Part shown: positions 1 through 64,000 of the stretch, piece by piece
How positions within the stretch are numbered: position 1 is the stretch's first letter
Layout: every line of letters begins with the position of its first letter
DNA from: Planctomycetota bacterium
GTDB lineage: Bacteria; Planctomycetota; B15-G4
Direction: 5' to 3'
NCBI GenBank assembly: GCA_038212275.1
Contig: JBBQUR010000004.1
Location: forward strand, 64,001-128,000
Length of the DNA: 64,000 bases
Position numbers and translations under genes: made by a program
The notes under the pieces: model-generated
Seen by the model: only the letters and a program-made list of their open reading frames with translations
Databases searched by the model: none
Told to the model about the DNA's origin: nothing

Positions 1-1333
1 CCCAGCCGGTGGCGTAGCAGATTCCCGGAGCGTATCCCGCGCTTCCGTAGTAGTCCGACTGGTGGAAGCGCATCACCTGCTTCAGCGGCGGGCAGGCTCC
101 CTCGGCACCGGTCTTGCCTTCGGACAACAGGCGCGCCGCTTCCTTGATCGTGCTGCGTCGGCCGATACCCTCCGGGCCGTCACCGTAACTGGTGACGCGA
201 TTGCTCTTGGTGAGTTTGGCCCCGGCGTAGTAATCGCCCGTGCCTTCGTTGTACCAGGAGTGCGGGGCGAGCTCGCCGTAGAAGTAGTAGATGAACTGGT
301 GGAAGGCCTCGTGATTGAGCACGCCGAGCGTGAATTCGCGCGGCCGGTAATCAAACAGCACGAGCTCGCGTTCCCCGGAGTTCCAGTAGCCGCCGGTTCC
401 GTCTCGCCCGCCGTACCCCTTGTATTCGTCGACGTTCTTGCAGACACGCACGATCGACACGTCTTCGATGGGGGTCTGTCGCGGATAATGGGTCTCGTAC
501 ACGTCGCGCATCGCTTCGATGCGCGTGGCGAGATCCTGCGTGACACCCTTCTCGGAATCGTAGAGGAAGAGATAGCGCTTCGTGCGCAGGTGGCTCCAGC
601 CCGGCGGGAGCTTGTCGATCTGCTTCTGCAGGAAGCGATCCTGCTCGCTCATCGCGCCCAGGTCCGCATCGTGTGACCCCTGGTCCTTCTTTTCGATGCG
701 AGCAAACGACTTCGCCGCCTTGGTGAATTCTCCGACGGCCTTGTCGAAACGGTTCTCGATGGCGGAGCCGGTGAAGACCCAGCGGCCGTCGGGCTGATCG
801 AGCGTGACGAGGTAGACCTTCAGCGGGTTCTGCGTGGAGGTGAGGATCATCTCGCGGCCCTTGCCGCCCGCGATGGTCACGTCCTTTTCCCTGGTGACGT
901 CGCAGTAGCCGAAGCGCGCATCGATCAGCCACCGAATGAAGGTGTCGAGTCCGTCCTGCGGAGCTGCTTCGCCCTTCTTTGCCTTCGTGACTTTCGCAGG
1001 CTTCTTGGGCTTGTCGTCCTTGGTATCCGGCGGCGGCTCGCCGTCGCCGTCCGGAGAGCCTTCGTCAGCCGGATCGTCCAGGGCCCGGCCGATGGGCCAG
1101 AAGCTGATCTCGAACTGGCGGTTGTAGGGCGTGTAGCCCTGCTCGCCGCCGTAGTCCTTCTGCGGATCCTGATACTTGGCCAGCGTGAGCGAGTCGTTCG
1201 GACTCAGCGCCACCGCCACGTAGTCCTTCGGCGCCTTGAAAGTGAAACCGTGCGTGGAGTCCTTGAACTGCCCGTTTGCCAGCGCCGGTAGAAACAACAG
1301 AATCAGGCCCAGCCTGACACGTGCGCTTCGCAT
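1..1333 (-). CDS. Secreted DUF1570-like / gluzincin-type metalloprotease domain protein (3' end runs off the window)
   Basis: Not in the ORF track. Hand translation from ATG 1333 gives MRSARVRLGLILLFLPALA (signal peptide) and an open frame to position 2. It contains HEAFH (313-299) followed by PHSWYNEG. Confidence 0.8.
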   Translation of the reverse strand, partial: MRSARVRLGLILLFLPALANGQFKDSTHGFTFKAPKDYVAVALSPNDSLTLAKYQDPQKDYGGEQGYTPYNRQFEISFWPIGRALDDPADEGSPDGDGEPPPDTKDDKPKKPAKVTKAKKGEAAPQDGLDTFIRWLIDARFGYCDVTREKDVTIAGGKGREMILTSTQNPLKVYLVTLDQPDGRWVFTGSAIENRFDKAVGEFTKAAKSFARIEKKDQGSHDADLGAMSEQDRFLQKQIDKLPPGWSHLRTKRYLFLYDSEKGVTQDLATRIEAMRDVYETHYPRQTPIEDVSIVRVCKNVDEYKGYGGRDGTGGYWNSGERELVLFDYRPREFTLGVLNHEAFHQFIYYFYGELAPHSWYNEGTGDYYAGAKLTKSNRVTSYGDGPEGIGRRSTIKEAARLLSEGKTGAEGACPPLKQVMRFHQSDYYGSAGYAPGICYATGW

Positions 1334-1504
1334 CACCGTTTCCCTCGATGCTGACCCCTCGGATCGCGCAACCCCCGAACTGCCTCGGGATGCACGACCG
1401 GGAGCCAGCCGTATGATAGCGGGATTCGGGACGGAAGTGGCTGGCCAGTGCATCGCAGTGGTGCCAGCCACGACTCGACCACGGAATCTGGAGGCCACCC
1501 GGGC

Positions 1505-4500
1505 ATGTCTGCTGCATCACTCAAGCTTCCGCTCGTCGGCATGGGCGTCGTGCTCGCTGCGGGCGTTGCCGCCTGGCTGGTCTTCTCGTCCGCCGACGAC
1601 GCCGGGGCTCAGCCCGTCACGCCCCTGTCGGCGCGAGCCGCCGTGCCGGAACCCACCGGGTTCAGGGGTGGTCCTGCCGACGAGCGAGCCACCCCGACGG
1701 AGGTGCTTGCGCCGGCACCCGTGACGCCGGCCTCCCTGGACGGGCGCGTCCGGACGGCGGGTTCCGAAGCCGCAACGCAGGCCGAGCGTGCGCCCGTGGA
1801 GACCGTGGATCTCACCGGTCGTGTGGTGGATGGCAGCGGGCGTGCGATCGAAGGTGCCACCGTCACGTTTCAGGCGGACCCGATCGTCTTCGCGATCCGC
1901 AGGGGCGGCGACGGCGGCGAAGCCCGGCCCGCGGCGCCCTCCGCCACCACGGCGCGCGACGGGAGCTTCAAGCTGCACGCCGAGTTGCCGGCAGCGCCCC
2001 GTGTGTCAGGCGACATTCCGCTGCCGGCCATCGCGCCGCAACTCGCCACGCGCCATGAGCTTTTCGCGACGCTGGTCACCTCGCTGCCGGAACTGGCGGC
2101 GGGCTCACGCGATGTCGGAACTCTCGTCATGGATCCGGGCGCCTGGATTTCCGGACGCGCCGTCGACAGCAAGCAGCGACCCGTGGCCGGCGCCACCGTC
2201 ACCGGCCGCAATGAAGGCGGCGGCTCGCGCGGCGGCCGTGGCCGAGGCCGCGGGCCGGGTGGGCCCGGCGGATTCTTCGGCGGCCTCACCGAGTCCATCG
2301 GCAGCGTGACCACGGGCCCCGATGGGCGCTTCACGGTGAGCGGCATGCGCGAGGGCAAGGCCGGGCTGACCGTGCAGAAGCAGGGATTGCGCCTGGGCTC
2401 GTTGAGCGACCTCGACCTCCTGGCGGGCGTGCCGCTCAGTGTCGGCGACGTCGTGCTGGAGGACGGTGAACTCATCGCCGGCGTCGTGGTCGATGAACAG
2501 GGAGTGCCGATTTCCGGCGCCAGCGTCTCCGTGTCCAGCCTGGCGCGCATCGTGGTGAATCGCATCGAGGATCTGCCGCGTCAGCAGATCGGCCAGGAAT
2601 TCGGTCAGCGCGTGACGAGCGATGCCGAAGGGCACTTCGAGGTCGCCGGTCTGGCCGGCGGAACCTACACCGTTCACGTCGCGTCGCCGGGCTGCGCGGA
2701 ACTCCAGCGCGAGGACGTGCCCGCCGGCACGCGCAACCTGCGCCTGGCGCCGGTTCGACTGGGTTCGCTGCTGATCTCGCTGCAGGACAAGGCCGACGGA
2801 AAGCCCATCGAGCATGCGCGCATCAAGGCCACGCAGGCGACGGCCCCCGGCGAGTTTGCGGCCTGGCGCGGCGAGACGGTCGTGCCGGTGCTCGAGGGCG
2901 CCGCAGCGATGAAGGCCGCGGGGCTGGAGGAGCCTTCGAGCGGAGCGTATTTCGTGGCCGAGGCCGGCCTGCAAGGCACCAACCTCGTCGTCGCTGCGGA
3001 AGGCTACGCCACGCAGGAGATCGCGGCGCCGGCCGCCGTGTCGGGCCAGTTGTCGCGCTTCGGCGTGCAACTGGTTCCGGCCGCCGTGGTCGCCGGCCGC
3101 GTGCTGGATCGGGACGATCAGCCCGTGGCCGACGCGCTGGTGGAGATGGAAGTGGATCAGCAGGTCGATGACGGTGTGGTTGACCTCGGGGGCGGACGGC
3201 GCGAGATCCGGCGCGCATTGCGCATCGGACGTGACGACGGCGGCGAAGGGGAACTCAGCGCGGAACGCCTGACGGCGCGCACCGGTGCCGACGGCACCTT
3301 CGTGATTGCCGGCGCTTCCGCCGGCGACTGGACGCTGCACGTCACGGCGGACGGCTTCGTGTCGAGTCCGAATCAGAAGCTGACGCTGGCCGACGGGCAG
3401 TCGCAGCGCGATCTCACCGTGGTGCTCGACACGGCCGGCCGAGTGGCCGGCATGGTGACCGAATCGGACGGCACGCCGGTGGCGGACATCGAGGTCACCG
3501 CGACGCCCGCGACCGCGGCAGCAGCCGCGCCCGCAACCGAGGACAGGGGCGGCCCGTTCGGCCGCTTCTTCGGCCGCGGAGGCGTGGAAGGCGAGCGCCG
3601 CGCCCGCACGCGCATCGACGGCACCTACGTGATCGATGGCCTGAAGGAAGGCGACTACGTGGCGCGACTCGGCAACGGTCGGCGCGGCATGAATCTCGGC
3701 GGCGCGATGGTCTTCCCGATGGAGGGCGGCGACGGCAGCGATCCCTCCAATCCGAGCACACCCGCGCACGTCATCGCCGGTCAGGAGACGCGCGTGGATT
3801 TCGTGCGGCCCAAGCGCGCCTCGCTGGGAGGGCGCGTCCTTGCCGCGGGCGCTCCGGTTCCCGGGGTGACGGTCACGATGCGTCGCGCGGGCGGCCTGCC
3901 CTTCGGCGGGGAGCGCGCCACGACCGATGATCGCGGCGAGTACCGGTTCGCCGACGTCGAGGCTGGCAGCTACGACGTGTCGGCGCTCGCTCCGGGTGCG
4001 GGCCTGGAGCGCAAGCAGACGGTCAAGCTCGTTGCGGGCCAGGAGCAGCTCGCTGATCTGAGCTTCTCCGGCTCCACGGTGTCCGGCCGCGTGGTGGACA
4101 GCCAGAGCGGCGCAGGCGTTGCAGGCATCCAGATCACGATGTCGCCGGCACGCGACGCTTCGAAGGATGAGGCGCCTCGGGAAGCGATGGCCTTTTCGAT
4201 CATCACGAGCGACGGCCCGGGCGGCGCAGCTCCGGCTGGCCTGAACATGACCATCAATGGAGGCTCCGTGTCGGGCGTCCGCACGGATTCAGAAGGCCAG
4301 TTCGAATTGAAGTACGTCGAGGCCGGCCGCTACAGCCTCGAGGCGGAGGGCGCAGGCTACATGCGCACGACCAAGGACTCGCTGGAGGTGGCCGACGGCA
4401 GGAGCCTCTCCGACGTGAAGCTCGAGGTCAGTCGCGGCGGCATCGTCGAAGGACGCGTCCGCTCCGGCAGCACCGGAGAATCTCTGGACAAGGTGCCGGT

Positions 4501-4696
4501 GAGGCTCAGCTCCGACGGCGACGAGCAGATGAGCGTCACCAGCGACGGCGGACGCTATCGCTTCGACGGCCTGCAGCCGGGCGACTACTCGATCGACGTG
4601 CTCGGCTCGGGCTTCGGCTCCGAGGCGATCGCGACGAAGACCGTCAAGGTGAAGGCTGGCGAGACGGCGACCGCAGACCTGTCCACGAAGGGCTGA
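1505..4696 (+). CDS. Membrane-anchored protein with multiple carboxypeptidase-regulatory-like beta-sandwich repeats
   Basis: N-terminal TM helix (LVGMGVVLAAGVAAWLVF). Repeated 'GRVVD..G.P..GA.V' and 'T..DG.F...GL..G.Y' units. ATG 1505 follows GGAGG. Confidence 0.85.
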   Translation: MSAASLKLPLVGMGVVLAAGVAAWLVFSSADDAGAQPVTPLSARAAVPEPTGFRGGPADERATPTEVLAPAPVTPASLDGRVRTAGSEAATQAERAPVETVDLTGRVVDGSGRAIEGATVTFQADPIVFAIRRGGDGGEARPAAPSATTARDGSFKLHAELPAAPRVSGDIPLPAIAPQLATRHELFATLVTSLPELAAGSRDVGTLVMDPGAWISGRAVDSKQRPVAGATVTGRNEGGGSRGGRGRGRGPGGPGGFFGGLTESIGSVTTGPDGRFTVSGMREGKAGLTVQKQGLRLGSLSDLDLLAGVPLSVGDVVLEDGELIAGVVVDEQGVPISGASVSVSSLARIVVNRIEDLPRQQIGQEFGQRVTSDAEGHFEVAGLAGGTYTVHVASPGCAELQREDVPAGTRNLRLAPVRLGSLLISLQDKADGKPIEHARIKATQATAPGEFAAWRGETVVPVLEGAAAMKAAGLEEPSSGAYFVAEAGLQGTNLVVAAEGYATQEIAAPAAVSGQLSRFGVQLVPAAVVAGRVLDRDDQPVADALVEMEVDQQVDDGVVDLGGGRREIRRALRIGRDDGGEGELSAERLTARTGADGTFVIAGASAGDWTLHVTADGFVSSPNQKLTLADGQSQRDLTVVLDTAGRVAGMVTESDGTPVADIEVTATPATAAAAAPATEDRGGPFGRFFGRGGVEGERRARTRIDGTYVIDGLKEGDYVARLGNGRRGMNLGGAMVFPMEGGDGSDPSNPSTPAHVIAGQETRVDFVRPKRASLGGRVLAAGAPVPGVTVTMRRAGGLPFGGERATTDDRGEYRFADVEAGSYDVSALAPGAGLERKQTVKLVAGQEQLADLSFSGSTVSGRVVDSQSGAGVAGIQITMSPARDASKDEAPREAMAFSIITSDGPGGAAPAGLNMTINGGSVSGVRTDSEGQFELKYVEAGRYSLEAEGAGYMRTTKDSLEVADGRSLSDVKLEVSRGGIVEGRVRSGSTGESLDKVPVRLSSDGDEQMSVTSDGGRYRFDGLQPGDYSIDVLGSGFGSEAIATKTVKVKAGETATADLSTKG

Positions 4697-4808
4697 GCGC
4701 AGCGAAGGCCGCGAGCGTGGCGAAGCGCGCGCAGGCCGCGCGGGCCGCGCGGGCCGCGAGTCGGGCGGGGGCGCCCCGCGGCTCGCTACGGCAGCTGCGG
4801 CGTCGGCG

Positions 4809-5921
4809 TCAGTCCGGCGCGTTGCCCGGGAAGTGAGCGGGGCCGGTGAGCACCACGCAGGTGCGGCAGACCTCGGGGTACTCGCCCTTGAACATCTGGC
4901 GGCGGAACTCCTGGTAACGGGGGCCGTTCCAGATGCTCTCGAAGCTCTCGCGCAGCACGTTGCCCATCTCCAGCTCGGCCGGGCCCCGGCAGCACGGATA
5001 CACGGCGCCGTCCGGCGTGACCTTGGCGTAGTTCATCGCCATCGGGCAGAAGCCGGGGTGCATCGTCGCGAGGCTGTCCATGTGCAGCTCGCGGATCTCG
5101 GCCAGCGGCGCCTTGCTGCCCTGCCGGCTGGGATGGGCGACGATCTCGCCGCCCCAGGGCTGGTGCAGGTGGAGGCTGACGCTGACCTTGCGCGCGAGGG
5201 CCCGCTCGCGCACCAGCTCGACCATCGCTCCGAAGGCGTCCTCGGGCACGCGACCCTCCACCTTCAGGTCTTCGTAGCCGGTCGAGTTGGGGAGGAGCTC
5301 CTGGATGGACATCTGCGTGCCGCCGAGATCCGCCACGAGGTCCACCAGCGCCGGCATCTGATGCCAGTTGGGTTCCATGACCACTCCGTTGAAACCGATC
5401 TCGATGCGCGCCGCCGCAGCGAGCGGCATCACGGTGCGGATGTTCGCGAGCACTTCCTCGAAGTTCGCGCCAGCACGCAGCGCCTCAAACGTGGCCTTCT
5501 CGGGCGAGTCGATGGAAAACCAGATGCGGTGCGTGCACGGAGCGATGCGCAGGAAGGTCTTCTCGTCCAGCAGCGTGCCGTTGCAGTAGAGCAGCATCTG
5601 CACGTCGTGCCGCCCGCACATCTCCACGATCGCCTCGAGATCGTTCATGAGCGGCTCGCTGGCGTCGCTCGGAGTCAGGTGCAGCGCATGCGGGAGGATC
5701 TGGTCCAGCACGCCGCGCGCGGCAGCGGGTGGCATCACCTTGGACGGGATGCCGTCGGCCTGATGGCACATCACGCACAGCAGGTTGCAGTGGTTGTTGA
5801 AGCCGAACTCGATCTCGGTGGGACGCGACACCCAGACCAGGCGCTCGCACGCCAGGTCTTCCGCGAGGCGCAGGACGTTCTCGCTCTCGCGCGGAATCTT
5901 GTGTTCTCTGCCGTTCGTCAT
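4809..5921 (-). CDS. Radical SAM protein with C-terminal SPASM/Twitch domain
   Basis: CNLLCVMC motif (5789-5766). C-terminal CPMA...VTPDGAVYPCC...GNV..ESFESIWNG...CRTC. Confidence 0.9.
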   Translation of the reverse strand: MTNGREHKIPRESENVLRLAEDLACERLVWVSRPTEIEFGFNNHCNLLCVMCHQADGIPSKVMPPAAARGVLDQILPHALHLTPSDASEPLMNDLEAIVEMCGRHDVQMLLYCNGTLLDEKTFLRIAPCTHRIWFSIDSPEKATFEALRAGANFEEVLANIRTVMPLAAAARIEIGFNGVVMEPNWHQMPALVDLVADLGGTQMSIQELLPNSTGYEDLKVEGRVPEDAFGAMVELVRERALARKVSVSLHLHQPWGGEIVAHPSRQGSKAPLAEIRELHMDSLATMHPGFCPMAMNYAKVTPDGAVYPCCRGPAELEMGNVLRESFESIWNGPRYQEFRRQMFKGEYPEVCRTCVVLTGPAHFPGNAPD

Positions 5922-6044
5922 GGTGCCCGTGGGGTGAGAGGCGTGTGCCGGGATTGGTGCGACTGCGCATTCAGCAGCGTAGCCCGGCATGGCGGCCGGG
6001 CACGCAGCCGACTCCACTCTTCTCGGCTCGTCCGCGACTTCGAC

Positions 6045-6590
6045 TCAGGTGGACTTGCGGCCGCGTTTGCTGCCCGGATCGTCCGCTGAGCGCGGGGCGT
6101 CCTTGCCCGAGGCGGGGCGACCCCTGGCCGGATCCTTGCCGTCCGGAGCGCCCTTCGGCGAGTCTGGCGTCTTCCCGGCACGACCCGGACCGGCCGGCTT
6201 CGTCTCGGATGCTGTCGCATCGGGGCGGCCGGAGTCTGCGGCCTTGGTGCCCTTGGACGGGCCCTTGCCCGCTGCGTCAGGGCCGGTCCCGCCTGCGTCC
6301 TTGCCGCTTCCGACGTCGTGGTTGCCGGATGAGGAGTCGTGGTTGCCGGATGCGGAGTCGCCGGAGGAGGACTCACCAGCCGGTGCCGGCTTGCCGCCCG
6401 AGGTGGCTCGCTTGTAGTCGGTCTCGTAGAAGCCGCTGCCCTTGAAGACCACGCCGATGCCTGCGCCGATGAGACGACGCAGCTTGCGTCGACGGCACTT
6501 CGGGCAGGTCACGAGCAGCGGCTCGGCGATGCCCTGGAAGTGCTCGAAGCGATGCTGGCACGCGTCGCAGACGTAGTCGTAGGTGGGAAT
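6045..6590 (-). CDS. FmdB-family zinc-ribbon protein with long low-complexity tail; probable ATT start
   Basis: The frame extends above the ORF-track start: (I)PTYDYVCDACQHRFEHFQ...TCPKC...FKGSGFYETDY, the canonical FmdB pattern. Confidence 0.85.
   Translation of the reverse strand: MPTYDYVCDACQHRFEHFQGIAEPLLVTCPKCRRRKLRRLIGAGIGVVFKGSGFYETDYKRATSGGKPAPAGESSSGDSASGNHDSSSGNHDVGSGKDAGGTGPDAAGKGPSKGTKAADSGRPDATASETKPAGPGRAGKTPDSPKGAPDGKDPARGRPASGKDAPRSADDPGSKRGRKST
6317..6360 (-). repeat. 21-bp tandem duplication within the FmdB tail (DSASGNH/DSSSGNH)
   Basis: CGTGGTTGCCGGATG(A/C)GGAGT occurs twice on the + strand. Confidence 0.8.
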
Positions 6591-6619
6591 GGGGCCGTCC
6601 GTGTCGCGGGTGGGGGCTG

Positions 6620-7222
6620 TCAGTCGGTGTCGCGAGGAGCCGCACGCGCGACGATGACCTGCGCTTCACGCAGCAACCTGTCGTGCAGCCGGTAGCCCGG
6701 CGCGGCGACGTGCAGAATCGCGCCCGGCGCGACCTCGTTGCTGGGCTGCTCCATGAGCGCGCGGTGGCTGTTCGGGTCGAGCACCTGGCCGCGCGCCGCG
6801 GGCACGGCCGTGACGCCGTGCGCAGCCAGCACGCTCAGGAACTGCTGTTCGATGAGCTGCAGCCCGTGGAGGAAAGTCGGGTCGATGTCCGCCGGCGGAG
6901 CCGCGAGAGCGCGCTGCAGATTGTCGAGCACCTCGAGCAGGCCGGTGAGCACGGGCGCCGCGCCGTAGCGGCGCGCGCTGTCCACGTCGAGTCGCATGGC
7001 GCGGCGCACGTTCTCGATGTCGGCGCGCGCTCTCAACCACTTGTCCTGCATCTCGACGAGCTGCTGCGCGACCTCCTCTGTACCGTTGCCCTCGTCGTCC
7101 GAGGCAGCGCCACCCAGCTTGCCCCGCGACGATTCGAGGTCGGGAACGCCAGGAGTGCGCTCGGAGGCGGCGCCGAAGTCGTCGTCGGGTTGCTGTTCGT
7201 CGTGTCCGGTGTGTCTTGGCAT
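6620..7222 (-). CDS. grpE: Nucleotide exchange factor GrpE
   Basis: WLRARADIENVRR, LLEVLDNLQRAL, DPNSHRAL, GYRLHDRLLREAQV; adjacent to dnaJ. Confidence 0.95.
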   Translation of the reverse strand: MPRHTGHDEQQPDDDFGAASERTPGVPDLESSRGKLGGAASDDEGNGTEEVAQQLVEMQDKWLRARADIENVRRAMRLDVDSARRYGAAPVLTGLLEVLDNLQRALAAPPADIDPTFLHGLQLIEQQFLSVLAAHGVTAVPAARGQVLDPNSHRALMEQPSNEVAPGAILHVAAPGYRLHDRLLREAQVIVARAAPRDTD

Positions 7223-7240
7223 GGGCTGAGTTGCGAGGAC

Positions 7241-8380
7241 CTATTCGAAGAGGTCCTTGACCTTGTCGAGGAACGACTTTCGCTGAGGAGACGCATGGCC
7301 ATCATCGATGCTCATGAACTCGGTGAGCAGTTCCTTCTGGCGCGAGCTGAGCTTGCGGGGTGTCTCGAGCTGCACGCGCACGATGAGGTCGCCCTGCCCG
7401 TGACCGTAGACGGACGGCATGCCCATGTTGCGCAGGCGGAAGAGCTTTCCGCTCTGCGTGCCCGCCGGAATCTTGAGTTCGGCCGCGCCGGCAAGGGTGG
7501 GGACTTCGATGTCCGCGCCGAGCGTGGCCTGGCCGAAGGAGATCGGCATCTCGCAGAGCAGGTCGTCGCCCTCGCGCTGGAAGAGAGCGTGCGACGCGAC
7601 CTCGACCTCGACGAAGAGGTCGCCCCGGGGGCCGCCCTCGCTGCCTGGCTCGCCTTCGCCCTCGACGCGCAACTGCTGCCCGGTCTGGATGCCGCGCGGG
7701 ATGCGCACCTTGATGTCGCGTTCCTGGGGCTTCGTGCCCGAGCCGGAACAGCCCTTGCAAGGATCCTTGATGAGCTTTCCCTTGCCGCGGCACGCCGGGC
7801 AGGTCGTCTGCATCATGAAGAAGCCCTGGCTGCGCTGCACCTGGCCGTGACCGCCGCAGGTGCTGCAGCGCTCGGGCCTGGTGCCCTTCTTCGCGCCGCT
7901 CCCGCCGCAATCTCCGCAATGTTCGTTGCGGTGGATGCTGACCGTGCGCTCGATGCCGTCGAAGGCCTGCTTGAGCGTCAGCGAGAGGCTGATGCGCAGG
8001 TGGCTTCCCTGGCGTGGCCCGTTGCGCGACTGCTGCCCGCCGAACAACCCGCTGAGGATGTCGTTGAGGCCGCCGCCTCCGCCGCCGCGACCGCCGAAGA
8101 GACTCTCGAAGATGTCCCTGGGGTCGGCGCCGCTGGACTGGAAGCCACGGCCGCGCAGGCCGTCGTGACCGTACTGGTCGTAGGTCCGGCGCTTCTCCGC
8201 ATCGGAGAGCACCTCGTAGGCCTCGGCAGCCGCCTTGAAGTTCTCACCCGCGTCCGGATCGTCCTTGTTCCGGTCCGGGTGGTACTTCAGGGCCAGCTTG
8301 CGGTAGGCCTTCTTGAGCTCTTCGTCGGAGGCGGTGCGGTCAACGCCCAGAATCGCGTAATAGTCGCGGGTGGCGGCCAT
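7241..8380 (-). CDS. dnaJ: Chaperone DnaJ
   Basis: J-domain with HPD, G/F region, four CxxCxGxG repeats, C-terminal domain. Confidence 0.97.
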
Positions 8381-8384
8381 CAAC

Positions 8385-9989
<1,605 letters not shown>

Positions 9990-10132
9990 GATCGTGGGTC
10001 TCTCGTGCAGTGGTCACCGCGCAGGAAGGCGGCGGACCGGAGGGAATGAGATGTGTCGGGTGGGGCGGGACGATGCGCCTCGCGCGTCGGCGCGAAGCGT
10101 GAGCGAGCCGTGATGCCGGCGCCGCGCGGCAA

Positions 10133-10423
10133 TCAGCCGCAGCGGGCCAGGACCTCGCTCTCGCGAAGGATCTTGAACTCGATCTCGTTGATGGTGACCT
10201 CGGTGCCGGCGTACTTGCCGAAGATCACCTGGTCGCCGATCTTGAGACTCATCGGGACGCGCGTGCCATTCTTGAGCAGCTTGCCGGTGCCGACGGCGGT
10301 CACCTTGCCACGCTGCGGCTTCTCGCGCGCAGCGTCGGGCAGCACGATGCCGCCGGCAGTCTTCTCCTCGGCGTCGAGGACCTCGATCACGATGCGGTCG
10401 TCCAGGGGCTTGATGGTGGTCAT
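10133..10423 (-). CDS. groES: Co-chaperonin GroES
   Basis: [12 protein letters not shown]...[10 protein letters not shown]...KYAGTEV. Confidence 0.97.
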
Positions 10424-10505
10424 GTGTCGTGTTTCCTGTTTCGTTGAGTGCGTGTGTTGACGTTGCGCGTGCGGGGAGGCTCGGTCGGTCGGTGTGGGGC
10501 GGGGC

Positions 10506-12197
<1,692 letters not shown>

Positions 12198-12268
12198 GGG
12201 CTTCTTGCTCCAGATGCGATGCAATGCGGTGCGATGGTCACGGTGGACCATGGGCGCGCTGGGCAGTG

Positions 12269-12285
12269 AGCAAACCGGGGGCCAA
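12269..12285 (-). promoter_or_regulatory. sigma54 (-24/-12) promoter of the groEL operon
   Basis: Minus strand reads TTGGC-CCCCGGT-TTGCT with exact GG-N10-GC spacing, about 70 bp upstream of the groEL ATG. Confidence 0.75.
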
Positions 12286-12376
12286 AGTTGCGCGTCAGGC
12301 GAGCACGCGTAACGGCCTTGAGAAAAAGGGTTTGCAGCGCTAATGTCGGTCGAGCCGTGCGAAGTCGCGAGGGATC

Positions 12377-12432
12377 TGCCAGCTTGGCATCGGGTCCGCG
12401 CGAGTTGTCGAGGCATGTCTGCCACATTGGCG
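12377..12432. promoter_or_regulatory. Two palindromic TGCCA-N3-TGGC sites (candidate activator/enhancer sites)
   Basis: TGCCAGCTTGGCA (12377-12389) and TGCCACATTGGCG (12420-12432); the same motif recurs upstream of clpB. Confidence 0.6.
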
Positions 12433-12448
12433 CTGAGGTTTGAAACGG

Positions 12449-13843
12449 ATGCCGGCCTTTGCTGCTTGCCTCTTCTGGCTGCTCGTTGCGCCTGCTCTCG
12501 CGTCGGCGCAGGAAGCGGCAACTGCAGGCGCCGCCGAACGCGTCGCGACGTCGCTCCCGTCCCGGGCCGGTGAGCGCGAAGTCCTCCCCGGCTCCGGCGC
12601 GGTGCGGATGCTCCTGCGTGACGGCCGCTTCCTCGAAGGGCGCCTGCTCGGCCTCGAGGGTGAGGATCTGCTCCTGGCTGCTTCGATCGAAGGCGGGGCG
12701 CCCACGCGCGTGCCGCTGGCCGATCTGGTGGCGCTCGCTCAGGGCAAGACCGGCACGGTGACCGCGACACCGGACAGCAGCGCCGCCGCACCGGCTCCCG
12801 ATGTCCTCGACCTTTCCAGCGTCGCCGTTCGATCGGGCCCGGGTGGCATCGCGTCGGACGCGCCGCCGCAAGGCCTTCGCGGTGATCGCCTCATGGGCCG
12901 TCTGCTCGGCGGGGATGCGGACGGAGTGCGCTTCGAGTTGTCCGGCGCCCTGCCGTTCGGCGTGCCGTTCGAAGCCATCACGCGGCTGCTGCCCCACGCG
13001 ACAGGGCCGCTGGACCGCCTCGCCCTGCTTCCGGGCGCCGAGGCCGACGATCGCCTCTGGCGCCTCGGCAAGGACGGCACACCCGACAGCCTGACGGGCG
13101 TGGTGGAGAGCGTGAACGATGGCAAGGTCGTGTTCGCAAGCGCACTCGGGACGCTGCCGTTCAGCCTGGGCGACGTGCTCGCCATCGTGTTCGCGCCCGA
13201 AGCGCGCCCGACCGGGCCACTGCCCGGCGTGCACGTCGTCGTGCGCCTGCGCGACGGCTCACGGATCGATGCGGGCCTGCTCGAGTGGCACGACGGCCGT
13301 TGCGTGCTCGCCACGCGCTTCGCCGCGCGCCTCGAACTGCCCACCGTCGCCGTGGCCTCGCTCGTGCGCAGCGACGGCCCCTTCGTGCTGCTGGCGGACC
13401 TGCCGCCGTCGCGCGTCGAGCAATGGCCCACGTTCGGCGCGCCCGCCGACTTCCTCTTTCCGTGGCGCAAGGATCTCTCCGTGACGGGGCAGCTCCTCTC
13501 CGTGGGCAGCGTGTCGCGGGCCACGGGGCTCGGCGTGCACAGCAACAGCCGGCTGGCGTTCACCGTGCCCGCCGGAGCGTCCACGCTCTTCGTGACGGCG
13601 GGCCTCTGCGACGAGGTGAACGAGCTCCCGGCGCGCGGCAGCGTGAACTTCGAGCTGCGCGTCGACGGGGCGCTGCTCGCGGCCACGGGCCTCGTTCGTG
13701 AAGGCGAAGCCGCACGCACGCTGCGACTCGACGGCCTGCACGGCGGCGAGACCCTGGAACTCGTGACCCTCGATGGCGGCGACGACGACGCGGGCGACCG
13801 CGCCGCATGGGTCGATGGTGTCTTCCTGCTGGGTGGAGGCTGA
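12449..13843 (+). CDS. Secreted NPCBM/NEW2 domain protein
   Basis: Signal peptide; C-terminal [12 protein letters not shown]...GLCDE...[11 protein letters not shown]...LELVTLDG...GDRAAWVD. Confidence 0.8.
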
Positions 13844-13844
13844 G

Positions 13845-15284
13845 GTGCCGGGCGCGCGGAGCGTCGCGACGATCGGCCGACGACTGCGCCTCGCGCTCGC
13901 TCTCGGCGCGGCGGCGCTGCTTTCCGGATGCCCGGACACGACATCCGCACCGGGCGCCGGGCAGACCGGAACGACGGACGCGCCCGGCGCGGTGTCCACT
14001 TCTTCGCGGCCGAAGGTCGCGATCTTCGGAGTGGACGGCGCCACCTTCACGGTCATCGACCCGCTGCTCGCCGCCGGGCGTCTCCCGAACCTCGCGGGAC
14101 TCATCGCGCGCGGCACGCGCCTCGTGCTGAAGAGTTCGCCCGAGTCCAGCGCCTCGCCGGTGCTGTGGGCGACGATCGCCACCGGCACGCTGATGGCCAC
14201 GCACGGCATCACGACCTTCACGCGCGAATCGCCCGAGGGACTGCGCATCTTCACCTCCGCGGATCGTCGCGTGCCGGCGCTCTGGAATCTCGTGGACGCG
14301 CGAGGCGGCAGCGTGGGCATCGTCGGCTACTGGAACACCTGGCCGGCCGAGGACGTGAAGGGCTTCATCGTGAGCGACCGCTTCGCGCACTCCATCTTCA
14401 GCCGCAACTTCGGCGAGGACCACGGACTGCGCCTCGTGCATCCGGAGTCGCTGACCGCCGAGCTTGCGCCCTGCGCTCTCGATCCTCAGGCCCTGTCGCG
14501 CTCGACACTCGAACGGCTCGGCCACTTCACCGACGCCGAGTGGGACGAATTGCTGCACGGCAACGATGACCTGCGCGAAGTGACGGGCAACGGCCTGGTC
14601 GCCCTGAAGTACGGACTGCAGTCGCAGGCCAGCAACGTGTGCGCGGCGCAGCGCCTGCTCCGCACGCAGGGACAGCCGGACCTGTTCATCGTCTTTCTGC
14701 CGCTGCCCGATCGCGTGGGTCACAACTTCTGGCACACCTACGCACCCGAGCAGGTGGACGGCGGACCCGGGAGCGTGGACGCCGGCTGGCGCGAGCGCTG
14801 GCACGACGTGATCCCGGCCGCGTACGAGATGGTGGATGAAGCCATGGGCGAGCTGCTCGCAGAGCTCGACAAAGACACGACGGTCTTCGTGATCTCGGAT
14901 CACGGCATGCAATCGGGTCGGACGAACGGCGGGACACCCGATCAGCTCGACAAGGTGGGCAAGTCCGGCGTGCATCACCCGGACGGCATCCTCGTGGCGG
15001 CGGGGCCGGCCATCCGCTCCAAGGGTCTCGCGGCGCCGACGTTGCTGGACATCGCGCCCACGGTGCTCGCGGCGATGGGGCTCCCGGGAGCCGCGCAGTG
15101 CGTGCGACCTCCGCTGACGTCGCTGCTTCACTCGGAGTTCCTCGCGCAGCATCCCGTGCTTCCGCCGCCGGCCGACCCCGACAAGTCGGGAGTCTCGCCG
15201 CTGCCCGGCGTGAATCTCGATACCGAAGCGATCGACGAGTTGAAGGCGCTGGGCTACCTGGGCGCGGACGGAAAGCTCCGATGA
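13845..15284 (+). CDS. Alkaline phosphatase superfamily (NPP/phosphodiesterase-like) lipoprotein
   Basis: Lipobox [32 protein letters not shown]-terminal LKALGY. Start approximate. Confidence 0.85.
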
Positions 15285-16744
15285 GTCGTGCGCGCGCGAC
15301 CTTCCGACCACACGCGCGGCAGCGAGCCGTCGGCCTCGTCGCATGGCTTGCCTTGTGCGCATGCCTGCTCGCAGGTTGTGGCGACGAGGGCTCGCGCGCG
15401 ACGTCCTCGGCCGCGCCCGCCGCGCCCGCCGGGCCCGCCGGGCCCGCCTCGGGCACGGCAACGTCTCGTCCCAAGGTCGCCATCTTCTGCCTGGACGGCG
15501 CAACCTTCTCGGTGATCGATCCGCTGCTCGCGCAGGGCAAGCTGCCGACGCTGGCCGCCCTCATCGCGCGCGGTGCGCGCATGCCGCTGCGCTCGGCCGA
15601 CCCGCCGAAGAGTTCGCCCGTGCTCTGGGCCACGCTGTTCACCGGCACGAGCAAGGACGTGCACGGCATCCTGGCCTTCACCTACGTGGGTCCCGGAACG
15701 CGGCGCGCCTATGCCTCGACGGATCGACACGTGCCCGCACTCTGGAATCTCGTCGACAGCCGCGGCGGGACTGCCGGTGTCATCGGGCCGCTCACGACCT
15801 GGCCGGCCGAAGCCGTCAACGGCTACATGGTCACCGAGCGCTGGGGTCGCGGCACCTACGCCGAAGATCCGTCGATCACGCTTCCGGCCGTCGCGCTGAC
15901 CTCTCCCGACGCGCTGCTCGAGGAACTGGAGCCGTATCGCCCGCAGGCCGAGGCGCTTCGTCCCGCCGATCTCGCACCGCTCGGCACCTTCACGGAGGCG
16001 GAGTGGGAGCAGCTCATGCACGGCAACGCGGACAACGCGATGCTGCGCAACGGGCTTCTCGCGCTGCACTACGGCTTCCAGACGCAGGACGGCAACGTGA
16101 AGGCCGCGCTCCACCTGCTGCAGACGCGTCCGCAGCCCGATCTGTTCGTGGTCTTCATGGAACTGACGGATCGTGTGGGGCACCACTTCTGGCACGCGTG
16201 GCGTCCCGACGAGGTGCGGGGCGGCGCGGACGCCGTGGACGCCGGCTGGCGCGAGCGCTGGGCGAACGTGATCCCGGGCACCTACGAGCTGGCCGATGCG
16301 GCCATCGCGCGCATGCTGTCGGCGATGGATCCCGACACCACGGTCTTCATCGTCTCGGACCACGGCATGCAGGCGAGCGGCTGGAACGGCGGCAGCCCGA
16401 CGCAGCTGGCCGAGATGGGCGGCTCCGGCAAGCATCACATCGAGGGCGTGCTCATCGCGGCGGGACCTGCCATCGCGCACGGCGTGTCGATGCCTGCTTC
16501 GCTGTGGGACATCGCGCCGACGGTGCTCGCGGCGCTCGGATTGCCGGGCAGCCTGCAATGCGAGCACCCGCCGCTGAAGGAACTGCTCGCGAGCGACTTC
16601 CTCGCCCGGCATCCGCCGCAGGCTCCGCTTGTCGACGGGCCGGCCGCGGTGGCTCCGCGCACGTTGCCCGAGGGCTTGAACGACGAGATGCTCGAGCAGT
16701 TCAAGGCGATGGGTTACCTCGGCGCGGACGGCACCGACCGCTGA
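15281..16744 (+). CDS. Alkaline phosphatase superfamily lipoprotein, tandem paralogue
   Basis: Lipobox [42 protein letters not shown] overlap with the previous gene. Confidence 0.85.
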
Positions 16745-16798
16745 GCGTGCACCGCCGCCGCGATGTAACGCGGCGTCTTGCGGTCCGTCGAAGCGCCC

Positions 16799-17518
16799 AT
16801 GAAGAACACTTCGCTTCGTGCCGTGACGGTCGCGCTCGAGGAGCTGCAACCGGACGAGCTGCTTGCTGCCGTACTGCATCCGCAACTTTCCGCGCCGCAG
16901 GGTCGCGCCGTCGGCAGGCAGTTGCTCGAGGCTGCCGGCGGGCTGCCGCGGCTGGCGCGCATGTCGCCGAGGGAGTTGATGCGCGAATTGGGAGGCGCGT
17001 TCACAGCCAGCGAGGGGCGGCCGGCGGAGCGTGACGCGCAGTCCGGCGCGAGTGCCGCGCTGCGACTGGCCAGCGCCTTCGAGCTCGGGCGGCGCGCTGC
17101 CCGTGTGGAACTCGCGGCAGGTCAGGTGGTGCGCGGCATGGCGGATCTCGAGCCGCATCTGCGCGGACTGCTCGATGGCCGGCTCAAGGAGCTCTTCCTC
17201 GTCGTGTTGCTGGACGCCAAGAACCGTCCGCTGCGCACCGAGCGTGTGAGTGAAGGCTGTCTCACGTGGTCGGTCGTGCATCCGCGCGAGGTCTACGCTC
17301 CGGCGGTGCGCGAGAGCGCGGGCGCCGTCATCGTGGCGCACAATCACCCCAGCGGAGACCCGACGCCCAGCGCACAGGACATCGAGGTGACGGCGCGCCT
17401 CGGGAAGGTCGGCGAACTGCTCGGCATCCCGTTGCTCGACCACATCGTCGTCGGGCGACAGCGCTGTGTCTCCATGCGTGCCCAGGGACTCATGGGGCCA
17501 ATGACGGTGCCCGCGTGA
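16799..17518 (+). CDS. radC: RadC-family JAB domain protein
   Basis: VHPREV, AHNHPSGDPTPSAQD, LLDHIVVG. Confidence 0.92.
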   Translation: MKNTSLRAVTVALEELQPDELLAAVLHPQLSAPQGRAVGRQLLEAAGGLPRLARMSPRELMRELGGAFTASEGRPAERDAQSGASAALRLASAFELGRRAARVELAAGQVVRGMADLEPHLRGLLDGRLKELFLVVLLDAKNRPLRTERVSEGCLTWSVVHPREVYAPAVRESAGAVIVAHNHPSGDPTPSAQDIEVTARLGKVGELLGIPLLDHIVVGRQRCVSMRAQGLMGPMTVPA

Positions 17519-17568
17519 AGACGTGGAAGGCCGAGGGCTCGCCGGCTTCGCCGGAAGCGGTCGACGCC

Positions 17569-19044
17569 TCAGCCGCTGCGATGTTCCAGCGCCGTGCGTG
17601 CGCGAGTCAGGGCCTGCGTGCGCTGGTCCGGTGGCGCGGCGACGTCGAGGCCCTGGTCGTTGCCGGTCAGCGTGATGAGGCGCTGCAGGGCGGCGTAGGC
17701 CGTCTCGGCATCCGCGCTCGCCAGGTAGCCGATGAAGCTGTCGACGGGACGCGTGCCGTCGCACGCGAGCAACGCGGCCTCGATCGCCACGGCGAGATCG
17801 GGGAAGGCCGGGGCGGCAGCCGCCTCGTCTTGCAGGCGCAGCAGCTCGTCTCGCGCAGCCGGCAATCGCGTCTGAGCCAGCGCGTCGACGACGGCGAGCA
17901 GGACATCGGGCTCCTTGCGACGCCTTGCGGCCACCACGAGCTGGTCGGCCACGCCGGTCGCACCCGCCACGCGAGCCGCCTGTGCGGCGACGCTGCCGAC
18001 GCTGTCGTTGAGCAGCGGCTCGGCGGCCACGCTTGCGAGGCGCGCGCGCAGCTTGCCGTCCGCGACATCCACGAGCCGCTCCATGATCTCGAGGCAGTGC
18101 ACGCGCACGTAGTCATCCGGGTTCGCCAGCCCCAGGATCAGATAAGGCAGGACGGCAGGCCCTTGCTGCGCGAGCGTCCAGCGCGCGCCGTCGATCTGGC
18201 GCAGCTGGTAGGCGCCGAGGTGCGACACGAGCAGTCGCACGCGAGCCACCTGGCCCGGATCGTCCAGCGGTGCGGCGGCCCAGAGCGTCAGCCGTCGCTG
18301 CTGCCACCAGTCGCGCGCGGCCAGCACGGACTGCTCGCGCTGCGGCACGGGGGCGGAGGATCGGAAGCCGAAGTCCTGTCCGGCCAGAGCGCGCAGTCCC
18401 GGCAGCACGAGTTCCTGAGCCCAGGCCATCTGGGGGTTGCGGGTCCACGGCAACTCGACGTCCGGCGCCTGGAGCGACGTGCCCTCCGCGAGAATGAGAA
18501 GCATGAGCGGCACGCCCGAAGGATTGCCGAGACGCGCGAGGGCCGACGCCTGCGCCGCGCGCAACGCGATGGCGTCCGGCCTGTCGTAGTCGACGGGCCA
18601 CGGGCCGATGCCCTTGACCAGGCGCGGGATGGCGGCCTTGAAGTCGAAGCTGGCGAGATCGTCCGCGGCCGCGCAGGCGATGGGGATGCGTGGATCGCGC
18701 AGCGCCGCCATGAGCGTGGTGAGTGCGCTGCCCGCCTGGCTCGGCGCGAGTGCATCGAGTGCGTCGAGTCTCGCCGAGTCCGGTGTCAGCGCGAGAAGCG
18801 CGGTGTCAGGGGGCGTCTCGCCGGGCATCGGGGCGGCGAGCACGTCGCGCCAGAACCATTCACGATTGCCAGGTGTCACGCCGGGGAGCGGGGGGGCCGC
18901 GGTTTCCGGCGCGTGCGCGGTCGAGGCCGGGAGGGCGCCGGCTGCGCTCGTGGTGTCGGCAGCACTGCCGGGAGGCGTGGCGGGTGGCGCGCGCCCGGCG
19001 TCGCCGCACGCTGCCAGAGTCAGTGCGATGACGGTGCATCGCAT
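17569..19044 (-). CDS. HEAT-repeat-containing putative lipoprotein
   Basis: MRCTVIALTLAAC lipobox, Pro/Ala linker, HEAT-like segments (LMAALRDP..., LILGLANPDDYVRVHCLEIM). Alternative start at 19137. Confidence 0.7.
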   Translation of the reverse strand: MRCTVIALTLAACGDAGRAPPATPPGSAADTTSAAGALPASTAHAPETAAPPLPGVTPGNREWFWRDVLAAPMPGETPPDTALLALTPDSARLDALDALAPSQAGSALTTLMAALRDPRIPIACAAADDLASFDFKAAIPRLVKGIGPWPVDYDRPDAIALRAAQASALARLGNPSGVPLMLLILAEGTSLQAPDVELPWTRNPQMAWAQELVLPGLRALAGQDFGFRSSAPVPQREQSVLAARDWWQQRRLTLWAAAPLDDPGQVARVRLLVSHLGAYQLRQIDGARWTLAQQGPAVLPYLILGLANPDDYVRVHCLEIMERLVDVADGKLRARLASVAAEPLLNDSVGSVAAQAARVAGATGVADQLVVAARRRKEPDVLLAVVDALAQTRLPAARDELLRLQDEAAAAPAFPDLAVAIEAALLACDGTRPVDSFIGYLASADAETAYAALQRLITLTGNDQGLDVAAPPDQRTQALTRARTALEHRSG

Positions 19045-19146
19045 GGCAGCGTGGCGCACGCGGCGCGATGCGCACTGCGCGGACGAGGCGGTGCGCGAGA
19101 GACGGTCGGGATGGGGTCGTGTGGGGGCCACGGGCATGCCGTGAGT

Positions 19147-19176
19147 TTGACATGGTGCCCTCGCGACCGGTATGCC
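19147..19176 (+). promoter_or_regulatory. Putative sigma70 promoter for the trm112-yidC operon
   Basis: TTGACA-N18-TATGCC about 40 bp upstream of ATG 19217. Confidence 0.5.
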
Positions 19177-19216
19177 AGCATCGCCGCCGTTTTCTCGGTA
19201 TCCGCCGGAGTCACCC

Positions 19217-19489
19217 ATGACCGCCCCCGAACTGGACAAGGATCTGCTCGAGATCCTCGCATGCCCCGAGACCAAGGAGCCGGTCATGCTGGCCGATGCG
19301 GCGCTCGTGAGCCGGGTCAACGCGGCCATCCAGGCCGGCAAGCTGCACTCGCGGGACGGGCAGGCCGTCACGCGGCCGGTGGATGGCGCCCTGGTGCGGA
19401 AGGACCGCAAGGTCCTGTATCCCGTGCGCGGCGGCATCCCGATCATGCTGATCGACGAGTCGATCCTGATCGACAGCGTCGGCGCCTGA
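19217..19489 (+). CDS. Trm112-family (YcaR-like) small protein
   Basis: LDKDLLEILACPETK...LYPVRGGIPIMLIDE. Confidence 0.9.
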   Translation: MTAPELDKDLLEILACPETKEPVMLADAALVSRVNAAIQAGKLHSRDGQAVTRPVDGALVRKDRKVLYPVRGGIPIMLIDESILIDSVGA

Positions 19490-19505
19490 TCGACGGCCGG
19501 CCACC

Positions 19506-21362
19506 ATGGAGAAGCGCCTTCCGCTGGCTCTGCTGCTGAGCCTCGTCTTCGTCTGGGTCTATCTCCAGATGACGGCTCCGCCGCCGCCGCCCGAGGGCTC
19601 GATCCCGCCGGCCGCCGAGAGCGTGAACGCCGCGCCGGGAATCGGCGCGACTCCGGACCAGGACGGCTCTGCGCCCCTGGCGAGTGGTGTGCCGGCTTCC
19701 GCGTCCGATGCGCCGCTCGAGCCGGGAGTCCCCGTGCCCTTCGAGGGCGAGGGCTATCGCGCCGAGTTCAGCACGCGCGGCGGCGGGCTCACCTGGCTGG
19801 AACTCACCGACTACCACACCAAGGCGCACGAGAGCGACGCGCTTCCGCTGCTCGAGGATGCCGGCGACGGCATCGGTCACTTCCTCGTCCGGGACTTCAA
19901 CGGACGCTATCCGCTGGATTCGGTCGCGTGGGAGGTCGAGCAACGCCGCTCCGACGAGGGCCGTGACCAGCTCGTCTTCCGCTGGACGGCGCCCGATGGC
20001 CTGCGCTTCACGCGCACGGTGACCGACCACGGCGACCGCACGAGCTTCGGCCTGTCGGTCGAGGTGGAGAATCTCGGCACGCAGGATCCCGGCGGCACGC
20101 TCACGCTGGTCATGCAGGGCCCGCATGGGCTGCGCGACGATCAGGCGGGCACGCAGTTCGCAGGCGGCGTCACGGGTCTTGTCGTGGTGCGCGGCCCCGA
20201 AGGCGACGACGTGCACAAGTGGGCCGGCGACAAGCTCGTGAGCGGCGATCCGCGCCGCATCGCGACCGGCGAGACCCTCGTCGCCGCGGGCTCGATGACC
20301 AACTACTTCACCTCCGTGCTCGTGCCGGAGGAAGGGACCTACGTCTCTCTGGCGCAGCCGGAGGCGACGCCCGATCGCGAACTGCTCGAGGCCGCGGTCG
20401 CCGCCAAGCATCCGGTCGACGAGAACGACGCTGCGCGCTGGCGCGACCGGCTGCGTGGCGAGCACAAGACCAACGCCGCCGTGAATCTCGTCCTTTCCGC
20501 CAAGTATCCGGCGCCTGGGCAGGCCGCTCGCTACGACTTCAAGGCCTACGCCGGCCCCAAGGATCGCAATCTCGCGCGCCAGCCGGGCTACCTCTTCCTG
20601 GACCCGATCCTCGAGAATGCCTTCGGACGCTGGGCCTGGATCAACCATGCGCTGCTGGCGATCCTCGGCTTCTTCCACGGCCTCACGAACAACTGGGGCG
20701 TGGCCATCATCCTGCTGGTGGTCATCGTGCGCCTGCTGCTGTTCCCGCTGAACCGCATCCAGCAATCGTCGATGGCGCGCTACGGCGCGACGATGCAGCG
20801 CCTCAAGCCCGAGCTGGACGCGCTGAAGCTCAAGCTCAAGGGCAACACGCGCAAGTTCAACGAGGAGCAGATGAAGCTGCTCAAGCGCGAGGGCGCGTCG
20901 CCTCCGCTCGGCGGCTGCCTGCTCATGTTCCTGCAGTTCCCCGTGTGGATCAGCCTGTTCCAGATCCTGCGCAACTCCATCGAGCTGCGGCATGCGGACT
21001 TCGTGTTCTGGGTGCACGACCTGTCGCGCCCCGACCAGATGCCGCTGCCCTTCTCGGTGTACGGCATCAACCACGTCAACGTGCTGCCCATCCTGATGGC
21101 CATTGCCAACGTGGTGCAACTGCGCTTCCAGCCCAAGCCGGCCGACGAAAGTCAGGCCCAGATGCAGAAGATCATGGGGCTCATGATGCCGGTCATGATG
21201 CTGGTGTTCCTCTACAACTACCCGTCCGGACTGTCGCTCTACATCTTCACCTCGTCGGTGCTGGGCATCTTTGAATACCAGGTCATCCGGCGCTTCTGGC
21301 CCGTGGCCGGCGCACCCGGAAGCGCCGCGGTGGCGACCGCGGGCAAGTCGGCCCCGGCCTGA
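19506..21362 (+). CDS. yidC: Membrane protein insertase YidC
   Basis: MEKRL N-terminal TM, periplasmic domain, YAGPK, NWGVAIILL, GGCLLMFLQFP, SIELR, PSGLSLY. Confidence 0.95.
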   Translation: MEKRLPLALLLSLVFVWVYLQMTAPPPPPEGSIPPAAESVNAAPGIGATPDQDGSAPLASGVPASASDAPLEPGVPVPFEGEGYRAEFSTRGGGLTWLELTDYHTKAHESDALPLLEDAGDGIGHFLVRDFNGRYPLDSVAWEVEQRRSDEGRDQLVFRWTAPDGLRFTRTVTDHGDRTSFGLSVEVENLGTQDPGGTLTLVMQGPHGLRDDQAGTQFAGGVTGLVVVRGPEGDDVHKWAGDKLVSGDPRRIATGETLVAAGSMTNYFTSVLVPEEGTYVSLAQPEATPDRELLEAAVAAKHPVDENDAARWRDRLRGEHKTNAAVNLVLSAKYPAPGQAARYDFKAYAGPKDRNLARQPGYLFLDPILENAFGRWAWINHALLAILGFFHGLTNNWGVAIILLVVIVRLLLFPLNRIQQSSMARYGATMQRLKPELDALKLKLKGNTRKFNEEQMKLLKREGASPPLGGCLLMFLQFPVWISLFQILRNSIELRHADFVFWVHDLSRPDQMPLPFSVYGINHVNVLPILMAIANVVQLRFQPKPADESQAQMQKIMGLMMPVMMLVFLYNYPSGLSLYIFTSSVLGIFEYQVIRRFWPVAGAPGSAAVATAGKSAPA

Positions 21363-21423
21363 CCGGGAGCCCGGGTCGCTGCGGGTGGGCCGAGGGCCCG
21401 CCGTTGCGTATTCTCTTCCCCCC

Positions 21424-22521
21424 ATGAGCGACACCATCGCAACCCGTCCGCGCGGCTCGCGTCTCGGCCTCGTGCTGTTCCTGCTGCTGCTGACGCTGGG
21501 CGTCTGGGAGGTCGTGGGTCGCGTCACGCCGCTGGTCAAGATCACGCCGCTGCGTTTCGCGCAGGCTGCCTGGAGCGTGGCGTCCGGACACGGGGCCTCG
21601 CCGCTCGGCGGTCCGGGCCCCGAGGACATGGACAAGCTCGCCTATCGTCCACTGCCGTACGTGAATTTCGGGCTCAAGGAGAATTGGGAGCGCAAGGAGC
21701 AGTTCCGCGACGGCGTGCCACTGAAGAAGACCACGAACAATCTCGGCTTCCGCGGCCGCGACATCGTCATCCCGAAGCCCGCGGGCTGTACGCGCATCGT
21801 GTGCCTCGGCGGATCGACGACGTACGGCGACGGCACCGACGACGACCACACCTATCCGGTGCTGCTCGAGAAGGCCCTGCGCGCAGCGCGGCCCGGCAAG
21901 GACATCGAGGTCATCAACGCGGGCGTGCTTTCCTACACCACGGCCGAGTCGCTGCCGAACCTCGCCTTCCGCTGCCTCGATTTCCAGCCCGACATCATCG
22001 TGCTCTACGAGGGCATCAACGACGTCCGCCCGCGCCGCTACGCCAACTTCGACAACGGCTACTTCCACTACCGCAAGGTCTGGGACGGCAGCGCCTCCGG
22101 CTTTGAGGCGGGCCCGAAGGGCACCGACATGGAGGGCGGCATCAACTGCTTCATCCAGCGCCTGCGGCCCGCGGACAATGGCGACGAGGCTGAGAACCAG
22201 GCGCGCGCCGGCACGACGGCCTTCCGTAACAACCTCACGAGCATCGCAGGCATCGCCGCGGCGCACGGCATCAAGGTCGTCATGGTGAGCAATGTCTCCG
22301 ATCCGGGCAGGTACGACCTGGACCCGGCCCTCGTGGCGGGCATCGTGGAGAACAACGGCGTGGTGAAGGACGTCGCGGCGCGTCAGAGTGCGCTCTTCAT
22401 CGACATGGCGGCCGCCTACCAGGGCAAGGACCAGTTCACCGACCTGATCCACATGAATGACGAAGGTTCGCTGCAGATGGCGCGGCTCATCGCCGACGGA
22501 ATGCTCAAGGGCACGCTGTGA
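21424..22521 (+). CDS. Membrane-anchored SGNH/GDSL hydrolase family protein
   Basis: N-terminal TM; CLGGSTTYG, INAG, GIND, DLIH blocks. Confidence 0.85.
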   Translation: MSDTIATRPRGSRLGLVLFLLLLTLGVWEVVGRVTPLVKITPLRFAQAAWSVASGHGASPLGGPGPEDMDKLAYRPLPYVNFGLKENWERKEQFRDGVPLKKTTNNLGFRGRDIVIPKPAGCTRIVCLGGSTTYGDGTDDDHTYPVLLEKALRAARPGKDIEVINAGVLSYTTAESLPNLAFRCLDFQPDIIVLYEGINDVRPRRYANFDNGYFHYRKVWDGSASGFEAGPKGTDMEGGINCFIQRLRPADNGDEAENQARAGTTAFRNNLTSIAGIAAAHGIKVVMVSNVSDPGRYDLDPALVAGIVENNGVVKDVAARQSALFIDMAAAYQGKDQFTDLIHMNDEGSLQMARLIADGMLKGTL

Positions 22522-23246
22522 ACCCGCTGCGCATCTCCGTCGCGGCGCCGTGCTTCAACGAGGCGGAGAGCATCGCGACCGTCGTCGCGGCATGGGACGA
22601 CATCCTGTCGGGCATCCCGCGCGGCAGCGAGATCGTGCTCTGCAACGACGGCAGCTCGGACGGGACCGCCGCCATCCTCGAGCAGCTCTGCGCGCGCTAT
22701 CCGCGGCTGCGCGTCGTGAGCTTCGAGACGAACGGCGGCTATGGCCGCGCGCTGTCCGCTGCGATCGACGCGACGCAGGGCGAGTACGTCGTGACCATCG
22801 ACAGCGACGGGCAGTTCGACCTGAACGACGCGATCGCCCTGCTGGCCGAACTCGAGGACGGCGACTACGACTGCGTGACCGGCTACCGCAAGGCGAAGCA
22901 GGACAGCCTCTTCCGCGTGCTGGCGGACCGCGGCCTCAACCGCCTCGTGCGGCTCATGTTCGGCGTGAGGCTGCGCGACACCAACTGCGCCCTGAAGGTG
23001 GCGAAGGGCGACGTCCTGCGCGGGCTGCGCATCGAGGCGCGCGGCTATCCGACGCCCACGGAGATCCTGCTGCGCCTGCACGCCCGCGGCCATCGCATCG
23101 GCGAGGCGGGCGTGAGCCACCACGAACGCGTCGGCGGCGCCAGCAAGCTGCACCCGTGGCGCACGGCCTGGGCGATGTTCCGCTTCCTGCTCTACCTCCG
23201 CCGCAAGTTGAAGCTCTTCCGCGCCCGGATTATCGTCGAGCCATGA
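22518..23246 (+). CDS. GT2 glycosyltransferase (DPM1-like)
   Basis: APCFNE, NDGSSDGT, GYGRAL, DSDGQF, RDTNCALK. Confidence 0.9.
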   Translation: MNPLRISVAAPCFNEAESIATVVAAWDDILSGIPRGSEIVLCNDGSSDGTAAILEQLCARYPRLRVVSFETNGGYGRALSAAIDATQGEYVVTIDSDGQFDLNDAIALLAELEDGDYDCVTGYRKAKQDSLFRVLADRGLNRLVRLMFGVRLRDTNCALKVAKGDVLRGLRIEARGYPTPTEILLRLHARGHRIGEAGVSHHERVGGASKLHPWRTAWAMFRFLLYLRRKLKLFRARIIVEP

Positions 23247-24202
23247 GCAAGCCCGGTGCCTCGAGTGCGGTGGATGACGGAGCGCTCGTGGGCGTGATCC
23301 TCGCGGCGGGCAAGGGCACGCGCATCGCGCCATTCTCGGACCGCTATCCGAAGCCGGTGCTGCCGGTCCTCGGCAAGCCGCTCATCCAGCACCAGGTCGA
23401 ATGCCTGCGCGACCTGGGCGTGCGGCGCGTGCTCATCGTCATCGGCCACCTCGGCTACGAAATCGTGCGGGCGCTCGGCGACGGCGGCAGCCTCGGCGTG
23501 CACATCGAATACGTCGACCAGGGGCCGACGCTCGGCATCGCGCACGCCCTCGGCAAGCTCGAGGAGCGCATCGACCGACCCTTCATGCTTTTCCTCGGGG
23601 ACATCTTCTTCCTGAACAGCAATCTGCCCGCGATGGCGGCGCTGCTGGGGCCCGACGACGTGCGCGGCGTCCTGGCCGTGAAGGAAGAACCGTCCGTCGC
23701 CGCCATCCGACGCAACTTCGTGGTCATGGAAGATGCGAAGGGCTTCGTGACCCGCGTCATCGAGAAGCCGCAGCATCCGCGCACGCGCCTCAAGGGCTGC
23801 GGGCTCTACCTCTTCGACCCCGTCTTCTTCGACGCCGTGCGCCGCACGCCACGCACCGCGCTGCGCGACGAGTACGAGATCACCGACGCGATCCAGATCT
23901 TCCTCGACGACGGCAACCGCGTGAAGGCGGCCCACGTGATCGAGGACGACCTGAACCTCAGCTATCCTCCCGACCTGCTCGACGTCAACCTCAAGGTGCT
24001 CGGCGCCCGCGAGCACGTCGGGCGCGACGTGCGCCTCGCGAAGGGCTGCCGCATCGAGCACAGCGTGCTCATGGACGGTGTCACGGTCGAGCAGCCGATC
24101 ACCATCCGCCAGTGCCTCATCTTCCCGGGCGTGACGATCACCGGGAGCGCGGATCTCGAGCGACGCATCGTGACCGCCGACCACGTGATCGATTGCCGCT
24201 AG
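23243..24202 (+). CDS. Sugar-1-phosphate nucleotidyltransferase
   Basis: GVILAAGKGTR...PKPVLPV, EKP, EYEITDAI. Confidence 0.9.
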   Translation: MSKPGASSAVDDGALVGVILAAGKGTRIAPFSDRYPKPVLPVLGKPLIQHQVECLRDLGVRRVLIVIGHLGYEIVRALGDGGSLGVHIEYVDQGPTLGIAHALGKLEERIDRPFMLFLGDIFFLNSNLPAMAALLGPDDVRGVLAVKEEPSVAAIRRNFVVMEDAKGFVTRVIEKPQHPRTRLKGCGLYLFDPVFFDAVRRTPRTALRDEYEITDAIQIFLDDGNRVKAAHVIEDDLNLSYPPDLLDVNLKVLGAREHVGRDVRLAKGCRIEHSVLMDGVTVEQPITIRQCLIFPGVTITGSADLERRIVTADHVIDCR

Positions 24203-24215
24203 GCGGGGATTCCAG

Positions 24216-25172
24216 ATGACGGCAGCACAGCCGATCAAGCGCGCCCTGATCACGGGCGGCGCCGGTTTCATCGGACACCACATCGCGCACGCCCTCGTGC
24301 GGCGCGGCGTGGAGGTCACGGTCCTCGACAACCTGTCGATGGGCAGGCGCGAGAACGTGCCGCAGGGTGCCCGCCTGATCGAGGGCGACGTGCGCGACGC
24401 CGAACAGGTCACCGTCGCGATGCAGGGCGTGGACGTCGTGCTGCACGAGGCCGCGATCGTCTCGATCCGCGCGTCGGTCGAGGGCTTCGTGCGCGACGCG
24501 GACGTGAACCTGCTCGGCACGCTCAACGTGCTGCAGTGCATGGCCGATAGCGGCGTGAAGCGCGCGCTCTTCGCGTCCTCGATGGCCGTGTACGCCGACC
24601 GTGCGCAGCCCGAGCCGCTGCGCGAGGACGCGCCCGTCGCGCCGATCTCCCCGTACGGCATCGCCAAGCTGGCCGGCGAGCAGTACTGGTTGATGATGTG
24701 CCGGCACTTCGGCATCTCGGGGACGGTGCTGCGCTACTTCAACACCTATGGCCCCAACCAGACGCCGACGCCCTATGTCGGCGTCATCACGATCTTCATC
24801 AACAAGCTGCTTCGAGGCGAAGTGCCCGTGATCTACGGTGACGGCGAGCAGCGCCGTGACTTCGTGCACGTCAGCGACATCGTGGCCGCCAACCTGGCCG
24901 TGCTCGACGCGCCGCCCGAGGCGACCTCCGGCCGCGTCTTCAACGTGGGGACCGGGCATGCGACGTCGGTGAACGACATCGCGCGCGAACTCGTGGCCGT
25001 ACTGGCTCCGGGTCGCGAGCCGCGCCGTGCGCCGGCGCAGGAGGGCGAAATGCGCAACGCCATTGCAGACATTTCGGCGATCCGCTCGGCCCTGGGCTGG
25101 GAGCCGCAGCGGCGCCGCGTCAGCTTCGTCGATGTCGTGGAGTGGTGGCGAGCGCAGGGCGTCGCGCGCTGA
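24216..25172 (+). CDS. NAD-dependent epimerase/dehydratase
   Basis: TGGAGFIG, YGIAK, RYFNTYGP, RDFVHVSD. Confidence 0.92.
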   Translation: MTAAQPIKRALITGGAGFIGHHIAHALVRRGVEVTVLDNLSMGRRENVPQGARLIEGDVRDAEQVTVAMQGVDVVLHEAAIVSIRASVEGFVRDADVNLLGTLNVLQCMADSGVKRALFASSMAVYADRAQPEPLREDAPVAPISPYGIAKLAGEQYWLMMCRHFGISGTVLRYFNTYGPNQTPTPYVGVITIFINKLLRGEVPVIYGDGEQRRDFVHVSDIVAANLAVLDAPPEATSGRVFNVGTGHATSVNDIARELVAVLAPGREPRRAPAQEGEMRNAIADISAIRSALGWEPQRRRVSFVDVVEWWRAQGVAR

Positions 25173-25187
25173 TCGGGGGCGCGGACC

Positions 25188-26549
25188 GTGATGTCACCTG
25201 CAGTGGACACGATCGTCGCGGCGATCACGCCTCCCGGCTTCGCGGAGCGCGCCGCGGTGCGCCTGTCGGGACCGGCCGCGTTCGACCTGGCTCGCACCGT
25301 GTTCGAGGTGCCCGCGGAGCTGAAGCCCGGGCGCGCCGCGCAGGCCATCTGGCGTCCGCTGCCGCTGCTCGCGCTGCCCGTGACGCTGCTGCCCTTCCGG
25401 GCGCCGCACTCCTACACGGGCGAGGACGTGATCGAGATTCACCTCAAGGGATGGCCGGTCGTGGTGGCCACGCTCATCACGCGCCTCGTGGCGGCCGGCG
25501 CGCGGCCGGCCGCCCGCGGCGAGTTCAGCCGGCGCGCGCTGGTGACGGGGCGCGTGACCGCCGCCCAGACGGTGGCCCTCGCGCGGCTCCTGGCCTCGCG
25601 CACCGCCGAGGAGGCGGCCGCCGCGGCGAGCGCGCTCACCGGGGCGCCCGCCGAGCGCCGCTCGCTCCTGCGCGACACCCTGCTCGACACGCTCGCGCGG
25701 CTCGAGGCGCACGTCGACTTCGAGGAGGATGACACCGAGGCCGTGAGCGAGACCGAGCTGCGCGCGGGCGTCGAGCGCGCCGTCGAGATCGCGCGCGAGG
25801 CCGTGGTCGTGGCCGGGCGCACGGCGCGCCTCGACGGCGAGTCCGACGTGGTGCTGCTTGGCGCGCCGAATGCCGGCAAGTCGCAGCTCTTCCTCGCGCT
25901 TTGTCCCGGTGCCAGCACGACCGTGTCGCCCGTCGCGGGCACGACGCGCGACGCGCTCGAGGCGCGCGTCGTGCGTGGCGGCCGTCACTGGCGCGTGCTG
26001 GACGGCCCGGGCGTCGACACCGGCGAGTTTCCGCTCACGCCGCTCGACCGCCGCGCGAGCGAGGCCTGGATCGCACAGCTGCCGACGCTCGCCGTGGTGC
26101 TGCTCGTGGAGGATGTCGCGGCCACGCCGCGAGCCGAGACACGTGCACGCCTCCTGGCGGCCGCGGGAGCCAGGCCGCTCGTGCCCGTGTTCTCCAAGTG
26201 CGACCTGATCGAAGCCGGGGAGGCCAGCCGCCGCGCGGAGTCCGCCGGGGCGTGCGCCGTCTCGGCGCAGGAGCACACGGGCCTGGACGGACTCTGGGCT
26301 GCGGTGGCGCGGGTGGCGCCTGCGCCCCTCGCTCCGGACCTCGCGGCCGAGCGCGAAGCGCGTGCAGCGGCCACGCTGCTCCCGCTGCTGGAGCAGACCC
26401 TGTCGGCGCCGCTGACCGGGGCGCTGCCCCTCGTCGCTCTGGCGCTGCGCGACGCGCTGGCCGAGCTCGACGACACCCTCGACGAGGGGCGCGACCTCAC
26501 GGAGGAAGTGCTCGATCGCATCTTCGCGAGCTTCTGCATCGGCAAGTAG
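25188..26549 (+). CDS. mnmE: tRNA modification GTPase MnmE (divergent)
   Basis: DTIVAAITP, PHSYTGEDVIE, GEFSRRA, GAPNAGKS, GTTRD, C-terminal FCIGK. Confidence 0.9.
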   Translation: MMSPAVDTIVAAITPPGFAERAAVRLSGPAAFDLARTVFEVPAELKPGRAAQAIWRPLPLLALPVTLLPFRAPHSYTGEDVIEIHLKGWPVVVATLITRLVAAGARPAARGEFSRRALVTGRVTAAQTVALARLLASRTAEEAAAAASALTGAPAERRSLLRDTLLDTLARLEAHVDFEEDDTEAVSETELRAGVERAVEIAREAVVVAGRTARLDGESDVVLLGAPNAGKSQLFLALCPGASTTVSPVAGTTRDALEARVVRGGRHWRVLDGPGVDTGEFPLTPLDRRASEAWIAQLPTLAVVLLVEDVAATPRAETRARLLAAAGARPLVPVFSKCDLIEAGEASRRAESAGACAVSAQEHTGLDGLWAAVARVAPAPLAPDLAAEREARAAATLLPLLEQTLSAPLTGALPLVALALRDALAELDDTLDEGRDLTEEVLDRIFASFCIGK

Positions 26550-26596
26550 CTGCACGCGCGAACTGCGTGACATGCAGGCTAGACTCTGCTGTGCCC

Positions 26597-28624
26597 ATGG
26601 AAGAGTCCGGCGAAAAGACCGAGCTGCCTGTCGTGCTGCGCGAGATCACGCGTGTCATCGCGGCCGGCGAGCGCATCGACACGCAGGAGTATCTGCAGCG
26701 CTATCCGGCCATCGCCCCGGAGCTCAAGCAGTTCTTCGCCACGCGCACTGCCGACGGCGGGCAGCCGCTGGGTCTCGTGCCGGGTGCGGTGCTGGACGAC
26801 TATCGCATCGTGCGCCCGATCGGCCGCGGCGGCATGGGAGTCGTGTACGAGGCGGAACAGCTCTCGCTGGGTCGCCGCGTCGCGCTGAAGGTCATGCCGC
26901 CGGGCGCCCTGCGCACGAAGATGGCCATGGACCGATTCCGGCGCGAGGCCATGGCCGTGGCGCGCCTCTCGCATCCGCGCATCGTCGCGGTGCACGGCTT
27001 CAATGAAGCGGGCGGGGTCGCCTACCTGGCGATGGAGCTCGTGGAAGGTCTCGATCTGGCGGAGATCATCGACCGCCTGCGCACGGCGCGCACGCACGGC
27101 CGGCGCTTCGTGCGCATCTCGGGACCCGGCCTCGATCAGGACATCACGGCGTGGGCGAAAGGCCGCAAACTCATCGGCACGCTGCCGGATGATCCGCGCA
27201 TCGAGGACGGCATCGTCATCGACCTGCGCAACTACGCGCCGATGGCGGCTGCCCTCGCGGCCGATGCCGCGGATGCGCTGCGGCACGCGCACGCGCACGG
27301 CGTCATCCACCGCGACATCAAGCCGAGCAACCTGCTGCTTGCCCGCGACGGCCATATCAAGCTGTCGGACTTCGGGCTGGCCAAGGGCGCCGGCGACGGC
27401 TTGGTCACCGCGACGGGAGACTTCGTCGGCTCGCCCGCCTACGTGAGCCCGGAACAGGCCCAGACGCGCCGCGCCAAGGTGGACGAGCGCAGCGACATCT
27501 ACAGCCTGGGCGTCACGCTGTACGAACTGCTCACGCTGCACCAGCCCTTCGCGGGCAAGGACGTCGCCGTGACGCTGCGGCAGATCCTGACCAAGGACCC
27601 GCCGCCTCCGAGCAAGCTCGACCCGCGCCTGCCGCGCGACATCGAGACCATCGTCATGAAGGCGATCGAGAAGGAACCCGCGCGGCGTTACCAGACCGCG
27701 GAGGAGTTCGGCGACGACCTGCGCCGCTTCCTCAATTTCGAGGCGATCGTCGCGCGGCCGCCGTCGGCGGTGTCCCGCGTGGTGCGCAGCATCCGGCGCC
27801 GGCGCGTCGGCATGGCGCTGGGCGCGATGGCGCTCGCGATCGTCGTGCTGACCGTGATGCTGGCGCAGGGCATCTGGCGTTCCGACCGGCGCGGCGAGAG
27901 CGTCGTGCGCGACCTGTCCGAGCAGCTTGCCCGCCGCGGCAGCGACCCGGTGGCGACAGGCGTGCTCGATCTCGTGCAGGAGCTGAGCCAGGACCTGCCG
28001 CGTGCCGAGCGGCGCCAGCGCATCGAGGCGCTCTCGTCCGATGCCAGCGCCCTGCTGCAGGCCGGCGACTACGAACGCGTGGACAGTCTGCTCGCGCAGC
28101 TCGACGCGAAAGCCGCGCTGGGGAACTGGGACGCTCTCGACCGCCAGCTGCTCGAGGCGAGCCAGCGGCAACTCAAGATCGAGCTCGTGCGGCGACTCGG
28201 CGAGGACCTGGCCGGCCCGCGCGATGTGCCGCTGGCCACGCGCCAGTGGCGCGGCTGGCTCAGCGTTCTGGAGCGCCGGCTGCAGGACCCCGACAGCCTG
28301 GTGTGCCTCAACGCCGCCGTCGCGCTCACCCGCATCGGCGCCTCGTCGTCGGCCGCCGCGCTCTATGACGCGCTCACGCGCCGCACGGACGTGGAGGGCC
28401 GCATCGCGATCATCGAGGCGCTCGGCCTGGTCGACAATCCGACCGCGATCCGACTGCTCGCCGAGGAGGCGCACGCGGACAGCGTCTGGGTGCGTGTCGC
28501 GGCGCTCGATGCCCTCGCCGCGCATCGGCTGCCGAACCTCGCGGAACTGGCCGGACATCTCAAGGACGATCCCGAGGCGTGGCTCGCGCACCGGGCTCAG
28601 GCGCTCATGCCGGTGCCGCCGTGA
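26597..28624 (+). CDS. Membrane Ser/Thr protein kinase with C-terminal HEAT-like repeats
   Basis: IGRGGMGVVY, VALK, HRDIKPSN, DFGLA, YVSPEQ, SDIYSLG; TM after RRRR; HEAT-like C-terminus. Confidence 0.92.
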   Translation: MEESGEKTELPVVLREITRVIAAGERIDTQEYLQRYPAIAPELKQFFATRTADGGQPLGLVPGAVLDDYRIVRPIGRGGMGVVYEAEQLSLGRRVALKVMPPGALRTKMAMDRFRREAMAVARLSHPRIVAVHGFNEAGGVAYLAMELVEGLDLAEIIDRLRTARTHGRRFVRISGPGLDQDITAWAKGRKLIGTLPDDPRIEDGIVIDLRNYAPMAAALAADAADALRHAHAHGVIHRDIKPSNLLLARDGHIKLSDFGLAKGAGDGLVTATGDFVGSPAYVSPEQAQTRRAKVDERSDIYSLGVTLYELLTLHQPFAGKDVAVTLRQILTKDPPPPSKLDPRLPRDIETIVMKAIEKEPARRYQTAEEFGDDLRRFLNFEAIVARPPSAVSRVVRSIRRRRVGMALGAMALAIVVLTVMLAQGIWRSDRRGESVVRDLSEQLARRGSDPVATGVLDLVQELSQDLPRAERRQRIEALSSDASALLQAGDYERVDSLLAQLDAKAALGNWDALDRQLLEASQRQLKIELVRRLGEDLAGPRDVPLATRQWRGWLSVLERRLQDPDSLVCLNAAVALTRIGASSSAAALYDALTRRTDVEGRIAIIEALGLVDNPTAIRLLAEEAHADSVWVRVAALDALAAHRLPNLAELAGHLKDDPEAWLAHRAQALMPVPP

Positions 28625-29748
28625 GGGCCTCGCTCCGCTTCCGCCTCTGGTGCGCGGCCCTGCCCGCGCTGATCGCCGCGTTCGCGCCGATGTCCGGCTG
28701 CAGCAAGCCGCCGCACTCCATCGGAGTCATCCTGCCACTGGAGGGCGCGCTCAAGCAGCAAGGTCACGAGCTGCAGGCGGGCATCGACATGGCGCTGTCG
28801 GAAGTGCCGCCCGAACGTCGGCCGCACGTGCTCGTCATGGACAACGGCGGCTCTCCGCAGGCCACCTCAGCGGCCGTGGATGCCCTGGTGCGGCAGGGCG
28901 CCACGGTGATCATAGGCCCGCTGACGACCGACAACGTCGCCGTGGCGACGCTGGCCGGACGCTTCCTCGGCGTGAGCTGCGTGGCCCCGGCGGCCACCGG
29001 CAGCCGGCTCATCGAGCCCGCCATGGGAACGCTGCGTCTCTGCTTCGGCGACGACGACGCGGGGGCCGCGCTGGCCCGCTATGCGCGCGACACGCTGCGC
29101 CTGGAACAGATGGCCGTCGTCATCGACCTCGCGTCGACGTACTCGGTGGGTCTGGCCACGGCGTTCAGTCAGGAATTCCTGCGGCGCGGCGGCAGCATCG
29201 CGGGGCGTTTCTATTTTCACGGCGGCGCCGCCGATGCCGATGTGGTGCTGGATTCGGTCGCCGCACTCGAGCCCGACGGCGTGCTGCTGGCGGCGTACTC
29301 GCCGGACGTGGTGCGCATGGTCAACGCGGCGCACGATCCGCGCGTGGCCGAGCTCATCCTCCTGGGTGGCGATGGCTGGAGCGGCTCCGGCGTGCGCGAG
29401 GCGCTCGAGGGCCGCGTGCGCGGCGCCTATCGCACGCGGCACTTCGATCCGGACAGCCACGACCCGCTCATCGAGGCCTTCGTCGCACGCTTCCGGGCGA
29501 CGGCCCACGAGGAGCCGACGGACCTGGTGGCACTCGGCTACGATGCGGCCCGCGCCGTGGTGGGCGTCTTCGATCCCGCGCTGGATGGCCCGGCCATGCG
29601 CACCCGGTTGCTCGGCCTCGCCGGCCAGCCAGGGGTCACCGGCGAGGTGACGCTTGATGGCCGCGGGGCGGCCAGCGACAAGCCCGTCCTGCTCGAAGTG
29701 CTGCACGATCCGAGGCAGCCCGGGGGCCTCGGGCGCATCGATCGCTGA
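28621..29748 (+). CDS. LivK/LivJ-like type I periplasmic binding-fold lipoprotein
   Basis: MSGC lipobox, IGVILPLEG, IIGPL, GGDGW, ALGYDAA. GTGA overlap with the kinase gene. Confidence 0.8.
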   Translation: MRASLRFRLWCAALPALIAAFAPMSGCSKPPHSIGVILPLEGALKQQGHELQAGIDMALSEVPPERRPHVLVMDNGGSPQATSAAVDALVRQGATVIIGPLTTDNVAVATLAGRFLGVSCVAPAATGSRLIEPAMGTLRLCFGDDDAGAALARYARDTLRLEQMAVVIDLASTYSVGLATAFSQEFLRRGGSIAGRFYFHGGAADADVVLDSVAALEPDGVLLAAYSPDVVRMVNAAHDPRVAELILLGGDGWSGSGVREALEGRVRGAYRTRHFDPDSHDPLIEAFVARFRATAHEEPTDLVALGYDAARAVVGVFDPALDGPAMRTRLLGLAGQPGVTGEVTLDGRGAASDKPVLLEVLHDPRQPGGLGRIDR

Positions 29749-29756
29749 AACAGTAC

Positions 29757-29802
29757 GGCCTGCATTTGGTGGCCGGCGGGTATGGAAACACCATCCCTTG
29801 TG
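29757..29802 (+). promoter_or_regulatory. Tandem NrdR-box-like sites
   Basis: GGCCTGCATTTGGTG (29757-29771) and ACACCATCCCTTGTG (29788-29802) versus consensus acaCwAtATaTwGtg; starts are 31 bp apart, directly upstream of nrdR. Confidence 0.6.
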
Positions 29803-29894
29803 GGATACTCCCCGAGCCGCGCAGGCAGCGCGCGGCGGTTCATCACAAGCCATGACCCGCGGCGGCGGGGGTGGCCCCAGGGAGGTTCAGCGCA

Positions 29895-30371
29895 TTGCGC
29901 TGTCCATACTGCAAGGCGAACAACGACCGGGTCATGGACTCACGCACCTCGGGCGAGGCAGACGTGATCCGGCGCCGCCGGGAGTGCCTGGAGTGCAAGG
30001 GCCGCTTCACGACCTACGAGAAAGTGGGCGAGATGCCGCTGCGCGTCGTGAAGAAGGACGGCACACGCGTGCCCTTCGACCGCGACAAGATCCTCCACGG
30101 CATGCTGGCCGCCTGCGAGAAGCGCCCGGTCTCCACCGAGACCCTCGAACGGATCGTGTCCAACATCGAGAGCCAGCTGCACGAGATGTTCGACAAGGAA
30201 GTGGCGAGCAAGTACATCGGCCACCTCGTCATGGAGGCCCTGCGCGAACTGGATCAGGTGGCGTACGTGCGCTTCGCCTCGGTCTACCGCGAGTTCAAGG
30301 ACGTCAACCAGTTCCTCGACGAACTCAAACCCCTGCTGGGAGGGGCGGGCCATGGTGCGCCGGAGTCCTGA
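29895..30371 (+). CDS. nrdR: Transcriptional repressor NrdR
   Basis: TTG start after GGAGG; (M)RCPYC...DSR...IRRRRECLECKGRFTTYE, ATP cone, DQVAYVRFASVY. Confidence 0.97.
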   Translation: MRCPYCKANNDRVMDSRTSGEADVIRRRRECLECKGRFTTYEKVGEMPLRVVKKDGTRVPFDRDKILHGMLAACEKRPVSTETLERIVSNIESQLHEMFDKEVASKYIGHLVMEALRELDQVAYVRFASVYREFKDVNQFLDELKPLLGGAGHGAPES

Positions 30372-32364
30372 CAACGAGGCGCGCCTCGTGGTGCGCAAGC
30401 GCGACGGGCGCCAGGTGCCCTTCGACCCCGAGCGCCTGCTGCAGTCGATGCAGCGCGCCCTCGCGGCGACGGGGCGCTTCGAGCCGTCGCTCGCTGCAGA
30501 CCTGCGAGGAGTCATCGAGACCTACCTCGCGGACCAGGCGCGCCAGAACCACGCAGGCCGCGTGGGGCTCGTGACAGCGGACGCGATTGCCGAGCTGGCG
30601 CAGGAGGTGCTGCGCGGCGCGGGCTGTGAACCCGCGGCGCAGGTCTATCGCGCCGCGCGCGACGAACGAGCGCGGGCCCGCGGCCTGCTGCGCATTCGCG
30701 CGACGGCGGCGCACGATCCCGTCCGGGCCATTCCGCCGGGTCTGCTCGGCGGTCCGTCCGGCGCTGGCGACGCGAGCGATGAAGATGCCGACACCGGCGG
30801 CGTGGTCGCGCCCGCTCGCGAGTTTCGCGGCGGCGGCGATGTCCGCTGCGAAGATTCCGAGGCCTGGAGCAAGGGCCGCGTCGCCGCGCTGCTGGCCCAG
30901 GCGACGGACCTCGCGCCCGGCGTCGTGGACGCCGTCGCCGCCGAGGTCGAGCGCGGGCTCTTCGCGTCCGGCCTGCGCAGCATCGGCGCAGCCCTGCTGC
31001 GCGAATGGGTCGACAACGAACTCGTGCTGCGCGGGCATCCGCCGCGGCTCGGCAAGCACCGCTTCGTCGGGCTCGCGCCGCACGAACTGCGCGGCATCCT
31101 TGCCGACGGCGCGGCTGTCCGATCCGCCGAGACCGAGGTCAGCCGCCGGCTGTTCACGCGCTATGCGCTGGCCGAGGTCTTTCCGTCCGATGCGTGCCGG
31201 GCGCACGAGCAGGGGCTCATCGGGCTGGAGAACCTCGGCTCCTGCGGGCGCCTCGACAGCGTCACGCTGGCGCCGTGGCACGCGCCGGCTTTCGCGGGCG
31301 TGGCCGATCCGCGCGAACGCCTTGCCGCCCTCGGGCCGCAGCTGCGCACGCTGGCCAACCTGCTCTCGCGCGAGGTCCTGCTCGACTGGGATGGCCCGGC
31401 GCTGGGGAGCCTGGCGCTCTCCGATCTGCTGCTGCACCTTGCGGAGGTGGCGCCGGTGCATGCCGGGGGCGCGCGCATCGTGTTCTGCATCCGGCCCGAA
31501 CACGCCGGGAGCGCGGAGGCCTTCCTGGATGCACTGTCCATCCTGCGGCGCGGGACGTTGCCGCGGCCGGCGTTGCTGCCGTGCGTGCGCCTTCCGGTGG
31601 CCGCACTGTCCGCCGACCTGCTGGCGCAGGCTGTCGCCGCCGAGGCCGTCGATGATCGGCTGCAGTTCGCCGCGACCGCGCCGCCGCACGGTGTCGTGAG
31701 CGCCTCGGTGGCCGTCAATGTGGCGCGCCTCGCGCTGGGCTGTGGCCCGCGACGCGTCCACGAGTTCCTGGCAGGCCTCGAGGCCGCCACGGACCTGGCG
31801 CTCGGCGCGCTGGCCGCCCAGGACGCGCTCATGGGGGACGGCGATGCGCCGGCCCAGCTCCTGCTTCGTGCGACGGGCCTGTCGGCCGCGCAACTGCCCC
31901 GTCGGCGCCGACTCGCGTTGGCCGGCGTGAACGAGGCGGCGCAACTCCTGCTGGGAGACGGGCCTCGCGGCCGGGCCAATCGCATCGACCTGGCCGCGGC
32001 CATCGGTGAGCGCCTGCGCCGAAGGCTCACCGACCGTGAGCCGCTCGTGCGACTCGGCCGGGCCACGCGCGCCAGCTGCGACCGCTTCGGCAGACTCGAT
32101 CTGCAGGCGTTTCCGGGCGGTCGCGAGCTGCTGAAGCTGACCGCCGACCGCGACGGATATCGCTACGACGCGGCTCAGGGGCTGGCGCCGGGCGCCGATG
32201 GCGCCGAAGCTGGGCGCGAAGCCGGCCGCTTCTGGCAGTGCCTCGGCCTTGACACCGAGGTGTTCGTGCCGCGCTGCACGGGCGGCACCAACCAGCGTCT
32301 CGCCTACCTGCCTGCCTTCCACTCGGTCACGAACCCCGTCCCGGACCTGAATCCATGCGGTTGA
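30352..32364 (+). CDS. Two-ATP-cone protein homologous to class III ribonucleotide reductase NrdD, apparently lacking catalytic elements
   Basis: VRKRDGRQVPFD cone; second cone WSKGRV...LLREWVDNEL; RYALAEVF...AHEQGLIGLENLG; VAVNVARLA; LAGVNEA; RFGRLD. No C-terminal CxxC/CxxC or RxxGY. Confidence 0.75.
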   Translation: MVRRSPDNEARLVVRKRDGRQVPFDPERLLQSMQRALAATGRFEPSLAADLRGVIETYLADQARQNHAGRVGLVTADAIAELAQEVLRGAGCEPAAQVYRAARDERARARGLLRIRATAAHDPVRAIPPGLLGGPSGAGDASDEDADTGGVVAPAREFRGGGDVRCEDSEAWSKGRVAALLAQATDLAPGVVDAVAAEVERGLFASGLRSIGAALLREWVDNELVLRGHPPRLGKHRFVGLAPHELRGILADGAAVRSAETEVSRRLFTRYALAEVFPSDACRAHEQGLIGLENLGSCGRLDSVTLAPWHAPAFAGVADPRERLAALGPQLRTLANLLSREVLLDWDGPALGSLALSDLLLHLAEVAPVHAGGARIVFCIRPEHAGSAEAFLDALSILRRGTLPRPALLPCVRLPVAALSADLLAQAVAAEAVDDRLQFAATAPPHGVVSASVAVNVARLALGCGPRRVHEFLAGLEAATDLALGALAAQDALMGDGDAPAQLLLRATGLSAAQLPRRRRLALAGVNEAAQLLLGDGPRGRANRIDLAAAIGERLRRRLTDREPLVRLGRATRASCDRFGRLDLQAFPGGRELLKLTADRDGYRYDAAQGLAPGADGAEAGREAGRFWQCLGLDTEVFVPRCTGGTNQRLAYLPAFHSVTNPVPDLNPCG

Positions 32365-35300
32365 CCAGCGTCGAAATCCACGGCTTCAAGTCCTTCGCCG
32401 ACATGACCAAGCTGCACCTGCCGGCGGGGCTCACAGCCGTGGTCGGGCCGAATGGCTGCGGCAAGTCGAACGTCATCGACGCCATCAAGTGGGCTCTCGG
32501 CGAGCAGAAGGCCTCCGCGCTGCGCGGTGACGAGATGCTCGACGTCATCTTCAAGGGCAACGGCGCACGGCCCGCACGCAACTACGCCGAGGTCTCGCTC
32601 GTCTTCGACAACGAGGACCACACGCTGCCGGTCGAGTTCAACGAGGTCACGGTGACGCGTCGCCTGTTCCGTTCGGGCGAGAGCGAGTACCTCATCAATC
32701 GCCAGCCGCAGCGCCTGAAGGATGTGCGCAACCTGTTCATGGACACGGGCCTCGGCATGGGCGCCTACTCGATCATGGAGCAGGGACGCATCGACGCGAT
32801 CCTCTCCGCCGACGCGCAGGACCGCCGGCGCATCTTCGAGGAAGCGGCCGGCGTCTCGCGCTACCGGTCCCGGCGCCGCGAGACGGAGGCGCGCCTCGAA
32901 CGCACCGAGCAGAATCTGCTGCGCCTGGGCGATGTCATCGAAGAGCTCGAGAAGCAGGTGCGCTCGCTCAAGAACCAGGCGGGGAGGGCGCGCAGCTATC
33001 TTGCCGCGCGCGATCGCCTGCGCGGGCTGAAGGCGCGCTTCTATAGCCACCGCTGGGAGGAGCTCGGCGCACGCGTGACCGAACTCACGGAAGCCGCGGC
33101 GGCCGGCGAGCGCCAGGAAGCGGAGGCGCGCGAGCTGCTCGACACCTGCCGCGCGGAACACGGCGCGCTGCAGGAGGCGCTCGCGCTGGCACGGACCGAG
33201 GTCGATGCTGCGGCCGAACTCTTCCGGCAGTCCACGAGCGCGGCGGAGACCGTCGCCACACGGCGTGCCGCGGTGCAGGATCGCCTCGCGGAATCCGAGG
33301 CGCGCAGCGGGCAGTTGCAGGACCGCCTGGCGGGCCTGCAGGCTGCGCTCGACGAGCGGCGGCGCGAGGCAGAGGCGATGGCGGGGCGCCTGGACGAGCT
33401 GCGCGCGGAACGCAGCGCCAGCGAGACCGGCCTGGGCGAGCGTGAAACGGCTGGCCTCAAGGCGGAGGTCGCGCTCGTCGACTGGCGCGGCGCGGACGAT
33501 CAGCGCCGCCGGACGGCGCTCGAGCGGCAGTCGGAACTCACGCGCGAGGGCAATCGTCGCGCGGACAGCAGCGCGCGTCACGCCGCCAGCGCATCCAGCC
33601 ATGCGCGCGTGGGCGAGCGGGCCGCGGAGCTGCGCCGCCAGGTGCAGGCGCTCTCCGACCTGCGTGGCGAGCTCACCGCCGGCGTGCAGAGCCTCGAGAG
33701 CGCGCTGCTCGAGGCGCGCGAGCGACTGACGGCTGCGCGCGAGGGACGCCAGGCCGCGATGGCCGGCATCGCGTCACTCGACGCGTCGCTGCTCGGCCTG
33801 CGCGAACGTTTCACGGCCGCCGACTCGCGCCGACAGACGCTGGCCGAGCTGATCGCGCGCCGCGAAGGCGTGTCGCGCGGCGCCGTGGCGCTGCTGGAGT
33901 CCGGCCTGCCGGGCATCGAAGGCCTGGTGGTGGACCGCCTGCGCGCCCCGCGCAAGCTGTCCGAGGCCGTCGAGGCCGCGCTCGGCGCGAGTGCGGAGGC
34001 CGTGCTCGTCGCCTCCCGTGCCGATGCTCTCGGCGCGTTGCAATTCCTGGGCGAGCAGGGCGCCGGCCGCGTGCTGCTGCTGCCGCGCGACGGGCTGCGG
34101 GCGCGCGAGGGCGCGAGCGACGGCGAGCGACTGCTGGACCGCCTCAAGGTGCTCGGAGAGCACGAGGCGCTGGAAGCGCTGCTCGGTCACGTGAGGCTCG
34201 TGCCCGATCGTGAAGCGCTCGCGCACTGCCAGGCCGACGGCGCCACGGTATGGGTCACGCTGCAGGGCGAGATCCTCGATGAGCGCGGCCTGTTGCGCGG
34301 CGGCCGGTCGGGTGGCGAGGGCGGCCTCGTGACGCGCCAGGCCGAGTGCGACGCGCTGGCAGCCGAGACGGCCGAACTGCGCGATCAACTCGCCGCCTTG
34401 CAGCAGACGCGGCTCGGCCACGAGCAGGCGCTGGCAGAAGCGCAGGAGCATCTGCTGCAGTGCGAGGCGGCGGCGCGGGTCGTCGAGGCCGAGCGGCAGC
34501 AGACGGCGGAACGCAGCCGGCAGGTCGGCATGCAGGCGCAGACCCTGGAGCGCGACCTCGCCGTCACCGAGAAGGACGTCGCGGCGATGGAGCGCACGCT
34601 GGCCGAAGAAGCCGCCGTGCGCGATGCGGCCGCGGCGCGCGAGCAGGAGCTGCTTGCGCTGGTGGAAACCGACCGGCAACTCGCCACGGCCGCGGAGGCC
34701 CGGCGCGAGGCGCTCGAGCAGTCGCTCAGCGAGGCCCGTGCGGCCGCGGCCGAGGCGCGCCTGCAGTATTCGACGCTGCGCGAGCGGCAGCAGGCGCTGG
34801 AGGGCGAGGCCCGGCAGGTTGCACGCGCTGCCGAGGAGCGGGCGGGCGAGCTGGCCACGACGCAGGCGGAGATCACGTCGCTGGGCGCGACAGGACTGGC
34901 GCTGCGGCAGGAGGCGTCGGAGCTCGAGGCACGCGAACTGGCCCTGTGCGAGGAGCGCGATGCCGCGGCCGGCGCCCTGGTGGAGCGACGGCGCACGGCC
35001 AGCGACGTGAGCGAGCGGCTGCTCGCGGCGCAACGCCTCGTCGGTACGGCGGAGACCGGCCTGTCGGTGGCCGGCGAAGCGGTCTCGAAGCAGCGGCTGC
35101 GGCAGCAGGAAGCCACGATCCACCGCGAGACCTTGCGCGAGAAGGTGCGCGAGGAACTCGAGGTGGACCTCGCAACGCACACCCTCGCCTTGCTCCCGCT
35201 TCCGGGCGAAGAGCCCGAGGAGGGCGAGGCTCCTGCCGACGGCGCGGACGTCACCGCGTCGGCGTCGGCGTCGGCCTCCGCCGATCCGGAGCTTTCGGAC

Positions 35301-36083
35301 TGGGAGTCGATCGAGGCGGAGATCGAGCGCCTGCGGGAACGCATGTCGCGCATGGGCAATGTGAACCTCGCGGCGCTGGACGAGCTGGCCGAGGTCGAGC
35401 AGCGCCTCAGCTTCCTCGTGGGCCAGCGCGACGACCTGCTCGCCGCGCGCGGCACGCTCATGGACACGATCTCGATGGTGAACCGCGAATCGCGCGAGCG
35501 CTTCGTCGAGACCTTCGAGCTGATCCGCGAGCACTTCCGGCACATCTTCCGCAAACTGTTCCACGGCGGCCGCGCCGACGTCTTTCTCGTCGAGGGCGTG
35601 GACGTCCTCGAGGCGGGCATCGAGATCGTGGCCGCGCCGCCGGGCAAGGACCCGCGCTCGATCAGCCTGCTGTCGGGCGGCGAGCGCACGCTCACGGCAG
35701 TGGGCCTGCTGTTCGCCTTGTTCCGTGCGAAGCCGAGTCCCGTCTGCATGCTCGACGAGGTGGATGCGGCCCTCGACGAGACGAACATCGACCGCTTCTG
35801 CACGGTGCTCGAGGACTTCCTCGGCGGCAGCCAGTTCCTCGTGGTGACGCACGCGCGCCGCACGATGAGTTACGCCGACACGCTCTACGGCATCACGATG
35901 CAGGAGCACGGCGTGAGCAAGGCGCTCTCGCTGACGCTGCGCGAGTACGATCAGAAGCAGGCGACGGCGCACGGTCCGGCGGACGCCGAGGCCGCGCCGG
36001 TCGACGCGGCGCCGGCGGCGTCGGTGCCGCGAGCGCGCGTCGCCTCGGCGCTGGATTCCACGGAAGCCGCGGCAGGCCACTGA
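32355..36083 (+). CDS. smc: Chromosome segregation protein SMC
   Basis: GFKSF, GPNGCGKSN, EQG Q-loop, coiled coils and hinge, LSGGE, MLDEVDAALD. Confidence 0.97.
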   Translation: MRLTSVEIHGFKSFADMTKLHLPAGLTAVVGPNGCGKSNVIDAIKWALGEQKASALRGDEMLDVIFKGNGARPARNYAEVSLVFDNEDHTLPVEFNEVTVTRRLFRSGESEYLINRQPQRLKDVRNLFMDTGLGMGAYSIMEQGRIDAILSADAQDRRRIFEEAAGVSRYRSRRRETEARLERTEQNLLRLGDVIEELEKQVRSLKNQAGRARSYLAARDRLRGLKARFYSHRWEELGARVTELTEAAAAGERQEAEARELLDTCRAEHGALQEALALARTEVDAAAELFRQSTSAAETVATRRAAVQDRLAESEARSGQLQDRLAGLQAALDERRREAEAMAGRLDELRAERSASETGLGERETAGLKAEVALVDWRGADDQRRRTALERQSELTREGNRRADSSARHAASASSHARVGERAAELRRQVQALSDLRGELTAGVQSLESALLEARERLTAAREGRQAAMAGIASLDASLLGLRERFTAADSRRQTLAELIARREGVSRGAVALLESGLPGIEGLVVDRLRAPRKLSEAVEAALGASAEAVLVASRADALGALQFLGEQGAGRVLLLPRDGLRAREGASDGERLLDRLKVLGEHEALEALLGHVRLVPDREALAHCQADGATVWVTLQGEILDERGLLRGGRSGGEGGLVTRQAECDALAAETAELRDQLAALQQTRLGHEQALAEAQEHLLQCEAAARVVEAERQQTAERSRQVGMQAQTLERDLAVTEKDVAAMERTLAEEAAVRDAAAAREQELLALVETDRQLATAAEARREALEQSLSEARAAAAEARLQYSTLRERQQALEGEARQVARAAEERAGELATTQAEITSLGATGLALRQEASELEARELALCEERDAAAGALVERRRTASDVSERLLAAQRLVGTAETGLSVAGEAVSKQRLRQQEATIHRETLREKVREELEVDLATHTLALLPLPGEEPEEGEAPADGADVTASASASASADPELSDWESIEAEIERLRERMSRMGNVNLAALDELAEVEQRLSFLVGQRDDLLAARGTLMDTISMVNRESRERFVETFELIREHFRHIFRKLFHGGRADVFLVEGVDVLEAGIEIVAAPPGKDPRSISLLSGGERTLTAVGLLFALFRAKPSPVCMLDEVDAALDETNIDRFCTVLEDFLGGSQFLVVTHARRTMSYADTLYGITMQEHGVSKALSLTLREYDQKQATAHGPADAEAAPVDAAPAASVPRARVASALDSTEAAAGH

Positions 36084-36113
36084 GCGCGGCCCGTGGCGCG
36101 CGCGTCGGTCCCT

Positions 36114-36375
36114 CGTCTCTCGAGACGCTGCGCCATCGCGACACCGATGCGCACAGCCCTCGCGAAGCGGGCGTGCCGTGCATCGGTCACGGGCCGACGA
36201 GGATCCCCGGATCCTCGTCGCAAGGGCGGACCAAGCGGAAACTCTAGGGAAAAGGGGAAGAAGGGGAGAAGAGTTTTAAGCCTGATGAGGGCAACCGCAT
36301 GGCCCGCAACACTGGTCGCTAGGATATCAGCAGACTTTGCGAGAGCAAACGCGCAGCCCGGAAATCCGGCGGTCC
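36114..36375 (+). ncRNA. Candidate structured RNA containing a hammerhead-like core
   Basis: Series of hairpins, a purine tract, and CTGATGA-GGGC...GCCC-GCAAC-ACTG-GTC at 36282-36317. Confidence 0.45.
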
Positions 36376-36424
36376 GGCAACATGCTGCACTGCGGCGCGT
36401 CCTTCCCGTGATACCGAGTGGACC

Positions 36425-37405
36425 ATGAGCCGTGCGCGCAGCATGTTCCGGTATCGGTGCGAGGATGTGCTGCTGGCGGCAACGATGGCGTGCGTATGCC
36501 GCTTGCCTGCCGCGCTGGTCCTTGCGGGCACGCGCTGCCTGGCCAGACTGGCTGCCATCGTGCTTCCGGGACGGCGGCGACATGCCCGCGAGCTCGTGCT
36601 GCAACGGCTGGGACCCGGCTGCAACGGCCGACGCGCGGACCAGATTGTCGCGGGGGCCTTCCGCACGCTCGGCTTGAACACCGTGGAGCCGATGCTGGTG
36701 GAGCGGGCGTTGCGCCGAGGTGTGCCGGATGCCGAAATCGTCACGGTGGAAGGCGCCGAACATCTGCAGGCAGCGCTTGATGCCGGTCACGGCGTGTTCA
36801 TCTGCGGCGCCCACTTCGGGGCGTGGGAACTCGGTCCGCTGCTGGTCGGCCGCCTGTTCGCGCCGATGTGGGTGGTCGCCCGGCGCCTCGACAATCCCTT
36901 CCTGGAGAGCCGCCTGCTGGCGCATCGTCAGCAGTTCACCCGAGGCAGCGTGCCGAAGGACGGCGGGGCCGCGCAGCTCGTGCGGATCCTGCGCGCCGGG
37001 GAGGCCGTCGGAATCCTCCTCGATCAGAACGCGGGACGCGGCGGCGTGATCATGGACTTCCTTGGCGCGCCCTCGAGCCACCACAGGGTGGTCGGGGTGA
37101 TGGCCCGACGCTTCGGGGCTGCGGCCCTGCCCTCCTACCTGTTGCGCGAGCCGGGGACGCTCCGCTTCCGGCTCATCTTCGAGGCGCCGATCACCGCCCG
37201 GCCCGACCTGCCGCCCGAGGAGGCCGAGCGCGACGTCGTCGCGCGGATCTCGGCCTCGCTCGCGGCCCGCGTCCGCGCCCACCCGGAACAGTACCTCTGG
37301 CTGCATGACCGATGGCGTCACGCCGTGCGGGCCGAGCGGCTCGCGCGCGCCGCGGCAGCGGGTGATTCCCGTGCGCCGGTCGCGCAGGTTACAAACGATG
37401 CCTGA
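36425..37405 (+). CDS. Lipid A late acyltransferase (LpxL/HtrB family)
   Basis: HFGAWE, RRLDNP, LLDQ, HPEQYLWLHDRWR. Confidence 0.9.
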   Translation: MSRARSMFRYRCEDVLLAATMACVCRLPAALVLAGTRCLARLAAIVLPGRRRHARELVLQRLGPGCNGRRADQIVAGAFRTLGLNTVEPMLVERALRRGVPDAEIVTVEGAEHLQAALDAGHGVFICGAHFGAWELGPLLVGRLFAPMWVVARRLDNPFLESRLLAHRQQFTRGSVPKDGGAAQLVRILRAGEAVGILLDQNAGRGGVIMDFLGAPSSHHRVVGVMARRFGAAALPSYLLREPGTLRFRLIFEAPITARPDLPPEEAERDVVARISASLAARVRAHPEQYLWLHDRWRHAVRAERLARAAAAGDSRAPVAQVTNDA

Positions 37406-38408
37406 TTCCTTCCGCTCGCCGGGTGCCATGGACTTCAAGCCGCTGGACTTCTCGCGCGTCGTGACTTCCTCGGTGAGCAACCGCAGCCACCGCGTGAGCA
37501 CGGCGCTGTTCGCACGCGCCGTGGAGGTGCCCGCCGGGGGCCCCGACGTTCTCGACAGCCTGCCCGACGTGCTCGGCGCGCGGGCCCTGCGAAGGCTGGC
37601 GGAACGCATCGTCGACGCGCGCGTGCAGGGTCGCGTGGTGTTGTTCGGCTTTGGCGGCCACGTGATCAAGACCGGCCTGTCGCCGCTGCTGATCGACCTC
37701 ATGGAGCGCGGCTTCATCCAGGCTCTGGCGACGAACGGCTCGGGCGCGATCCACGACTACGAGATCGCCGCCGTGGGGCACAGCTCCGAGGACGTGGGGC
37801 CAGGCCTCGAGAACGGCAGCTGGGGGATGGTGTCGGAGACGGCGGCTGCGCTCAATGAGGCGGCGCACCGCGCCGTCCGGGAAGACATCGGCCTCGGCGC
37901 CGCGCTCGGTCGCACGATCGCGGAGCAGAAGCTGCCCAATGCTTCGATGTCCGTGCTCGGCTCGGCTGCGCGACTCGGCATTCCGGTCACGGTGCACGTG
38001 GCACTCGGCACGGACACGGTGCACATGCACGGCAATGCGGACGGCGCCGCCATCGGGCAGGCGTCGATGGCGGACTTCCGCCTGCTGGCCTCCATCGTCG
38101 CGCGGCTGTCGCACGGCGTCTACGTGAACATGGGCTCGGCCGTCGTGCTGCCGGAGGTGTTCGTCAAGGCGCTCAACGTGGCGCGCAATCTTGGAGAGAC
38201 CGTGGAAGGCTTCGCGACGGCGAACATGGACATGCTGCGCCACTACCGACCGCGCGTGAACGTGCTGGAGCGGCCGGGAGGCGAGGCGCTGGAGATCACC
38301 GGTCATCACGAGCTGAACCTGCCGCTGCTGCGCTGGGCCGTGCTGCGCCTCGCCGCGCAGACCGGCGGCGCTGCGCCCGGCGCGAGCCCTGCGCGAGGTG
38401 CGCCATGA
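37398..38408 (+). CDS. Conserved protein with deoxyhypusine-synthase-like features
   Basis: GGHVIKTGL, ATNGSGAIHDYEIA, HVALGTD, GSAVVLPEVF, GHHELNLPLL. Confidence 0.7.
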   Translation: MPDSFRSPGAMDFKPLDFSRVVTSSVSNRSHRVSTALFARAVEVPAGGPDVLDSLPDVLGARALRRLAERIVDARVQGRVVLFGFGGHVIKTGLSPLLIDLMERGFIQALATNGSGAIHDYEIAAVGHSSEDVGPGLENGSWGMVSETAAALNEAAHRAVREDIGLGAALGRTIAEQKLPNASMSVLGSAARLGIPVTVHVALGTDTVHMHGNADGAAIGQASMADFRLLASIVARLSHGVYVNMGSAVVLPEVFVKALNVARNLGETVEGFATANMDMLRHYRPRVNVLERPGGEALEITGHHELNLPLLRWAVLRLAAQTGGAAPGASPARGAP

Positions 38409-39877
38409 GTCCCGGTCTCTCCGGACTGCTGCACCCGGCCCGCCCGCCGCGCATCCTGCTCGTGGGGGACATGATCCTCGACCGCTACCAGTATGGTTCG
38501 ACGGAGCGCGTGTCGCCCGAGGCGCCGATCGTGGTGCTGGCGGCCACGCGCGAGGAGCACCTGCTGGGAGGTTGCGGCAACGTCGCCTCGAATCTCGCCG
38601 CGCTCGGCGCGGAGGTGCGCTGCGTGTCGGTGGTGGGGCGCGACGAAGCCGCCGCACGCGTGCGCGAGCTGCTCGGAACGCACGGCATCGATGCCGGCGA
38701 CCTCGTCACGGACGCCAGCCGTCCGACGATCCGCAAGACCCGCGTGGTGAGCCAGAGCCAGCAACTGCTGCGTATCGACGAAGAACAGGTGCGTCCGCTG
38801 GATGCGGCCATCGAGGCCACGCTGCTCGAGCGCATCGAGGCGCAGATGCAGGGCGTGGACATCGTGGTCGTGTCGGACTACGGCAAGGGCGTGCTCACGG
38901 AGAGAGTGCTCGAGCGGCTCTGCCGCGCAAAGAGCGGGCCGCGCGTGCTGGTCGACCCGAAGGGCCGCAGCTACGAGCGCTATCGCGGCGCGCACATCAT
39001 CACGCCGAACAAGCTGGAAGCGGAGACCGCCACGGGCATCTCCCTCGACGAGCCGGACGGCATCCGGCGGGCCGCGCTGGAGCTGTGCCGCATCGCGAAG
39101 CTGCATGCGGCCGTCATCACGCTCGGCGCGAAGGGCATGTACTGCTGCCTCGCGGACGGCAGCCAGGAGTGGAGCATCCCCGCCGTGGCGCGTTCGGTCT
39201 ACGACGTGACGGGCGCCGGCGACACCGTGCTGGCCGTGATGGCGTTCACGCTCGCCGCCGGTGCAGGCATCGACGATGCCATGCGCCTTGCCACGCTGGC
39301 GGCGGGCATCGTCGTGCAGAAGGTGGGAGTCGTCGCCGTGACGCCCGTGGAGATCGAGCGGGCGCTGCATGACACCGTGTCGAGCGGCAGCAAGCTGCTC
39401 TCGCGCGGCGACCTCGCGGAGCGGGTCCTGCTCGAGCGGCGCGCGGGTCGTCGCGTCGTCTTCACCAACGGATGCTTCGACGTGCTGCACGTCGGGCACC
39501 TGCAGTACCTGCAGGAGGCACGGGCGCTCGGCGACGTGCTCGTCGTCGCGGTGAACGCCGACGACAGCGTGCGGCGCCTCAAGGGCGAGGGGCGCCCCGT
39601 GAACGGCCAGCAGGATCGTGCGGCGCTGCTCGCGGGCCTCGAGTGCGTGTCGCTCGTGACCGTGTTCGAGGAGGACACGCCGCTCGAGCTCATCCGCACC
39701 CTGAGCCCCGACGTGCTCGTGAAGGGCGCCGACTGGAAGGACAAGGGCGTCGTCGGCGCGGACTGGGTGGAGAGTCATGGCGGCAAGGTGGTGCTTGCCG
39801 CGGTGAAGGCCGGCTACTCGTCGACGGCGACGCTCGCGCGCATCGCCGCCGACGCCACGCCGAAGCAGGCCCGCTGA
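38405..39877 (+). CDS. hldE: Bifunctional heptose 7-phosphate kinase / heptose 1-phosphate adenylyltransferase
   Basis: GDMILDRY, RVSPEAP, SDYGKG, DVTGAGDT; FTNGCFDVLHVGH, KGADW, SST. Confidence 0.95.
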   Translation: MSPGLSGLLHPARPPRILLVGDMILDRYQYGSTERVSPEAPIVVLAATREEHLLGGCGNVASNLAALGAEVRCVSVVGRDEAAARVRELLGTHGIDAGDLVTDASRPTIRKTRVVSQSQQLLRIDEEQVRPLDAAIEATLLERIEAQMQGVDIVVVSDYGKGVLTERVLERLCRAKSGPRVLVDPKGRSYERYRGAHIITPNKLEAETATGISLDEPDGIRRAALELCRIAKLHAAVITLGAKGMYCCLADGSQEWSIPAVARSVYDVTGAGDTVLAVMAFTLAAGAGIDDAMRLATLAAGIVVQKVGVVAVTPVEIERALHDTVSSGSKLLSRGDLAERVLLERRAGRRVVFTNGCFDVLHVGHLQYLQEARALGDVLVVAVNADDSVRRLKGEGRPVNGQQDRAALLAGLECVSLVTVFEEDTPLELIRTLSPDVLVKGADWKDKGVVGADWVESHGGKVVLAAVKAGYSSTATLARIAADATPKQAR

Positions 39878-39879
39878 GC

Positions 39880-40956
39880 ATGGGTCTGCCGGGGGCGGAC
39901 GCGTCGTCGCCACGGCAGATCCTCGTGCGCCTGCCCAATCCCATCGGCGACTCCGTGATGAGCACGCCGGCGCTGCTCGCGCTGCGGGCGCACTGGCCGC
40001 AGGCGCGCATCACGGCCGTCGGCCCCGGCAGTGCGACGGCGCTGCTGGAGGGACTGCCCTGCCTGGACGAGCTGCGTCCGCTGGCCTCGCGCCGCTCGAA
40101 GGGCGGCGCCGCCGCGCTGGCCGCGGAGGCCCGCACGCTGCGCTCCACGCGCTTCGACCTCGCGCTGATCATGGCCAACTCCTTCAGCTCGGCCTGGATG
40201 ATCTGGCGCACAGGCGCCTCGCGCCGCGTCGGCTACGGCGGCGGCGGCCGGCAGCTGTTGCTCACGGACGTCGTGCCCTCGGCGCCGGAGCCGCCCTTCC
40301 ACCGCATGCCGCAGCCGATGGTCGAGTTCTACTTCCGGCTGGTGGAGCACGTGGGCGTGCCGCGCGGCGATCACCGCACGCGACTCGTCGCCACCGCGGC
40401 CGATGAAGAGCGTGCGCAGGCCTGGCTCGAGCGACACGGCCTGGCCGACGGGGCGCCGCTCTACGGCATGCACGGCGGTGCGTCCTTCGGGCCAAGCAAG
40501 CTGTGGTATCCGGAGCGCTGGGCTGCTGTGGCCGATGCCCTGCACACGCGGCACGGGGGCCGCACGATTCTGTTCTGCGGCCCAGGCGAGGAGCGCGACG
40601 TGCGCGCGATCGCAGCGGCCGCAAAGAGTCCTGTCGCCAGTGCCGCGGAGGATCCCATCGACTTGCGCACGCTGAAGGCGATCATGTCGAAGCTGTCGCT
40701 GCTCATCGCGACGGACGCCGGGCCGCGCCACGTCGGCGTGGCCTTCGATGTGCCATGCGTCGCGCTGCTGGGTCCCACGGACCCGCGCTTCTCGAACACC
40801 AACCTGCAGCACAGCGTGCTCGTTCGCACCGGCGTCGCCTGCAGCCCCTGCCACAAGAAGATCTGTCCGCTGCCCGAGCCCGCGCATCACTGCTGCATGC
40901 GGGAGATCTCGCCGGAGCACGTGCTCGCGGCCGCCGAGCGCCTGCTCCAGAGCTGA
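39880..40956 (+). CDS. waaF: LPS heptosyltransferase II (GT9)
   Basis: RLPNPIGDSVMSTP, FGPSKLW, DAGPRH, LLGPTDP, CSPC; follows hldE. Confidence 0.88.
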   Translation: MGLPGADASSPRQILVRLPNPIGDSVMSTPALLALRAHWPQARITAVGPGSATALLEGLPCLDELRPLASRRSKGGAAALAAEARTLRSTRFDLALIMANSFSSAWMIWRTGASRRVGYGGGGRQLLLTDVVPSAPEPPFHRMPQPMVEFYFRLVEHVGVPRGDHRTRLVATAADEERAQAWLERHGLADGAPLYGMHGGASFGPSKLWYPERWAAVADALHTRHGGRTILFCGPGEERDVRAIAAAAKSPVASAAEDPIDLRTLKAIMSKLSLLIATDAGPRHVGVAFDVPCVALLGPTDPRFSNTNLQHSVLVRTGVACSPCHKKICPLPEPAHHCCMREISPEHVLAAAERLLQS

Positions 40957-41096
40957 AGGCTTCGGCTCCGCGGCGGTGGCGGGCGTTTCGTCCAGCCTGC
41001 GCGGGCGCGGGGCAGCCCCGTGCCGCCGGAGTCTGGCCGGCACGGGGGCGGTGATGGCACAGTAGTCGCCCTTTCCTCTCCTCCCGGAGCGCGACG

Positions 41097-43865
41097 ATGC
41101 GCACCCTCGCCCTGGCCGCCCTTCTCGCGCTGGTCGCTCCCACCGCCCTGCACGGGCAGGATCGCATCGAGGTGCCGCACGAGCTCTACGTGCTCGACAA
41201 CGGCCTGTCGGTGATCCTCGCGCCGGACCACACGCTGCCGCGCGTCGAGGTGAATCTCTGGTATCACGTCGGCAGCAAGAACGAGGTCGCCGGACGCTCG
41301 GGCTTCGCGCACCTGTTCGAGCACCTCATGTTCATGGGCACGGAGCGCGTGCCGACGGGCGCCTTCGACGGGATCATGGAAGGCGGCGGCGGCGCGAACA
41401 ACGCGAGCACGAGCGAGGATCGCACCAACTACTTCGATTGGGGTCCGCCGGCGCTGCTGCAGACGCTGCTCTGGCTGGAGGCCGACCGGCTGGAGAATCT
41501 CGGCCGCACGATGACGCAGGAAAAGCTCGACCTGCAGCGCGAGGTCGTACGCAACGAGCGCCGCCAGACCAGCGAGAACACGCCCTACGGCAAGGCGGAC
41601 CTGCTCGTTTCCGAACTGATGTATCCGCCGGGCCACCCGTATCACATCTCGGTCATCGGCAGGCACGAGGATCTCGTCGCGGCGTCGGTCCCGGACGTGC
41701 AGGACTTCTTCGCACGCTGGTACGTCCCGAACAATGCCAGCCTCTGCATCGTGGGGGATTTCGATCCCGCCGCCGCGCGAGCGTGGGTGGCGCAGTACTT
41801 CGGCGACCTGCCGCCGGGCCCCGAGCCGCCCGCCACGCACGTCGATCCCGTGATGCTGGACGGACCGCGCGGCATCACGCTGCAGGACGCCGTGCAATAT
41901 CCGCGCCTCAGCTTCACGTGGCACAGTCCCGCGACGCTGGCGCCCGGTGATGCCGAGATGGATCTCGCGGCGGACGCGCTGGCCGGCGGCCGGAACAGCC
42001 GCCTCTATCAGCGCCTCGTCGTGAAGGACGGCACGGCCGTCGATGTCGCGGCCTACCAGCAGAGTCAGCTCCTCGGCAGTCTGTTCACCGTGGTCGTGAC
42101 GACGGCGCCCGGCGCCGACCTCGCCGCCGTGACCGCCGCGGTGGACGACGAAATCGGACGGCTGCGCGAGGAGGGCCCGACCGCCGAGGAGTTGCAGCGC
42201 TCGGTGGCGGGCATCGAGACCGGCGCCGTCTCGGAGCTCGAGTCGCTGCACGCGCGCGCGGACAGCCTCAACCGCTACCTCTTCTTCTACGGCACGCCGG
42301 ACGGCTTCGAACGCGATCTCGACCGCTACCGGCATGCGACGCCTGCCAGCGTGCGCGGCTGGGCCCGCCAGGTGCTCGACCCCGCGCGGCGCCTGACGAT
42401 GTCCGTCCTGCCCGACGGCAGCCTGCCCGCGACGACGGCGCGCGACACGCAGCCCGCGCTCGACACGACGCCGACGCGCTTCACGCCGCCCGTGCCCGTC
42501 GCGCTGCCGACGCGTCCGTCCGGCCTGGAAGTCTGGCACCTGCAGCGTCCCGGACTGCCGCTCGTCAACGTGACGCTCGTGCTGCCGGGCGGGCGCCTGG
42601 CGGAGACGCGCGCCCAGGCGGGGCTCTCGGAACTGACGGCGTCGATGCTGGAGGAAGGCGCCGGCAGTCGCGACAGCGCGGCCTTCGCGGATGCGCTGCA
42701 GCAGCTTGGCGCGGAGTTCTCCGTGAACAGTCAGGCGCGACAGACGACCGTCGCCGTGGAGGTGCTCAAGCGCAACCTGGACGGCGCACTCGCGCTCTTT
42801 CACGACGCGGTGACGGTGCCGCGCCTGGACGCCGCGGACTTCGAGCGCGTGAGGCGCCTCAGCGTGGACGATCTGCGCGCAGCCCTGGACGACCCGAACA
42901 CCGTGGCGCGCCAGGTGGCCGCTGCCACCTGGTTCGGCGAGGACCATCCCTACGGACGGCCCTCGGGCGGCTTTCCCGAGACCGTCGCGGCCCTGGAACT
43001 CGATCAAGTGCGCGCCTTCCACGCGTCGCTTGCGCAGCCCGCCGGGGCGCTCCTCATCGTGACGGGCGACGTGAGCGCCGACGAGGCGTCCGCCATCGCG
43101 GACACGCTGGATCGCGACTGGCCTGCGGCGGGAACACCGCTCGTCGCCGCAGCGACGCCCGTCCCGCCGGCGGCCGGCGTCCGCGTGGTGCTCGTCGACC
43201 GTCCCGACGCCTCGCAGACGGTCGTGCGCTTCGTGATGCCCGGCCAGCGCGGCACCGATGCGCGCCGCGTGCCGTCCGATGTCTTCAACACGCTGTTCGG
43301 CGGCTCGTTCACCAGCCGGCTGAACAGGAATCTGCGCGAGGAGCACGGCTACACCTACGGCGCCGGCAGCAGCTTCGCCCGGCAGCCCGACCAGGGCGTC
43401 TTCATCGCGAATGCGGCCGTGCGCACGAATGTGACCGGCGACTCCCTCGCCGAATTCATCGCCGAGTTCAAGCGTGCGCGCGCGGGCGGCATCGCTCCGG
43501 AGGAAGCGGCGGGTGCGTCGGCCTCGGCACTCGCGCGACTCGTCTCCGGCTTCGAGAGTCTCGGGTCCACCGTGGGCACCTGGCTCGTCGTGCGCGACCG
43601 TGGCGGCTCGCCGCAGGAGCTCGCGCGCGATGTCGCCGCGCTGCCGGGTGTCACTGCGGCTCAGCTCGACGCGCTTGCGCCCGAGCTGCTCCAGACCGAC
43701 CAGCTGCTGCTCGTGCTGGTCGGCGATGGCAAGACCGTGCTGCCTCAGCTGAGCGAGCTCGGTCTGCCCCCCGTGCGCATCCTGGATGAGCGCGGCCACC
43801 CGGTGACGGGCCAGGCGCCCGCTGCACCCGTCGCACCGGCCACGCCGGCGGGGAGCGGGTCCTGA
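41097..43865 (+). CDS. M16 family zinc peptidase (fused subunits, PqqL-like)
   Basis: Signal peptide, HLFEH (HxxEH), NLREEHGYTYG. Confidence 0.93.
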   Translation: MRTLALAALLALVAPTALHGQDRIEVPHELYVLDNGLSVILAPDHTLPRVEVNLWYHVGSKNEVAGRSGFAHLFEHLMFMGTERVPTGAFDGIMEGGGGANNASTSEDRTNYFDWGPPALLQTLLWLEADRLENLGRTMTQEKLDLQREVVRNERRQTSENTPYGKADLLVSELMYPPGHPYHISVIGRHEDLVAASVPDVQDFFARWYVPNNASLCIVGDFDPAAARAWVAQYFGDLPPGPEPPATHVDPVMLDGPRGITLQDAVQYPRLSFTWHSPATLAPGDAEMDLAADALAGGRNSRLYQRLVVKDGTAVDVAAYQQSQLLGSLFTVVVTTAPGADLAAVTAAVDDEIGRLREEGPTAEELQRSVAGIETGAVSELESLHARADSLNRYLFFYGTPDGFERDLDRYRHATPASVRGWARQVLDPARRLTMSVLPDGSLPATTARDTQPALDTTPTRFTPPVPVALPTRPSGLEVWHLQRPGLPLVNVTLVLPGGRLAETRAQAGLSELTASMLEEGAGSRDSAAFADALQQLGAEFSVNSQARQTTVAVEVLKRNLDGALALFHDAVTVPRLDAADFERVRRLSVDDLRAALDDPNTVARQVAAATWFGEDHPYGRPSGGFPETVAALELDQVRAFHASLAQPAGALLIVTGDVSADEASAIADTLDRDWPAAGTPLVAAATPVPPAAGVRVVLVDRPDASQTVVRFVMPGQRGTDARRVPSDVFNTLFGGSFTSRLNRNLREEHGYTYGAGSSFARQPDQGVFIANAAVRTNVTGDSLAEFIAEFKRARAGGIAPEEAAGASASALARLVSGFESLGSTVGTWLVVRDRGGSPQELARDVAALPGVTAAQLDALAPELLQTDQLLLVLVGDGKTVLPQLSELGLPPVRILDERGHPVTGQAPAAPVAPATPAGSGS

Positions 43866-45064
43866 ACGAACCTGCCGACACGACCGAGCGCCCCGTCGCG
43901 CGACCGCCCTACGCCGACCTGCGCATTCATCCCAGTCCGCACCCCTTCGTGCGCAAGGGCCTGCTCGTGCGCCCGCCGCAGAACGCGCCCAACGGCTCCC
44001 TCGTCAGCCTGCGCTCTCCCGAGGGCGTGATGCTCGGCGACGGCTTCTGGAACGCGTACTCGGACATCGGCGTGCGCCGGCTCACGGATGGCGACACGCG
44101 CTTCGACGACACGGCGCTCGCTGCCGCGGTGGATCGGGCGATTTCGCTGCGCGACCGGATTCCCGGCCTGCGCGACAGCGGCGACGCCTTCCGCGTCATC
44201 CACGCAGAGGGCGACGAACTCTCCGGTCTCATCGTGGACAAGCTCGGTGACGTGCTCGCCATCGAGCTGCACAGCGCGGGCTGGATCAACTGGCTCGATC
44301 AGCTGCTCCCGTTGCTGCACGGCAGGCTCGGCACGCTGCATCACCGCATCACGATGTCGGAGCGCACGGCCTACCTGGAGGGCTGCCAGGCGCTGGATGT
44401 CGCCAGCGACGATTGTCCGCGCACGCTGCGGCTGCGCGAGCACGGCGTGCGCTACCAGGTGGACCTCCAGACCGGCCACAAGACGGGCTTCTTCTGCGAC
44501 CAGCGCGACAATCGCCGCGCCCTCGCGCCCTGGGTTGCCGGCGGCGACGTGCTGGACCTCTGCTGCTACACGGGCGGATTCGCGCTGGCGGCCGGCGTGC
44601 TCGGCAGCCCCGCCTCGCTGACGGGCGTGGACCTCGACGAGGAAGCGCTCGCGGTGGCGCAGCTCAACGCCAACCTGAACCAGAAGCGCGTGCACTTCGT
44701 GCATGCCGACGTGTACGACTGGTTGCGGCAGTCCGCAGGCACCGCGCGGCGTTACGACGTCATCGTGGTGGATCCGCCGAAGTTCATCCCGACGCGCAAG
44801 GACATCGAGGCGGGTCACGGCAAGTATCACGACCTCAACCGGCTTGCGCTCGGCGTGCTGAAGCCCGGCGGGCTGCTGCTGACGTGTTCGTGCTCGGGAC
44901 TGCTGTCCGGCGGCGAGTTCCGCGAGCTGGTCACCACGGCGGCGCGCAAGGCGGGCCGTCGTGCGCGCCTCATCGAGCAGACCGGCGCGGCGCCGGATCA
45001 TCCGATCCTGCTCAACTGCCCCGAGACGGAATATCTGAAAGCGCTCTGGATGGTGGTGTGGTGA
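43862..45064 (+). CDS. RlmI-like SAM-dependent rRNA methyltransferase; probable CTG start
   Basis: HAEGDELSGLIVD, GHKTGFFCDQRDNR, DLCCYTGGF, DPPKF, CSCS, DHP, YLK. The HPF segment lies upstream of the ORF-track start. Confidence 0.88.
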   Translation: MNEPADTTERPVARPPYADLRIHPSPHPFVRKGLLVRPPQNAPNGSLVSLRSPEGVMLGDGFWNAYSDIGVRRLTDGDTRFDDTALAAAVDRAISLRDRIPGLRDSGDAFRVIHAEGDELSGLIVDKLGDVLAIELHSAGWINWLDQLLPLLHGRLGTLHHRITMSERTAYLEGCQALDVASDDCPRTLRLREHGVRYQVDLQTGHKTGFFCDQRDNRRALAPWVAGGDVLDLCCYTGGFALAAGVLGSPASLTGVDLDEEALAVAQLNANLNQKRVHFVHADVYDWLRQSAGTARRYDVIVVDPPKFIPTRKDIEAGHGKYHDLNRLALGVLKPGGLLLTCSCSGLLSGGEFRELVTTAARKAGRRARLIEQTGAAPDHPILLNCPETEYLKALWMVVW

Positions 45065-45996
45065 GCGCGCGCGGCGCCCGGGGCGAGCCGATCCTCATCG
45101 TGCATGGCGGTGCCGGCGATCTCGACGGCGAGGAAGACCGTCGACAGTATCTTGAGGGAGTCGCGGCCGCGCTGGAGGCCGGACTTGCCGCGCTGGAGGG
45201 CGGCGATGCGCGCGCCGCGGTGCGTGCCGCCGTCGTGCACATGGAGTCGCACACGATCATGAATGCGGGGCGCGGTGCGGTGCTCGATCGCGACGGCCGC
45301 GTCTGCCTCGATGCGGGCTTCATGGACGGTGCATCGCGACGCTTCGGCGGAGTCACCGGCGTGCGGCGCTGCATGAACCCCGTGCTGCTGGCCGAGCACC
45401 TTTGCGCCGACGGCGACTACGGTCGCTTCGTCGGCGCGCCGGGCAGCGACGACGTCGCTGCGCTCGCGGGCGTGACGGCCTGCGACGAGTCGGCGCTGGT
45501 GACCGAGCGTGCACGGAGGATCTGGGCGCAGCGCTGTCGCGAGGCGGCGCCTGCAGGGCCGACGCCCTGGCTCGACACGGTGGGAGCCGTCGCGCTGGAT
45601 CGCGGTGGACACGTGGCCGCGGCGGTCTCCACGGGCGGCATGAGCCTGAAGCGCAGCGGTCGCATCGGCGACTCTCCGATCGTGGGCGCCGGATTCTGGG
45701 CCGCCGACGGGGAGGGCGCCTGCGTGACGACCGGCGTCGGCGAGGTGCTGCTGCGCCAGGGCACCGCACGCCGCTGCGCGCAGCTGGTGTCCGAGGGCCT
45801 GCAGCCCGCGGATGCGGCGGCGTCGGCCCTCGCGGAACTGGTGGATTTTCCGGGCGACGAGCGCGGCTGCTCGGGCCTCATCTTCGTCGCGCCGGACGGC
45901 CGCTTCGTGCTGGACCACAACAGCCGCGAGATGTCCGGCGGCTGGGCGCGGCCTGGCGGAGATCGGCGCGTCACGCATCTCTGGCGCGGCCGATGA
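45061..45996 (+). CDS. Isoaspartyl peptidase / L-asparaginase (Ntn hydrolase)
   Basis: VHGGAG, NAGRG, DTVGAVALD, STGG, GRIGDSP, TGVGE. Confidence 0.92.
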   Translation: MSARGARGEPILIVHGGAGDLDGEEDRRQYLEGVAAALEAGLAALEGGDARAAVRAAVVHMESHTIMNAGRGAVLDRDGRVCLDAGFMDGASRRFGGVTGVRRCMNPVLLAEHLCADGDYGRFVGAPGSDDVAALAGVTACDESALVTERARRIWAQRCREAAPAGPTPWLDTVGAVALDRGGHVAAAVSTGGMSLKRSGRIGDSPIVGAGFWAADGEGACVTTGVGEVLLRQGTARRCAQLVSEGLQPADAAASALAELVDFPGDERGCSGLIFVAPDGRFVLDHNSREMSGGWARPGGDRRVTHLWRGR

Positions 45997-46859
45997 ACGA
46001 GCGCGCGCCCGGTCACGGGGCGGGTGGTCGGCTGCCGGGCGGCAGCGCACCGGACGGACACTCGCAGGCGTGGCCTCCCGCGACGAAGGCGCAGCTCGCG
46101 GCGCTTGGCTCTCTGCTCACGCCGCAGGGACGGCGCGCGGCGCAGGCTTGTCTCGTCGAAGGTGAGCTGCTGCTCGCCGAAGCCCTGGCGGCCGGATTGA
46201 CGCCGCGGCTGGTGGCCGTCGCCCCGGAGCTTGCCGGACATGCCGCGGTCGCGGCGGCAAGCGCGGCGGGTGCGGCCGTCGTGCTGCTGACGCAGCGGCG
46301 TGCGGATCGGCTGTCCGATCGGGAGTCCGCGGCGGGCCTGCTGGCCGAGGTGCCGCTTCCAGCGACCTGGGACGGTCGCGTGGCCGATCGCGGCCCGGCC
46401 TTGCTCGTCGTCTTGTGCGGCCTGCAGGATCCCGGCAACGTCGGCACGCTGCTGCGCTCGGCGCGCGCGTTCGGAGCCAGCGCCTGTCTGTGCGCACCAG
46501 GCAGCGCCGACCCGTTCGGTCCGAAGGTCGTGCGCTCGTCGGCCGGTGCGGCGTTTCGCCTCGCCGTGGCGCCGATCGAACTGGCGGCACTGCCTGAACT
46601 CGCGCGGCGGCTGGACCTGGCCATGCTGGGGGCCGTCTCTCCGGGCGTCGGCGCGACGCCCGCGCGCGCTGCCGAGCTCCCCGCGCGCTGCCTGCTGCTG
46701 CTCGGGCACGAAACGCGCGGCGTCCCGGAGCTCCCGGGTTGCGAGGCCGTGTGCGTGCCGCAGGATCCCGATGTCGAGAGCCTGAACGTCGCCGTGGCCG
46801 GCTCGATCCTCATGTCCGGCTGGTACCGCTGGCATCCGGTCTCGGGCGCTGCGCCGTGA
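45993..46859 (+). CDS. TrmH/SpoU family RNA methyltransferase
   Basis: QDPGNVGTLLRSA, GHETRGV, ESLNVAVA. Confidence 0.92.
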   Translation: MNERAPGHGAGGRLPGGSAPDGHSQAWPPATKAQLAALGSLLTPQGRRAAQACLVEGELLLAEALAAGLTPRLVAVAPELAGHAAVAAASAAGAAVVLLTQRRADRLSDRESAAGLLAEVPLPATWDGRVADRGPALLVVLCGLQDPGNVGTLLRSARAFGASACLCAPGSADPFGPKVVRSSAGAAFRLAVAPIELAALPELARRLDLAMLGAVSPGVGATPARAAELPARCLLLLGHETRGVPELPGCEAVCVPQDPDVESLNVAVAGSILMSGWYRWHPVSGAAP

Positions 46860-46908
46860 GCGCGCCCGCGATGACGGACTCCCTGCACACTGCGCAGGTC
46901 ATCGCCTG

Positions 46909-47385
46909 ATGGGCGAGACGAGTGAGATGGGTGAGATGGGCGGGGCAGGCGGGGCGCGCAGGCCACGGGAGGTTGCCGCCGCGCTCGTGATCCATGCAGG
47001 GCGCGTGCTCGTGCAGACACGGCCTGCGGGACGGAGCTGGCAGGGCACCTGGGAGTTTCCCGGCGGCAAGCTCGAGCCGGGCGAAGAGGTGCGCGCGTGC
47101 GCCGAACGCGAGGTGCTCGAAGAGGTGGGCCTCGTCGTGACGGCAGGCGCGCTGCTTCACGACATCACCTGGGAGTATCCGGGCGCACTCGTGCACGTGA
47201 ACTTCGTGCTGTGCACGCCGCACGGCGCAGCGGCGGGCGGCGTGCCGGAAGCGCGTCCGCTCGAAGCTCAGTCGCTGTGCTGGGCCGGTCCCGAGGACTT
47301 GCAGCAGCTCGATTTCCTGCCGGCGAATGCAAGCCTGCTGCCGCTGCTGATGGCGCGGCTGCGACTCACTTGTCGCGGAGCGTGA
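46909..47385 (+). CDS. MutT-like NUDIX hydrolase
   Basis: WEFPGGKLEPGE...REVLEEVG; FLPAN. Start uncertain (several nearby ATGs). Confidence 0.88.
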   Translation: MGETSEMGEMGGAGGARRPREVAAALVIHAGRVLVQTRPAGRSWQGTWEFPGGKLEPGEEVRACAEREVLEEVGLVVTAGALLHDITWEYPGALVHVNFVLCTPHGAAAGGVPEARPLEAQSLCWAGPEDLQQLDFLPANASLLPLLMARLRLTCRGA

Positions 47386-49372
47386 CGAGCACTCCGTCGA
47401 CGACCTGGCCCTCGCCGACGTAGACCTCCTGCATGGACTTCGACGCGTAGACGAGCTTCAGAAACGGGTGCACCGGCTGGTCGTTCACTCGATCCGGGCT
47501 GACGGTGATCTGGTAGCTGCCTTCGCGCAGGTTCGGAAAGTTGAAGTAGCCGTCGCGATTGGTCGTGCCGGCATCCATGTAGGTGTTGTCCTTCAGGTTG
47601 ATCTGCACCTTGCAGAAGGACAGGGGCCCGGAGCTGGAGTCCACGGCGCGGCCCTGGATGACGCTCCCGCGCGGCAACGTGAGGTCGACGGCGTTGTTGC
47701 CGCCGGCGTCTTCGTCCACGACGACCACGTCGTTCAGGACGCGCGAGGCCGCGCTCTCGTGTTCCGCCACGATCTGGTAGGTGCCGGGCGAGATGTGGTC
47801 GATGCAGTAGCTGCCGTCGTCCCCGGCGCGCAGCTTGCGCTCAGGCTCGTCGCTCGGCGCGAAGGCCTTGAAGAGCTTGTTGATGCTCGAATCGATGAAA
47901 TTGTTCGCGTTGAGCGTGATGAGCGCGCGGGCCAGCGGCGCGCCGCTGCTGTCGTAGACGTGGCCGCAGATCGTGCCGCCTCGGAGCATGTGGATGCGAA
48001 CCTGCGGCGGCTGCGTCATGCCGAGTTCGATGGTGAAGACCTCGCTGCGAGTGTCCGCGAAGTCGCTCGCGCGTGCCTCGAGCACGTAGGAACCCGGGTC
48101 GATGCCGTCGTAGCTGAACTTGCCGTCGGCCGAATCGAAGGAGCGGCTGTCGTTCAGGTAGTTGGCCTCGCCGCTGATGTGTGCGCGCATGAGGAACAGG
48201 CTGAACTTGCGCACCGGCACGTTGGCGATGTTGGTCACCCAGCCCGTGACGCTGCCCTGCCGGTTCATGACCACGTTGTAGTTGCCGGCGCTGATGTCCA
48301 CGGCGGGAACGATCTTCTCGCTGTAGCCCTCCGCAGAACAGTGCAACTGGTAGGTGTCGCGGCTCATGCCGTCGAGGATGAAGTAGCCGCCGTCATCGCT
48401 GATGGCGACCGCGCTGCCCTGATAGTCCTTGGCGAGCGAGGTGACCTCGACGCGCGCGCCCTCGATGGCGACGCCATCATTGCTGACGACACGACCTGGC
48501 AGCGACGCGCCGACATCGAGCTCGAAGTTGACCTCCTGGTCGCGCGGCACAGGCTCGAGCGCGTAGTTGATGTTGCGAGACTGGCTCGCGAAGCCCTCGT
48601 AGAGGGCATTGATGCGGAGGCTCGCGGCCGAGATGTGCGTGAATCCGTAGCGGCCCTGGCCATCGGTGAAGACGACCTGCGCCGGCCGCTGCTCCTCGGG
48701 CTTGAGGAAGGCCATGTCGAGGGTGTAGTAGAGCTCGACGCGTGCTCCAGGCAGCGGCCCGCCTCCGAGTTGCGACACGATGCCCCGGATCACGGCACCT
48801 TCGGCCATGTGGAGCACGGCGCCGCTGGTCACGCTGTCCTTCTCGACCGAGAACCCGTTGGCTTCGCTGCGCGCGTAGTCGTCGTGCTCGCCGACGATGA
48901 CGTAGTTCCGGGCGACCGGCACGTCGCAGAGGCTGAACGCACCATCGGGACCGGTGATCGCGGTCACGTCCACCGCCTGCCGTGCGCCCGGGAAGGTGCC
49001 CGACAGCAGGGCGTTGCCGACGAAAAGCGTGATCCGCACGCCCTCGATGGGCATGTTCGCGGAGTTGACCGCATGACCCTCGAGGCAGCCGACCGGGCCC
49101 CCGGCGGCAACCGCAGGAGCGTCCTGTCGTGGCCGCGTGACCACCGGCCCGATCTCGATCGGCTTGACTTCGCCGCGTGCCGGCGCCGGGGCGTGGAATT
49201 CGGTGGCCGGCTCCGGGGAGGCCGTCGAATGCTCGAGGGTCTCTGCGGCGGGAGTGGCCGGCGCCTCGCCGGAACCAAGGAGCCAGGCGACGGCGCCGCC
49301 CGCGAGGAGCAGGACGATGAGTCCTGTGATCCAGAGGGATTTGTTCGAGGACTCGTTGCGCGACGATCTCAT
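47366..49372 (-). CDS. Membrane-anchored carboxypeptidase-regulatory-like repeat protein
   Basis: N-terminal TM (LWITGLIVLLLAGGAVAWLL); repeated G.V....G.P..GA.V and DG.Y/F...PG.Y units. Confidence 0.85.
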   Translation of the reverse strand: MRSSRNESSNKSLWITGLIVLLLAGGAVAWLLGSGEAPATPAAETLEHSTASPEPATEFHAPAPARGEVKPIEIGPVVTRPRQDAPAVAAGGPVGCLEGHAVNSANMPIEGVRITLFVGNALLSGTFPGARQAVDVTAITGPDGAFSLCDVPVARNYVIVGEHDDYARSEANGFSVEKDSVTSGAVLHMAEGAVIRGIVSQLGGGPLPGARVELYYTLDMAFLKPEEQRPAQVVFTDGQGRYGFTHISAASLRINALYEGFASQSRNINYALEPVPRDQEVNFELDVGASLPGRVVSNDGVAIEGARVEVTSLAKDYQGSAVAISDDGGYFILDGMSRDTYQLHCSAEGYSEKIVPAVDISAGNYNVVMNRQGSVTGWVTNIANVPVRKFSLFLMRAHISGEANYLNDSRSFDSADGKFSYDGIDPGSYVLEARASDFADTRSEVFTIELGMTQPPQVRIHMLRGGTICGHVYDSSGAPLARALITLNANNFIDSSINKLFKAFAPSDEPERKLRAGDDGSYCIDHISPGTYQIVAEHESAASRVLNDVVVVDEDAGGNNAVDLTLPRGSVIQGRAVDSSSGPLSFCKVQINLKDNTYMDAGTTNRDGYFNFPNLREGSYQITVSPDRVNDQPVHPFLKLVYASKSMQEVYVGEGQVVDGVLVTLRDK

Positions 49373-49692
49373 GGGTCTTGGACGGGAGGGTGGAAGAGTT
49401 CTTCCCGAGGCCGCTCGGGAGCTGCCTGACGGTCGGCGGTGGCTTCCTTGGCCGCCCGGATGCGATCCGGGATGGTACCAACGGTCGCGGGCGATCGTGA
49501 GGTGCGATCGGTCCCGTCCGCACCCGTGTGTCGTCTCCGCGGGCTGCCAGGCTGAAGGCCTGCCCCCTCGCGCGGGCCGCCTGCAGTTGCGGAGGGCGGG
49601 GCGGCGCTTGCAATCGGCCCCTGGCTGAGCCATCAAGAGGCCCCTGATCCCGCATGCGTCCCTGCGACGGGGCGCGATGGAGTCTGACGACC

Positions 49693-50388
49693 ATGATCTT
49701 CGACCCGCTGTGGTTGATCCTGACCATTCCGCCTGCGCTGTTCGCGCTCTGGGCGAGCTGGCGGACGAAGTCCGCCTACACGCAGTTCTCCAAGGTAGGC
49801 GCCCGCTCCGGTGTCACCGGGGCGGAGGTCGCACGCCGCCTGCTCGACGCGGACCGCCTGCGCGAGGTTGCCGTGGAGGCCGTGCCCGGCCAGCTCACGG
49901 ATCACTACGATCCGCGCGATCGCACGCTGCGGCTTTCGGAGGGAGTGTTCGCGAGCCGCTCCATCGCCGCGCTCGGCATCGCGGCGCACGAGACGGGCCA
50001 CGCGCTCCAGCATGCCGATGGCTACAGGCCGCTGACCTTTCGACAGGCCTTCTTCCCCGTGGCCGCCTTCTCGAGCAAGGCCTGGGTGTGGCTGCTGATC
50101 GCATCGTACTTCCTGGGACGCTCGTCACCGGAACTCGGGTCCACGCTCGTGCTGGCGGCAGCGGGGCTTGCCGCGGTGTACGCGCTCTTCGCCATCGTCA
50201 CGTTGCCCGTGGAATTCAATGCGAGCCGGCGCGCGCTGCTGATGCTCGAGAGCACGCGGATGCTCGACGCCGAGGAACTGACCGGTGCCAAGAAGGTGCT
50301 CGATGCGGCCGCGCTGACGTACGTCGCCAGCGCGGCGCAGGCGGTCATGACCGTGATCTACCTGCTGGCCCGTTCCCGCAATCGGTGA
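49693..50388 (+). CDS. YugP-like neutral zinc metallopeptidase
   Basis: LTDHYDP, AAHETGHALQH, TLPVEFNASRRA, AAALTYVA. Confidence 0.93.
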   Translation: MIFDPLWLILTIPPALFALWASWRTKSAYTQFSKVGARSGVTGAEVARRLLDADRLREVAVEAVPGQLTDHYDPRDRTLRLSEGVFASRSIAALGIAAHETGHALQHADGYRPLTFRQAFFPVAAFSSKAWVWLLIASYFLGRSSPELGSTLVLAAAGLAAVYALFAIVTLPVEFNASRRALLMLESTRMLDAEELTGAKKVLDAAALTYVASAAQAVMTVIYLLARSRNR

Positions 50389-51115
50389 CCGGGCCGCGCC
50401 CGCCGGCAGCAAGCCTCGCGAGCCACTCGGCAAAGTCCGGCGGCAGCGGGGCGCGCACGTCGAGTGTCGCTCCCGAGGCCGGGTGCCGCAGCACGATGCG
50501 CTCGGCGTGCAGCATGCAGCGTGACGGCCGAGGTGCCGCCGCGCCGGATCGCGCGCGCGCCGGATCCGCCTTGCGGCCGTATTTGCGGTCTCCCAGCAGC
50601 GGGTGTCCGAGGTGCGCGAGGTGGACGCGGATCTGGTTGTGCCGTCCCGTGTCGAGGCGGACGTGCAGCAGCGAGACCGGAGCCGGCATGCCGGCAGCGC
50701 CGCCGCCCTGGAAGATCTGCCTGACCTCGTAGTGCGTGACGGCGCGCTGGCCGCGGCGATCGACGCGCGCCGTGGCTCCCTCGTCGAGGATGGGCACGTC
50801 GATCGTGGCCTTGCGGGTGTGCGGGATGCCGTGCACGAGCGCGAGATACTCCTTGGTGACCTCGTGTCCGCGAAACAGCGCCTCGAGCGCGGCCCTGTGC
50901 GCCTTCGCAAGGCACAGAAGCAGCACGCCGCTCGTCTCGCGATCGAGCCGATGCACGGGCGCGACCGGCAGCGCATCGCGCCGCAGGTCATCGAGGAGAC
51001 ACCGCTCGCGGGAGCCGGGCGCCGCCACGGTGAGTACGCCGGCGGCCTTGTTCACGACGAGCAGCGTCTTGTCGCGGTGCAGAATGGTGTAGGTCGAAGC
51101 GGGCGGTTTCACCAT
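50345..51115 (-). CDS. RluA-family pseudouridine synthase
   Basis: VVNKAAG, HRLDRETSG, TGRHNQIRVH, GDRKYG, LHA. Confidence 0.93.
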   Translation of the reverse strand: MVKPPASTYTILHRDKTLLVVNKAAGVLTVAAPGSRERCLLDDLRRDALPVAPVHRLDRETSGVLLLCLAKAHRAALEALFRGHEVTKEYLALVHGIPHTRKATIDVPILDEGATARVDRRGQRAVTHYEVRQIFQGGGAAGMPAPVSLLHVRLDTGRHNQIRVHLAHLGHPLLGDRKYGRKADPARARSGAAAPRPSRCMLHAERIVLRHPASGATLDVRAPLPPDFAEWLARLAAGGRGPVTDCGNGPAGRSRS

Positions 51116-52080
51116 GGCTTGTAGATCACCGTCACGACGCCGCCCAGCCAGACGAAGAACCCGCCCACGCTCACGGGATCGGTCAGCAGCATCCTCACCG
51201 GATCGCTGCCCCGACCGGCGTGGATGCGGCGCAGATGGCGCAGCACCAGCAGCGCGACGACTGGCGCGGTGAGCAGCAGTGCGCGCGAACCCACGTGGGC
51301 CACGGTGTCGGCGGCTGCGCTGTACGCCACGTAGCTGCCGACGCACAGCAGCGCCGAGACATCCAGGAGGCGTCCCACAAGCGGCAGCGGATAGGCCGCG
51401 AACATCGGGCGGGTGAGCAGGGTGCCGGGCCCGAGCTGGCGCAGTTCGAGGCAGCGCTTGCCGAGGCTGAGAAACAAGGCCAGGCAGAAGCCGCACAGGA
51501 GCAACCAGCGCGAGGGAAGCAGTTGCAGGGCCGCGCTGCCTGCACACGTGCGCAGCACGAAGCCGAGCGACAGGACGACCACGTCGAGCACGAGCACTCG
51601 CTTGAGCAGCAGCGTGTACGCAAGCGTCAGGCCCACATAAAGCAGCGAGAGGTCGAAGACGCCAAGCGCGCCGAGCCCGCTCGTGAAGAGCGGCGGTGCG
51701 CTCTGCTGCACCGCCCGCGCGAGGGCCAGTCCGCCCGCAAGACATCCGACGGCGAGGGCGGCGGCCGCGCCAGTCCCGAACTTGCCGCGCGCCAGTGGTC
51801 GGTCACGCTTGGCCGGGTGGTGGGCGTCGGCCGGCGCATCGTGGACGTCATTGAGCACGTAGCCGGCCGATGACAACAGGCACAGCGCGGCGGCGGTGAG
51901 CAGCGCGAGGCGTACGGAAGGCGGATCAAGCAGCCGTCCCGCGAAGACCAGCGGCGCGAGCACGACGACGTTCTTGGCCCAGTGGGCCGGCCTCAGGAGA
52001 GCCGCGGCATCGGCGATCCGGCTGCCGTCGCGCGGGCTTGAGTCGTGCCCTGCGCGCGGGGCCCGCGAGGCGTCAGACAC
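51109..52080 (-). CDS. UbiA-family prenyltransferase (decaprenyl-phosphate phosphoribosyltransferase-like)
   Basis: LRPAHWAKN, YVLNDVHDAPADAHHPAKRDRPLA, LGKR; multiple TMs. Confidence 0.88.
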   Translation of the reverse strand: MSDASRAPRAGHDSSPRDGSRIADAAALLRPAHWAKNVVVLAPLVFAGRLLDPPSVRLALLTAAALCLLSSAGYVLNDVHDAPADAHHPAKRDRPLARGKFGTGAAAALAVGCLAGGLALARAVQQSAPPLFTSGLGALGVFDLSLLYVGLTLAYTLLLKRVLVLDVVVLSLGFVLRTCAGSAALQLLPSRWLLLCGFCLALFLSLGKRCLELRQLGPGTLLTRPMFAAYPLPLVGRLLDVSALLCVGSYVAYSAAADTVAHVGSRALLLTAPVVALLVLRHLRRIHAGRGSDPVRMLLTDPVSVGGFFVWLGGVVTVIYKPW

Positions 52081-52205
52081 GAAGGTGCTGCATGGCGGTC
52101 AACTCCGGGGCCGCAGGTTAGCGCGCCGGCGGGGGCCGCTCCACCCCGCGCCGGCGTCGCAGCGTGCGGCACCTCGCCGATCGCGGCCGATCGCGGCACG
52201 GCGGC

Positions 52206-54758
52206 TCAGCTCGCGACGGTCTCGCTGGAGCCGACGCGTCGGCACTGCAGAGTGTCGCCTGCAGCCGAGACCTCCACCTTGTCGCCGACGCCGATGCGGC
52301 CCGCGATCATTTCGCGCGCCAGCAGGTCGGTCACGTGCTTCTGAATGGCGCGCTTGAGCGGCCGCGCGCCGTAGGCGGGGTCGTAGCCGATGCGGGCGAG
52401 GAAGGACAGCGCCTCGTCGTCGACGATGAGCTCCACTCCGTTCACGGCCGCCTGCTTGCGCAGCCGGTCGATCTGGATGCGCACGATGTCGTGCAGCGCC
52501 TCGGGCTTCAGCGGCTCGAAGGCAACGATCTCGTCGAGGCGGTTGAGGAACTCGGGCCTGAAGAAGCGCTTCACGTCCTCGAGCGTGCCGATGTTGCTGG
52601 TCATCAGCACGAGCGCCTGGGTGAAGTCCACCGTGCGCCCCTGGCCGTCCGTCAGGCGTCCGTCGTCGAGCACCTGCAGCAGGGCGTGGAACACGTCGGG
52701 ATGCGCCTTCTCGACCTCGTCGAGCAGCAGCACGCAGTGCGGACGCCTGCGCACGGCTTCTGTCAGCGCGCCGCCCTCCTCGTGGCCGACGTAGCCCGGG
52801 GGCGCGCCGATGAGCCGCGACACGCTGTGCTTCTCCATGTACTCGGACATGTCGAGGCGAACCATCGCGCGCTCGTCGTTGAAAAGGAAGTCCGCCACGC
52901 TGCGCGCGAGCTCCGTCTTGCCCACGCCCGTCGGGCCGATGAAGAGGAAGGCGCCGATGGGGCGCGTGGGGGAAGCGAGGCCCGTACGCGAGCGACGGAT
53001 CGCGTCGCAGACCGCGGTCACGGCCGCATCCTGTCCGACCATGCGGCGGTGGATGACGTCCTCCATGTGCAGCAGGCGCTCGCGTTCCTCGGAGAGCAGG
53101 CGCGTGACGGGGATTCCGGTCCAGCGCGACACGACGGTCGCGATCTGTTCGCCGTCGACCATCTGCTTCAGCAGCGCGCCGTGCTCCTGAAGCTCCTCGA
53201 TCTCCGCGGCGCGCTGCTCGAGTTCGCGCTGGCTCGCCGGGATCTGGCCGTAGCGGATCTCCGCCACGCGGTCGAACCGGCCTTCCCGCTCGGCGGTGAG
53301 GGATTCGCGCTCGAGTGCCTGCAGGCGCTCCTTCGCGGTGCGCTGTGCCTCGATGAGCCGCTTCTCGCGCTGCCAGCGCAGGCGGAGCTCGCCGGCCTGC
53401 TCGTTCAGCTCCTCGAGCTTCGAGGTCACATCGGCGATGCGGCGCTTGTCGGGTTCGTCCTCGCTCTTCAAGGCGGTCCGTTCGATCTCGAGCTGACGCT
53501 GCCGGCGCTCGAAGTTGTCGAGCTCGGGCGGCATGGAATCGATGGCGATTCGCAGACCGCTCGCCGCCTCGTCGAGCAGGTCGATGGCCTTGTCGGGCAG
53601 GAAGCGCCCCTGGATGTACTGCTTGGAGAGGCGTGCTGCCGCGACGATGGCCTCGTCCAGGATGCGCACGCCGTGGTGCACCTCGTAGGTCTCCTTGAGA
53701 CCGCGCAGGATGGCGATCGTGTCGTCGACGCCGGGCTCATCCACGCGCACCGGCTGGAAGCGACGCTCGAGTGCGGCGTCCTTCTCGATGTGCTTGCGAT
53801 ATTCCTGAACGGTCGTGGCGCCCACGCAGCGCAACTCGCCGCGGGCGAGCGCCGGCTTGAGCATGTTGGCCGCATCCACGGCGCCTTCCGCGGCGCCCGC
53901 GCCGACGAGCGTGTGCAGCTCGTCGATGAAGAGGATGATCCCGCCCGCGGCGGACTCGACTTCCTTCAGCAGGGCCTTGAGGCGCTCCTCGAACTCGCCG
54001 CGGTATTTGGCGCCGGCGAGCAGCGCCGCGAGGTCGAGGGCGAGCAGGCGCTTCTCCTTGAGGCTCTCGGGAACGTCGCCGGCGACGATGCGCAGCGCAA
54101 GACCCTCGACGATGGCGGTCTTGCCGACGCCCGGCTCGCCGATGAGCACGGGATTGTTCTTCGTGCGGCGCGAGAGCACCTGAATGACGCGCCGGATCTC
54201 GTCGCTGCGCCCGATGACGACATCGAGCTTGCCGTCGCGGGCGAGCTTCGTGAGATCGCGCGTGTACTTGTCGAGCACCTCGAAGGCAGCTTCGGGAGTC
54301 TCGTTCTGCACGGACTGGGTGCCGCGCACGGCGGCGAGGGCGTGTTCCACTGCGGCAGGCGTGAGCCCGCGGTGACCGAGCGCGGCGACGAGAGGCGCAT
54401 CACCCTTGTTCAGCAGCGCAAGCAGCAGCAGTTCGACGGAGATGAAGCTGTCGCCGCGCTGTTTCGCGAGGCGCGAGGCCTCGTCGAGGACGCTGGCGAG
54501 GGCGCCGGACATGCCGGGAGTCGAGCCGCTCACGCGCGGTGCGCCCTTGAGCAGCCCCTGCAGGTCCGCGATCACGTCGACGCGCCGTGCATTCACGTGG
54601 CGCATCACGGCGTCGATGAAACCGTCCTCGGGTTCCACGAGTGCGAGCGCCAGGTGCGTCGGCGTGACCTCCGGATGCTTGCGCTCCGTGGCCAGCTCGA
54701 CGGCGGCCGCGAGAGATTCGCGTGTGCGTTGCGTGAAGTTGTCCGACTTGTTCGCCAT
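52206..54758 (-). CDS. clpB: Disaggregase ClpB
   Basis: Clp N-domain; [21 protein letters not shown]; middle coiled coil; [17 protein letters not shown]. Confidence 0.95.
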
Positions 54759-54768
54759 GAAAGTGCGC

Positions 54769-54794
54769 TCCGTGTCCGTGTCCGTGTCCGTGTC
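54769..54794. repeat. (TCCGTG)4 hexamer tandem repeat in the clpB leader
   Basis: Four perfect copies, ending about 10 nt upstream of the clpB ATG. Confidence 0.9.
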
Positions 54795-54870
54795 ACGCGA
54801 TGCGCGCACGGCGCCTGCCGCGTGCGTCAAGCCCGCGGATGTGTCCTGGCCACTCACCACTCATCAGGCG

Positions 54871-54887
54871 AGCAATGGCCATGCCAA
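54871..54887 (-). promoter_or_regulatory. sigma54 (-24/-12) promoter of clpB
   Basis: Minus strand reads TTGGC-ATGGCCA-TTGCT with exact spacing. Confidence 0.8.
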
Positions 54888-55130
54888 AGCGCACGTGGCC
54901 GTCAAGGTGTTTCTTCTGCTGGAGGGCGCGCGGTCGCCGGACATCGGTCCCCCGGTCTCCGGGCGGGAGCCGAGTCGCGAGGCTGCGGAAAGGGGCCTGC
55001 CGTCGGCGGCTCAGGGCCAGGGAGCAGGGCACGCCAGGCTTGAGCTGGCCGGCGGCGGGCTTCAGCCGGTTCTGTCGACCGCAGGAGTTCGATCGTCTCC
55101 CGCTCGCCACGGTTCTCCACAGTGTTTTCA

Positions 55131-55163
55131 TGCCACTGCGGCGGAGAGCCTGCCAGTCTGGCC
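55131..55163. promoter_or_regulatory. Two TGCCA-N3-(T/C)GGC sites upstream of clpB
   Basis: TGCCACTGCGGCG (55131) and TGCCAGTCTGGCC (55151), 20 bp apart. Confidence 0.55.
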
Positions 55164-55383
55164 GCTTTCGCAGGTCCTTGATGTGCCTTCGGAGGGCCCT
55201 CCTGCCTCGGCGCGACACGGACTGCTTGGCCTGAGCAGCGTGCGGACGGACGCGGATTCTGTCCGCCGATGGGCGGCGCCCATCCACGACGAGTTCGCCC
55301 GCCGGCCCGCGATGAGCGCCTCGTGTGCGCGGCCCCGGCGGCTAGACTCGCCGGCTTGCCTTCCCCGTTGCGCGGACGCCTGC

Positions 55384-56028
55384 ATGATCCCGACACATCC
55401 GTTGCTTGCCCTCAGCCTGAGCTCCTTTGCGGAGCAGACCGCCGCCAGGACGCCGACGCCCGGCGGCGGCTCGGTGGCGGCGTACATGGGGACCCTCGGC
55501 GCGTCGCTCGGAGCGATGGCGGCGCGCTTCACGTCAGGGCGCAAGGGCTTCGAGGCGCATGAGAGCGCGCTCGGCACGGAGGTCGCGCGGCTCGACGAAC
55601 TCGCCGCCCGCTTGTCCGCGCTCGTCGACGAAGACAGCCGCAGCTACGACACGGTGACCAACGCGTATGCGCTGCCGAAGGAGAGCGAAGAGCAGAAGGC
55701 GGCGCGCCGTGACGCGATTCAGGCCGCCCTGCGCGTCGCACTGGCCGCACCCCTCGCCACCTGCCGCACGGCCGTCGCTGCGCTGGGCGAACTCGACACG
55801 CTGGCGACGCATGTCAATCCGAACCTCGCGAGCGATGTCGCCGTGGGCGCGTATGCGCTCGGCGCCGCCTATCGGGGCGCGTGGATGAATGTGCTCATCA
55901 ATCTTGGCGGGCTCAAGGACGAAGCCTTTCGCGCCGCGATCCTCGCCGAGGGCGAGACGCTGTCGAGCTCCGCGCAACGACTCGAGCAGCGCGTGAGCGC
56001 GGCGATCCTTTCCGGGTTGAAGTCCTGA
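55384..56028 (+). CDS. Formiminotransferase-cyclodeaminase C-terminal (cyclodeaminase/cyclohydrolase) family protein
   Basis: PTPGGGSVAA, AYALPK, NPNLASDV, NVLINL. Confidence 0.92.
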   Translation: MIPTHPLLALSLSSFAEQTAARTPTPGGGSVAAYMGTLGASLGAMAARFTSGRKGFEAHESALGTEVARLDELAARLSALVDEDSRSYDTVTNAYALPKESEEQKAARRDAIQAALRVALAAPLATCRTAVAALGELDTLATHVNPNLASDVAVGAYALGAAYRGAWMNVLINLGGLKDEAFRAAILAEGETLSSSAQRLEQRVSAAILSGLKS

Positions 56029-57443
56029 GCGGCAAAGACGCCCCTGCGTCCGGTCTCCCGCCCGTCCGCTGCGCCAACGCGCAGCTGGCTGCGCTGCTCG
56101 ACGGGCCGATCGACGAACGCTGCCTGGACGCCGTCGAGGCGCTGCTGCAGAGCTGGGGGGCGCTCGCATTTCCCGCACTTCCCAATGGCATGTACGCCGC
56201 GGTGCCACGCGTGCAGGCGTCCAATCAGTACACCGGCTACGCAAACACGTGGGTGCGCGACACGGTGCACATCGCTCATGCGGCCTGGGAGCGCGGGCAG
56301 GTGGGGCGCGCGGCGGCGGCGGCTCGCTCGCTGCTGGCGTGGTTCGGCACGCAGGCGCCGCGCTTCGAGCGATGCATCGCCGGAGAGGCTGACCTGTCGG
56401 ATCCGATGCAGCGGCCTCACATCCGTTTTCGCGGGGCAGACCTGACGGAGATCCCCGTCTGGTGGCCGCACGCGCAGAACGACGCGCTCGGTTACGCACT
56501 CTGGTTCCTGTCGCGGGCGTCGCTTTCGGGTCTGTTGCCCGTCGATGACGCGGCCGCGGCGGTCCTCTGGCGATTCCCGCGCTTCTTCGCGGCGATCTCC
56601 TACTGGCAGGACCGCGACAGTGGTCACTGGGAGGAGGCGCGCAAGCTGCAGTGCTCGTCGGTGGGCGCGGTCGTGGCCGGACTGATGGCCTTTCGCGGCC
56701 TGTGCCGGAGCAGGCCCGAGGTGGGAGCCCTCGGCTTGCGCGGCGCAGCGCTCGGTGCGGAGCACGCGCAGAGCACGGGCGAGGTCCGTGCCGCGCCGTT
56801 CACGCCGGGGCAGCTCGACGAGTTGCTCGCGGCCGGACGCGCACATCTGAATCGCGTGCTGCCGGCCGAGTCGATCGACGAGAGCGATCCGTCACTCCAG
56901 CGCGCGACGGACGCGGCGCTGCTCTTCCTCGTCCATCCGCTCCGCGTGGTGAGCGACGAGATGGCCATGCGCATCTGCGACGACGTCCGCGCGACGCTGC
57001 TCGGGCCGTACGGCATCCGGCGCTACATCGGCGACAGCTACTGGATGGCCGATTACACGCGACTCTTCGACGAGCACACGCGCACCGCCGGCTTCGAGGA
57101 TGACGTGGCGGCTCGCGACCGGTTCCTGCAACCGGGAACGGAGGCGCAGTGGTGCCTCTTCGATCCCGTGCTCTCGACGATCCACGGCTGGCGCTTTCTC
57201 GCCACTCGGGACCCCGGTGACCGCGCCTGGCAGGAGTGGCACCTGCGTCGCGCGCTGGGCGAGGTGACCGGCGCCGACTGTCCGCTGGGCGAGGGGCTGT
57301 GCCCCGAGGCCTACTACCTGCCGGACAGTCGCACGCCCGCGGTCTGGGTCGCGAACGACGACACGCCGCTGCTCTGGACAGAGGCCGCTCTCAGCAGCGC
57401 GCTGCTGGCCGCGCGGAAGACGGTCGTCGCGGCGGGGCGGTAA
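56025..57443 (+). CDS. Glycoside hydrolase family 15-like protein; probable CTG start
   Basis: WVRDT, HAQNDALG, GHWEE, DAALL, GIRRYIGDSY, PLLWTEA. Start uncertain. Confidence 0.75.
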   Translation: MSGKDAPASGLPPVRCANAQLAALLDGPIDERCLDAVEALLQSWGALAFPALPNGMYAAVPRVQASNQYTGYANTWVRDTVHIAHAAWERGQVGRAAAAARSLLAWFGTQAPRFERCIAGEADLSDPMQRPHIRFRGADLTEIPVWWPHAQNDALGYALWFLSRASLSGLLPVDDAAAAVLWRFPRFFAAISYWQDRDSGHWEEARKLQCSSVGAVVAGLMAFRGLCRSRPEVGALGLRGAALGAEHAQSTGEVRAAPFTPGQLDELLAAGRAHLNRVLPAESIDESDPSLQRATDAALLFLVHPLRVVSDEMAMRICDDVRATLLGPYGIRRYIGDSYWMADYTRLFDEHTRTAGFEDDVAARDRFLQPGTEAQWCLFDPVLSTIHGWRFLATRDPGDRAWQEWHLRRALGEVTGADCPLGEGLCPEAYYLPDSRTPAVWVANDDTPLLWTEAALSSALLAARKTVVAAGR

Positions 57444-57635
57444 AGAGTCCCGGGCGTGAAGATCGAGTGAAGAATGTGCGCAGTGTCGGCAAGGGGCGGT
57501 GAAGGCTCGCGCAATTTGCTGTGGCGGTCCGGCTTTGCGCTGGTCTTGCGCGCTCGCGGCGGGTCTCATCCGGGCCGCGCGAGCGGCTTGGCTACCGACG
57601 CGTTGACACCATCCCGACCCCGGAGTGCTCGCACC

Positions 57636-57983
57636 ATGCAACTGCTGTCCCGTCTTGGTGGAATCGTGATCATCGGCGCCTTGTCGGGGGCGCTGCTCGG
57701 CTGCTCGATGATGGACAAGCCGTCGTGGCTCGCGACGAAGAAGGCGAATGACGCGGAGGCGGAGTTTTACGCCGAGGTGCCCTACGAGGGCCGCATCTAC
57801 GTGATCGGCAAGTCCGCCAGCCTCGCGGCTTTCGAGAAGACGAAGGAGCTGCCGTACCGCCAGACCTTCATCGGCGTCGGCCCGAACGGCGAGACGGTGG
57901 TCATCGAGGCGGAAGCCAAGGACGTGGCCCTGCAGGCGCGGCTGCGGCGCGCCTATGACGCGAAGCACGACGTCGAACTCTGA
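57636..57983 (+). CDS. Small hypothetical lipoprotein
   Basis: MQLLSRLGGIVIIGALSGALLGC lipobox; GGAG upstream; typical codon usage. Confidence 0.8.
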   Translation: MQLLSRLGGIVIIGALSGALLGCSMMDKPSWLATKKANDAEAEFYAEVPYEGRIYVIGKSASLAAFEKTKELPYRQTFIGVGPNGETVVIEAEAKDVALQARLRRAYDAKHDVEL

Positions 57984-58045
57984 GCGGCGGCCGAGATCGT
58001 CGGCCCCGCGCACCGTCATCACAGGCTCTCAGCGAGCGCCGGAAG

Positions 58046-58957
58046 TCAGCGCGCGGGCGCTTGCGCGCGCAGGTCACGCCACAGCGCGATCGGGCCGACG
58101 GCGAAGAGCGCGAACAGCGGCGGTGCGGTGAGCAGCAGGTCGAGTCCGCGCCAGGGTGCAAGCGGCAGGAGCCGGATGCCGAACTCCACCAACGCGATGA
58201 GCACCGTCACGAGAATGCGTCCGCGCACCGTGCCGACGACCGTGCGCGGGTCGGTCAGCATGAAGAAGATGAGCAGCATGTACATGGCGCCGGTGAGCGG
58301 CGCGATTTCGGTGGTGAAACGCGTGAGCCAGGAGTAGCCGGCGTATTCGGGCAGCGCCCCGAAGATTGCGGCCCGCAGGCCCGCCAGGGCAACGAAAGCC
58401 AGGACGTAGCTCGCCGTGATGTGCAGCAGCCGGGCGCGCCAGACGACGATCGTGCCCACGGCCAGCAGGATGTAGACGATGGACTTGTCGTTGCCCCACT
58501 GGTGACTGAGCACCGACATCGAGTTCGGCGCGATGAGCAGCAGCGCGCAGATCGAGAAGTTGGTCGGATTCCAGAGGTGCCGGTTCCGGTACGTGAGCAC
58601 GTATTTGCTGCTGATGGCGAGGAACGATCCGAGCCAGAACGGCCACAGCAGTCCGCCTGCCGGTTTCGTGAGGATGGCGACGCTGTTGCCGCTGATGTAC
58701 GCCGAGAGCAGCACCGGCCAGCTGCCGCGCAGCAGGCGGGACAAGACCAGCTCGACGAGTATCGCCGTGCCGAGAGCGAGCAGCAGGCGCTCGTACCCGC
58801 CGATGATGTCGAAGAAATACTGTCCCACCACGAGGATCAGCGTGATGAAGCCGGAGGACAGGTACCTGGCCGGGATCGCGGGCATGCGAAAGCCCGGGCG
58901 CGGAACGACCGCGGCGGCCGCCGAGGGAGCATCCGGGCCACGCGCTTCGCTGCTCAT
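58046..58957 (-). CDS. RnfD/NqrB-like (UnbU-like) integral membrane protein
   Basis: SKYVL...HLWNPTNF and FFMLTDPRT; multiple TMs. ATGA overlap with the upstream gene. Confidence 0.8.
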   Translation of the reverse strand: MSSEARGPDAPSAAAAVVPRPGFRMPAIPARYLSSGFITLILVVGQYFFDIIGGYERLLLALGTAILVELVLSRLLRGSWPVLLSAYISGNSVAILTKPAGGLLWPFWLGSFLAISSKYVLTYRNRHLWNPTNFSICALLLIAPNSMSVLSHQWGNDKSIVYILLAVGTIVVWRARLLHITASYVLAFVALAGLRAAIFGALPEYAGYSWLTRFTTEIAPLTGAMYMLLIFFMLTDPRTVVGTVRGRILVTVLIALVEFGIRLLPLAPWRGLDLLLTAPPLFALFAVGPIALWRDLRAQAPAR

Positions 58958-60735
58958 TGCGGCTCCCGCACCAGGTGCAGGCGACCAGGCTCGGGCGAGG
59001 GCAGCACCTGCTCCCGGCCGGATGGCCAGCGGATCACGGCCTGCTTCACGCTCGTGGCGGCGCCGATGCCGAAATGCAGTCGCAGGTCGTTCTGGCTGCA
59101 GAATCCGGAACCGCCCTCCACGACCTGTGCCTGCCGGTAGTCGCCGAAGTCCAGCGTGACCTGCGCGCCGATGGCGTCGCGATTGCTCGCCTCGCCCTGA
59201 AGGTGAAAGCCGATCCAGCCGCGCTCCGGCAGCACGTCGTTGCGGTAGACGAGCAGCGGACCATGCTGGTTCGCGATGACCACGTCGAGCACGCCGCGGT
59301 TCCAGAGGTCGCCGAGGGCGATGGCGCGGCCGTCGTACTCGTCCGTGGCGCCGACGGCCGCGGCGACATCGAGAAAGGTGCGGCCGGCCTGGTTGAGCAG
59401 CACGCGCGAGCGTTCGTAACCCGACAGGCTCTTTCCGCCGATGGGCGCCCAATTGCGCGTGTCGGCGAAGAGATTGCCGGAGCCACCCGCGACCTTCCCC
59501 ATGTCGTACCAGTAGTCCTGCTCGCGATCCGCGGAGATGAAGCCGTTGACGACGAAGAGGTCCTGCCAGCCGTCGTTGTTCAGGTCACCGAACTGCGCGC
59601 CCCAGGCCCAGCCGCAATCCGCGACGACTCCCTGCGCGACGTTCTCGAATCCTCCTCCGTGGTCGAGGAGATTGAGCCGCAGGTTGTTGCCCTGGAACAG
59701 GTATCCGGCCTTGCTGATGTTCGTGACGAAGGTACCGAGGCGGCCGTCGTTGCGCGCATCTCCGACCGCAACGGACATGCCGCTCTTGCTGTCTTCCCCG
59801 AGGCCGACGCTGGCCAGTTCGAAGCGCTCGCCGTGCACGTTGCGGAACAGCTCCTCGGGGCCGTAGTCGTTGGCGAGGTAGAGGTCCTGCCATCCGTCGC
59901 CGTCGAAGTCCGCCGCGGCCAGCGCGAGCGTCCAGCGCGTGCTGTCGCAGCCGGTGGCCGCGGTCACGTCCTCGAAGTGCGGCACGCCGTCGGCTCCGGG
60001 GCCGAGGTTGTGCCACAGCACGTTGTGCCCGCCGTTCGTGGCGAACTCGAAGCTGTCGTGCATGATCTTCGTGGTCTTCAGGTGCCAGAGATCCAGCGTC
60101 TCCGGAAAGTAGCCCGCGACGTAGAGATCGAGCAGGCCGTCCCGGTCGTAGTCGAGCCACACGGCGCTGTTGCTGTTCATCCAGCGGTGCAGCCCGGCGG
60201 CCTCGGTGATGTCGGTGAAATGCAGGGCACCGTCGTTGCGGAAGAGCTGCGCGTAGCCCCACTTGTAGATGTAGAGATCCTGGTCGCCGTCGTTGTCCAG
60301 GTCGGCCCAGACCGAACCCATCGACGCTCCCTCGCCCTCGCGATTCAGGTCGGCGAGTCCCGCACGCTCCGCGACGTCCTCGAAGCGGCCGTTCCGGAGA
60401 TTGCGGTAGAGGGCGTTGCGCCTGCCGAAGGCGCTCGTCGTCGCGTACAGGTCCTGCCAGCCGTCGCCGTCGACATCGCAGATCGAAATGGCCGCGCCCA
60501 TCGCGGCGACATGCGGTTCCACGTTGGCGATGATCGGGTCAAGCCGGGTCGGCTCGTGGTGGAAGTCGATGCCCGCCTCGGCGCTGACGTCGCGCAGCAC
60601 GAAGCCGTAGCGCGTGATGTCCGCCGTGCCCGTGGCGATGGAGCGCGAGGTCGTCCCGTCGGCCCACCACGCGAAGCCGAGGGCGCCCACGAATACCAGG
60701 CGTGTCCCGGTCAGCAGCAGCGGGCGCGAGACCAT
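58954..60735 (-). CDS. CRTAC1-family FG-GAP repeat / ASPIC-UnbV protein
   Basis: Repeated D.D.DG..DLY motifs; C-terminal NRDAIGAQV...GGSGFCSQ...LHFGIG...IRWPSG. Confidence 0.92.
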   Translation of the reverse strand: MVSRPLLLTGTRLVFVGALGFAWWADGTTSRSIATGTADITRYGFVLRDVSAEAGIDFHHEPTRLDPIIANVEPHVAAMGAAISICDVDGDGWQDLYATTSAFGRRNALYRNLRNGRFEDVAERAGLADLNREGEGASMGSVWADLDNDGDQDLYIYKWGYAQLFRNDGALHFTDITEAAGLHRWMNSNSAVWLDYDRDGLLDLYVAGYFPETLDLWHLKTTKIMHDSFEFATNGGHNVLWHNLGPGADGVPHFEDVTAATGCDSTRWTLALAAADFDGDGWQDLYLANDYGPEELFRNVHGERFELASVGLGEDSKSGMSVAVGDARNDGRLGTFVTNISKAGYLFQGNNLRLNLLDHGGGFENVAQGVVADCGWAWGAQFGDLNNDGWQDLFVVNGFISADREQDYWYDMGKVAGGSGNLFADTRNWAPIGGKSLSGYERSRVLLNQAGRTFLDVAAAVGATDEYDGRAIALGDLWNRGVLDVVIANQHGPLLVYRNDVLPERGWIGFHLQGEASNRDAIGAQVTLDFGDYRQAQVVEGGSGFCSQNDLRLHFGIGAATSVKQAVIRWPSGREQVLPSPEPGRLHLVREPQ

Positions 60736-60859
60736 CGGCGAATGCTCGGGCGAAGGACAGGTCGCGCGTCACCGCGGAAGCGCACGTTCCGATTCTAGCC
60801 GCAGCGGGGGCCGCCGGCTCGGCGTGTTTCCGCATCGGCGGCGACGAAAGTGCCGACTC

Positions 60860-61303
60860 TCAGGGTTGGCCGATCGTGCCCGGGAGCCAGTCCTCGCGGA
60901 AGGTGTCGAAACGCTCCTTGAAGCGGACCGTCTGGTCCGGGCCGAGGATCGGCTGGATCTCGCGTTCGATCGCGTCGATCTCCGGGCCGATGTCCTGCAT
61001 GAGGTCGTTGCGCGCCTTCAGGATGCGTGCGTAGCGACGACGCACGATCTGCTCCACGCGTCGGGTCTGATCGTCGGTGAGGTCGAGCCGGCTCTTCAGC
61101 CTGTGCGCGACGCGTTCGGGCAGGAGGTCGGGATGCTGGATGGCGTCCCTGGCCTGGCGACCGACGCGCATCACCGTGATGCCGGCGCCGACGACTCCGC
61201 CGCCGAGGAAAATCAGGCTGCAGAGCAGCACCGTGAGCCAGATGCGCCGCGGCCGGGTGGCGTCGGGTGGGGCGGGAACGGCTTGCCGTGTTCGATCATT
61301 CAT
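60860..61303 (-). CDS. Membrane-anchored helical periplasmic protein (Spy/CpxP or heavy-metal-sensor-like)
   Basis: TM IFLGGGVVGAG; LDLTDDQ...ILGPDQ motifs. Confidence 0.7.
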   Translation of the reverse strand: MNDRTRQAVPAPPDATRPRRIWLTVLLCSLIFLGGGVVGAGITVMRVGRQARDAIQHPDLLPERVAHRLKSRLDLTDDQTRRVEQIVRRRYARILKARNDLMQDIGPEIDAIEREIQPILGPDQTVRFKERFDTFREDWLPGTIGQP

Positions 61304-61572
61304 GGGTTGAGCACCGCAAGGCCGGCAACGAGGTCGGACAAAGGATCGTTGAGCTCGATCCAGGCCGTCGAGGAAAGCAGCGCCACGACAGACGCCGCGA
61401 GCAGCGCGCCGGCGGCGTAGTAGAGCATCGGGCGCTCGACCCCGGTCAGACGCGCCCGCACCCGCCGCGACGCGATGGAAGCGAGCACGCGGTGCGTCAC
61501 GTCGACGGAAGGCGCCTGTTCGTCGCGCGCCTTGCCGGCCAGGTCGAGGAATCTCTTCCAGCGATTGTCCAT
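61300..61572 (-). CDS. Small single-TM protein, putative anti-sigma factor
   Basis: 90 aa; PSVDVTHRVLASI then a TM; immediately downstream of the ECF sigma gene. Confidence 0.65.
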   Translation of the reverse strand: MDNRWKRFLDLAGKARDEQAPSVDVTHRVLASIASRRVRARLTGVERPMLYYAAGALLAASVVALLSSTAWIELNDPLSDLVAGLAVLNP

Positions 61573-62210
61573 CAGCGCCTTCGATCGGGGGTCGGCCCCG
61601 CAGGCATCAGCGCGGCGAGCCGGCGTCGGGCGCGATGCGCCTGCACCTTGACCATCACGCGGCTCCAGCCGGTGAGCGTCGCGATCTCCTGCACCGAGAG
61701 TCCCTCGAGGTGCAGGAGCGTGAGCACGAGCCGGTCGCGCGGCGACACGCGGGCGAGCAGTGCGTGGACGATCTCGGCGGCCTCGTTCGCAGCCGACCGG
61801 CCGTCCTCGGCGGCGGGCAGCGTGTCGAGCGTCTCGGGCGTGACACTGGTCAGCGGCCGGTGCCGCGCGGACGTCCGCCAGTGGCGGAAGCCGACCCTCG
61901 TGCCGAGCACGCGCAACCAGTGCACGAAAGGCGCATCGCCGCGAAAGCTGGCCAGACTCTGCCAGGCTTCGACGAAGGTGTCCTGCACGAGCGTCTCGTG
62001 CGTGGCGCGATCGCGCGCGAAGCGATGCATGAGTCGCCCGACCGCCTGCTGGTGCCGCTCGACGAGTCGCGCAAAGGCGCTGCCGTCACCGCGGAGGCTT
62101 GCGTCGATGTCCGTGCGATCCGCCGCATCGGCGGCGGTGTCAGCCCGCGCCGCCGTCTCGATGGTGCCGACAGTACCGCGCCGCTCCACCGCCTGACGTG
62201 CGTCGGTCAT
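61572..62210 (-). CDS. ECF RNA polymerase sigma factor
   Basis: GDGSAFARLVERH, QDTF, FVHWL, LEGLSVQEIA, VKVQAHRARRRL. Confidence 0.92.
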   Translation of the reverse strand: MTDARQAVERRGTVGTIETAARADTAADAADRTDIDASLRGDGSAFARLVERHQQAVGRLMHRFARDRATHETLVQDTFVEAWQSLASFRGDAPFVHWLRVLGTRVGFRHWRTSARHRPLTSVTPETLDTLPAAEDGRSAANEAAEIVHALLARVSPRDRLVLTLLHLEGLSVQEIATLTGWSRVMVKVQAHRARRRLAALMPAGPTPDRRR

Positions 62211-62281
62211 GGAGTGCAGGACAGCCCGCGCCGCCGCCGGAATCCAGGCGTCCAGCGGCGGGCGTGCTGCAGCGAAAGAAG

Positions 62282-62839
62282 TCAACGCTTGCCGGTCCGC
62301 TGCTCACGGAGCAGCTTGAGTTCGGCGCGCTTGTCGGAGTGCGCGGCCTTGCGCTCGGCGCGCAGTGCCTGCAGTCCCGCACTCTGCTGCGGTGTCAGGA
62401 TGCGTTGCGCCTCGGCCCGGACCGCGGCGCGCTGTTCGGCCAGCCTGCGTTCGGCAGCCGCAAGCTCCGTGGCCCGGGCGTTGAGCGCGGCGTCGTCGAC
62501 CTGCGGGGCGCGCGCCGTTTCGTGGAGCGCCTTGCGTGCGCCCTGCCGGGACTCGCGCGCGACCCGAAGCGCGTCACCGTGCTGGCTGCGCGCCTGCTTG
62601 ATCAGTTCCTTCTGGGAAGTCGTGATGCCGAGTTCCTCCACGACGCGATGGCGTTCAGCACGGCGATCAGCGTGACGTCCCGTCAGCTTGTCCGCCACGC
62701 GCTCCGCGATGCGCTTGCCGAGGCGGCCGTGCGGGGTACGCGAGTTGGCGCCGCCGCGAGAGTCCTGCGACCTGGCGTCGGTGGCCAGCGCGCCGCAGAC
62801 GAGAATGATCAGCGAGCCACAGAGCAAGGACGTCCGCAT
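62282..62839 (-). CDS. Spy/CpxP-family periplasmic protein
   Basis: Signal peptide; LGITTSQ and ILTPQQ (LTxxQ) motifs. Confidence 0.8.
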   Translation of the reverse strand: MRTSLLCGSLIILVCGALATDARSQDSRGGANSRTPHGRLGKRIAERVADKLTGRHADRRAERHRVVEELGITTSQKELIKQARSQHGDALRVARESRQGARKALHETARAPQVDDAALNARATELAAAERRLAEQRAAVRAEAQRILTPQQSAGLQALRAERKAAHSDKRAELKLLREQRTGKR

Positions 62840-63026
62840 GAGGGCCTCCGGAGTCGGGTCGAGGGCCGGTCACCGCCGGCCCGCGCCATGAGTGTGCCGC
62901 ATGATGGAAGGGGTTACCTTAGGTGTTCCGGGTAGGGTCTTCCCCATCAGGGTGCATCCGGCTCCGTAGGGTGCGCCGTCGGGGTCTGGCACAGCACGGG
63001 AGATCACCAGCAGGTCGGGGAAATCA

Positions 63027-64000
63027 TTGCACCGGACCTCAGCCCTGGTCTGGACCGTGAGTGTCGTCCTCGCGGCCGTCCTCCTGCCGGGCGCCCTCCA
63101 GGTGCCCCAGTCAAAGCCCGCGCTGCCTCTGCCGCTGGGCCCCAGCCTGGGTCCGAACCTCGTCGACATGGCTCCGGGCGAGTTCCGCATCGTGGGACTG
63201 CCCGTCTCGCTCAATCAACCCGGGCTGTACCGATTCGGCGGCTCCCTGACGGCGTCGGCGCTGATGTCCGCGACGACGGGACCGGAAGCCTTCGGCATCG
63301 TGGTTCGCTCGAGCCACGTTACGATCGACCTCGGCGGCTTCGAACTCGTCGGCGCCACCAACATGATTTCCGGAATCGTCGCGATCGCGACGCGCGGCGA
63401 GCCGCCCCTGGTGAACCTCTGCGTGCGCCATGGAACCGTGCGGCAGTGGGGTGGCTGGGGCATTGACGCAAGCGTCGTCTCGGGCACTCGCTTTCAGGAC
63501 CTGTGCCTGCTTCGCAACGGCGGCGCGGCCAAGTCGAGCGGTGGCCTGCTTGCCGGCCTGCAGGCCACGATCACCGGTTGCCTGGCGAACTGGAACACCA
63601 GTGTCGGCATCTCGGCCGGTGACGGCTCGCTGGTCACGCAGTGCGTCACGAGCTTCAACGAGGGCACGGGCATGGCTCTCGCCCGGGCCTCGAGCGCCGT
63701 GCAGTGCAACGCGACGCAGAACACGGGCTTCGGATTCGACTCGGGCGTCGGCACCTCGCTGCAGAACTGCATGGCGGGATTGAACGGAGGCGTGGGCTTC
63801 TCGACCAGCACGGCGGCAACGCTGCGCGACTGCGATGCGTGGGGCAACAGCGTCGGCATCGCGGTGGCGGGGGACGCGCTCGTCGTCGGCAGCCACGTCG
63901 CGGACAATGGCGGCGCGGGAATCTACCTGCGCGGCGACGGCACGCGCGCGGACAGCAACCACCTCACGGGCAACGGTGTCGGCCTGATGGTGGCGGGGCG
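63027..64000 (+). CDS. Secreted right-handed parallel beta-helix protein (3' end runs off the window)
   Basis: Not in the ORF track. Hand translation from TTG 63027: hydrophobic leader, LPVSLNQPGLY, VTIDLGGFEL, then repeated C..N..G beta-helix coils. Confidence 0.8.
   Translation, partial: MHRTSALVWTVSVVLAAVLLPGALQVPQSKPALPLPLGPSLGPNLVDMAPGEFRIVGLPVSLNQPGLYRFGGSLTASALMSATTGPEAFGIVVRSSHVTIDLGGFELVGATNMISGIVAIATRGEPPLVNLCVRHGTVRQWGGWGIDASVVSGTRFQDLCLLRNGGAAKSSGGLLAGLQATITGCLANWNTSVGISAGDGSLVTQCVTSFNEGTGMALARASSAVQCNATQNTGFGFDSGVGTSLQNCMAGLNGGVGFSTSTAATLRDCDAWGNSVGIAVAGDALVVGSHVADNGGAGIYLRGDGTRADSNHLTGNGVGLMVAG

Follow-up and report, generated by a model that had tools for sequence, protein, structure and literature searches.

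Sequence profiles and gene order identify the 670-aa protein encoded between nrdR and smc in the window (the whole 64,000-nt stretch of Planctomycetota DNA analysed here) as a sequence and positional descendant of NrdD, the class III ribonucleotide reductase with two ATP-cones. We are highly confident that this protein, hereafter dead NrdD, is non-catalytic and maintained by selection. New here are the gene order nrdR-nrdD-nrdG-smc in planctomycetes with a live NrdD, and the dead gene's descent, by position, from a working nrdD; a literature search found no paper on the dead-NrdD family.

A descendant of NrdD between nrdR and smc

The features of the locus are the following.

29757..29772, no strand: candidate NrdR box 1, with 5/6 of the conserved box positions
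29788..29803, no strand: candidate NrdR box 2, with 4/6 of the positions, separated from box 1 by a 15-bp linker
29804-29809: -10-like hexamer, directly 3' of candidate NrdR box 2
29895..30371, plus strand: nrdR, 158 aa from TTG at 29895, with its frame open from GTG at 29871
30352..32364, plus strand: dead NrdD ORF, 670 aa, whose start shares 20 nt with the end of nrdR
30388..30672, plus strand: ATP-cone 1, spanning residues 13-107; KRDGR lies at 16-20 (Pfam PF03477, 1.6e-8)
30847..31137, plus strand: second, degenerate cone-derived segment, residues 166-262, with WSKGR at 172-176
31138..32196, plus strand: diverged NrdD core, residues 263-615; beta-A Cys, HxHD, NxN flap and finger loop are missing
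32197..32364, plus strand: clade-specific C-terminal tail of dead NrdD, whose last codons are common to the smc start (10-nt overlap)
32355..36083, plus strand: smc, 1242 aa

As described in the initial annotation, the three genes are co-oriented, all on the plus strand, with overlaps of 20 and 10 nt according to the ORF coordinates, and the 670-aa frame of the middle gene is intact, with a GC3 of 0.863. Translational coupling links the dead gene to nrdR upstream and to smc downstream. The product of nrdR, which consists of a Zn ribbon (PF22811) and an ATP-cone (PF03477), matches the TIGR00244 equivalog model with 209.2 bits (2.7e-62; cut-off 124.65), and that of smc, with its SMC_N and SMC_hinge domains, matches the TIGR02168 equivalog model with 916.8 bits (2e-275; cut-off 567.35). 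An antisense ORF of 665 aa on the minus strand (30325-32322) was rejected as a high-GC artefact, as homology and codon-position GC favour the plus frame.

The core of the window's protein itself is not recognised by Pfam and NCBIfam models, and a direct phmmer comparison of dead NrdD with PDB sequences gave no match; membership in the NrdD family by core homology (PF13597 / TIGR02487) was found through profile-profile comparison. The dead-family profile aligns to that of 28 live planctomycete NrdDs with an hhalign probability of 100% (E 1.1e-52), and the dead core without the cones aligns to the 28 live cores with a probability of 95.0% (E 3.6e-8) over 347 columns. Every NrdD-like block named in the initial annotation was found, and in these alignments the blocks pair with the corresponding ones of live NrdDs: YALAEVF (271-277), AH..G.I.L..LG (284-296), RLDSV (300-304), VAVNVARLA (453-461), GVNE (525-528) and RFGRLD (578-583). 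The Pfam NRDD cut-off is reached by 27 of the 64 relatives scanned, only 3 of these 27 matching through the model's C-terminal end; because the relatives of dead NrdD grade into above-cut-off NRDD hits in this way, we count them in favour of NrdD homology. The NrdD fold of the dead protein is a prediction from sequence profiles only.

Gene order tells the same descent. Among live nrdD loci, nrdR lies upstream in 23/30, and the gap between live nrdD and smc holds nrdG in both loci checked (L032 and L035). The ancestral order in planctomycetes with a live two-cone NrdD was nrdR-nrdD-nrdG-smc, and nrdG has been lost in the lineage of the window. The initial annotation had pointed out that no nrdG is adjacent, which holds, and genome-wide none exceeds the cut-off either. 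Since planctomycetes with a live enzyme already have this order, the linkage of the dead gene to smc is inherited and provides no argument for a role with SMC. The adjacency to nrdR is also ancestral, so that adjacency alone does not prove a partnership with NrdR.

Loss of catalytic parts and retention of the gene

The initial annotation proposed a non-catalytic NrdD descendant, and each catalytic element is indeed missing from the protein. The column of the beta-A Cys corresponds to Leu306 in the hhalign alignment; a MAFFT alignment moves this column by a few residues, a conserved Cys is absent there under both alignments, and none was found in the dead NrdD core as a whole. The finger loop of live NrdDs (~23 residues), whose motif is CCRL in planctomycetes and is given as MGCR or MCCR in section 2.5 of PMC9669993, aligns to a gap. 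The HxHD substrate-triphosphate motif reads G-L-E-N, the NxN flap is missing in the alignment to live NrdDs, and dead NrdD stops at the point where the Zn ribbon of the live enzymes starts. Neither the Zn ribbon nor the R-x-x-G-Y glycyl-radical loop was found in dead NrdD by regex, and its C-terminal tail matches neither the Zn ribbon nor the glycyl-radical domain of NrdD. The missing beta-A Cys motif, the deleted finger loop and the absent Zn ribbon and glycyl-radical loop, all reported in the initial annotation, thus stand. By regex, 150/156 full-length relatives have neither Gly motif nor finger-loop Cys nor Zn ribbon. None of the marks of a working NrdD (glycyl loop with Zn ribbon, finger-loop Cys, beta-A Cys/HxHD, and NrdG in the genome) was found and, with all catalytic elements lost, dead NrdD is unable to reduce ribonucleotides.

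It should be noted that the genome is 91% complete, which bounds every genome-wide absence given here. Within it, searches for PF13597 (NrdD) and for the Gly_radical domain found none, the best score for NrdG (TIGR02491) was 18.1 bits against a cut-off of 126.1, and that for NrdG2 (TIGR02495) was 46.5 bits against 131.15. A complete nrdD or nrdG, which the initial annotation suggested looking for together with scpAB, is therefore not seen in the genome, and ScpA and ScpB are encoded away from the smc locus. The only reductase found is NrdJ, present in one copy and without a cone, whose gene sits on another contig.

Databases label dead-NrdD proteins merely as ATP-cone proteins or, in part, as anaerobic reductases. 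Under these names, metabolic reconstructions of Planctomycetota could wrongly assign anaerobic dNTP synthesis to them.

In the comparison with L094, the dN/dS of dead NrdD is 0.30 (0.24-0.37), that of nrdR 0.05 and that of smc 0.22, and across eight within-genus pairs dead NrdD gives 0.12-0.25. Within the protein, the core (263-615) has a dN/dS of 0.27 (bootstrap interval 0.20-0.36) and the second cone-derived segment, which is the best-conserved region, one of 0.21. According to a protein search, dead NrdD is intact in 35/42 genomes of the order; of the 40 genomes among these 42 with an ATP-cone match, about 39 have the gene next to nrdR, and in 17 loci its stop falls within -4 to +11 nt of the smc start. 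The signs of a pseudogene, namely frameshifts or stops, neutral evolution and patchy retention, were not observed. The view of the initial annotation that the gene is retained is sustained by the dN/dS of 0.12-0.30 over the nine pairs and by synteny with nrdR across the order, and the frameshifted, neutrally evolving homologues that it named as contrary evidence were not encountered.

Within the cones, pairwise identity averages 0.42 among 45 dead proteins and 0.67-0.70 among 19 live ones; within the core, it averages 0.20-0.27 among the dead and 0.67-0.84 among the live proteins. We infer that, in dead NrdDs, constraint has shifted away from the core towards the cones, and that selection now acts mainly on the cones. 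The dead-NrdD family is large and phylum-wide; its reductase is dead, and the cones appear to be what selection keeps.

The gene could be viewed as a slowly decaying relic that encodes a functionless protein, its frame being kept by the translational coupling to smc and by an operon that is hard to break. Its position is inherited from live nrdD, the family evolves at 3-10 times the rate of live NrdDs, and motifs have been lost stepwise, as HxHD is still present in 8-20 of 45 dead proteins and the relative P0118 retains the glycyl loop. The conservation of the extreme C-terminus is accounted for by the codons that overlap the smc start, and it was therefore rejected as a functional motif. Moreover, the same-family relative G105 has undergone a clean deletion of the dead gene, leaving nrdR adjoining smc, which means that dead NrdD is dispensable at least there. 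However, upkeep of an open frame alone would leave the amino acids unconstrained, whereas the dN/dS values, including that of the core, are far below 1 and similar to that of smc, dozens of residues are invariant in dead NrdDs, and the gene is kept intact beside nrdR in most genomes of the order. We consider a relic unlikely. Live NrdD with NrdG, a Cys-less intermediate with a glycyl loop, forms with no catalytic part and the loss of the gene in G105 constitute a natural series, which can be used to ask which function outlasts catalysis.

Cones, promoter and possible function

Cone 1 (13-107) belongs to the Pfam ATP-cone family, with 35.4 bits against a gathering cut-off of 25.8, and it aligns to the NrdR cone with an hhalign probability of 93.7% (E 1.9e-7). 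Cone-1 scores are 28-47 bits in the clade of the window versus 62-77 bits in sister families. Residues K16, R17, D18, R20, R106 and R110 are the equivalents of K7, R8, D9, R11, R87 and R91 of PcNrdD, which PMC11226230 describes as the cone residues holding the nucleotide phosphates. Of 45 dead relatives, 42-44 retain these phosphate/roof residues, and G19 of KRDGR is likewise conserved; the aromatic residue on which the second nucleotide stacks (Y83 in PcNrdD) is Ala102 here and is kept in 22/45. The initial annotation saw two ATP-cone-like segments, and the Pfam match supports the first of them. The second segment (166-262), taken alone, has no Pfam match and does not match the NrdR cone (3.3%); we count it as cone-derived because it aligns to the second cone of live NrdDs, and the matching segment of the live NrdD of L032 hits the Pfam ATP-cone with 30.7 bits (4.6e-7). 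Because cone 1 retains the phosphate-holding residues, dead NrdD probably still binds ATP and/or dATP, and the nucleotide sensing suggested in the initial annotation is plausible.

According to PMC11226230, ATP-cones are essentially confined to ribonucleotide reductases and NrdR. In the genome analysed, cones occur only in NrdR and dead NrdD; the same pattern is seen in the majority of the order's 42 genomes, and a long, reductase-sized cone frame is present in only two.

NrdR boxes were scored at the six conserved positions C4, A6, A8, T9, T11 and G13 (PMC13584703). The tandem boxes 5' of nrdR, located at -138 relative to its start, are a modest match with a score of 9/12 (p 0.03, 200 shuffles), and those 5' of nrdJ score 11/12, a value reached by 0/500 shuffles. 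The arrangement is found again in relatives, where the best tandem score upstream of nrdR is at least 9/12 in 23 of 41 distinct regions, with p<=0.05 in 19/41. Over the whole window, the box pattern gives 8 matches versus 5.4 expected, which is not above chance. Under strict sigma-70 criteria, no promoter was found between 29600 and 36500, an interval in which terminator-like sites occur at chance level. Since no space is left for a separate smc promoter, transcription of smc apparently starts from the nrdR promoter. In this order, smc would then lie within an NrdR-controlled operon, and a link between dNTPs and the chromosome is testable with or without the dead protein.

The likeliest role of dead NrdD, which we propose tentatively, is that of an ATP/dATP sensor acting together with NrdR. 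Dead NrdD would bind ATP and/or dATP through its retained cones and may associate with NrdR via these cones, which is the weakest step, and the association would tune the repression by NrdR of nrdJ and of its own operon, including smc. NrdR is the proposed partner because no protein of the genome besides it and dead NrdD carries an ATP-cone, and because nrdR overlaps the dead gene. More specifically, dead NrdD might be a co-repressor or anti-repressor of NrdR, performing a regulatory task that was already present in live two-cone NrdDs and was kept after anaerobic reduction was lost, with nrdJ and smc under the control of the dNTP pool; we regard this version as doubtful. If true, planctomycete NrdR would be a two-protein sensor, and chromosome condensation would be wired to the supply of DNA precursors.

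In another reading, dead NrdD senses ATP/dATP and acts on the loading or ATPase of SMC, thereby tying chromosome organisation to dNTP supply. The initial annotation suggested such a link, of which the coupling and the overlap with smc hold: the 10-nt stop/start overlap is conserved in the order, smc appears to share the nrdR promoter, and ScpA and ScpB are encoded elsewhere. The SMC-directed role itself is weakened, however, as smc already lies behind nrdD-nrdG where NrdD works as an enzyme, and directly after nrdR, without the dead protein, in G105. Fused forms were not found among longer homologues, although this is weak evidence. A role directed at SMC is, in our view, improbable.

Dead NrdD could also provide in trans the ATP/dATP on/off site that is missing from the cone-less NrdJ. 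NrdJ is the sole reductase found and the cones of the genome reside only in NrdR and dead NrdD, a pattern common to most of the 42 genomes, two of which have a cone on a long, reductase-sized frame. Yet the pattern is unspecific, since fewer than 10% of class II enzymes have a cone anyway (PMC11226230); nrdJ is on a different contig, and G105, which lost dead NrdD, gained no cone elsewhere, its single cone hit being in NrdR. Such a switch seems quite unlikely. That dead NrdD is still an enzyme, through other chemistry or with a glycyl-radical piece and activase supplied in trans, is highly improbable: the V.VN Asn and the G.NE and RF..LD blocks are retained, and some planctomycetes with live NrdD encode small ORFs whose match to the NRDD model is confined to its last 30 positions, but neither a Gly_radical nor an NRDD piece was found in the genome, its NrdG and NrdG2 scores are below cut-off, the core has no conserved Cys, and HxHD and the finger loop are gone.

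Comparison with known systems

Among the closest known systems is the live two-cone NrdD of planctomycetes (L032:853-3306; TIGR02487, 416 bits), which occupies the same position in the cluster. Both proteins have two N-terminal cone segments, with W-x-K in cone 2, and their cores are homologous, sharing AH..G, V.VN, G.NE and R[FL]..D. Dead NrdD differs in that the beta-A Cys and the CCRL loop are missing, as are HxHD, the NxN flap and the blocks EsPAE and YTNS. It has neither the Zn ribbon nor the R[IV]VGY glycyl loop, is without an nrdG partner and evolves several times faster.

The NrdDs of Prevotella copri (8P23 and 9D3X; PMC11226230, PMC12662201) have a cone that aligns to dead cone 1 (E 1.2e-5 and 2.9e-7, respectively) and share with it K-R-D-G-R and the two arginines of the C-terminal helix. 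The dead core matches 9D3X weakly, over a 7.5-bit stretch, and the parts through which the cone exerts control in the P. copri enzyme, the NxN flap and the glycyl-radical domain, do not exist in dead NrdD.

NrdR, like dead NrdD, carries an ATP-cone, and the two genes are adjacent and overlapping. PMC9110341 describes NrdR as a nucleotide sensor whose mechanism is cone-driven oligomerisation. Unlike NrdR, dead NrdD contains neither a Zn ribbon nor any other recognisable DNA-binding domain, and it carries a net charge close to neutral. An enzyme turned sensor would be a third use of the ATP-cone, beside the reductases and NrdR.

A conserved gene between nrdR and smc that does not encode a reductase

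The unit analyzed here consists of three genes (window positions):

29871/29895-30371, + strand: nrdR (TIGR00244, 2.7e-62; Zn ribbon and ATP-cone)
30352-32364, + strand: dead nrdD, encoding the 670-aa protein P0002 (one Pfam ATP-cone, residues 13-107)
32355-36083, + strand: smc (TIGR02168, 2e-275)

The ORF coordinates confirm the initial annotation, in which the three genes were co-oriented and overlapped by 20 nt (nrdR and the middle ORF) and 10 nt (the middle ORF and smc). The middle gene has a coding-type GC content at codon position 3 (0.863). A 665-aa antisense ORF (30325-32322, minus strand), of a kind typical of DNA with 72% GC, was rejected, homology support being absent. There are 146 nt ahead of nrdR and about 340 nt behind smc, and because the flanking genes are unrelated on both sides, we consider nrdR, dead nrdD and smc to be one unit. 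The upstream side (25901-29748) contains a gene for a Ser/Thr kinase with HEAT repeats and an overlapping periplasmic-binding-type gene, and the downstream side (36425-40956) is an LPS-core run encoding a lipid A acyltransferase, an HldE-like kinase/adenylyltransferase and a heptosyltransferase.

P0002 is genuine and conserved: a word-indexed search returned 26 close relatives (E <= 2.9e-68, 38-81% identity, 369-676 aa), which, where named in the sources, are 'ATP cone domain-containing protein' of Planctomycetota, together with 12 further, more distant ones. The alignment of 23 relatives (A1) has a mean column identity of 55% and many invariant residues, and a profile search of 1.84 billion representatives gave 2908 proteins at E <= 1e-3, of which 224 reached E <= 1e-30.

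Compared directly with PDB sequences, P0002 gave no match. The A1 profile matches the ATP-cones of solved NrdDs (9D3X, 2.9e-7; 8P23, 1.2e-5), and a weak stretch in the core pairs their V.VN and RF..LD blocks. Pfam NRDD gave sub-threshold hits in 10 of 13 distant relatives, and its cut-off was reached by 27 of 64 further relatives that we chose from the profile-search matches. As a reference for live NrdDs, that is, those keeping the catalytic motifs, we aligned 28 NrdDs from planctomycete genomes, in which the beta-A Y-C, the finger-loop C-C-R-L, T.N, G.NE, E..PAE, R.A..D, YTNS, the Zn-ribbon cysteines and R..GY are invariant. In hhalign, A1 matched this alignment at 100% (E 1.1e-52), and the core alone, with both cones removed, at 95.0% (E 3.6e-8, 347 columns). 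These comparisons show that P0002 descends from NrdD and suggest that it may have an NrdD fold.

The alignments to the live enzymes also bore out the initial annotation in that the Cys motif, finger loop, Zn ribbon and glycyl-radical loop of NrdD are missing. The beta-A Cys column, occupied by Cys in 92.6% of class III enzymes according to PMC9669993, is Leu306 in P0002; G-L-E-N stands at the position of HxHD, the motif described as the binder of the substrate triphosphate (PMC11226230); the NxN flap is missing; the Cys-bearing finger loop, given as MGCR or MCCR for class III (PMC9669993), lies opposite a gap of ~23 residues; the EsPAE and YTNS blocks are lost; and the protein ends at the point where the Zn ribbon begins. 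There is no conserved Cys in the core of the dead family, and the glycyl motif, the [GC]CR finger loop and the ribbon are all lacking, by regular expression, in 150 of the 156 full-length relatives (at least 550 aa, pooled from the word-indexed and profile searches). P0002 is not a reductase.

A complete nrdD/nrdG elsewhere in the genome was also looked for, and none was found: in the window's genome (4.65 Mb, 91% complete), PF13597 had no match even at E 10, NrdG and NrdG2 had matches only far below their cut-offs, and neither a Gly_radical domain nor NrdB was detected. A split enzyme whose missing parts are supplied in trans is therefore unlikely. Separately, several genomes of one planctomycete family carry small frames of 125-142 aa whose match to the NRDD model is confined to its final 30 or so positions, those of the glycyl-radical loop (for example G132:C1:1680308-1680406, G112:C48:376-456 and G087:C93:53233-53319); they may be stand-alone glycyl-radical 'spare part' proteins, and these genomes also carry a live NrdD.

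Ancestry, decay and spread of the dead NrdDs

Among the best 30 PF13597 loci of the phylum, 23 have nrdR directly upstream, and all 23 encode proteins of about 800 aa with two cones. At four of these live loci the start of smc lies about 1.2 kb downstream, within the 1.5-kb flank; at the two loci checked, the gap between nrdD and smc is occupied by a gene for an activase of the NrdG2 type (181 bits, cut-off 131), and TIGR02487 recognizes the reductase there above its cut-off (416 bits against 326). The ancestral cluster was thus nrdR-nrdD-nrdG-smc, and the window's gene is a dead descendant of that nrdD, with nrdG removed from the cluster. P0088 and P0130, both live two-cone NrdDs, contain intervening inteins with Intein_splicing and LAGLIDADG / homing-endonuclease domains.

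The arrangement is well kept around the dead genes. At the genome loci found with A1, nrdR is directly upstream in 7 of 7 cases and smc directly downstream in all 6 whose contig continues. P0002 was matched in 35 of the 42 genomes of the window's order, and by our reading of the listed rows for this order a cone protein lies within a few hundred bases of nrdR in about 39 of the 40 genomes with an ATP-cone match. At 17 loci of the order, namely those that the stop/start heuristic resolved, dead nrdD ends between -4 and +11 nt of the smc start; the heuristic failed on the remaining loci. Of 20 loci that we picked around weak, partial PF13597 matches in other planctomycete families, 12 are bordered by both nrdR and smc in the same orientation, 3 by one of the two and 5 by neither (the protein being detected alone in 4 of these 5). 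At L072, L073 and L074, from one genus of the window's family, the NrdR frames are 248-278 aa long, compared with about 155-180 aa elsewhere, reflecting either a long C-terminal extension or a late stop running into the next gene.

Phylogenies built from 45 dead and 28 live proteins, the rows being our choice (FastTree, and IQ-TREE with LG+C20+F+G4), unite the dead proteins in one group that is sister to the 23 nrdR-linked live NrdDs. These trees allow a single origin of the dead proteins; the dead branches are 3-10 times longer than the live ones, and the composition of most rows does not fit the model, which makes long-branch attraction a real concern. At the base of the dead group stands P0118 (794 aa), which aligns along its whole length with a live NrdD at 38% identity. 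The Zn ribbon and glycyl motif are retained in P0118, but HxHD has lost its Asp, and neither the CCRL loop nor the beta-A Cys remains. Judged by these motifs, P0118 may represent an intermediate step between live enzyme and dead protein.

A genome of the window's family, G105, provides a clean natural deletion of dead nrdD, since on a 1.44-Mb contig only 57 nt separate nrdR from the smc that follows it, and nothing of the gene is left between them:

G105:C1:932000-941500, 3636-8087, minus strand: nrdR-smc without dead nrdD (locus L095)

Of 201 sampled planctomycete genomes, 94 were matched by PF13597, including 49 with the live type (E <= 1e-90, hand count), and 145 by A2, the profile of a sister dead family. 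Live enzymes match A2 over the cones only (positions 2-283); among the matches listed, about 60 genomes match it beyond position 305, into the dead-type core (hand count), so the dead NrdD family is phylum-wide and extends beyond a small clade. In the ESM Atlas, P0002 adjoins three planctomycete clusters of 133, 66 and 91 members, in which the NRDD family is assigned to only 41-61%.

Selective constraint and the ATP-cones

Dead nrdD is not a pseudogene. Compared by the Nei-Gojobori method with its closest relative with DNA (L094, 73% identical), the whole gene has a dN/dS of 0.30 (bootstrap 0.24-0.37), and by region cone 1 has 0.29, cone 2 has 0.21, the dead core has 0.27 (0.20-0.36) and the linker joining the cones has 0.75; in the same comparison, nrdR has 0.05 and smc 0.22. 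Eight within-genus pairs from the window's taxonomic order gave 0.12-0.25 for dead nrdD; frames were taken stop to stop in these pairs, which inflated the nrdR values, and one smc value is an artefact. Over 45 dead proteins, mean pairwise identity in either cone is 0.42, falling to 0.20-0.27 in the core and the tail; for 19 live two-cone NrdDs the cones have 0.67-0.70 and the core has 0.67-0.84, the rows on both sides being our choice. The cones are the most constrained part of P0002, and the difference from the live enzymes indicates that constraint has shifted away from the barrel towards the cones, with drift in the barrel still restrained.

The initial annotation had recognized two ATP-cone-like segments. 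The first stands: cone 1 scores 35.4 bits against Pfam ATP-cone (cut-off 25.8), is the sole Pfam domain recognized in P0002, and gave 93.7% (E 1.9e-7) in comparison with the cone of NrdR. The second (residues 166-262, with WSKGR at 172-176) did not match the NrdR cone (3.3%) and gave no Pfam hit when searched alone. With 30.7 bits over model positions 11-78, the equivalent segment of the live NrdD at L032 is recognized by Pfam as an ATP-cone; in L044, a more distant dead relative, it stays below threshold. These Pfam results indicate that the second segment is a degenerate cone, linked to the domain through the live homologue and degenerate already in the live enzymes.

In the NrdD of P. copri, residues K7, R8, D9, R11, R87 and R91 are reported around the nucleotide phosphates (PMC11226230); their counterparts by alignment in P0002 are K16, R17, D18, R20, R106 and R110, which 42-44 of 45 dead relatives conserve. 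For Y83, whose aromatic ring stacks on the second nucleotide, P0002 has Ala102, and only 22 of the 45 have Tyr. We infer that cone 1 would still bind ATP and/or dATP. Dead-type relatives at L050 and L055, in two large genomes (9.3-9.5 Mb) of one family, are 604-aa frames with no nrdR or smc nearby; their matches begin at P0002 residues 162-172, so that the first cone is seemingly lacking.

Candidate NrdR control and possible partners

An NrdR site is described as two 16-bp boxes, 15-16 bp apart, with C4, A6, A8, T9, T11 and G13 conserved (PMC13584703), and nrdR is reported to be often under the control of its own product (PMC9110341). The predicted sites are:

29757-29772 and 29788-29803: candidate NrdR boxes upstream of nrdR (9/12, p 0.03)
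G000 (the window's own genome), contig C18, about 10870-10920, outside the window: tandem NrdR-box site upstream of nrdJ (11/12)

The nrdJ site, upstream of the only reductase gene (product cone-less), is a strong one and the best tandem site there, with 11 of 12 positions and 32-bp spacing, a score reached by none of 500 shuffles. The second box upstream of nrdR abuts a -10-like hexamer, and among 41 distinct upstream regions of relatives, 23 have at least 9/12 and 19 have p <= 0.05. The score is modest, the bare tandem-box pattern is not above chance across the window (8 matches, 5.4 expected) and a strict promoter scan found no promoter at the operon; we therefore call the pair upstream of nrdR a candidate site. 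Should this site prove genuine, dead nrdD and smc would be members of the NrdR regulon.

For a dead enzyme to survive this long, a further function must already have been available to it. Any function beyond that of a non-enzyme under selection we infer from sequence, and our first choice of partner for P0002, tentatively, is NrdR. It is the only other protein with an ATP-cone in the window's genome, and we also counted in its favor that nrdR and dead nrdD came to overlap in the dead lineages, live clusters having a short gap. SMC, encoded by the third gene of the unit, is an improbable partner. Equally, it is improbable that P0002 is a relic kept by operon structure, which the dN/dS values disfavor. 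Cone-less NrdJ, of which the genome encodes one (TIGR02504, 3.9e-171), is quite unlikely to be the partner, and residual catalysis by a protein devoid of these catalytic parts is very unlikely.

A search of the literature outside subscription journals brought up no account of a dead NrdD or of any ATP-cone-bearing RNR pseudoenzyme. The ATP-cone is described as in essence restricted to reductases and NrdR (PMC11226230), and in both of these the cones are reported to act through self-association (PMC11226230, PMC9110341), a further point for NrdR as the tentative partner.
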